Positions 1-32,750 of a stretch of 32,750 nucleotides of DNA are shown piece after piece. Each line of letters begins with the position of its first letter. Position 1 is the stretch's first letter. A program made the position numbers and the translations under genes. Below the pieces are notes generated by a model that saw nothing but the letters and a program-made list of their open reading frames with translations, made no database searches and had not been told where the DNA came from. The DNA is from an uncultured Clostridia bacterium (lineage in GTDB: Bacteria > Bacillota > Clostridia > TANB77 > CAG-508), in contig CANRLA010000003.1 in assembly GCA_947631315.1 (NCBI GenBank), forward strand, positions 1 to 32,750, given 5' to 3'.

Positions 1-227
1 ACTAAAACTTTTAATGTTTTACCTGTTCCATTTGGAAGTACTACTGTACCTCTTACTTGTTGATCTGCATATTTAGAATCTACTCCTAATTTTACATGTA
101 ATTCAACAGTTTGGTCAAACTTAGTTTTAGGCATTTTTTCAATTATACTTAATGCTTCTTTTGCAGAGTATAATTTTTTTGAATCTACCATTTTTGCACA
201 TTCTTGGTATCTTTTTCCTCTTTTCAT
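1..227 (-). CDS. rplA: 50S ribosomal protein L1, 5' part (runs off the window start)
   Basis: Manual translation from ATG at 227: [80 protein letters not shown] upstream; lies downstream of rplK. Not in the ORF track because it is truncated. Confidence 0.97.
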
Positions 228-239
228 TTTACCCTCCTT

Positions 240-273
240 TGGTTTTATCGAAGTAATTACTTTACTTCTCCCA
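240..273 (-). promoter_or_regulatory. L1-binding autoregulatory mRNA site between rplK and rplA
   Basis: - strand UGG-GA-GAAGUAA-agua-a-UUACUUC-GAUAAAA-CCA: GGGAG...GAUAAAACC internal loop closed by helices, directly abutting the rplA SD. This matches the L1 rRNA-mimic site found before rplA in Firmicutes. Confidence 0.7.
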
Positions 274-281
274 ATTTAAAA

Positions 282-713
282 TTATTCTTCTACTGTAACA
301 CCCATTGAACGAGCTGTTCCAGCTACCATACTCATTGCTGCTTCTAATGAACCTGCATTTAAGTCTGGCATTTTTTGCTTTGCAATTTCTTCAACTTGTG
401 CCTTTGTTATTTTTCCAACTTTTTCTCTATTTGGCTTTCCTGAACCTTTAGCTAAGTTTATTGATTTTTTAATTAAAACTGCTACTGGTGGTTCTTTAGT
501 TATAAAGTCAAATGATTTGTCAGGGTGAACAGTAATAACAACTGGAATTATTAATCCTGCTTGTTTCGCTGTTCTATCATTAAATTGTTTTACGAAGTCC
601 ATGATATTAACACCACTACCTCCTAATGCTGGTCCAACTGGTGGAGCTGGAGTAGCTTTACCTGCTTCTATTTGTAATTTAATGATGATTTCTTTTTCTT
701 CTTTTTTAGCCAT
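282..713 (-). CDS. rplK: 50S ribosomal protein L11
   Basis: [20 protein letters not shown] and MPDLNA...GTARSMG motifs. ATG at 713 preferred over GTG at 722 because the SD AAGGAGG overlaps the latter. Confidence 0.98.
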
Positions 714-784
714 TTTTAGCACCTCCTTTGGTTTGTATATTTAAAAATAATTTATATAAATCGTCAGATAACGATTATAAGCAT

Positions 785-1321
785 TTATTTAACTTTTTCT
801 ACCTCTGAAAAGTCTAGTTCAACTGGTGTTTCTCTACCAAACATTGATACTAATACTTTTACCTTTTTCTTTTCTTTGTTAATTTCAGTAACTGTTCCTG
901 TAAAGTCTGTAAATGGTCCATTGATTACTCTTATATTATCATTAACTTCATAGTCAACGTTTATTGATTGAGTTTCAAATCCCATTCTTCTAATTTCATG
1001 ATCTGTAAGTGGAATTGGATCCGTTCCTGAACCAACAAAGCCTGTTACTCCTCTAGTATTCCTAACGATATACCATGTTTCCTCTGTAACAATCATTTTT
1101 ACTAAAACGTAACCTGGAAATACCTTTTTTAAGTTAGTTTTTCTTTTTCCATCTTTTATTTCAATTTGCTCTTCCATTGGAACAATTATATCAAAAAAGT
1201 AGTCTTGTAACTCTCTGTTTTTAATGGTTTTCTCTAGGTCAGTTTTTACTTTATTTTCATATCCTGAATATGTATGAACTACATACCATCTTGGTTCTAA
1301 ATCATAATCTTTTTGAGACAT
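785..1321 (-). CDS. nusG: Transcription termination/antitermination factor NusG
   Basis: WYVVHTYSGYENKVK, FPGYVLV, RNTRGVTGFVG, KOW domain ending MFGRETPVEL; canonical secE-nusG-rplK order. Confidence 0.98.
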   Translation of the reverse strand: MSQKDYDLEPRWYVVHTYSGYENKVKTDLEKTIKNRELQDYFFDIIVPMEEQIEIKDGKRKTNLKKVFPGYVLVKMIVTEETWYIVRNTRGVTGFVGSGTDPIPLTDHEIRRMGFETQSINVDYEVNDNIRVINGPFTDFTGTVTEINKEKKKVKVLVSMFGRETPVELDFSEVEKVK

Positions 1322-1357
1322 GTTTAGCCTCCTTATATAAAAATGTTTTATCCGTAC

Positions 1358-1924
1358 TTATTCTTCTACGCTAGTATCAGTCTCTTCTATAGGAACTCCT
1401 TCATTGCTTTCAGTGTTTGTATCTTCTTCATTTATAGAATTTTCTTCACTATCTGTAGCTATTGCATTTTCAGAAACTTCATTATTTACTGTAACTTCAT
1501 TTACTACATTTGATGAATTTTGCAATTTTTCAACTTGTTTTACTTCAAGTGTAGTTATTCCATCAAAAATAAGATCTAATACGAATACTAATAAAGAAAC
1601 AATTATAACTACAACAAGAACTACTACAGTATTATTAAATAATTCTTTTTTACTAGGCCAAATTATCTTTTTTAATTCTGCTTTAAAATCTTTAAACCAA
1701 TGTTTCTTATTAGCTTTTTTATCAGCTTTAGCTACTTTGGTTTGTTTATTAGATTCTTTATTTTTCTTATTATCTTTTACCGTATTTTTTGAAGTACTCT
1801 CAACTTTTGATACTTCTGTTTCTTCTTGTATTTCTTCATCTTTTACTTCTTCTAGTTTAGTATCTTTCTTTTCTACTACTTTTTTATTGTTCTTTACTTT
1901 CTTTTTATTGCTCTTTTTAGCCAT
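1358..1924 (-). CDS. secE: Preprotein translocase subunit SecE, with long N- and C-terminal extensions
   Basis: Core FKDFKAELKKIIWPSKKELFNNTVVVLVVVIIVSLLVFVLD; sits between rpmG and nusG; ATG at 1924 with SD AGGAGG. Confidence 0.92.
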   Translation of the reverse strand: MAKKSNKKKVKNNKKVVEKKDTKLEEVKDEEIQEETEVSKVESTSKNTVKDNKKNKESNKQTKVAKADKKANKKHWFKDFKAELKKIIWPSKKELFNNTVVVLVVVIIVSLLVFVLDLIFDGITTLEVKQVEKLQNSSNVVNEVTVNNEVSENAIATDSEENSINEEDTNTESNEGVPIEETDTSVEE

Positions 1925-1948
1925 TTTGATTCCTCCTAAATACAAGAA

Positions 1949-2113
1949 CTATTTTGTTTCTTTGTGTGCTGTTGACTTTTTGCAGAATCTACAATATTTT
2001 TTTATTTCTAATCTATCAGAATTATTTTTCTTATTTTTTTCTGTAACATAGTTTCTATTGTGGCATTCTGTGCACTCTAAAGTTATATGTTCTCTTGCGC
2101 CTTTTGTTGCCAT
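1949..2113 (-). CDS. rpmG: 50S ribosomal protein L33, zinc-ribbon (C+) form
   Basis: [54 protein letters not shown]; SD GGAGGTG before ATG at 2113. Confidence 0.97.
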
Positions 2114-2178
2114 ATTAAATACACCTCCAGCATAAAAAATCTTTTCTAGCGTATGTGTCAATACACATACGCTAAAAT

Positions 2179-2207
2179 ATTTTATCATAATTTTCAGTTT
2201 GTGTCAA
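2179..2207 (-). promoter_or_regulatory. Sigma-A promoter of the rpmG-secE-nusG operon
   Basis: TTGACA-17 nt-TAAAAT with an extended TG motif. Confidence 0.75.
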
Positions 2208-2269
2208 CCCCCATTTCAAGAGTAGTTGGCACATTTCTTAACTTTGGTTCATATATCTCTTGCGTTTTA

Positions 2270-3151
2270 TTATTGTAATTGTTTTGCAACTTCTTCAGCA
2301 AAATTTTCTTCTCTTTTTTCTAGTCCTTCACCTTTTTCAAATCTTGCAAATTTTATAACTTTTCCATTTTTTTCTGCAACCATTTGTCCCACTTTTTTAC
2401 TTGGATCTTTAACGAATTCTTGGTCTAATAAACATATTTCTGAGTAGAATTTTCCTAGTCTTCCTGCAACGATTTTTTCTGCTACAGCTTCAGGTCTTCC
2501 TTCATTTATAACTTGTGCTTTAAGTATGTCTTTTTCTTTATCTAGTCTATCTGATGGAACTTCTTCTTCTGATAAGAACTCTGGTTTAGCTGCTGCAATT
2601 TGCATACATACATCTTTTCCAACTGTTTCGTCAGCACCTTCTATTTCAACTAAAACACCAATTTTTCCTTCTCCATGAATATAGCTTACTACCATTCCGC
2701 TTTGTGATTCAAATCTAACAAATCTTCTTATATTCATGTTTTCACCTATTGTTGCAATTTTGTTTGTTAATACCTCTTGTACTGTTAAATTTGCATCTTC
2801 TATTGATTTTTGTGCAAGTAATTCTTCTACATCTTTTGGATTATTTTGAGCTACTTGTTTTACAACATTTTTAACAAATTCCTGAAAATCTGCATTTTTA
2901 GCAACGAAATCTGTTTCAGCATTAACTTCAACTAATGCTCCGACTTTTTTATCATCACTAACGTATGCTGCTACTAATCCTTCTGCTGCTATTCTATCAG
3001 ACTTTTTAGCTGCTTTCATTATTCCTCTTTCACGTAATAATTCAATAGCTTTTTCTTCATTTCCATCTGTTTCTGTTAAAACTTTTTTGCAGTCCATCAT
3101 TCCTGCACCTGTTTTTTCTCTTAACTCTTTAACTTGACTAGCTGTAATCAT
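2270..3151 (-). CDS. tsf: Translation elongation factor Ts
   Basis: VKELREKTGAGMMDCKK and EVNAETDFVAKN motifs; downstream of rpsB. Confidence 0.98.
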   Translation of the reverse strand: MITASQVKELREKTGAGMMDCKKVLTETDGNEEKAIELLRERGIMKAAKKSDRIAAEGLVAAYVSDDKKVGALVEVNAETDFVAKNADFQEFVKNVVKQVAQNNPKDVEELLAQKSIEDANLTVQEVLTNKIATIGENMNIRRFVRFESQSGMVVSYIHGEGKIGVLVEIEGADETVGKDVCMQIAAAKPEFLSEEEVPSDRLDKEKDILKAQVINEGRPEAVAEKIVAGRLGKFYSEICLLDQEFVKDPSKKVGQMVAEKNGKVIKFARFEKGEGLEKREENFAEEVAKQLQ

Positions 3152-3178
3152 ACTTTTATCCTCCTCATTTATATTTTT

Positions 3179-3228
3179 TAGATAGTACTAATTAGTCTAC
3201 CTTTTATAGATTAATTTCATACTATCTA
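3179..3228 (-). other. Long interrupted stem-loop in the rpsB-tsf spacer
   Basis: TTAGATAGTA...TACTATCTAA outer stem and AATTAGTCTA...TAGATTAATT inner stem; may be an attenuator or processing site. Confidence 0.5.
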
Positions 3229-3249
3229 ATTTTTTTATTATTTATATTT

Positions 3250-4038
3250 TTATTCTTCTACTTCTGATTCTTGTGTAGCAACTACTTCTTCCATAGATGT
3301 TGGTTCTTCTTTTATTGCTTCAGGTTCAGCTGGAACTTCTTCAGTTTCTAAACTTTCTCCTTGTTTTCCTTCTATGATAGCATTAGCCATAACATCTGTA
3401 ATTAATTTTACAGCTCTTATAGCATCATCATTTCCTGGAATAACGTAATCAACATCGTTTGGATTGCAGTTTGTATCAACTAATCCAATAATTGGGATAT
3501 TTAATTTTCTAGCTTCTTGAACTGCTATATGTTCTTTTTTAGGATCAACTAAAAAGATAATATCTGGAATTCCTGACATTTCTTTTATTCCACCTAAATT
3601 TTTATTTAATTTTTCCATTTCTTTTCTTAATAAAACAACTTCTTTTTTAGGTAATACTTCAAATGTTCCATCTTGTTCCATTGTTTCTAATTGAGTTAAT
3701 CTGTCAATTCTTTTTCTAATTGTTTTGAAGTTTGTTAATGTTCCACCTAACCATCTTTCATTTACATAGAACATTCCACTTTTTTCTGCTGCTTCTTTTA
3801 CGCAGTCTTGTGCTTGTTTTTTAGTTCCTACAAATAAAATTGTTTTTCCTTCTTCGGCTTGTTCTTTCATAAATTCATAAGCCTCATCTAATTTTTTAGA
3901 TGTCTTTTGTAAATCGATAATATGGATACCATTTCTAGCTTGGAATATATATTCAGCCATTCTTGGATCCCATCTTCTTGTTTGATGTCCAAAATGAACA
4001 CCAGCTTCTAGTAATTGTTTCATTGCAACTACTGCCAT
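3250..4038 (-). CDS. rpsB: 30S ribosomal protein S2
   Basis: [37 protein letters not shown] motifs; ATG at 4038 with SD AAGGAGG. Confidence 0.98.
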
Positions 4039-4054
4039 TTTTAATTCCTCCTTT

Positions 4055-4135
4055 TTGTTTTTAACCTCCACAAATTTCTTCATATAAAACTACCTTTTCA
4101 GGCATCAATTTTATACTCCGTCTGTGTGTGTATTT
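4055..4135 (-). promoter_or_regulatory. S2 (rpsB) leader RNA
   Basis: - strand ACACACACAGACGGAG...GAUGCC...GGUAG...UUUGUGGAGG between the promoter and SD, resembling the conserved CACAC...UGUGGAGG rpsB leader. Confidence 0.6.
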
Positions 4136-4148
4136 TTCAACGTTTGTA

Positions 4149-4177
4149 ATTATATCAAATAAAAGCTAAAAAATCAA
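4149..4177 (-). promoter_or_regulatory. Sigma-A promoter of rpsB-tsf
   Basis: TTGATT-17 nt-TATAAT with an extended TG motif. Confidence 0.75.
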
Positions 4178-4200
4178 GAGTTTTTGCAAAACTCTTGATT
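4172..4200 (-). terminator. Intrinsic terminator of the histidine kinase gene
   Basis: AATCAAGAGTTTT-tgc-AAAACTCTTGATT inverted repeat, followed by a U-tract on the - strand. Confidence 0.75.
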
Positions 4201-4230
4201 AATTATTGAAATTTTAATTTATATTAATGT

Positions 4231-5511
4231 TTAGTATATTTCTAATTGTTGTTTAAATAATTTATCTCTACTTGTATATATCTGTATATTTTTATTTTTG
4301 CTTAGTATTTGCTTTACTTTCCATAGTCCTAGTCCGTGAGAAATCTTATCTTTTTTACTTGAAAATCCTTTTTCATATATTTTCTTTACGTCTATTAAAT
4401 AATTCTTATATGGATTTTCTATTATAATTAAATTTCTGTTGTTATATTTATCTCTTAAAAACTTTATACTTATCACTTTTGTTTCACAGCCTAAGCAAGC
4501 TTCTATAGCATTATCTATGAGTATTCCAAGTATTCTGCACAAATCATAAGTTGGAACTTTTAATGTATTTAAATCAATATATACTTCCAGTTTTATTTTT
4601 ATAGACTTTTTTTCCGCTTCTTTTATTTTATTATTAATTAGATTTAATATTGCTGGGTTAGAAATGATATCATTATTTATGCTTTGTTTTTCATTAATTT
4701 CTTGACATTCACTTATTATGGAATTATACATTTTATTTAATCCGTTAAAATCTTTTGCTCTGATATATCCACCTAGTCCTTGCATAATGTTGTTAAAATC
4801 ATGTTTAAATGCTCTAACACTATCATAATTTTCTTGTAGTCTTTTGTTAGTTTCTTCTAAATTTTCTATTAGTATTCTAGTTTCACTTTGATTAATCATA
4901 CTTAATATACTTCTTATAAAATTTACTAAATATGCTATTTGCATTAAGCTAAATAGTAAATATGTATAAATTGAAATATTTTCTAAATCTCCAATAATTT
5001 TTATTTTTGATATGAAAATTAAAATTATTGAACTTAGACTTATTATTGTTATTTTATTTTTTATTTTTTCATCTAAACATTCTTTTACTATAATTGAAAC
5101 CTTTTTATGTTTTATAAACAAAATTATAGCTAAATTTATTATAATTTCTGTCACATAAACTAAATTAATATTATTTATATATGTATTTTTTACAAAAAAT
5201 ATAATTTCTGATATTGTTTTTATTATTTCACAAAATAACACTGCTAAAAACAGCTTTTCTGATTTTATTTTCAAGAAAATTTTATATAAAAATAATTTTA
5301 TTAAAATGTCTAGTGATATATATATTTGAATTGGTAAAAATAACGATATTATTATTTTTAAAATAGATTGAACAATAAATAACTTTAATTCTCCTTTTTG
5401 ATGAATTTGAAAAATTTTAATTATCATTCGATTCTCTAAAAATATATTTATCAAATTTAAAAGTATAAATAATGCTATATTTATTGGATTGTTTTTTAGT
5501 TTGTTTAACAT
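4231..5511 (-). CDS. Membrane sensor histidine kinase, AgrC/VirS-like (GHKL domain)
   Basis: Multi-TM N-terminus; H-box RAFKHDFNN, N-box ILIDNAIEA, G-boxes GFSSK and HGLGL. Start at 5511 fits SD AAGGAG. Confidence 0.88.
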   Translation of the reverse strand: MLNKLKNNPINIALFILLNLINIFLENRMIIKIFQIHQKGELKLFIVQSILKIIISLFLPIQIYISLDILIKLFLYKIFLKIKSEKLFLAVLFCEIIKTISEIIFFVKNTYINNINLVYVTEIIINLAIILFIKHKKVSIIVKECLDEKIKNKITIISLSSIILIFISKIKIIGDLENISIYTYLLFSLMQIAYLVNFIRSILSMINQSETRILIENLEETNKRLQENYDSVRAFKHDFNNIMQGLGGYIRAKDFNGLNKMYNSIISECQEINEKQSINNDIISNPAILNLINNKIKEAEKKSIKIKLEVYIDLNTLKVPTYDLCRILGILIDNAIEACLGCETKVISIKFLRDKYNNRNLIIIENPYKNYLIDVKKIYEKGFSSKKDKISHGLGLWKVKQILSKNKNIQIYTSRDKLFKQQLEIY

Positions 5512-5753
5512 TTCATATTCTCCTTTTATGGTAATATATTCCATTTTATAACATTTTTTTGTTATTTGCAATACTTTTTAACAATTTTTTACAATTTTTT
5601 GTATAGTTTTGAAATATTTAGTCGATAATTTTTTAATTTTGTATAATTTTGTTTTTTGAGGAAATACTAAAATTATAAAAATACTATGAACAACTTAAAG
5701 TTATGATGTTTACTATAGTATGTTTATAAAAATTTAAGAAAGGATTAAGTAAA

Positions 5754-6875
5754 ATGAAAACTAAAACAATTTTATTTTTAACTATATTATCTGCAGTTTT
5801 ATTTTTCGTTCCTAGTTTTTGTAATGCTGAAAGTATAACTGCAAATGATGATGCAAGTTTAAGAAGTGCTATAACTGGTGAAGGTACTTCTGTAGTAATT
5901 ACATTAGAAGATGATATTGATTTAGATGCTCCTATAGAGTTTACTGATAAAACTGTAACTATTAATGGTAATGGACATACAATATCTACATCTAAGCAAT
6001 TAGAAGATGCTTCATGGCCAAAGGTTGGAAATGCTACACTTCTTACTGCTGGTTCAGATACTGGAAAATTAATATTAAATAATGTTAATTTAAAAAATGC
6101 TCCAAAATATGGTGCTCAAGCATACAATGGTGGTACTCTTGTATTAAATAATGTTAATGTAACAGGTTGCGGATATGGAGGTATTATAACAAATGCTGGT
6201 ATCATTGAAGTTCAAAATTTAACATTAGGAAAAAATGGAGCAGATGACAATGTTGGTATTGAAATAGCAAAGAGTCAAAGTCTTGGTGCTGATAAAGAGC
6301 CTAAATTAATAATGAATGGTACTCTTAATTCAAGCCAAATGGAAAATGTTGTATATTTAGCAGTAAATGATAATTTAACAACTTTTGATGTTGAAAACAG
6401 TGAAACTACAACTGATAAGATTCTTGTTAGTGGAAATACAGTAGTTGTTACAGACCCACAAAATAATGTAAAATTCGTAAGTAACGAAAACTTCAAAGAA
6501 GGTTTAAAATTTGAAGGTGATGAGTTTGTTCCAAACATTACTGTAAGTGTTCGTATAATGTACAAAACTGTTGATACTCAAATAATGTCTAATTCTACTA
6601 TTTCTATGGATCAATTAAATGCATTAATTAATTTAGAAGAATTAGGTTATGGTGATTATACTCTTGATGGTTTCTATTTAGATGCTGATTTTAAAGAGAG
6701 TTTTAATTTTGAAACTCCTTTAACTGAAGACACTGTTATTTATGCAAAATTAGCTCCAAAAGCTGAAAAAGATGAAACTCCAAAAACTGGTGTTGAAAGT
6801 TATTTAGGATTAGCCTTTGCTATTTTAGGTACAGCAATCTTAAGTATAGTTGTTCTTAAAAACAAAGAATTCTAA
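5754..6875 (+). CDS. Sortase-anchored surface protein (beta-helix-like N-terminal domain, InlB-B/Flg_new-like repeat, TPKTG signal)
   Basis: Signal peptide; ITLEDDIDL...TINGNGHTI pectin-lyase-like start; YTLDGFYLDADFKESFNFETPLTEDTVIYAK repeat; TPKTG followed by TM helix and KNK. Confidence 0.75.
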   Translation: MKTKTILFLTILSAVLFFVPSFCNAESITANDDASLRSAITGEGTSVVITLEDDIDLDAPIEFTDKTVTINGNGHTISTSKQLEDASWPKVGNATLLTAGSDTGKLILNNVNLKNAPKYGAQAYNGGTLVLNNVNVTGCGYGGIITNAGIIEVQNLTLGKNGADDNVGIEIAKSQSLGADKEPKLIMNGTLNSSQMENVVYLAVNDNLTTFDVENSETTTDKILVSGNTVVVTDPQNNVKFVSNENFKEGLKFEGDEFVPNITVSVRIMYKTVDTQIMSNSTISMDQLNALINLEELGYGDYTLDGFYLDADFKESFNFETPLTEDTVIYAKLAPKAEKDETPKTGVESYLGLAFAILGTAILSIVVLKNKEF

Positions 6876-6892
6876 GAAATCATATTAGTTAT

Positions 6893-6913
6893 AGCCTACA
6901 TTAATTGTAGGCT
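6893..6913 (+). terminator. Probable intrinsic terminator
   Basis: AGCCTACA-ttaat-TGTAGGCT hairpin 17 nt after the stop codon. Confidence 0.6.
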
Positions 6914-7093
6914 GAACTATTTTATTAAATGCTAATTTTATTAATTTATCTATTCATCGAATGTATTATATTCTTTAATTAATTAATTTATTTATTATTT
7001 TTTATTCTTTGATTTATTAATGAGATAATTTACTAATTTAATTACTTCTAAGTACATATTTTTGCAAATAGAAAAGGGGATAAAATTTTTATT

Positions 7094-7897
7094 ATGAAAA
7101 ATAATTCAAAAAAATCGTTTCGTAAAATCGTTTATATTGTACTAATTATAATTGCTGTTCTTTCCGTTGTTTACATTATAAAATATTTCTATGATTATTA
7201 CACTTCTAAGAATCAAAGTAATCTACTAAATGAAGTTACAATTTCAGAGCAAACTAATTTTCTAATTGAAAATAATTTGCAAGAGTCAACCACTGAACCT
7301 ATTAAGTCTGAAAGAATTTTAAAATTGGAAGAACTAAAAAAGCAAAATGATGATATTATTGGTTGGGTTGAAATTGAAAATACTGACATTAATTACCCTG
7401 TCTTACAATCCGAAGACAATGATTTTTATATGAATCATAATTATAAAGGTGAGTTTTCTACTGCTGGTGCAATTTTTTTGGACAAAGATTATAACTGGAG
7501 TATTCCTAGTAGCAACCTTCTTATATATGGTCACAATATGAAAAATAGCACAATGTTTCAAAATTTACTAAATTATAATAGTATAGATTATTATTATGAG
7601 CATCCTATTATAAGATTTACCACCTTGCAAGAAGATGCCCAATATGAAATTATTGGTGCATTTTATTCTAAGGTATATTTTAAAACTGATACCAATGTTT
7701 TTAAGTATTATAAATTTATAAATGCTAAAAATGAAGATGAATATAACAGTTACATTCAAAATGTAAAAAAAGCTTCTTTATACGATACAGGAATAAGTGC
7801 TCAATATGGCGAACAATTAATTACTTTATCAACTTGTTCTTATCATACTGCTGATGGAAGGTTTGTTGTAGTTGGCAGAAAGAAAGTAGTTGAATAA
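7094..7897 (+). CDS. srtB: Class B sortase
   Basis: N-terminal TM anchor; IGWVEIENTDINYPVLQ, IYGHNMKNSTMF (His), LITLSTC (Cys), GRFVVVG (Arg). Confidence 0.93.
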   Translation: MKNNSKKSFRKIVYIVLIIIAVLSVVYIIKYFYDYYTSKNQSNLLNEVTISEQTNFLIENNLQESTTEPIKSERILKLEELKKQNDDIIGWVEIENTDINYPVLQSEDNDFYMNHNYKGEFSTAGAIFLDKDYNWSIPSSNLLIYGHNMKNSTMFQNLLNYNSIDYYYEHPIIRFTTLQEDAQYEIIGAFYSKVYFKTDTNVFKYYKFINAKNEDEYNSYIQNVKKASLYDTGISAQYGEQLITLSTCSYHTADGRFVVVGRKKVVE

Positions 7898-7961
7898 TAA
7901 TTTAATTAATTTATTTTAATTAAATATTATTAAAAAGCAATTTATTTTGTAAAACATTAAA

Positions 7962-7989
7962 GCTCCTCCCTGATTATTCAAGGAGGAGC
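7962..7989. terminator. Terminator hairpin between the convergent srtB and cohesin genes
   Basis: GCTCCTCCCTGA-ttat-TCAAGGAGGAGC; U-rich tail on the - strand. Confidence 0.75.
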
Positions 7990-8089
7990 CTCATTGGTAA
8001 AAATTTAAAGTTTACACAAAGAATCTTATATTTTTTTATATTATTTTTATCTTAGCTTACTTTTATTATTTTTCTAAAATTCATTGTTT

Positions 8090-8998
8090 TTAATCTCTTT
8101 TTACTGTTTCTTTTTTATTTAGCAACTTAATTCTAACTAATAAGGTTATTGAAACTAATGCAAATATACTAATTAATATAAATGTTAAAATATCTATATC
8201 ACCTGTTTGTGGTAAAATGCCTGGTCTAACATCATCTTTTTTAGCATCATTTATATTAGTACTACTTCCGTTTTGATTTGCATTATTGCTACTTCCATTG
8301 TTTCCACCATTCTGACTTTCATCATTTTGGCTTCCACCATTTTGACCTTCGGCATTTTCGCCTTCGCCATTTTGACTTTCGCCATTTTGGTTTCCATCGT
8401 TTTGGCTTTCGCCGTTTTGATTTTCGTCATTTTGACTTCCACCATTTCCACCATTTCCATCATTTTCATCATGATTTCCGCTGTTTCCATCGTCATCGCT
8501 TCCTACTTTTTCTTGTATTGTTACTTTAACAGAAGCATCACTAGTTGCTATATCTGAAACTGCATTTGATCCTGAAAAATTAGTTAATTTAATTGTTGTT
8601 TCTCCTAATGCTGCATTTTCTTTTACTTTTAATTTAATTTTTCCTATATCTTGTGCTGTATTTACCACTTGACAGTCTTTAGTAGTACCTATAATTATTT
8701 TATTTTGATAAAATGGTTCATCCCATTTTTCAGTTCCTTCTGACACATCATATTCAAATATTGAAGAATCAAATTCTATATTAGATTTATAAGCTCCAAT
8801 ACCTTTTTCACCACTCTCTACAGATATATCGCTTAATGAAATAGTTAAAGTAAGTTCATCTCCTATGTGAACCTGAGAATGATTTGCACTTAAGCTTACT
8901 TTGTAGCTATCGTTTGCTGCTTTTACATTTGTACTAAGTGCTAGCATTGTAATTAATACTATAGCAATTACATTTATTCTCCTTATAATATTTTTCAT
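8090..8998 (-). CDS. Cell-wall-anchored single-cohesin protein (anchoring mini-scaffoldin)
   Basis: Signal peptide; about 135-aa cohesin-like beta-sandwich (VHIGDELTLTISL, GIGAYKSNIEFDSSIFEY, IGKIKLKVKENAALGETTIKLTN); G/N/Q/S/E linker; LPQTG followed by TM helix and basic tail. Confidence 0.8.
   Translation of the reverse strand: MKNIIRRINVIAIVLITMLALSTNVKAANDSYKVSLSANHSQVHIGDELTLTISLSDISVESGEKGIGAYKSNIEFDSSIFEYDVSEGTEKWDEPFYQNKIIIGTTKDCQVVNTAQDIGKIKLKVKENAALGETTIKLTNFSGSNAVSDIATSDASVKVTIQEKVGSDDDGNSGNHDENDGNGGNGGSQNDENQNGESQNDGNQNGESQNGEGENAEGQNGGSQNDESQNGGNNGSSNNANQNGSSTNINDAKKDDVRPGILPQTGDIDILTFILISIFALVSITLLVRIKLLNKKETVKRD
8300..8470 (-). repeat. Degenerate 15-bp tandem repeat encoding a (G/D)xxQN linker
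   Basis: GGSQN DENQN GESQN DGNQN GESQN GEGEN AEGQN GGSQN DESQN; + strand units such as CCATTTTGACTTTCG. Confidence 0.8.
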
Positions 8999-9032
8999 TT
9001 TTCTCTCCTATCCATTTGATTAATTTTATAAT

Positions 9033-12000
9033 TTAGTTATTTTTTCCTTGTGTTATTACTAATCTTTTTAATAATAATAAGTCTGTTACTGTAATTTCGC
9101 CATCTTTGTTTATGTCTGCTGCTATAAATTGATCATCTTTTAAAATCCAATCTTCATTTGTTCCTGCTACTAAATGTCTTGTCACTTGTAATATATCTGT
9201 TTCTGAAATCTCTCCATCTTTATTGGTATCTCCTAAGATATTTTCATCAGTTTCTCCTGGAGTTTTAATCCAATCAACATTAGCTACAGCTGTCCCTTGA
9301 TTTCCTGCTTCATCTTCAAATTCAAATGTGAAAGTTCCATTCTTTGTGAATGTATAGTTTCTAGCCATATTGTTATTTGTAATAATTATGTTTTCACTTT
9401 CATTTGCTAAGCTAACTGTTACTGGCTCTTCTGTTTCTTCTTGAATACTATATACAACTTCAGCTGTTGGTGCTGTTTTGTCTATCCAGCTAACCTTTGC
9501 TGTATGCTCTTTTATGTCTGAATCGTCAGCGTCATTAGCATCTTTATATCTGAATGTAAATTCATTATTTTCATTAAATGTATATGCTTTAGAATCGTGA
9601 TTTACTATTGCAACTTTCATGCTCTCTACTTCTTCTTCTGCGTTTGCATTTTGGTTAATCATGTATGGGTTAATTGTTGCAACTACATTTTTGTTTGTTG
9701 TTCTTGTTATATCATAAGATATATCACTTGCTATTATATTTCCATCTTCAAGATAATCTGCTTTTATAGATTTGTAAGCTATGTTGCTTGCTTTATCAAG
9801 AAGTTTAAATTGATAATTTCCACTTTCTTCAAATGTATATTCTAATGGGTTTGCTTTTACTTGTTTTAATCCTCTCATTGCTTCTTCTGCATCATCAGGT
9901 ATATCTTGAGCACTTATGCTAACTCCATTTTTGTCAAGATATTCTTCGCCTTTTACTTCACCGTTTTCCATTGTTGTTACATAATATCCAACATCTTCTG
10001 CTTTTCCTGTTGTATTTGTATATATTATTCTTGTGATTATTCCTTCTTCATTTAATTCTTCTACTTTATAAATATTTCCTGAAGCATTTAAGTAAGAAAT
10101 TTTATTAACTTTTCCATCATTTACTTCAACATAGTTTATCTTTTTATCTTCATTATCTAATAAGTAAACATCTTCACTTATGCTATCTAGTAAGATACGT
10201 AATTTTTTATTTCCATCTAATTTATAATTAACATCTGCTGTTGGTCCGTTTGTGTCTATCCAGTCTACCTTAGCATAAGCTGTGCCTTTATTTCCGTTCT
10301 TGTCTTCAAATTCAAATGTGAAGTCTGTATTTTCTTTAAATATATAAGTATCGCTTCCGTTATTATTTGTTATTGTAATTTCTGTACTTGGATTAACAAG
10401 TTTTGCTATTACATAGTCTTTCGTTAATTCTCTAGTACTATATTCTATTTCTGCTGTTGGTTTTGTTCTGTCAATTTTTGTTGTATCTTCATATAGATTT
10501 ATCATTGCTATTGATGCGAACATATCGTATGTTTCTAATCTTAATCTGACATATTTTGCTTTAACACTATCATCAAAATCTATTGTTCTTAATGCAATAT
10601 TCTTTTCAAAGTCTTCACTTTTCTTAACTTCTGTCCATTCTTTTCCGTCCATGCTTACTAATATTGTTGCATTTTTTATGTAATCTGGGTCATTATCTTT
10701 ATATTTTGTTTGTATAAATTCTACTGCTGATATATATTTTGGATAGTTTAATTCAACTGTAATATATGTGTCTACATTATTTTTTATAATATCTTCAGCA
10801 AAGTTTGTGTGCCATAATGTATGTATGTTTCCATCTATTGCATTTGGTGCATAATATGGTCTCTTACTATCAAGTGATTGAGTTGAATATCCTGTTCTTT
10901 CTTCATCTTCAGTCTTATTGTCCGGATAATCTTTAATTGATAAGTTTGAAACACTTATATATTTTCTATTCTCAGGTTGATTATCCTCAGTAAATTCATA
11001 TACTTCTGATGGTGCACTTGCAAGTTTATTTCCTGTAGGTGTTTGTCTTACTTGTAGTGTTTTATTTCCAGTTAAATCAGGTGAAGATGTTTTAAATGAT
11101 TTCCAGTTATCACCTTCTTTATAACGCCATTGTGTTTTTTCTATATCTATACCAATTAGACGATTTTCTAGGTCGTTAGCATATAAATTAGTTGGTAAAG
11201 TTTGCTCTTCTATCTCTATTTTGTATATATTTGCTTCTGAATAATCAGTTCCAACTATATGAACATATATGTCATTTTCTGCTGTAATACTGTTAACTTC
11301 GTCTTTGCTAAGTTTTAATTTATGTTCTGCATCTGCATCAAATGATACTTCTTTCCATTTACTCTTATCATCTATAGTGTCTTTTCCACTTAAGTTGTAG
11401 TCCCAACGAACACCGGTACCATCAAAACGACTTGATAATACTATTTTTTCTGCATCTACTCCGTCAAATGAGAAGCTTGCAAGTGATGTGTCTGTTTGAC
11501 CTAATAAGAAGTTTGCTACTGTTCTTGTTATTCCTGGTTGATATACTTTATATGTTGCAGGATCTTTCGCTGTGTCGTCACTTAAGTTCTTTCCTTGTGT
11601 TAATAAGTCTGTTTCTAAAAGTGTAAATCTAAATGAATAATCTACTGTTTTGATTTTTCCTTCAATTTGGTCTAATAAGTTTTTCATTGGTAGTGGATAT
11701 GGCATTAATGCATTTCCTAATTCTACTGCTAATTCATAGTAGTCTTTGTCCGCTTTCGCTAGACTTCCTTCGTATGCATTATATGTATTTATTAATCCCC
11801 ACCAAGCATCTATATTAATTTTTTGTACTTTTAATGCTTCTCTATAGATTTCTTCTTGTTTCTTTAAGTCACCTTTATATATATCTGCTGTCATCATAAT
11901 TTTTTCAGCTTTTTCATAATTTGCATAATCATTTATAGCTTCTTGTGATAACATCATATATGTTGCAGCCCAGCCACTAACATAAGAATCGTTACCCCAT

Positions 12001-13775
12001 CCTAAAGGCATTCTTGTTTGCATCTTTTCACTAGCTCCTGATTGAGCCCATCCTGATACGTCATTGTCCATTGACCAGTAACCTTTTCCATTTGCATCTT
12101 TTCTATAGTAAATGATTGCTGCGTGTCCTGGTTGACTTATAACTGATGCTGGAGTACCATGTGCTGCACGGATATGGCAACCTAATTTTGATATACCACC
12201 ACAAACTGCTCCTGTTCCATATGAGTTTCTCATACTCATCCATGCTTTATATACTTTGTCCACTACTGTTCCATCTTCTTTTACATCTCCTGTATATGAT
12301 ACATGGTATTCGCTGAATATTCCTTCAAATAATTTATCCCATTCAGCCATTTTCTTTTCAGGGTCATGGAAAATTGGATTATCAAAGTTTGGCCATACAT
12401 AAGCAATATATGTATGAGGTTGTAAATATTTTTCTGGATTTTCGTCTTTATGTTCATCTATTCTTTTTTGTGTATAAGCATTGAACCACTCTAATTCTTC
12501 ATCATCTGTAATGTTATTCATTACATAACGCATTTCTTCAACTTTTAATGCTTCAAACCATTGTCCTTGGTCTTGAGTTTCACTTACTTTGAATTTTCCT
12601 CCGTCATATAATTTCTTATATATTGCATAACGATTTACAGAATCTGATCTATTTGCAGGGTGGTCAATTTGAGCCCAATATCCAACTTTTGTTGCATGAG
12701 TTAATGAAAGTGAAATTGCCATCTTTCTATAAACATCACCTTTTGTTAAGCTTGGTTCCCATGGGTTGTTTGTTAGCTCTGTTTTATCAAAATCTTCATG
12801 ATAAGCATTGTAAAGTCTTGTAAGTTCTTTTATTGAATTATAGTAACTTCCGCCATCAGGTTCTCCACCTAATACATACAAGCGAAGAGTTTTTAAATCA
12901 TTCATTAACCATCTAACAGTTTCTTTATATTGTTCATCTTGTTTAACTATTGCTTGTAAAAGGTCATAACCTACTGCATTTACAAATGTTCTTTGTAATA
13001 AAGTTTGTTCATAATCATTTATTTGTTGTTCTAAAGTTTTGTCTTTTAATTCATTATCATATTGTTCTACTGTTTTAATAAAATCAGCATCTTCCATTGT
13101 AGGTTCTTCATATCCATCTTTATATAATCTCGGATTTGCATAAACAGCATGGTCTGAAGAATTGCTTCCAATACAATCACATTCTAATTTTAAATATTTT
13201 GCACCTGTAACATCTATTGTTAATTTTTCCGCATTTTTATCTCCTTTTAATGCGTTTGGATTTTCTGATGTTTTTAGTGTCCAGTTTTGTTTATCATCAG
13301 ATGTGTATATTTTGAATTTAACACCATTTCCTTGATTTCCACGACTTTCATCAATACCAACATATGTACTGAATTTATCAAATCCATAATCACCAATATC
13401 ATATACTAGTGTTGAATTTGCGTGCGCAGAAATTCCTTTTAAAAAGTATGTTTTTTCTCCATCTATTAATAAAGTGATTAGTCCATGGTTATATTTTGTT
13501 TCTAAGTTACTGTCTAATGTAATACTTCCCCATCCTACTTTTGAATCTTCTTTAATATATTCAATGTCAGATAAATATTTGCTCATCTCATTAGAAACTG
13601 TTGCTGCTAGATATTTACCTTCCTTTTCACTTAATGTTGTTGTCTCAGATTTTTGACTGATATTTAAGTATTGAGCACAGACTTTAATTGAAAAAAATAA
13701 AATAAAAAATAAAATAGAACTAGCAACTAGTTTGTTCAAAATTTTTTCTGTTTTAAATTTTAATTTGTTTTTCAC
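9033..13775 (-). CDS. Large secreted multidomain protein: NPCBM, uncharacterised catalytic-like core, F5/8 type C (CBM32), Ig-like repeats, C-terminal dockerin
   Basis: GTG start with SD AAAGGGGG; signal peptide; NPCBM (KYLSDI..GWG..KGISAHANS..FSTYVGID..DHAVYANPRL); discoidin (NAIDGNIHTLWHT..VSMDGKEW..AKYVRL); PTAEIEYS..FTFEFED..GN repeats; dockerin GDTNKDGEISETD..ADINKDGEITVTD. Confidence 0.85.
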   Translation of the reverse strand: MKNKLKFKTEKILNKLVASSILFFILFFSIKVCAQYLNISQKSETTTLSEKEGKYLAATVSNEMSKYLSDIEYIKEDSKVGWGSITLDSNLETKYNHGLITLLIDGEKTYFLKGISAHANSTLVYDIGDYGFDKFSTYVGIDESRGNQGNGVKFKIYTSDDKQNWTLKTSENPNALKGDKNAEKLTIDVTGAKYLKLECDCIGSNSSDHAVYANPRLYKDGYEEPTMEDADFIKTVEQYDNELKDKTLEQQINDYEQTLLQRTFVNAVGYDLLQAIVKQDEQYKETVRWLMNDLKTLRLYVLGGEPDGGSYYNSIKELTRLYNAYHEDFDKTELTNNPWEPSLTKGDVYRKMAISLSLTHATKVGYWAQIDHPANRSDSVNRYAIYKKLYDGGKFKVSETQDQGQWFEALKVEEMRYVMNNITDDEELEWFNAYTQKRIDEHKDENPEKYLQPHTYIAYVWPNFDNPIFHDPEKKMAEWDKLFEGIFSEYHVSYTGDVKEDGTVVDKVYKAWMSMRNSYGTGAVCGGISKLGCHIRAAHGTPASVISQPGHAAIIYYRKDANGKGYWSMDNDVSGWAQSGASEKMQTRMPLGWGNDSYVSGWAATYMMLSQEAINDYANYEKAEKIMMTADIYKGDLKKQEEIYREALKVQKINIDAWWGLINTYNAYEGSLAKADKDYYELAVELGNALMPYPLPMKNLLDQIEGKIKTVDYSFRFTLLETDLLTQGKNLSDDTAKDPATYKVYQPGITRTVANFLLGQTDTSLASFSFDGVDAEKIVLSSRFDGTGVRWDYNLSGKDTIDDKSKWKEVSFDADAEHKLKLSKDEVNSITAENDIYVHIVGTDYSEANIYKIEIEEQTLPTNLYANDLENRLIGIDIEKTQWRYKEGDNWKSFKTSSPDLTGNKTLQVRQTPTGNKLASAPSEVYEFTEDNQPENRKYISVSNLSIKDYPDNKTEDEERTGYSTQSLDSKRPYYAPNAIDGNIHTLWHTNFAEDIIKNNVDTYITVELNYPKYISAVEFIQTKYKDNDPDYIKNATILVSMDGKEWTEVKKSEDFEKNIALRTIDFDDSVKAKYVRLRLETYDMFASIAMINLYEDTTKIDRTKPTAEIEYSTRELTKDYVIAKLVNPSTEITITNNNGSDTYIFKENTDFTFEFEDKNGNKGTAYAKVDWIDTNGPTADVNYKLDGNKKLRILLDSISEDVYLLDNEDKKINYVEVNDGKVNKISYLNASGNIYKVEELNEEGIITRIIYTNTTGKAEDVGYYVTTMENGEVKGEEYLDKNGVSISAQDIPDDAEEAMRGLKQVKANPLEYTFEESGNYQFKLLDKASNIAYKSIKADYLEDGNIIASDISYDITRTTNKNVVATINPYMINQNANAEEEVESMKVAIVNHDSKAYTFNENNEFTFRYKDANDADDSDIKEHTAKVSWIDKTAPTAEVVYSIQEETEEPVTVSLANESENIIITNNNMARNYTFTKNGTFTFEFEDEAGNQGTAVANVDWIKTPGETDENILGDTNKDGEISETDILQVTRHLVAGTNEDWILKDDQFIAADINKDGEITVTDLLLLKRLVITQGKNN

Positions 13776-13812
13776 AACAAAACCCCCTTTATATGATAAT
13801 ATTATTATATAA

Positions 13813-13841
13813 ATTATAACATATTTTAGTATTTGTGTAAA
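13813..13841 (-). promoter_or_regulatory. Sigma-A promoter of the dockerin-cohesin operon
   Basis: TTTACA-17 nt-TATAAT with an extended TG motif; lies just outside the IS target duplication. Confidence 0.7.
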
Positions 13842-13853
13842 TATTTTTTACTA

Positions 13854-13868
13854 ATCTTGTTGTTGTTT
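13854..13868 (+). repeat. Target-site duplication, left copy (15 bp)
   Basis: ATCTTGTTGTTGTTT, identical to 15309-15323 and abutting the left TIR. Confidence 0.9.
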
Positions 13869-15308
13869 AGCAAATTTTTATTTGAATTTCCGTTTTTTAT
13901 TAAAAACCTGATATAAGTGTGGTGATATAATATTAATATGTTTTCTTATGATGAAAGGAAAAATTATGAAAAAATGGAAACATATTAATTTTGAACAAAG
14001 GAAAACTATTGTATCAGGTATTACTCATAATAAAAAATTATGTGAAATTGCAACTATCTTGAATCTAGACCCAACTTCTATTTCTAAAGAAGTTAAAAGA
14101 AATCGTACTTTATCTAAATATGGTAGGACTTCTCAAGAATGCCCTTTATTATCTAGATGGCCTTACGTTTGTACTAATTGTAATAAAAAATATACATCTT
14201 GTCATTTTAACCAATATAGATATGATTCTAAGGTTGCTCAAAATAATGCAGATTGCAATCTAATTAACTCTAGAAAAGGTATTGATATTTCTTCTGAAGA
14301 CTTTAAAGAACTAGATCTTATTATTAAAAATGGTGTTGATAACAATAAATCAATTTACCAAATTAAAATTGAAAATTCTGATAAAGTAACAAAATCATTA
14401 ACTACTTTATACAGATATATTGATAAAGGTTATTTAACAACTAAGAAAATTGATTTACCTTTTGCTGTAACTTACAAAAAAAGAAAATATAAAAGTAAGT
14501 ACAACTACTCTGACAATATAATAGACAGAAGTAATCATACTTACCTTGATTATCTTGCATACATACATAATCACCCAAATTCGTATGTATGGCAATTAGA
14601 CTTTCTTGGTTCAATTAAGAAAGACTCTAAGTCTATTTTAACACTTTCTTTACCTAATTTGCAATTCTCTATCATTGAAATAATAAATCTTCCCAATTCT
14701 TCTAAAGTCGTTTCATTCTTTGACTACATTGAAAATAAAATTGGAACAGATGCTTTCTTAGATTTATTCCCTGTTATTCTTACTGATAGAGATCCTTGTT
14801 TTAATGACTATGATGGCATTTGTTTTTCAAAAAATACTGGCGAAGAAAGATGCAAGTTATTTTATTGCGACCCTTATGTGTCAAATCAAAAGCCAAATGT
14901 TGAGAACATTAATAAACAATTAAGAAAATTTTTTCCTAAGGGAAAATCTGTTGATAATTATACATCTAAAGACATAAAAGAAAAGAATTTTATACTTTTA
15001 GATACTCCTCTTAAATCTTTAGATTCATTTACACCAAAACAAGCTTTTATAAAAGTATTTAGTGAAGAATTATTTAATAACTTATTAAAATAATTCAAAT
15101 TAATTATAATCATAAGAAAACATATAAACTGAAATAAGTCTGAAAAAACGGAAATAAAGCCGTTTATTTGTCATGCTTATTTTTCTATATTTTAATTAAA
15201 ATTTAATATTTTTTTCAGCTTTATTTCCGTTTTATTACTTAAAAACTGTAATAAATCTGAATAATGCAAAAACCTTTTATTTTCCGGAAATTACTCTGAA
15301 AATTTGCG
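13869..15308 (+). mobile_element. IS30-family insertion sequence, 1440 bp, complete
   Basis: Left end AGCAAATTTTTATTTGAATTTCCG versus reverse-complemented right end CGCAAATTTTCAGAGTAATTTCCG (18/24 identical); 15-bp flanking direct repeats; one transposase ORF. Confidence 0.9.
13966..15093 (+). CDS. IS30-family DDE transposase
   Basis: HTH (EIATILNLDPTSISKEVKRN), Cys-rich segment CPLLSRWPYVCTNC..C, TTLYRYID, DDE motifs WQLD / LTDRD / QKPNVENINKQLRKFFPKG. ATG at 13966 follows SD AAAGGA. Confidence 0.92.
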   Translation: MKKWKHINFEQRKTIVSGITHNKKLCEIATILNLDPTSISKEVKRNRTLSKYGRTSQECPLLSRWPYVCTNCNKKYTSCHFNQYRYDSKVAQNNADCNLINSRKGIDISSEDFKELDLIIKNGVDNNKSIYQIKIENSDKVTKSLTTLYRYIDKGYLTTKKIDLPFAVTYKKRKYKSKYNYSDNIIDRSNHTYLDYLAYIHNHPNSYVWQLDFLGSIKKDSKSILTLSLPNLQFSIIEIINLPNSSKVVSFFDYIENKIGTDAFLDLFPVILTDRDPCFNDYDGICFSKNTGEERCKLFYCDPYVSNQKPNVENINKQLRKFFPKGKSVDNYTSKDIKEKNFILLDTPLKSLDSFTPKQAFIKVFSEELFNNLLK

Positions 15309-17075
15309 ATCTTGTTGTTGTTTTTCTACTTCTAAATATGGCAATAGCTCATTAAATATTTTTCCTCCAACCGGTGCTGCTACTCCACCTCCTTGATGAC
15401 CTCCTTCTCCTGTTGGATTATATAGTGTAACTAAAAGCACTACTTGAGGATTTTCTATTGGTGCAACTCCGATAAAAGATGTTACATATTTTCCAGTATT
15501 GACCCCATCTTCTGATGTTCCAGTTTTTCCTCCAATGTTATATCCTTCAACTTTTGCATTTTTTCCAGTTCCTTCTGCTACAACAGTTTGCATCATGCTT
15601 AATACATCTTTAGAAGTTTTCTCAGATATAACTCTTTCCCCTGTTTCTACAGGTATTTCTGTTACTTTAGGATTTCCATTTTCATCTTTTTCGCTACTAC
15701 TTATAATACTTTTTACTAAATGTGGTTTTATATAAACTCCTTTGTTAGCAATTGTGGAAAGCATTGTTACCATTTGAATTGGAGTTATTTCAAATCTTTG
15801 TCCAAACGCTATTGTTCCAAGTTCTACTGGTCCAACTTTTTCCTCTTTTAAGAATATAGAACCTGCTTCTCCTGGTATATCTATTCCAGTTGTATGAAAA
15901 AATCCAAACTTTCGTAAATAGCTATAATATGTTTTTACTCCCAATTTTTGTCCTAATCCAATAAATACTGGATTACAAGAATTCATTAATGCGTCTCTTA
16001 AACTTTCGCTTCCATGTGGTCTATAATATCTCCAGCATTTCATCTTTACTCCGGCAACATCAATATAACCCGTACAACAAAATTCTCCTGCTTTATCAGT
16101 AGTTGTTATGCCTTCTTCTAAAGCACTTGATGCAGTTACTAATTTAAAAGTTGATCCTGGCTCATAAGTATCTGATATTGCTTTATTTCTCCAAAGTGCC
16201 TGCATTTGCTTTGATTGATCTTCTTTTGATAAACTTTCATCTACTGCAAATGGGTCGTTTAGGTTATAATCAGGATATCCAGCCATAGCTAATATATCCC
16301 CATTTTGTGGATTCATTATTACAATGTTTCCACCATCTGTACACTTATTGTCTATACATGCTTCTTTAAGATGCTTTTCTGCTATTCCTTGAATTGTTGC
16401 ATCTATTGTTAAAACCAAATCATCACCATTTACTGGGTCTATATATTCTTCTGACGTATCATCAATTTGACTACCAGCTGCATCTGTTATTCTACTTATA
16501 TAACCTTTTGTTCCTTTTAAATTTTCTTCATATTTTGCTTCAATTCCTGAAAGACCCTGATTATCACTACCGCAAAATCCTATTACTTGAGAAGCTAGAT
16601 TATTGTATGGATAATATCTTTTTGTATCCTCATCTATGTTAACTCCCTGTGAAATACCATTTTCATCCAGCCATTCTCTTAGCATATTTGCCTTTTCATT
16701 ATCAACTTTACTAGCTATTTTCTCTATTGATGAACGCTTACTTACCTTTTTTAGTGTTTTTTCATAATCTAATTCAAATAGCTCTGAGAGCTTTCTTGCT
16801 ACTTTTTCTTTGTCCTGTATTACTGTTGGATTTACAGTTATTGTTTGAACTGTACTACTTACTGCTAATACTTTTTCTCCTGTTGCGTCATATATAGTTC
16901 CTCTTTTGGGATTTACACTTCTATCAGATGTTTGTTGTAAATATGCCCTCCTTTTAAGTTCACTTCCTTCTACAAATTGCAAATATCCTATTCTAAATAA
17001 TAATAGACACAATATTATTATTGTTAGTAACATCGAATTTCTCATCCTTTTTTTTAGTGACTTTTTTCCTATCAT
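15291..17075 (-). CDS. spoVD: Class B penicillin-binding protein (SpoVD/FtsI-like), no PASTA domains
   Basis: RGTIYD, RYYP, GLSGIE, GDDLVLTID pedestal motifs; SxxK (GSTFK), SxN (SCN), KTG; follows ftsL. The last 5 residues derive from the IS. spoVD versus ftsI cannot be resolved from sequence alone. Confidence 0.85.
   Translation of the reverse strand: MIGKKSLKKRMRNSMLLTIIILCLLLFRIGYLQFVEGSELKRRAYLQQTSDRSVNPKRGTIYDATGEKVLAVSSTVQTITVNPTVIQDKEKVARKLSELFELDYEKTLKKVSKRSSIEKIASKVDNEKANMLREWLDENGISQGVNIDEDTKRYYPYNNLASQVIGFCGSDNQGLSGIEAKYEENLKGTKGYISRITDAAGSQIDDTSEEYIDPVNGDDLVLTIDATIQGIAEKHLKEACIDNKCTDGGNIVIMNPQNGDILAMAGYPDYNLNDPFAVDESLSKEDQSKQMQALWRNKAISDTYEPGSTFKLVTASSALEEGITTTDKAGEFCCTGYIDVAGVKMKCWRYYRPHGSESLRDALMNSCNPVFIGLGQKLGVKTYYSYLRKFGFFHTTGIDIPGEAGSIFLKEEKVGPVELGTIAFGQRFEITPIQMVTMLSTIANKGVYIKPHLVKSIISSSEKDENGNPKVTEIPVETGERVISEKTSKDVLSMMQTVVAEGTGKNAKVEGYNIGGKTGTSEDGVNTGKYVTSFIGVAPIENPQVVLLVTLYNPTGEGGHQGGGVAAPVGGKIFNELLPYLEVEKQQQDRKFSE
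15309..15323 (+). repeat. Target-site duplication, right copy (15 bp)
   Basis: ATCTTGTTGTTGTTT abutting the right TIR; encodes KQQQD of the PBP on the - strand. Confidence 0.9.
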
Positions 17076-17287
17076 ACCTACACATTTAAAATAAACGAAT
17101 ATAAATTCGTTGTATTTTTCTCCTTATAAATATTTAGATTTTAATAAAATCTATAAACTCTTTATAAAGATTATTATTTTGTTTTTAATTTTATGATTTT
17201 TGTTTAATTTATAATTTTAATAAATTTTCTCAATTTCTTTTTTAAGCTAAATTAATTTGCTATTGGTTTAAAAAAATTTTAACAATT

Positions 17288-17338
17288 AAAATAGACACTT
17301 TTTAGATGTAAACTTTGCATCTAAAAGCGTCTATTTTT
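17288..17338. terminator. Terminator-like hairpin after ftsL
   Basis: AAAATAGACACTTTTTAGATG...CATCTAAAAGCGTCTATTTTT with A/T tracts on both sides. Confidence 0.7.
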
Positions 17339-17388
17339 CATTATTTGATTTCTATTATATTATTTTTTCTGTTTACTTTTTGGTGTTT

Positions 17389-17895
17389 TTATTGCTCTCC
17401 TTTAAGTGTTTTTAATAATTTTTGCCACCAGCTATCTTCTTCATTATTTTCTGTGTCTGTCGATGATTCAACATAGTCTTTCTTTTGAAGTGTAATATAA
17501 ACTTTTTGATTATTGTCTAATTTCTGCATTCCTAATTTTTCTTTTGCTGCTTGTTCAATATTATTAATGTTCATTCCTTGTTCTATGCTTACTTTAAGTT
17601 GTGCATTTTGTTTTTGAAGTTCGGCTAAACTTGCTTTCAAACTTTCTTTTTGTGAAAATCTTGAGTTTATTAGAGCATATCTATAACTTATGGTTAATAA
17701 CAACACGAATACTATTCCTATTTCTATAATATGCTTTACATTTTTTCTTTTTTCTATTACTTGTGCTTTTCTTATTTTTTTTCTAATATCATCTTTATTA
17801 TGTACAGTATTTTCTTTTTTCTTAGTTCTTTTTCGCACTGGTTCTATTGGTTCTTCTTTTCTAGGACTAGTTTCATACTCATAGTAATTAATCAT
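17389..17895 (-). CDS. ftsL: Cell division protein FtsL-like
   Basis: Basic N-terminus, one TM helix, leucine-zipper coiled coil, IEQAAKEKLGM motif; located between rsmH and the PBP gene. Confidence 0.75.
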   Translation of the reverse strand: MINYYEYETSPRKEEPIEPVRKRTKKKENTVHNKDDIRKKIRKAQVIEKRKNVKHIIEIGIVFVLLLTISYRYALINSRFSQKESLKASLAELQKQNAQLKVSIEQGMNINNIEQAAKEKLGMQKLDNNQKVYITLQKKDYVESSTDTENNEEDSWWQKLLKTLKGEQ

Positions 17896-17981
17896 AAGTT
17901 ATCACCTCTTTTCTCTTTAGGTTTAGTTTTGTTGCTTGCTCTCTATTTTCTATTGTTTTTTACTTTATGTTTTCCATTATT

Positions 17982-18914
17982 TTAGTTTTTTTCATTTTTT
18001 TCAAATATTCTTAATTTTGCACTCTTTGCTCTTGGATTTTCTTGTAATTCTTCTTTGCTTGCTTCTATCGGCTTTTTATTAACTATATTTCCATAAGATT
18101 TATAACCACATATGCAATATGGCAAATCCTTTGGGCAAGTGCATTTCCCTTGAGCATCATTATATGCATTTTTTACTGCTCTATCTTCTAATGAGTGGAA
18201 TGTTATTATACATAATCTACCATTTTGATTTAATACATCAATTGAATTTCTAACTGTATCATACAATGGCTTTATTTCATTATTTACTTCTATTCTTATA
18301 GCTTGAAATGTTCTTTTTGCTGGATGTCCATCTTTTGAAAATGGTTTAGATTTTTCAATAATATCTGTAAGCATTTTTGTTGTAGTTATCTTTTCTTTTT
18401 TTCTATATTCACAAATATTTTTAGCAATTGATTTCGAAAATCTTTCTTCTCCATATTCATAAATTATTTTAGCTAGTTCTTCTTCTGAATAATTATTTAC
18501 GACATCCATTGCTGTAAATTTTTGGCTTTGATCCATTCTCATATCTAAAATATTATCACTATTATAACTAAAGCCTCTTTCTCTTTCATCTAATTGATAT
18601 GATGATACTCCTAGGTCCAATAATATTCCATCTACTTTATCTATATTAAGTTCTTTTAAAATATTTTTTATGTCATCATGATTTCCATGTACTAATTTAT
18701 AGTTTTTAAAAAATTTTAATTTTTCCTCTGCTACATTTAAAGCATCTATATCTCTATCTATGCCTATTAGTAAACCTTTATTTGATAACTTTTCTATTAT
18801 TTTTATGCTATGTCCTGCTCCACCTATTGTACCGTCTACATATATTCCATCAGGCTTTATATTAAGACCTTCTATACATTCATCTAATAAAACAGGAATA
18901 TGTTTAAATTCCAA
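17982..18914 (-). CDS. rsmH: 16S rRNA m4C1402 methyltransferase RsmH (MraW)
   Basis: HIPVLLDE, VDGTIGGAGHS, DLGVSSYQLD, TFQAIRIEVN, ITFHSLEDR, NPRAKSAKLR motifs; TTG start with SD GAGGTG. Confidence 0.97.
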   Translation of the reverse strand: MEFKHIPVLLDECIEGLNIKPDGIYVDGTIGGAGHSIKIIEKLSNKGLLIGIDRDIDALNVAEEKLKFFKNYKLVHGNHDDIKNILKELNIDKVDGILLDLGVSSYQLDERERGFSYNSDNILDMRMDQSQKFTAMDVVNNYSEEELAKIIYEYGEERFSKSIAKNICEYRKKEKITTTKMLTDIIEKSKPFSKDGHPAKRTFQAIRIEVNNEIKPLYDTVRNSIDVLNQNGRLCIITFHSLEDRAVKNAYNDAQGKCTCPKDLPYCICGYKSYGNIVNKKPIEASKEELQENPRAKSAKLRIFEKNEKN

Positions 18915-18939
18915 AATAACACCTCTTTATAATTCCATT

Positions 18940-18967
18940 AGTTGGCATATATAAATATATGCCAACT
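18940..18967. other. Perfect 13-bp inverted repeat just upstream of the rsmH SD
   Basis: AGTTGGCATATAT-aa-ATATATGCCAACT. Confidence 0.8.
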
Positions 18968-18974
18968 TTACTTT

Positions 18975-19336
18975 TATCTTTTGTTTAATTCTTTTGTATA
19001 TTTAAAAGTTCTTTAGTGAAATAGACATCTTTTGAATTTTACTATCTCATTTGTTCGAATCTTTATAATCATTGCTTATATTTTGAAATTTTTTCTTTAG
19101 TTTAGTTTTTCTTTTTTTCTTCTGTTAGGCGTTTTATTATGTGATTTTCATTTGTAAAATTTTTCTTTTGTTCAAAACTTATAATTTTCTTCTTTTGTAT
19201 TTTAAGTTATTCACTTTTTATCTTTTGTAAAAATTTTTAATCTTATCTTTTGTGTTTTTATGTTTTTTCTTATGTAAAGTTTAAAATTTTATCTTTTGTT
19301 AGCTTTATCTTTAGTATAATTTATATAAACTTTTGC
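18975..19336 (-). repeat. Array of about 16 same-orientation degenerate motifs (+ strand tCTTTTGT; - strand ACAAAAGa)
   Basis: CTTTTGT or one-mismatch variants starting at 18978, 18991, 19011, 19029, 19048, 19095, 19119, 19149, 19165, 19192, 19222, 19247, 19269, 19293, 19309 and 19330. Confidence 0.6.
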
Positions 19337-19339
19337 AAG

Positions 19340-19780
19340 TTATATACCAAGCATTCCGAGATTTGCCATATTTTCAGCGATTTGATCTGCTGAAAGATTT
19401 TCTTCACTATTGTATTTCTTCCATTTGTCTTTATCCCAGATTTCAATTCGTGTTCCAACCCCTGTAATCATTACTTCCTTATCTAATTCTGCATATTCTC
19501 TTAAGTTCGATGATATAAGGAATCTACCTTGTTTATCAATCTCACATTCAATTGCTCCTGATAAGAAAAATCTAACAAAATCTCTAGCGTTTTTATTGGT
19601 TAGTGGTAATGTCTTTAATTTTTCTTCAAAGTTGTCCCATTCTTTTTGTGAAAATCCAAACAAACATCCATCTAGTCCTTTTGTTATTATGAATTTATCA
19701 CCAACGTCTTCTCTTAACTTAGCTGGCATTATTAATCTGCCCTTTGCATCTAGTGAATGTTCGTATTCGCCAATTAACAA
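19340..19780 (-). CDS. mraZ: Division/cell wall cluster transcriptional repressor MraZ
   Basis: [36 protein letters not shown] motifs. TTG at 19780 preferred because GTG at 19792 overlaps the SD. Confidence 0.96.
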
Positions 19781-19797
19781 CTTCTTGTTCACCTCCT

Positions 19798-19825
19798 ACC
19801 ACTTTAAACCACTTTGTACCACTTT
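19798..19825 (-). promoter_or_regulatory. MraZ operator: three AAAGTGGT direct repeats with a 10-bp period
   Basis: - strand AAAGTGGTacAAAGTGGTttAAAGTGGT between the -10 box and the SD; GTGG repeats are the known MraZ binding boxes. Confidence 0.85.
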
Positions 19826-19832
19826 CAACTAA

Positions 19833-19861
19833 ATTTTAATACAACAAAAAATAAAATGCAA
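19833..19861 (-). promoter_or_regulatory. Sigma-A promoter of mraZ
   Basis: TTGCAT-17 nt-TAAAAT directly upstream of the operator. Confidence 0.7.
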
Positions 19862-19983
19862 TAGTTTTTATTAAAAATTTTTTATATTTTTAATAAACTT
19901 TTGCATTTTTTATTTACTATATTTTTTATTGTTTTCAATTATTTATTATGCAATTCTTTCATTATTGCATTTTTTATTTCTTA

Positions 19984-20946
19984 TTACTTTATTTTTCTAT
20001 TAGCCTTATCAAAAGTAATATCTCTGTTCTTTCTTCTATCTATTACATAAGTACTTCCATAAATTGTCTTTGCTAGATGCTTTACTGCAGCTCCAGCTTC
20101 ACCTATTTCTAGTGTATTTTTGAATCTACCTACTGCTACATCTACAACACCAATTGAAATTGATGTTAAAGGATATTGTTCCATTATTCCTCTTCTATTT
20201 TCTACCTCTAAGTATCCTCTTTCTAAATCTTCCTTATTAAAGAATTTTGCAAGTCCTGCATCAAATTGTGTAATTATTGATTGACTGATTTTTTCGTAAT
20301 CCTCATCCTCTGTAATTGCTATAAAATCGTCCCCTCCAATATGTCCAACAAAATTTTTTTCATTTTCTTCTTTTAATATATTGTCCTGTATTACCTTAGC
20401 GGTAAATTTAATTATTTCGTCTCCATTAGAAAATCCATAAGTATCATTATAAGCCTTGAAATTATCTAAATCTATGTAAAGCATTGCAAATTCTTGCTTA
20501 TTCGAAAGCCTTTTTTTCATTTCTGCTTGAATTTGCACATTTCCTGGAAGTCCTGTAAGTGGACTTACCATTCTATTTGAATTTAATAATCTCATTATAT
20601 TTTTTATGTTATAATATAGTATTTCTTTATCTATTGGTTGTTCTAAATATAATTCTACTTCATTTTTTAATATTTCAACGATGTGTGATGTATCTTTATT
20701 TGAAGATACAATAATTATAGGTGTAATTGAATTGTCTTCATCGCTTCTTACATTTTTACAATATTCTATTATGTCACCTTGTATATTATCTTCATTTATA
20801 ACTAATATATCTGGAATATTTTTTAATACTATTTCAAATTGTTTCGGTACTATCTTTTTTATTCTTATTTCTTTGTCATTTTTAAATGTTTCTTCTAATT
20901 TTGCTTTTAAATCATTTTCTTTATCAACTACATAAATGTATTTCAC
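19984..20946 (-). CDS. Diguanylate cyclase with an N-terminal (pseudo-)receiver domain
   Basis: REC-like fold (YIYVVD, PDILVINED, TPIIIVS); SPLTGLPGN, DLDNFKAYNDTYG..GD, GHIGGDDF, SISIGV motifs; GTG start with SD AAGGAG. Confidence 0.85.
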   Translation of the reverse strand: MKYIYVVDKENDLKAKLEETFKNDKEIRIKKIVPKQFEIVLKNIPDILVINEDNIQGDIIEYCKNVRSDEDNSITPIIIVSSNKDTSHIVEILKNEVELYLEQPIDKEILYYNIKNIMRLLNSNRMVSPLTGLPGNVQIQAEMKKRLSNKQEFAMLYIDLDNFKAYNDTYGFSNGDEIIKFTAKVIQDNILKEENEKNFVGHIGGDDFIAITEDEDYEKISQSIITQFDAGLAKFFNKEDLERGYLEVENRRGIMEQYPLTSISIGVVDVAVGRFKNTLEIGEAGAAVKHLAKTIYGSTYVIDRRKNRDITFDKANRKIK

Positions 20947-20966
20947 GATAAAGCTCCTTTCTTATG

Positions 20967-21971
20967 TTACATTTCAACAGTAACTTCACCTGTTGCAGGA
21001 AGTCCATTTACATTCACTACAGTAACAGAAATTGTATGTGTACCGCTCGTAACCTCCCAAGTAACAGATATTTCCTTTTGATTTATCGGTGTTTCACCAC
21101 TATCTCTAGTTTCACCATCTACAGTCATAGATACTTTACTGATTCCTTCATCATCTTTAGCATTTAATATAATTTTTAATCCATCTCTTGATAAAGTGAA
21201 TGTTGGTTTCGTATCTCCAATAATACTTTCTGTTCTTGTTTCTCTATTTCCTTCTTTGTCTACAGCAATTATTGATAATTTATTTTGTCCTGATGGAACA
21301 TCTATATTAGTATTAATTTCTGTTGGATTATCTTCTTTTTCTACTCTTACAGCTTCATCATCATTCCAGCTATATGTTATATAATCTATTTCTGTATCAT
21401 CATTTGCTTTGATATTAAGCTTTGTTCCACTAATTGCTATTTCTATTGTAGGCTTGTTTACATCTGAACTATCATATAAATATTGTTTATGAAAGTTTTT
21501 CTTATTACCAAAATTATCTGTTACTGTCATTCTTAATATGTTGTTTCCATTTGGAATTTGAATAACTGTTTCTAATGAAAGAGTACCATTTCCTTCTATT
21601 GTTACTGGTTCTCCGTCATTCCATTTATACATAAACTCTTTAATTGGATATTGTTCTGATGAGACTGTTATTTTGGTTTCTTTTCCCATTCTATCTGCCG
21701 TAATTTCAACATTATCTATAATTTTTTCTCCGCTATTTTGTATTATTGCATAAGTTGATTCGCCTATTAAAATTAGACCAAACAATATAATACTTATACA
21801 AAATATTTTTATTATTTTTGAAATATCTGCTTTATTACTTGTAGCATTTGCTCTTCTTATTGTTTCATTTTGTATAGGTATTCTTTCTACTTTTACTTCA
21901 TTTTTTGTTTCTATTTTTTGTTCATTTACTTTCTTTTGTGGTTCTCCACCCATTGATAAAATTTGGTTCAT
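20967..21971 (-). CDS. Membrane-anchored hypothetical protein with about three extracellular Ig-like repeats
   Basis: Single TM helix near residues 54-77; repeats such as PTIEI..ANDDTEI..G.NKLSIIAVDKEGN; ends 20 bp upstream of the DGC gene. Confidence 0.7.
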   Translation of the reverse strand: MNQILSMGGEPQKKVNEQKIETKNEVKVERIPIQNETIRRANATSNKADISKIIKIFCISIILFGLILIGESTYAIIQNSGEKIIDNVEITADRMGKETKITVSSEQYPIKEFMYKWNDGEPVTIEGNGTLSLETVIQIPNGNNILRMTVTDNFGNKKNFHKQYLYDSSDVNKPTIEIAISGTKLNIKANDDTEIDYITYSWNDDEAVRVEKEDNPTEINTNIDVPSGQNKLSIIAVDKEGNRETRTESIIGDTKPTFTLSRDGLKIILNAKDDEGISKVSMTVDGETRDSGETPINQKEISVTWEVTSGTHTISVTVVNVNGLPATGEVTVEM

Positions 21972-22003
21972 TATTTTTCCTCTTTAATTTTTATATTGCT
22001 TGC

Positions 22004-22032
22004 ATTATAGCATATTGATTTTTTTTAGTAAA
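22004..22032 (-). promoter_or_regulatory. Sigma-A promoter of the Ig-protein/DGC operon
   Basis: TTTACT-17 nt-TATAAT with an extended TG motif. Confidence 0.6.
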
Positions 22033-22179
22033 CTTTTTTTACTATTTTATTAAATATTTTTTACTATTTTTTATTTTTTTATACTATTTTGCTATTAATA
22101 CAAAGATTGAAAACAAAGTAATGATAAAAATATATTGGTACAATATATATTTTTTAATACAATGATAGAAATATATTTA

Positions 22180-22217
22180 AAAAATACAAGATATGTATTT
22201 CAATATCTTGTATTTTT
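22180..22217 (-). terminator. Intrinsic terminator of adhesin 1
   Basis: AAAAATACAAGATAT...ATATCTTGTATTTTT. Confidence 0.75.
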
Positions 22218-22235
22218 ATTTACATTAACTTATTT

Positions 22236-25200
22236 TTAAACTACATATTTTTTTATAATTAATGCTCCCGCTCCAAATATTAACACTGCTCCTGCAATTA
22301 TTGCTATATATGTTTGTGCTATACCTGTTACTACTGTTAGTATTACTGGTGCATCATCCATATCGTCTTCTCCGTCTTTTTTATTATTTGGCGTTGAATC
22401 TATATCAGGTGAATCTGATGGATTACTATCTTTACTTATTTCTGCTACATTTATTTTTAGATTTAAGTTTTCATCTCCATTTATCCATGTTAGCAATACT
22501 TCTACCGTTGCTGATTCTCCTGGTTGTAATAGTGTGTCTTTCAATTGGTCTGTTACTATCTTTCCATTTTCTTCTCTCCACTTTGGATTATCTGCTTGAT
22601 TAAATTTTAATCCTTCCGGTATATAGTCTGATATCTCTGTTGCGTATCCTTCTATCTCTCCTTCGTTTGTTATTCTTATCTGATATCTAAATTTTACTAT
22701 TGTATTTTCTATTCTGTCTTTATTTAGTTCTACTTTTACTACTGGCTCCGGGTCTTGCTCTGCATAATGGTCTGTATCCATCTCTTTTTGTATACCATCT
22801 TCTATTAATATTGCTTGACTTACCCATTTTCTTAATGCTAAATCAAAATATTTTACATATAGATGTTCTACATCTTGGTCGTCTTCCCCTTCATTCCATT
22901 CATTTGGTGTTGAGTCTGTATCGTCTACTTCTTCTCCTTCTTCGTCTGTATCTTTACTTATCTGTGCTTTATTCGTTATTGTTCTATCTGATGTGTTTGG
23001 TTCTGTTACTCTAAATGCTATCTTTACATCTTTATAATCAGGTGTGTCCATTGTCGTTGGGTCAAATCCTTTTAATAGATTCTCTCCTTTTACTTTTTCA
23101 TTTTCTTTTGATAAATAATCGGTTGCTATCGTTTCTGCTTTTTTTATTTCTGTTGTTATATTTCCGTCTTTATCATACATTATCCATTTATATTCTTTAT
23201 TTATTTCATGGTCTTGTATAAATTCTAACCCTGCTGGTATATCATCTTTTATCTCTGCTGCATAGCCTGCTTGGGTTCCTTCATTATATACTCTTATTGT
23301 GTATGTTACTACATCGTTATTTGCTACTCTTACTGGATCTTTTGGATGTGTATATTCCATATTTGTTATTTCTTTTCCATCAACTATTGTTCCATATTTT
23401 GATGTATCCACTTGTGGTACTCTTGTTGTTATTTCCTCGTCATTTACTCCTGTTATAAATTTTCTTAATGCTAAATCAAATTTTTCTAATATGATTTTTT
23501 CAAAGTCATCATCGTCTTCTTGTCCTTCATAATGATAATCTTTGTCTGTTAAATCTTCTTTATTATCGTCATTTCCTTTATAATTTGGAAGTTCTGAATC
23601 ATTTGGAAGTTTTACTTTCTCATCATTATCTCTATCCGGTATATTATATTCATTATTGCTTGCTGTTATTTCTGCTATATTTGTGATTTTCTTAGAAACT
23701 TCTGTTGTATTTTTTACTTTGCATCTAACTTGAATATCCTTATAATCTAAGGTTCCTTCTCCATTAAATCCTTTTAATATATTTTCTTCACTTTGAGCTT
23801 TTGATAAATATGTTGTCTTTATTGTTCTTCCTGTTTCATCACTACTATCTAAAGTCCATAAATATTTTTTGTTCATTTCATCATTTGGTAAGAACTCTAG
23901 TTCAGGTGGTAAGTGATCTACTATCTCATCTGCATATCCATCAACTTGACCTTCATTATATATTCTTAATGTATATGTTACTATATCACCTACTTTTACT
24001 TTTATTGGTTCTTTTGAATGCTTATAATCTGCTGTTTTTTCTCCATTTAATAATGGTGAAACATCTACAGTTGGTGCCCTATCATACTCTCCATTTGTTT
24101 TTAATTCAGTTTCATTTACAGCTGTTATAAATTTTCTTAATGCTAAGTCAAAATTTTTAATATATACTTTTTCAAAGTCATCATCATCTTCTTCGCCTTC
24201 ATAATAATGATTACTATCACTTAAATCGTCTGGATTTGTATTTTTTCCTTTATAGTTTTCCATATTATCTTTATTTACATTTGGGCTGTTTGATGGCTGT
24301 GAATCTATATCACTTCCATTTGTATTGTCTTCTGTATCATAATCATTACTAATATATGCTACATTTGTTAAAATACCATTATTACCCATCATAGCTTCAT
24401 AATTAACTTTACAATCGATTTCTATTGTTTCATAATCTAAATCCCCATCAAATGTTTTTAAATCTTTTGCTTGGTCTTGGATTTCAAATATCACTCTATT
24501 TGTATTTTCATTATATTGTATTTTATAGGTATTTTTTTCTTGACCATCAGAACCAGTTGATGTAACAGTTCCACTACTTAATAACACTAATCCTCTTGGT
24601 AGTTGGTCTATTATTTGACTAGCATATCCTGTTTTTTCACCTTCATTGTAAATCGTTATGTTGTAGGTTACTTTATCATTATTTTTTACCAAAATAGGAT
24701 CTTTCTTATGATTGTAATCTGCTGTTGTATCTTGTTTACTTTCTAATCCTGTGTCATTTATATTTGGATTTCTAGATGGAATATTTAAGTCTTTTAATAA
24801 CACATCATTTATTTTTGTTATATATTTTCTTAATGCTAAATCAAATTTTTTATAAGTATTTTTTATAACGAATCCGCTTCTAGAATTTCCTGTAATTTGT
24901 GCAGTATATCCTCGAGGTAAATCTTTTTCTATAACTGTATAAAATATCTCTTGCCCATCTTTATCTGTATCAAGATCTGTAAATGTATATTGCCAGTTAT
25001 TTCCCTCATTTAAAGTTGCTTCGTTTTTAACTTCACCATTAGCTAGTAATTCCACTACTACTGATGATGGTCTCGTACTTTGAGCATTATCTGAATCATC
25101 CCAAACCTTTTTAACTGATACTTGCGTTTTATCTGTTTTATGATAATTTGTTATAGTAAATCCGTCTGTTTGGTTTCCTGATACTGTTTTAGTATATTCA

Positions 25201-26951
25201 GGTATTTCAGTTTTTTCTCTTACCGTATAAACTATTTCACGGCGATCACTATTATTTTTTTGTAAATTTGTGAATGTATGTTTCCAGTTATTACTTGCAT
25301 TTAATTTTACTGTTTGACTTACCTCTCCATCAGCTAGTAATTCCACCTCTACTTCTTCCAGTCTTAATCCGTCTTGGTCATTATTATCAGACCAAATTTT
25401 TTCTACTGGTATACTTATGTTTGTAGTTATATGAGTATTAGTAATTGTATAACCACTTGCAGCATCTCCAGTTAATGATGATGTATAACCATTTGGTGTA
25501 TTTGCTTCTTTAACGGTATAGTTTATTACCTTTCCTGATTTATCATATTTATCTAATCCTAAAAATGTATATGTCCAGCTATTACCCTCATTAAGTTCTA
25601 TTGTTTCACCTTTTTGCACATTATCCGCTAATAACTGCACTTTTACATTTTGCGGTCTTATATTATCTTGATTGTTAGAATCTTCCCATACTTTAGTAAC
25701 AGTTATATTAGTAAGGTCAGGTTTTAATGTTTGTGTATCATCAGCACTAAAGTTAATCTTTTCGTCTTTAATTTCTACAACTGGTTGATTTGATGTATTA
25801 GAATTTGATGGAGTAGACCAATAAGTTATTTCTCTATTAATATTTAATGCTGAAATGCTAATTTTTATATCAGTATTGTTTTTTATTGAATTTACAGGTA
25901 CTTGAATATAAAAGTTATTTCCAATTGTTGATTTTATTTTATCACTTATGTTATTACCTGTTATTTCTACCTTACTACTATTTAAGATTTTAATATCTGT
26001 TTGTGTTATAGCGTTTGCAGTTACTGTTGCACTAAAATTTGTATAGTTATCACTATTTTTTGTTATTTTATAAGGTCCTATTACATAATGTCCGTTACTA
26101 TTCTCTATTGTTACTCCATTTTTTATTAATGTTAATGCTTGATTTGATGTGTTTGATGTATAAGTTTTGTGTCGTTCTGGCTCTGATATTAGATAATCAT
26201 ATAATGCATCTATTGGACACTCCTCTTCATCATAACTATATTTACTACATATATCTACTTTGTTTGCACCACCATTTTGTGTGCCTACATAAAAAGTTTC
26301 TGCTTTAGTAGGTTGGTACTGACCATTTGCATTTGTTATATACCATATTGCAGCTTGTTGTATAACTTCTATCAAATCTTTAAACTTTTGTTCTTTTGAA
26401 GAATTATTTTCAGCTGTCATTCCTGTTAAGAAAGCATCTTTATTCAATGAATCACCATATGAATCTTTAACTTTACTTAATAACGTATTAACTGAATCTT
26501 CATCTTCAGGTATGCAAATATTATCTAAAAGCCATAGTAATTTATTATAATTTTCTCCCTGTGGAAATACGCTTTCACTATTGTATGGAGAGGAGATTTT
26601 CGATTTATCTTTGAAATCAAAATATTGATTATATTGTACTATACTACTTTGCGAATTTTCTGACCCAAATCCAATTCCATCTTTTATACAATATAATGCT
26701 TCGCTAGTATTTTTAGGAGATGTTCCACCAGCATCAGTATATTCAACTATTTTAATTATTGGTAAAGGTGCACTACTACCACCGTTCTTTCTTCCTGAGG
26801 TGTAATAACCTGTTGGTCTGCCATTTCCTTTGCCATATAGGCCTAGATATTTTCCAGGCGTGGTACTTTGTGCAAAATTGGAATTACAAAATAGTATTGC
26901 AATTGTTATAAAAAAAGTTAGTAATAATCCTATTTTTTTAGTTTTTTTCAT
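22236..26951 (-). CDS. Thioester-domain surface adhesin 1 (TED, 3 CnaB domains, 4 FDLALRK/DUF11-like repeats, C-terminal anchor)
   Basis: Signal peptide; ALYCIKDG, IQQAAIWYIT, SNQPVV; three V.K.W.D...RP..V.V.LLA.....ITN-type CnaB repeats; four FDLALRK..VTYT(I/L)R.YNEG-type repeats with Asp-rich loops; VVTG followed by TM helix and KK. Confidence 0.85.
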   Translation of the reverse strand: MKKTKKIGLLLTFFITIAILFCNSNFAQSTTPGKYLGLYGKGNGRPTGYYTSGRKNGGSSAPLPIIKIVEYTDAGGTSPKNTSEALYCIKDGIGFGSENSQSSIVQYNQYFDFKDKSKISSPYNSESVFPQGENYNKLLWLLDNICIPEDEDSVNTLLSKVKDSYGDSLNKDAFLTGMTAENNSSKEQKFKDLIEVIQQAAIWYITNANGQYQPTKAETFYVGTQNGGANKVDICSKYSYDEEECPIDALYDYLISEPERHKTYTSNTSNQALTLIKNGVTIENSNGHYVIGPYKITKNSDNYTNFSATVTANAITQTDIKILNSSKVEITGNNISDKIKSTIGNNFYIQVPVNSIKNNTDIKISISALNINREITYWSTPSNSNTSNQPVVEIKDEKINFSADDTQTLKPDLTNITVTKVWEDSNNQDNIRPQNVKVQLLADNVQKGETIELNEGNSWTYTFLGLDKYDKSGKVINYTVKEANTPNGYTSSLTGDAASGYTITNTHITTNISIPVEKIWSDNNDQDGLRLEEVEVELLADGEVSQTVKLNASNNWKHTFTNLQKNNSDRREIVYTVREKTEIPEYTKTVSGNQTDGFTITNYHKTDKTQVSVKKVWDDSDNAQSTRPSSVVVELLANGEVKNEATLNEGNNWQYTFTDLDTDKDGQEIFYTVIEKDLPRGYTAQITGNSRSGFVIKNTYKKFDLALRKYITKINDVLLKDLNIPSRNPNINDTGLESKQDTTADYNHKKDPILVKNNDKVTYNITIYNEGEKTGYASQIIDQLPRGLVLLSSGTVTSTGSDGQEKNTYKIQYNENTNRVIFEIQDQAKDLKTFDGDLDYETIEIDCKVNYEAMMGNNGILTNVAYISNDYDTEDNTNGSDIDSQPSNSPNVNKDNMENYKGKNTNPDDLSDSNHYYEGEEDDDDFEKVYIKNFDLALRKFITAVNETELKTNGEYDRAPTVDVSPLLNGEKTADYKHSKEPIKVKVGDIVTYTLRIYNEGQVDGYADEIVDHLPPELEFLPNDEMNKKYLWTLDSSDETGRTIKTTYLSKAQSEENILKGFNGEGTLDYKDIQVRCKVKNTTEVSKKITNIAEITASNNEYNIPDRDNDEKVKLPNDSELPNYKGNDDNKEDLTDKDYHYEGQEDDDDFEKIILEKFDLALRKFITGVNDEEITTRVPQVDTSKYGTIVDGKEITNMEYTHPKDPVRVANNDVVTYTIRVYNEGTQAGYAAEIKDDIPAGLEFIQDHEINKEYKWIMYDKDGNITTEIKKAETIATDYLSKENEKVKGENLLKGFDPTTMDTPDYKDVKIAFRVTEPNTSDRTITNKAQISKDTDEEGEEVDDTDSTPNEWNEGEDDQDVEHLYVKYFDLALRKWVSQAILIEDGIQKEMDTDHYAEQDPEPVVKVELNKDRIENTIVKFRYQIRITNEGEIEGYATEISDYIPEGLKFNQADNPKWREENGKIVTDQLKDTLLQPGESATVEVLLTWINGDENLNLKINVAEISKDSNPSDSPDIDSTPNNKKDGEDDMDDAPVILTVVTGIAQTYIAIIAGAVLIFGAGALIIKKYVV
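22313..23594 (-). repeat. About 1.28-kb near-identical direct repeat, copy 1 (3' part of adhesin 1)
   Basis: Matches 27307-28588 at an offset of 4994; no differences seen by eye from about 22408 to 23060. Confidence 0.92.
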
Positions 26952-26992
26952 TATATATTCCTCCGTTTAAATTGACCCATTTATCCAAAATA

Positions 26993-27021
26993 ATTATATA
27001 TAAGCAATTTGTAAAAATCAA
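26993..27021 (-). promoter_or_regulatory. Sigma-A promoter of adhesin 1
   Basis: TTGATT-17 nt-TATAAT. Confidence 0.7.
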
Positions 27022-27160
27022 TCATTTTGTATTTCAAATATATTTCAAGAATATTTCTTTTATGTTACTTTTATATTGTTATTATTTGCTTAAAAATATT
27101 TTTTATTATTAATATTTTTTATAGTACAAAAAATCAAACATAAAAAATGTCCATAATAAA

Positions 27161-27202
27161 AAAAAACCAAAATGCTATTTTATCTCTAACATCTTGGTTT
27201 TT
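27161..27202 (-). terminator. Probable intrinsic terminator of adhesin 2
   Basis: AAAAAACCAAAATG...CATCTTGGTTTTTT imperfect inverted repeat with a U-tract on the - strand. Confidence 0.65.
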
Positions 27203-27229
27203 TCATAATATAAATTATATTTCTTTATA

Positions 27230-30200
27230 TTAAATTACATATTTTTTTATTATAAACGAACCTGCAGAAATTATTAATATTGCACCGGCTATTATTGCTA
27301 TATAATTTTGTGCTATACCTGTTACTACTGTTAGTATTACTGGTGCATCATCTATATCATCTTCTCCGTCTTTTTTATTATTTGGTGTTGAATCTATATC
27401 CGGTGAATCTGATGGATTACTATCTTTACTTATTTCTGCTACATTTATTTTTAGATTTAAGTTTTCATCTCCATTTATCCATGTTAGCAATACTTCTACC
27501 GTTGCTGATTCTCCTGGTTGTAATAGTGTGTCTTTCAATTGGTCTGTTACTATCTTTCCATTTTCTTCTCTCCACTTTGGATTATCTGCTTGATTAAATT
27601 TTAATCCTTCCGGTATATAGTCTGATATCTCTGTTGCGTATCCTTCTATCTCTCCTTCGTTTGTTATTCTTATCTGATATCTAAATTTTACTATTGTATT
27701 TTCTATTCTGTCTTTATTTAGTTCTACTTTTACTACTGGCTCCGGGTCTTGCTCTGCATAATGGTCTGTATCCATCTCTTTTTGTATACCATCTTCTATT
27801 AATATTGCTTGACTTACCCATTTTCTTAATGCTAAATCAAAATATTTTACATATAGATGTTCTACATCTTGGTCGTCTTCCCCTTCATTCCATTCATTTG
27901 GTGTTGAGTCTGTATCGTCTACTTCTTCTCCTTCTTCGTCTGTATCTTTACTTATCTGTGCTTTATTCGTTATTGTTCTATCTGATGTGTTTGGTTCTGT
28001 TACTCTAAATGCTATCTTTACATCTTTATAATCAGGTGTGTCCATTGTCGTTGGATCAAATCCTTTTAATAGATTTTCTCCTTCTACTTTTTCATTTTCT
28101 TTTGATAAATAATCTGTTGCTATCGTTTCTGCTTCTTTTATTTCTGTTGTTACATTTCCTTCTTTATCATACATTATCCATTTGTATTCTTTATTTATTT
28201 CGTGTTCTTGTATAAATTCTAATCCCTCTGGAATATCATCTTTTATCTCTGCTGCATAGCCTGCTTGGGTTCCTTCATTATATACTCTTATTGTATATGT
28301 TACTATATCATTATTTGCTACTCTTACTGGATCTTTTGGATGGGTATATTCCATATTTGTTATTTCTTTTCCATCAACTATTGTTCCATATTTTGATGTA
28401 TCCACTTGTGGCACTCTTGTTGTTATTTCCTCGTCATTTACTCCTGTTATAAATTTTCTTAATGCTAAATCAAATTTTTCTAATATGATTTTTTCAAAGT
28501 CATCATCGTCTTCTTGTCCTTCATAATGATAATTTTTGTCTGTTAAATCTTCTTTATTATTATCATTTCCTTTATACTTTGGAAGTTCGCTATCTTGAGG
28601 CATTGTAACATTTTTTTCGTTATCTCTATCAGTTAGATTCTCACTATTACTACTAATTGTAATTTCAGCTATATTGGTTATTTTCTTTAATGTTTGTGCA
28701 GTTGGAGCAACTTTGCATCTAATTTGTATCTCTTTATAATTCAATGTAGAATTTGTTTGCTCAAATGCTTTTATAATATTATCTTCATCATGCTCTTTTG
28801 ATAAATATTTTGTTCTAATCGTTCTTTGTGTTCTATCTGAGCTGTCAATTGTCCATAAATATTTTTTGTTTATTTCATCATTTGGTAAAAATTCTAATTC
28901 AGGTGGTAAGTGATCTACTATTTCATCTGCATATCCATCAACTTGACCTTCATTATATATTCTTAATGTATATGTTACTATATCTCCTGTAGAAACACTG
29001 ACAGGTGTTTTTACATGTTCATAGCTTGCTGTTGTTTCTCCATTTAATAATGGATTTATATCTACTTTAGGCTCTCTATCATATAATCCATTTGTTTTTA
29101 ATTCAGTATCATTTACAGCTGTTATAAATTTTCTTAATGCTAAATCAAAATATTTTCCCTGTAATACTAAGTCTTCAAAATCATCATCATCTTCATATCC
29201 TTTACCTTGCGTAGATGTTCCTGGCGAATATGAATCTTTATTATCATTTACGTTTTCAGGTATTGAGTCCCTATCTTGAGCATTTGCATCATTATATGTT
29301 TCTGTTATTTCTGCCACATTTTTTAAATGTGTATCTGTTGTTTCTACAGAAGCTGTAACTCTACATTCAACTTGAACATCTTTATAATCTAAAACATATT
29401 GTCCATCCTTAGGATTTTTATCAAATGCCTTTATCAAGTTTCCTGCTTGATTTCTTTGTTTTGATAAATAATTTGTTCTTATTATCTTATTATCATTTGA
29501 GTCTACTGTCCATCCATAAGTTGCATTTATATTGCTTTCATTTTGTGGTACTAATTCTAATCCATTTGGTAAATAATCTGTTATTTCTTCAGCATATCCA
29601 TCTATTTCACCTTCATTGTAAACTCTAATAGTGTATATAACTTTGCTTCCTACACTTACTGGTAGTGCATTTTTTACATGTGGCTTTTTAGCTGTTGTTC
29701 CATTGTCCAACGCTGAAGCATCTCCTGTTGCTAAAGCTTGTAAATTTTGATTTGTAATTTGTGGTTCTCTTGAAGGTGTTACATCTTTTCCATTTATTTG
29801 TGTAATGAATTTTCTTAATGCTAAATCAAAATTAGGTTTTGTAATATTTTTTGTATCTTCAAAGTTAATTACTACATTATTTTTTTCGATAATAACTACT
29901 GGTTGTGTTGTAGAAACTTGATTTGAAGATGCTGACCAATATGTTAATGTTTTTTCCTCTTTCTCTGCTGATATTCGTATTTTTACTTGTGAAACTGAAG
30001 TATTTGAAGGGAATTGTATATAAAATTCTTGTCCTATTGCATTTTTTATTTTTTCTGTTGTTGTACTTCCTCCAAATTCAGTTCTATTGCTATCAACTAT
30101 TTTAGCTGTATCTATTTCTGATTGACCATTTAAAACTTTTGCATCAAAACTTGCATATTGGTTTATATTTTCTGCTGTTAATTTATATGGTCCTACAAAA

Positions 30201-31009
30201 ACATCTCCGCCGTCAAATATTATTGTTGCTTTATCTTTTTCAAGATTGATTGAATTACTACTTGATATAGATTCATATTGATAGTCACTATTTAGTTCAG
30301 CTCCCTTAATTAAATATTCATAAATTTTTGAAATTGGACTATCTGTTTCATCTACTTCATATTTATCTCCTAAACTTGTCGATGTTCTACCATTGTCATC
30401 TGATACATGAAATGTATCATTCTTATTAGGTTCATACTCATCTCCACTATTTGTTATATACCATATTGCTGTTTGTTGAATTACTTCTAAGATATCTTTT
30501 TGTTCCTCTGCATCTGTCACATATTCTGTAAAATCAGTTGCCTCAGCTTTTTCTAGTAAAGTATTTACTGATTTACTATCTTCAGGGATACATATATTAT
30601 CTAATATCCACATTAATTTATTATAATTATTATTTGTAGGAAGTGCGCTTTTATATGTTGAATCTATTGAGTTAGGATTCCTTAAGTCAAAGTATTCTGT
30701 ATAATGTACTATTGGTTGAGAGCCACCTGCTCCAAATCCAACTCCATCTTTTAGACAATAAATAGCTTCATTATTATTTTTTTGAGTATTTCCATTTTGA
30801 TTATCATATTCGACTATTTTTATTATAGGTAATTTATTACCATTATTTTTTCTACCTGATGTATAAAAACCTGTAGGTCTACCATTTCCTTGTTCATATA
30901 ATCCTAAATACTTGCCATTAGTTGTATTTGCTGCAAAACTGCTTGTATTAAAAACTAGCATTGCAATTAAAAATAAAAATACAATTAATAAATTTTTAAA
31001 TTTTTTCAT
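27230..31009 (-). CDS. Thioester-domain surface adhesin 2 (TED, 4 FDLALRK/DUF11-like repeats, C-terminal anchor)
   Basis: Signal peptide; AIYCLKDG, IQQTAIWYIT, TTQPVV; four FDLALRK repeats; VVTG followed by TM helix and KK. Paralog of 22236-26951 lacking the CnaB block. Confidence 0.85.
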   Translation of the reverse strand: MKKFKNLLIVFLFLIAMLVFNTSSFAANTTNGKYLGLYEQGNGRPTGFYTSGRKNNGNKLPIIKIVEYDNQNGNTQKNNNEAIYCLKDGVGFGAGGSQPIVHYTEYFDLRNPNSIDSTYKSALPTNNNYNKLMWILDNICIPEDSKSVNTLLEKAEATDFTEYVTDAEEQKDILEVIQQTAIWYITNSGDEYEPNKNDTFHVSDDNGRTSTSLGDKYEVDETDSPISKIYEYLIKGAELNSDYQYESISSSNSINLEKDKATIIFDGGDVFVGPYKLTAENINQYASFDAKVLNGQSEIDTAKIVDSNRTEFGGSTTTEKIKNAIGQEFYIQFPSNTSVSQVKIRISAEKEEKTLTYWSASSNQVSTTQPVVIIEKNNVVINFEDTKNITKPNFDLALRKFITQINGKDVTPSREPQITNQNLQALATGDASALDNGTTAKKPHVKNALPVSVGSKVIYTIRVYNEGEIDGYAEEITDYLPNGLELVPQNESNINATYGWTVDSNDNKIIRTNYLSKQRNQAGNLIKAFDKNPKDGQYVLDYKDVQVECRVTASVETTDTHLKNVAEITETYNDANAQDRDSIPENVNDNKDSYSPGTSTQGKGYEDDDDFEDLVLQGKYFDLALRKFITAVNDTELKTNGLYDREPKVDINPLLNGETTASYEHVKTPVSVSTGDIVTYTLRIYNEGQVDGYADEIVDHLPPELEFLPNDEINKKYLWTIDSSDRTQRTIRTKYLSKEHDEDNIIKAFEQTNSTLNYKEIQIRCKVAPTAQTLKKITNIAEITISSNSENLTDRDNEKNVTMPQDSELPKYKGNDNNKEDLTDKNYHYEGQEDDDDFEKIILEKFDLALRKFITGVNDEEITTRVPQVDTSKYGTIVDGKEITNMEYTHPKDPVRVANNDIVTYTIRVYNEGTQAGYAAEIKDDIPEGLEFIQEHEINKEYKWIMYDKEGNVTTEIKEAETIATDYLSKENEKVEGENLLKGFDPTTMDTPDYKDVKIAFRVTEPNTSDRTITNKAQISKDTDEEGEEVDDTDSTPNEWNEGEDDQDVEHLYVKYFDLALRKWVSQAILIEDGIQKEMDTDHYAEQDPEPVVKVELNKDRIENTIVKFRYQIRITNEGEIEGYATEISDYIPEGLKFNQADNPKWREENGKIVTDQLKDTLLQPGESATVEVLLTWINGDENLNLKINVAEISKDSNPSDSPDIDSTPNNKKDGEDDIDDAPVILTVVTGIAQNYIAIIAGAILIISAGSFIIKKYVI
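27307..28588 (-). repeat. About 1.28-kb near-identical direct repeat, copy 2 (3' part of adhesin 2)
   Basis: Matches 22313-23594; the antisense ORFs 22700-23014 and 27694-28008 have identical translations. Confidence 0.92.
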
Positions 31010-31050
31010 TTTCTACTATCTCCATAATTTAATTTCAATCATACATTTTT

Positions 31051-31079
31051 ATTATAATATATTTTGTTCATAAAATCAA
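31051..31079 (-). promoter_or_regulatory. Sigma-A promoter of adhesin 2
   Basis: TTGATT-17 nt-TATAAT. Confidence 0.7.
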
Positions 31080-31177
31080 GGTTTTATCAATATTTTCACC
31101 AATTCGTAAAGTGAAAATAAAATTACTTGAAAAATATTAACTATATATCAATATTTTGATAAAATAAATATAATGTA

Positions 31178-31226
31178 AAAAAAATGACAAAATTTTAACT
31201 TAATGTTAGAAATTTGTCATTTTTTT
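31178..31226. terminator. Terminator hairpin directly downstream of the tRNA 3' fragment
   Basis: AAAAAAATGACAAAATTTTAAC-ttaat-GTTAGAAATTTGTCATTTTTTT. Confidence 0.75.
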
Positions 31227-31230
31227 CGTT

Positions 31231-31246
31231 TGGAGGCACACTCCGG
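31231..31246 (-). other. tRNA (probably Cys) 3'-end fragment; att-site remnant
   Basis: - strand CCGGA-GTGTGCC-T-CCA = T-stem 3' arm, acceptor 3' strand, U discriminator and CCA; no 5' half present upstream. Confidence 0.65.
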
Positions 31247-31404
31247 TTTTATATTTTTAAAAGCACAGTAATATCAACATTTCTTTTTGATAATTCTTTA
31301 AATTCATTTATAGATAAATTACTAAAATTTGTATTTTTAGTTTTCTTTATATATTTAATCATAGCATATTGTAAAAAATAAAATACTTAGCTTATATAAA
31401 GGTA

Positions 31405-32382
31405 TTAAAAATTAATTATTTTATTTATATTTTCTATAAACTCCATTCCCTCTATCTTATTAATCCCAAAGCATTTTTTTCCTAAATCTTTAAGTGATGC
31501 TCCACAATGATAAAGTTCTTTGTTATCTATAATAATAAACCTATCATGGAATTTATCTGTGCGTGCTATTTTTAATACCCCATATTGCTCATTAAACTTC
31601 TTAATATCTAGTTTTGTTAGATTACAATTTTGTGAAGTTAAAATAATTGCTTGGACATTCTTATTTTTCTTTTGTAGCATTTTAAGAATAGTATCATCTA
31701 TATAATTATCTATTATTACTATTTTACTTTGAGCTGTTTTTATAATATCAATTATTAGTTCATAGGCATCATATATTTGTCCCTTAAAAAATATTTTTTG
31801 TTTAAATTCTTGTTCTTTATTCTTTTGTAATTCATTAAATACTTGATTGAATTTATTATCATGTTCTAATAATTTATATTCAACATTTGTTAATCTTTCA
31901 AAAACTTGTCCATTTATGGAAATAAATTTTCTCATTTCAACAAATGCATTCATTATGTTTATACTTACTTGAACTGCAATTTCATTTCTTAATAGACCCG
32001 AAAGCATTGCTATACCCTGTTCTGTGAACGCATAAGGTATATATTTTTTACCTCTATGTTTACTATTTTCATTTTTGAAACTGGTCGCAATTTGCGACCA
32101 GTTATTTTCTTGTTCTACATTTGAAACTACAATTGGCGATTTTAAATTTTCGATTTCTGTTTCTGTTAGCTGAAAACAAAAATTTTCTGGAAATCTTTCC
32201 TTATTTCTAGTAACTGTTTCATTTATTCTTTTAGTTTGATAATGATATAACATTGCTACGTCGCTATCTAGCATAACTTGTTTTCCTCTAATGCAATAAA
32301 TTAAATTCTTAATATCAACTGTTTCATATTTTACTAAATTTAAGTCATTATTCATTGGTTCAATATTGGTGTGATTATTCAT
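31405..32382 (-). CDS. ORF6N (KilA-N-like) DNA-binding protein with a C-terminal PLD-like domain
   Basis: IRGKQVMLDSDVAMLY..RNKERFPENFCFQLT..PYAFTEQGIAMLS (ORF6N); IVIIDNYID..FHDRFIIIDNKELYHCGASLKDLG (PLD-like). Confidence 0.85.
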   Translation of the reverse strand: MNNHTNIEPMNNDLNLVKYETVDIKNLIYCIRGKQVMLDSDVAMLYHYQTKRINETVTRNKERFPENFCFQLTETEIENLKSPIVVSNVEQENNWSQIATSFKNENSKHRGKKYIPYAFTEQGIAMLSGLLRNEIAVQVSINIMNAFVEMRKFISINGQVFERLTNVEYKLLEHDNKFNQVFNELQKNKEQEFKQKIFFKGQIYDAYELIIDIIKTAQSKIVIIDNYIDDTILKMLQKKNKNVQAIILTSQNCNLTKLDIKKFNEQYGVLKIARTDKFHDRFIIIDNKELYHCGASLKDLGKKCFGINKIEGMEFIENINKIINF

Positions 32383-32420
32383 AAATAACTTGATTCCTTC
32401 CTTGTGTAAACTTTGCTCAT

Positions 32421-32449
32421 ATTATAAAACATATGTTTGTAAAAGTCAA
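32421..32449 (-). promoter_or_regulatory. Sigma-A promoter of the ORF6N gene
   Basis: TTGACT-17 nt-TATAAT. Confidence 0.7.
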
Positions 32450-32675
32450 TATATTTATACAAATAAATTATATTATATATTCCATAAAAAATATTAAAAT
32501 CAAAACCAAGCATTCGAACTGGAGGAGTATTTTTTATATATAAAAACCATTATTCAAAAAGTTCTTATTTGTTAATATTTTTAAAAATGTTAATGTAGTT
32601 TTGGAAAATTGAGAAAAATTGAAAGAAATCATAAAGAAATGGAAATGCTTGATATAAAAAGCTTTAGACAGTTAA

Positions 32676-32750
32676 TAAATATCCTCCGGCTTAGCCGGAG
32701 GTATTTTACTCATAACGCCTAAAAGGCTATATTACAAGCAGAGCCTCAAG
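32676..32750 (-). mobile_element. Probable end of an IS200/IS605-family element (runs off the window)
   Basis: GC-rich hairpin CCTCCGGC-tta-GCCGGAGG (32683-32701) plus GCCT-aaa-AGGC, resembling the subterminal hairpins of Firmicute IS200-type elements. No tnpA is visible in the window. Confidence 0.5.

Follow-up and report, generated by a model that had tools for sequence, protein, structure and literature searches.

A cohesin-dockerin gene pair of an uncultured Clostridia bacterium predicted to display a large protein with an undescribed central module on the cell wall

A gene for a large secreted protein ending in a dockerin is followed closely by a gene for a small wall-anchor protein with a single cohesin, and a class B sortase gene converges on the two. 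Do these two genes serve to hold the large protein on the cell surface, what does the displayed protein do, and does the sortase belong to the pair? The locus was analyzed in a stretch of 32,750 nucleotides (the window) from an uncultured Clostridia bacterium.

Gene layout and domain organization

The open reading frame list reproduced exactly the gene coordinates, the strands, the 34-bp gap and the convergent sortase described in the earlier note. Along the window, the features of the locus are as follows.

5754-6875, plus strand: secreted TPKTG protein of 373 aa (PF20585, C-terminal sorting signal)
7094-7897, plus strand: class B sortase of 267 aa, convergent on the pair (ORF list, TIGR03064)
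7958-7993, minus strand: terminator-like hairpin with a 16-pair stem, 3' of the anchor gene and between the two convergent units
8090-8998, minus strand: anchor protein of 302 aa (ORF list, Pfam)
8201-8215, minus strand: LPQTG, with a hydrophobic stretch and then a basic tail after it
8525-8881, minus strand: cohesin, residues 40-158 of the anchor (PF00963)
9033-13775, minus strand: large secreted modular protein of 1580 aa (ORF list, Pfam)
9060-9236, minus strand: type I dockerin with two calcium-binding loops, residues 1514-1572 (Dockerin_1, PF00404)
9246-10478, minus strand: three Ig-like repeats, residues about 1100-1510 (W-I-D/K end motif)
10503-10862, minus strand: F5/8 type C (CBM32-like) domain, residues 972-1091 (Pfam)
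10896-13103, minus strand: conserved central module, residues 225-960 (homologue search, structure model)
11901-12458, minus strand: putative catalytic core, residues 440-625 (conservation, model)
12060-12065, minus strand: Asn571-Asp572, conserved residues of the core
12123-12125, minus strand: His551, conserved residue of the core
12201-12203, minus strand: Cys525, conserved residue of the core
13125-13580, minus strand: NPCBM/NEW2 (CBM51-like) sugar-binding domain, residues 66-217 (Pfam)
13813-13841, minus strand: promoter-like site upstream of the large gene, TTTACA, 17 nt, TG-TATAAT (consensus match only)

The dockerin gene and the anchor gene have an operon-like layout. The gap of 34 nt between them holds an AGGAG-type ribosome-binding site, and the large gene has a GTG start with a GGGGG ribosome-binding site 7 nt ahead. 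A common promoter and terminator had been proposed for the pair, and the signals agree with this: one promoter-like site is well placed, one strong terminator follows the anchor gene, and no terminator-like site was seen on the minus strand between the two genes. The sole other terminator-like site (8903-8920) lies on the plus strand within the cohesin gene. The site at 13841-13813 (minus strand) is the top promoter-like match of the region, with 11/12 positions and the TG. The region contains 46 promoter-like sites against 46.4 expected from shuffles, so it is the placement of this site which makes the case for a promoter.

The large protein is composed of a signal peptide, an NPCBM domain, an unnamed central module, an F5/8 type C domain, three Ig-like repeats and the dockerin. 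The four profiles suggested for searching in the earlier note (Cohesin, Dockerin_1, NPCBM and F5_F8_type_C) all matched above their curated thresholds, at the positions listed above. The NPCBM domain was matched with an E-value of 1.3e-27 (96.9 bits, cut-off 23.9), and its closest solved sequences, 7js4, 2ygl, 2vmg and 2vng, are CBM51-type modules of glycan-degrading enzymes. For the F5/8 type C domain (E 7e-18), the profile search pointed to CBM32 modules, those found in NagH, NagJ and NanJ. No significant Pfam family match was found for the repeat region at about residues 1100-1510; its repeats were called Ig-like from a sequence pattern, the W-I-D/K motif ending at residues 1172, 1430 and 1502. 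The C-terminal domain is a type I dockerin, with the Dockerin_1 profile above threshold (E 1.8e-10, 41.3 bits against 22.9) and two EF-hand-like segments of the form D-x-N-x-D-G-x-I-x-x-x-D, the loops being DTNKDGEISETD and DINKDGEITVTD. Neither the large protein nor the anchor gave a Pfam match to any glycoside hydrolase; together with the NCBIfam search, this bears out the earlier statement that none is recognisable in the locus.

The anchor begins with a signal peptide, assigned by eye, and continues with a single cohesin, a linker rich in Asn, Gly, Gln and Glu, the LPQTG, a hydrophobic stretch and a basic tail. This order of parts, which was read from the sequence, is that of a ScaE-type sortase-anchored single-cohesin scaffoldin. 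The domain is classed as a cohesin by its HMM match only (E 4.2e-8; 33.9 bits, cut-off 24.1), which covers positions 7-138 of the 139 in the profile. Among 133 homologues of the anchor, the [LI]PxTG signal is conserved in the alignment, and PF00963 is present in nearly all of 120 homologues among the matches listed.

The central module and its putative catalytic centre

The central module (about 740 residues) lies between the NPCBM and F5/8 type C domains. It combines an all-alpha part, the core that holds the conserved Cys and His, a set of TPR-like helices and two beta-sandwiches. Residues 225-960 gave no Pfam match at E<=10 and no NCBIfam match, glycoside hydrolases included. The homologue search found 558 homologues, and the family has 338 cluster representatives at E<=1e-3, for which the existing annotations are only 'hypothetical', 'discoidin' or 'NPCBM' proteins. 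By these searches, the central module belongs to no described family. Among 42 diverse members the C-terminal attachment varies, with a dockerin in 6, SLH in 1, and also CBM5/12, Big_3 and LRR, while the core stays constant. With the 186-residue core as query, a match was found in 7 of 24 other genomes of the same genus and in none of 16 genomes from four other families of the order; a wider sample of 400 other genomes from across the phylum gave no match at E<=1e-5.

The core has a strongly conserved set of residues. Among representatives clustered at 50% identity, Cys525 is present in 131/133 sequences, His551 in 133/133 and Asn571 in 124/134, and the aromatic residues Y459, W512, W567, W576, W593 and Y606 are near-invariant. 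In the large protein His551 follows Cys525 by 26 residues, and Asn/Asp follows the His by 20-21. The structure model of the whole module (736 residues, pLDDT 83.7) places Cys525 at the N-terminus of a helix, and the two strands that come after it bear the His and the Asp, the arrangement of conserved Cys-His-Asp/Asn which is expected of transglutaminase-like enzymes. The 186-residue core modelled alone reached a pLDDT of 48 and its model is unusable.

Comparison with the transglutaminase family gave signals that are weak yet specific against controls. The hhalign comparison with 29 PF01841 cores gave a P of 0.0014 and a probability of 17%, with the catalytic Cys aligned and His551 off the family His, while all 22 controls stayed at 0.33 or above (NlpC/P60 0.33, reversed query 0.78, minimum of 20 column shuffles 0.33). 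In HMM cross-searches only transglutaminase segments took the top ranks, and in the Atlas Transglut_core was the second-nearest cluster (score 0.90). NlpC/P60 was also tried as a papain-like home of the core and was rejected (hhalign P 0.33, best HMM E 1.3). The PF01841 profile itself had no match on the large protein at E<=10, while it matches two other genes of the same genome. Foldseek of the 736-residue model against PDB found nothing at E<=0.001 and returned only tandem FnIII-like rows, VIA-align of the same model listed no transglutaminase-like fold, and among PDB sequences the alignment profile of the large protein found counterparts only for its binding modules and dockerin, apart from designed TPR proteins.

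The central module, with its conserved Cys-His-Asn/Asp signature, probably supplies the catalytic activity, as judged from sequence and model. Thus, of the earlier proposal of a host-glycan-targeted enzyme without a glycoside hydrolase, the absence of a glycoside hydrolase stood, and a conserved central module that is probably catalytic has now to be added to it. As to the kind of activity, the chances appear evenly balanced that the module is a cysteine-dependent hydrolase, a peptidase or amidase, with a transglutaminase-like centre of Cys525, His551 and Asn571/Asp572. The conserved Cys and His could alternatively serve structure or metal binding. A rival explanation is that the large protein is a non-catalytic adhesin or lectin: the two sugar-binding modules and the central module would all do no more than attach it to host mucus or to a second cell, and the Cys and His would be structural. 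No catalytic family was detected and no structural match to any enzyme was found, the module consists largely of TPR-like helices and beta-sandwiches, and the near-invariant aromatics would also suit a binding surface. This explanation is nevertheless unlikely: it does not readily account for a Cys and a His that are near-invariant even among 50%-identity cluster representatives, for their helix-start and strand arrangement, which is typical of papain-like and transglutaminase-like enzymes, or for the specificity of the transglutaminase-like signal, and binding modules flanking a large conserved core are a typical enzyme architecture.

Linkage of the pair, the sortase and further pairs in the genome

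The relation between the two genes was followed in 62 related genome loci which were collected with the cohesin alignment. In 57 of them an ORF that ends in a dockerin lies upstream on the same strand, at a distance of 11-168 nt, and in 53 of the 62 this ORF also carries the central module. Of the four dockerin ORFs that have no central module, two run into a contig end, one is part of a split gene and the last encodes a different protein. Absence of linkage in related genomes had been set beforehand as the outcome speaking against the pairing, and the pair proved to be kept in these 57 loci. Other forms of the same system were also observed. One locus (L114) encodes a single protein of 1717 aa in which the enzyme body is fused to the mature cohesin, the linker and LPQTG, and which contains no dockerin. 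In two genomes of the same genus (G020 and G006) the C-terminus of the homologue is directly LPNTG and LPQTG, respectively. In locus L118 an adaptor with both a cohesin and a dockerin is inserted between the enzyme and anchor genes. The dockerin-bearing homologues of two other genomes of the genus (G014 and G009) have no adjacent cohesin gene, and cohesins are found elsewhere in both genomes. The fused, directly LPxTG-anchored and adaptor forms, all from one family, can serve as naturally occurring controls for what the pair does.

Display on the wall is well supported because of the pair linkage, the L114 fusion and the directly LPxTG-anchored homologues, and the cohesin-dockerin pair quite likely displays the large protein on the cell wall. 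The changing C-terminal attachment devices among the 42 family members, on a constant core, point in the same direction. The tethering of a protein with host-glycan-type modules to the wall, as had been suggested before, is accordingly the most likely reading of the locus. We infer that the dockerin binds the cohesin, that the anchor is attached to the wall and what the substrate may be. In the proposed mechanism the two genes form an operon which would encode a surface-display device. Its first product would be the secreted 1580-aa protein, with NPCBM/CBM51-like and CBM32-like modules flanking the central module and the type I dockerin at the C-terminus. The anchor would be exported, and a sortase would join its LPQTG covalently to peptidoglycan. 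The N-terminal cohesin, spaced from the wall by the flexible Asn/Gly/Gln-rich linker, would capture the dockerin in a calcium-dependent manner and the large protein would thereby be held at the cell surface. There, the activity would most likely reside in the central module, and the two binding modules would steer the putative cysteine hydrolase to galactose- or GalNAc-bearing glycoproteins such as mucins. The LPQTG would be handled by another of the sortases of the genome, the class B sortase being probably for the TPKTG protein.

The class B identity of the neighbouring sortase was confirmed by the NCBIfam equivalog TIGR03064 (175.4 bits against 153.75), while the description of it as the pair's own sortase found no support. 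The genome contains 10 sortase-domain matches, one of which adjoins another LPQTG protein. Directly upstream of the sortase lies the 373-aa protein, which possesses a pectate-lyase-like adhesive domain (PF20585) and a C-terminal TPKTG with sorting signal. It remains to weigh whether the sortase is dedicated to the cohesin anchor, the four genes forming one anchoring unit, as the convergent arrangement recurs in 17 of the 62 loci and a convergent sortase also stands beside the directly LPNTG-anchored homologue of G020. Against this, in 17/17 of those loci the sortase is directly behind a co-oriented protein with invariant TPKTG, whereas the signals of the cohesin anchors are variable ([LI]P[QKE]TG), and the sortase is absent within the fetched flanks in 45/62 loci. 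Neither consistent co-occurrence with the anchor nor a matching sorting motif was thus found. A characterised class B sortase, that of Clostridioides difficile, cleaves (S/P)PxTG peptides and not LPETG (PMC4155245). A dedicated sortase is distinctly unlikely on this evidence, and the enzyme probably serves the upstream TPKTG protein, although, being adjacent in 17 of the 62 loci, it may still take part in anchoring the cohesin protein.

The earlier note had described a minimal system of one enzyme and one anchor and had proposed to count other dockerin proteins. The same draft genome encodes two additional proteins with a Pfam dockerin and one more that is dockerin-like, each followed by its own anchor gene. 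The genome holds at least four dockerin-type tails and at least three cohesin-type modules. The idea that this is the sole cohesin-dockerin pair of the genome was rejected and the minimal system did not survive, as at least three further dockerin-protein/anchor pairs are present in the incomplete genome. No multi-cohesin scaffoldin was found in the 76%-complete genome, only single-cohesin proteins, and within this assembly the system does not show the multi-enzyme organization of a cellulosome or mucinolysome. That the dockerin is promiscuous, joining a small multi-enzyme network or another partner, would suit the number of tails and modules and the L118 adaptor, but is very improbable, as the four dockerins share only 27-33% and the cohesins 22-24% pairwise identity, every dockerin gene is accompanied by an anchor gene of its own next to it, the linkage holds in 57/62 loci and L114 fuses exactly these two partners.

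Relation to known systems and significance

Surface display of this kind is known, in ScaE-type anchoring and in the mucinolysome. In ScaE of Ruminococcus flavefaciens, one cohesin follows the signal peptide and a linker joins it to the LPxTG; the neighbour gene encodes a dockerin-bearing carbohydrate-binding protein which is held on the wall. This ScaE-bound protein, CttA, would be the parallel if the large protein were non-catalytic, and ScaE also anchors the large plant-fibre cellulosome through ScaB. The present locus shares the part list of the anchor and the neighbouring dockerin-bearing, carbohydrate-binding gene. It differs in that no multi-cohesin scaffoldin was found, and the cargo has host-glycan-type modules and an undescribed central module. 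In Clostridium perfringens, secreted glycosidases with CBM32-type modules, NagH and NagJ among them, assemble outside any cellulosome through cohesins and dockerins, the enzymes binding each other via cohesins on other enzymes. Both systems are non-cellulosomal, and the solved sequences closest to the binding modules of the large protein come from those enzymes; here, however, the cohesin sits on a dedicated wall anchor. In the Cys-His-Asp enzymes of PF01841, which include peptide:N-glycanase, the Cys is at a helix start and the His and Asp/Asn are on the following strands. The central module shows the same placement with like spacings and a weak but specific profile similarity, whereas the family HMM and the fold search gave no match and the all-alpha and TPR-like parts have no counterpart.

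Two further systems were compared. In Limousia, a gut Firmicute, the mucinolysome directs cohesin-dockerin assembly at host mucin glycans, with five scaffoldins, some of them multi-cohesin, and many dockerin-bearing glycoside hydrolases (PMC12997984). Its cSca5 carries a cohesin at the N-terminus and an LPxTG anchor at the C-terminus (PMC12997984), and the present anchor resembles it. In contrast to that system, every dockerin protein here is paired with a single-cohesin anchor of its own, and the cargo is devoid of a glycoside hydrolase domain. ClcC and ClcD of Cellulosilyticum lentocellum are a minimal cellulolytic cohesin-dockerin heterodimer from adjacent genes, and the genome annotation of that organism shows a single cohesin and a single dockerin (PMC13487519). 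Adjacent one-cohesin and one-dockerin genes are common to both; the present pair has a predicted wall anchor, none being mentioned in the ClcC/ClcD abstract (PMC13487519), and the present genome has several pairs.

Cohesin-dockerin display beyond plant-fibre degradation is already documented, in the mucinolysome, the amylosome and C. perfringens; the locus is thus a clean, strongly conserved two-gene example and brings no new principle. It points instead to a widespread unannotated family. Tentatively, the module of about 740 residues may found an undescribed group of extracellular, glycan-guided cysteine hydrolases with a transglutaminase-like centre, wall-displayed in small-genome gut Clostridia via private cohesin-dockerin pairs and encoded in a gene island within a division and cell-wall cluster. 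Within that reading, a cysteine-type mucin or glycoprotein protease, or a secreted bacterial glycoamidase of peptide:N-glycanase fold, is a possibility. With its 338 cluster representatives, the family is open to direct testing with recombinant protein, and its members, judged from their sequences, likely act on host glycoproteins in animal guts.

Gene pair and its conservation

The pair is formed by a gene for a large secreted protein and a gene for an anchor protein, and a sortase gene is convergent on them.

Features of the gene pair and the convergent sortase
7094-7897 (+): class B sortase gene (NCBIfam TIGR03064, 175.4 bits against 153.75)
8090-8998 (-): anchor gene; signal peptide, one cohesin, linker, LPQTG, hydrophobic stretch and basic tail
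9033-13775 (-): large secreted modular protein of 1580 residues
residues 66-217 of the large protein: NPCBM domain (Pfam, E 1.3e-27)
residues 972-1091: F5/8 type C domain (Pfam, E 7e-18)
residues 1514-1572: type I dockerin with two canonical calcium loops (Pfam, E 1.8e-10)

The three genes and their named domains, as described in the earlier note, were borne out by the open reading frames and by Pfam and NCBIfam matches. The N-terminus of the large protein reads as basic and hydrophobic. The anchor cohesin scored 33.9 bits (cut-off 24.1) with almost the entire Pfam profile covered, and it is followed by a linker of about 95 residues in which Asn, Gly, Gln and Glu are abundant. The two genes are separated by 34 nt and the downstream anchor gene has its own ribosome-binding site. 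The best promoter-like match of the region is placed just 5' of the large gene; since the total of such sites in the region is the same as in shuffled sequences, it is the placement which carries weight. A hairpin of 16 pairs lies 3' of the anchor gene, and the site scan of the region found no terminator-like site on the same strand between the two genes.

Genomes, one per species, were searched with 27 aligned anchor proteins (the query and 26 of the 120 homologues listed). This gave 62 loci, all from metagenome-assembled genomes; one has Oscillospiraceae in its title, and the titles of the others read uncultured Clostridia or Clostridium. The linkage of the two genes in relatives holds: 57 of the 62 loci have, on the same strand, a dockerin-ending reading frame whose stop lies 11-168 nt ahead of the cohesin gene, and in 53 of the 62 this frame also bears the central module of the large protein. 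The four module-less frames are two cut by contig ends, one piece of a split gene and one unrelated protein of 956 residues. The five partnerless loci comprise three distant cohesins (29-38% identity), a solitary one and a fusion.

Natural variants of the display device occur. The fusion (locus L114, 3510-8663) encodes a single protein of 1717 residues in which the enzyme body runs into the mature cohesin, linker and LPQTG, with neither the dockerin nor the signal peptide of the anchor. In locus L118 (2-4981), a small adaptor with cohesin and dockerin is inserted between enzyme and anchor. A homologue of the large protein is present in 7 of the 24 other genomes of the genus. The pair is retained in G004 and G001, the homologue has its own terminal LPNTG in G020 and LPQTG in G006, and the homologues of G014 and G009 have dockerin-type tails without an adjacent cohesin, cohesins being found elsewhere in both genomes. 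Taken together, cohesin-dockerin pairing and direct sortase anchoring are interchangeable, the dockerin presumably binding the cohesin, and this exchange matches the prediction of a wall-display function.

In the related loci (L063-L120) the pair is situated between a gene for a SpoVD-like penicillin-binding protein (PBP) and murE-mraY-ftsW-murG. Of the 62 loci, 17 have a TPKTG-sortase cassette and 16 a large serine recombinase. The window has likewise mraZ, mraW, ftsL and an intact SpoVD-like PBP gene (594 residues) as neighbours.

Neighbours of the pair in the window
13948-15093 (+): IS30-like transposase gene (63.9 bits, under the cut-off of 80), between the PBP gene and the pair
15291-19792 (-): mraZ-mraW-ftsL-SpoVD-like PBP side

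The pair looks like an island within the division and cell-wall cluster. Searches with the 186-residue core of the central module (residues 440-625) found no member of the large-protein family in 16 genomes representing four further families of the order, nor in another 400 genomes sampled from across the phylum. The large-protein family is a patchy, lineage-restricted island gene.

Elsewhere in the window, 22236-26951 (-) and 27230-31009 (-) encode two giant paralogous surface proteins (1571 and 1259 aa) that contain DUF11 repeats. Cna_B domains occur in one of them and a thioester (TED) domain in the other; the two have almost the same N-terminus and C-terminal membrane-anchor tail, and neither contains an LPxTG motif. 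The SecE-bearing frame at 1358-1945 (-) has its SecE domain confined to residues 81-129; as 195 aa is long for SecE, its true start is probably further downstream.

The class B sortase and the other pairs of the genome

The gene for a secreted protein of 373 residues, in the same orientation as the class B sortase gene, ends 218 nt upstream of it. This protein contains a pectate-lyase-like adhesive domain and a C-terminal TPKTG with sorting signal.

5754-7897 (+): two-gene cassette of TPKTG protein and class B sortase, recurring in 17 related loci (L064-L114)

The window-type class B sortase was found in 17 of the 62 related loci, and in all 17 a TPKTG-ending protein of 217-398 residues directly precedes it on the same strand. 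The TPKTG is invariant, while the sorting signals of the cohesin anchors vary ([LI]P[QKE]TG type). The genome has 10 sortase-domain matches, at least three of them class B and several generic, and one generic sortase adjoins another LPQTG protein. In Clostridioides difficile, the characterised class B sortase cuts peptides with (S/P)PxTG and does not cut LPETG (PMC4155245). On the basis of this linkage, the other sortases, the variable anchor signals and the C. difficile specificity, the enzyme most likely belongs to the TPKTG protein. The idea that the display pair lies beside its own sortase was thus not upheld; the sortase would be a syntenic neighbour, which may have a second role. The cassette itself points to a sortase dedicated to its substrate, whose motif begins with Thr. 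On another contig of the genome (C40), two sortase gene copies with identical scores (833-1171 and 6303-6641) each precede the gene for a small secreted protein that ends in FDQTG and a hydrophobic tail, a cassette duplication with copies about 5.5 kb apart.

The draft genome (1.35 Mb, 125 contigs, 76% complete) gave Pfam matches for three dockerins and two cohesins. Three more gene pairs, each with a dockerin protein followed by an anchor, are present on its contig C9 (L006).

Further pairs on contig C9
2140-4305/4302-5864: SagB-like glucosaminidase (SH3 and dockerin), then membrane-anchored protein with cadherin-like domains
6061-8181/8193-9845: SagB-like glucosaminidase (SH3 and dockerin), then membrane-anchored protein with cadherin-like domains
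12818-16735/16783-17829: transglutaminase-related protein of 1305 aa, with an internal cohesin-like stretch and a dockerin-like tail, then membrane-anchored cohesin protein

The description as a minimal system of one enzyme and one anchor is therefore valid for each pair but not for the organism. Identities of 27-33% among the four dockerin-type tails and 22-24% among the cohesins would fit private, non-crossing pairs.

In its architecture the anchor is of the ScaE type. For Limousia, published work already presents the concept of host-glycan-directed proteins displayed through cohesin and dockerin, with the cohesin anchored by LPxTG (PMC12997984), and binding has been demonstrated for a minimal two-gene pair of Cellulosilyticum (PMC13487519). 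Given this architecture and these precedents, the type of display system is already known.

Central module of the large protein

Among solved sequences, those nearest to the flanking modules belong to enzymes of C. perfringens and pneumococci that act on host glycans, and are CBM51 and CBM32 modules; this makes 'host-glycan-targeted' a reasonable, putative label for the large protein. The central module (residues 225-960) had no match in NCBIfam, nor in Pfam with the limit set at E<=10. It is strongly conserved, with 558 proteins at E<=1e-3 in a 90%-clustered collection, and the core alone found 338 representatives of 50%-identity clusters. The homologues come from metagenome-assembled genomes and are named only 'hypothetical', 'discoidin domain-containing' or 'NPCBM/NEW2 domain-containing'. 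In a Pfam scan of 42 among the 150 representatives listed, NPCBM precedes the module in 27 and F5/8 type C follows it in 34, with no Pfam family on the module itself in any of the 42. Their C-terminal device differs (dockerin in 6, SLH in 1, also CBM5/12, Big_3, LRR and sialate esterase).

Residues 225-960 were modelled with AlphaFold from an alignment of 30 sequences (pLDDT 83.7), giving, in this order, an all-alpha part, the short core, a TPR-like helical part and two beta-sandwiches. In the modelled core, Cys525 starts a helix, His551 opens the second of the three next strands and Asp570-Asp572 end the third. Conservation was analyzed with the query and 133 diverse representatives. Cys525 is kept in 131/133 and His551 in 133/133, Asn571 in 124/134 and Asp or Asn at 572 in 124/134; Gln548, Pro549 and several Trp/Tyr are also near-invariant.

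The signals for a transglutaminase-like core are weak but agree with one another. In the Atlas the second neighbour is a Transglut_core cluster (score 0.90, a lead only). Alignment by hhalign to 29 PF01841 cores from genomes of the same order gave P 0.0043 with a shallow and P 0.0014 with a diverse alignment, both placing Cys525 on the catalytic Cys. In the controls, P was 0.33 with 24 NlpC/P60 cores and 0.78 when the query was reversed, and none of 20 column shuffles fell below 0.33. Of 53 control segments in HMM cross-searches, the 15 that ranked highest were all transglutaminase segments. Against these signals, the hhalign probability is 17% with the His misplaced, the PF01841 profile did not match the large protein while matching two other genes of the genome, and the Foldseek/VIA-align rows for the large model contained only FnIII-like and TPR-like folds. 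Weighing both sides, a cysteine hydrolase with a transglutaminase-like centre, though unmatched by the PF01841 profile, is held as the leading hypothesis for the core, with about an even chance of being right. The role of the central module, rather than the display system, is the more interesting question at this locus.
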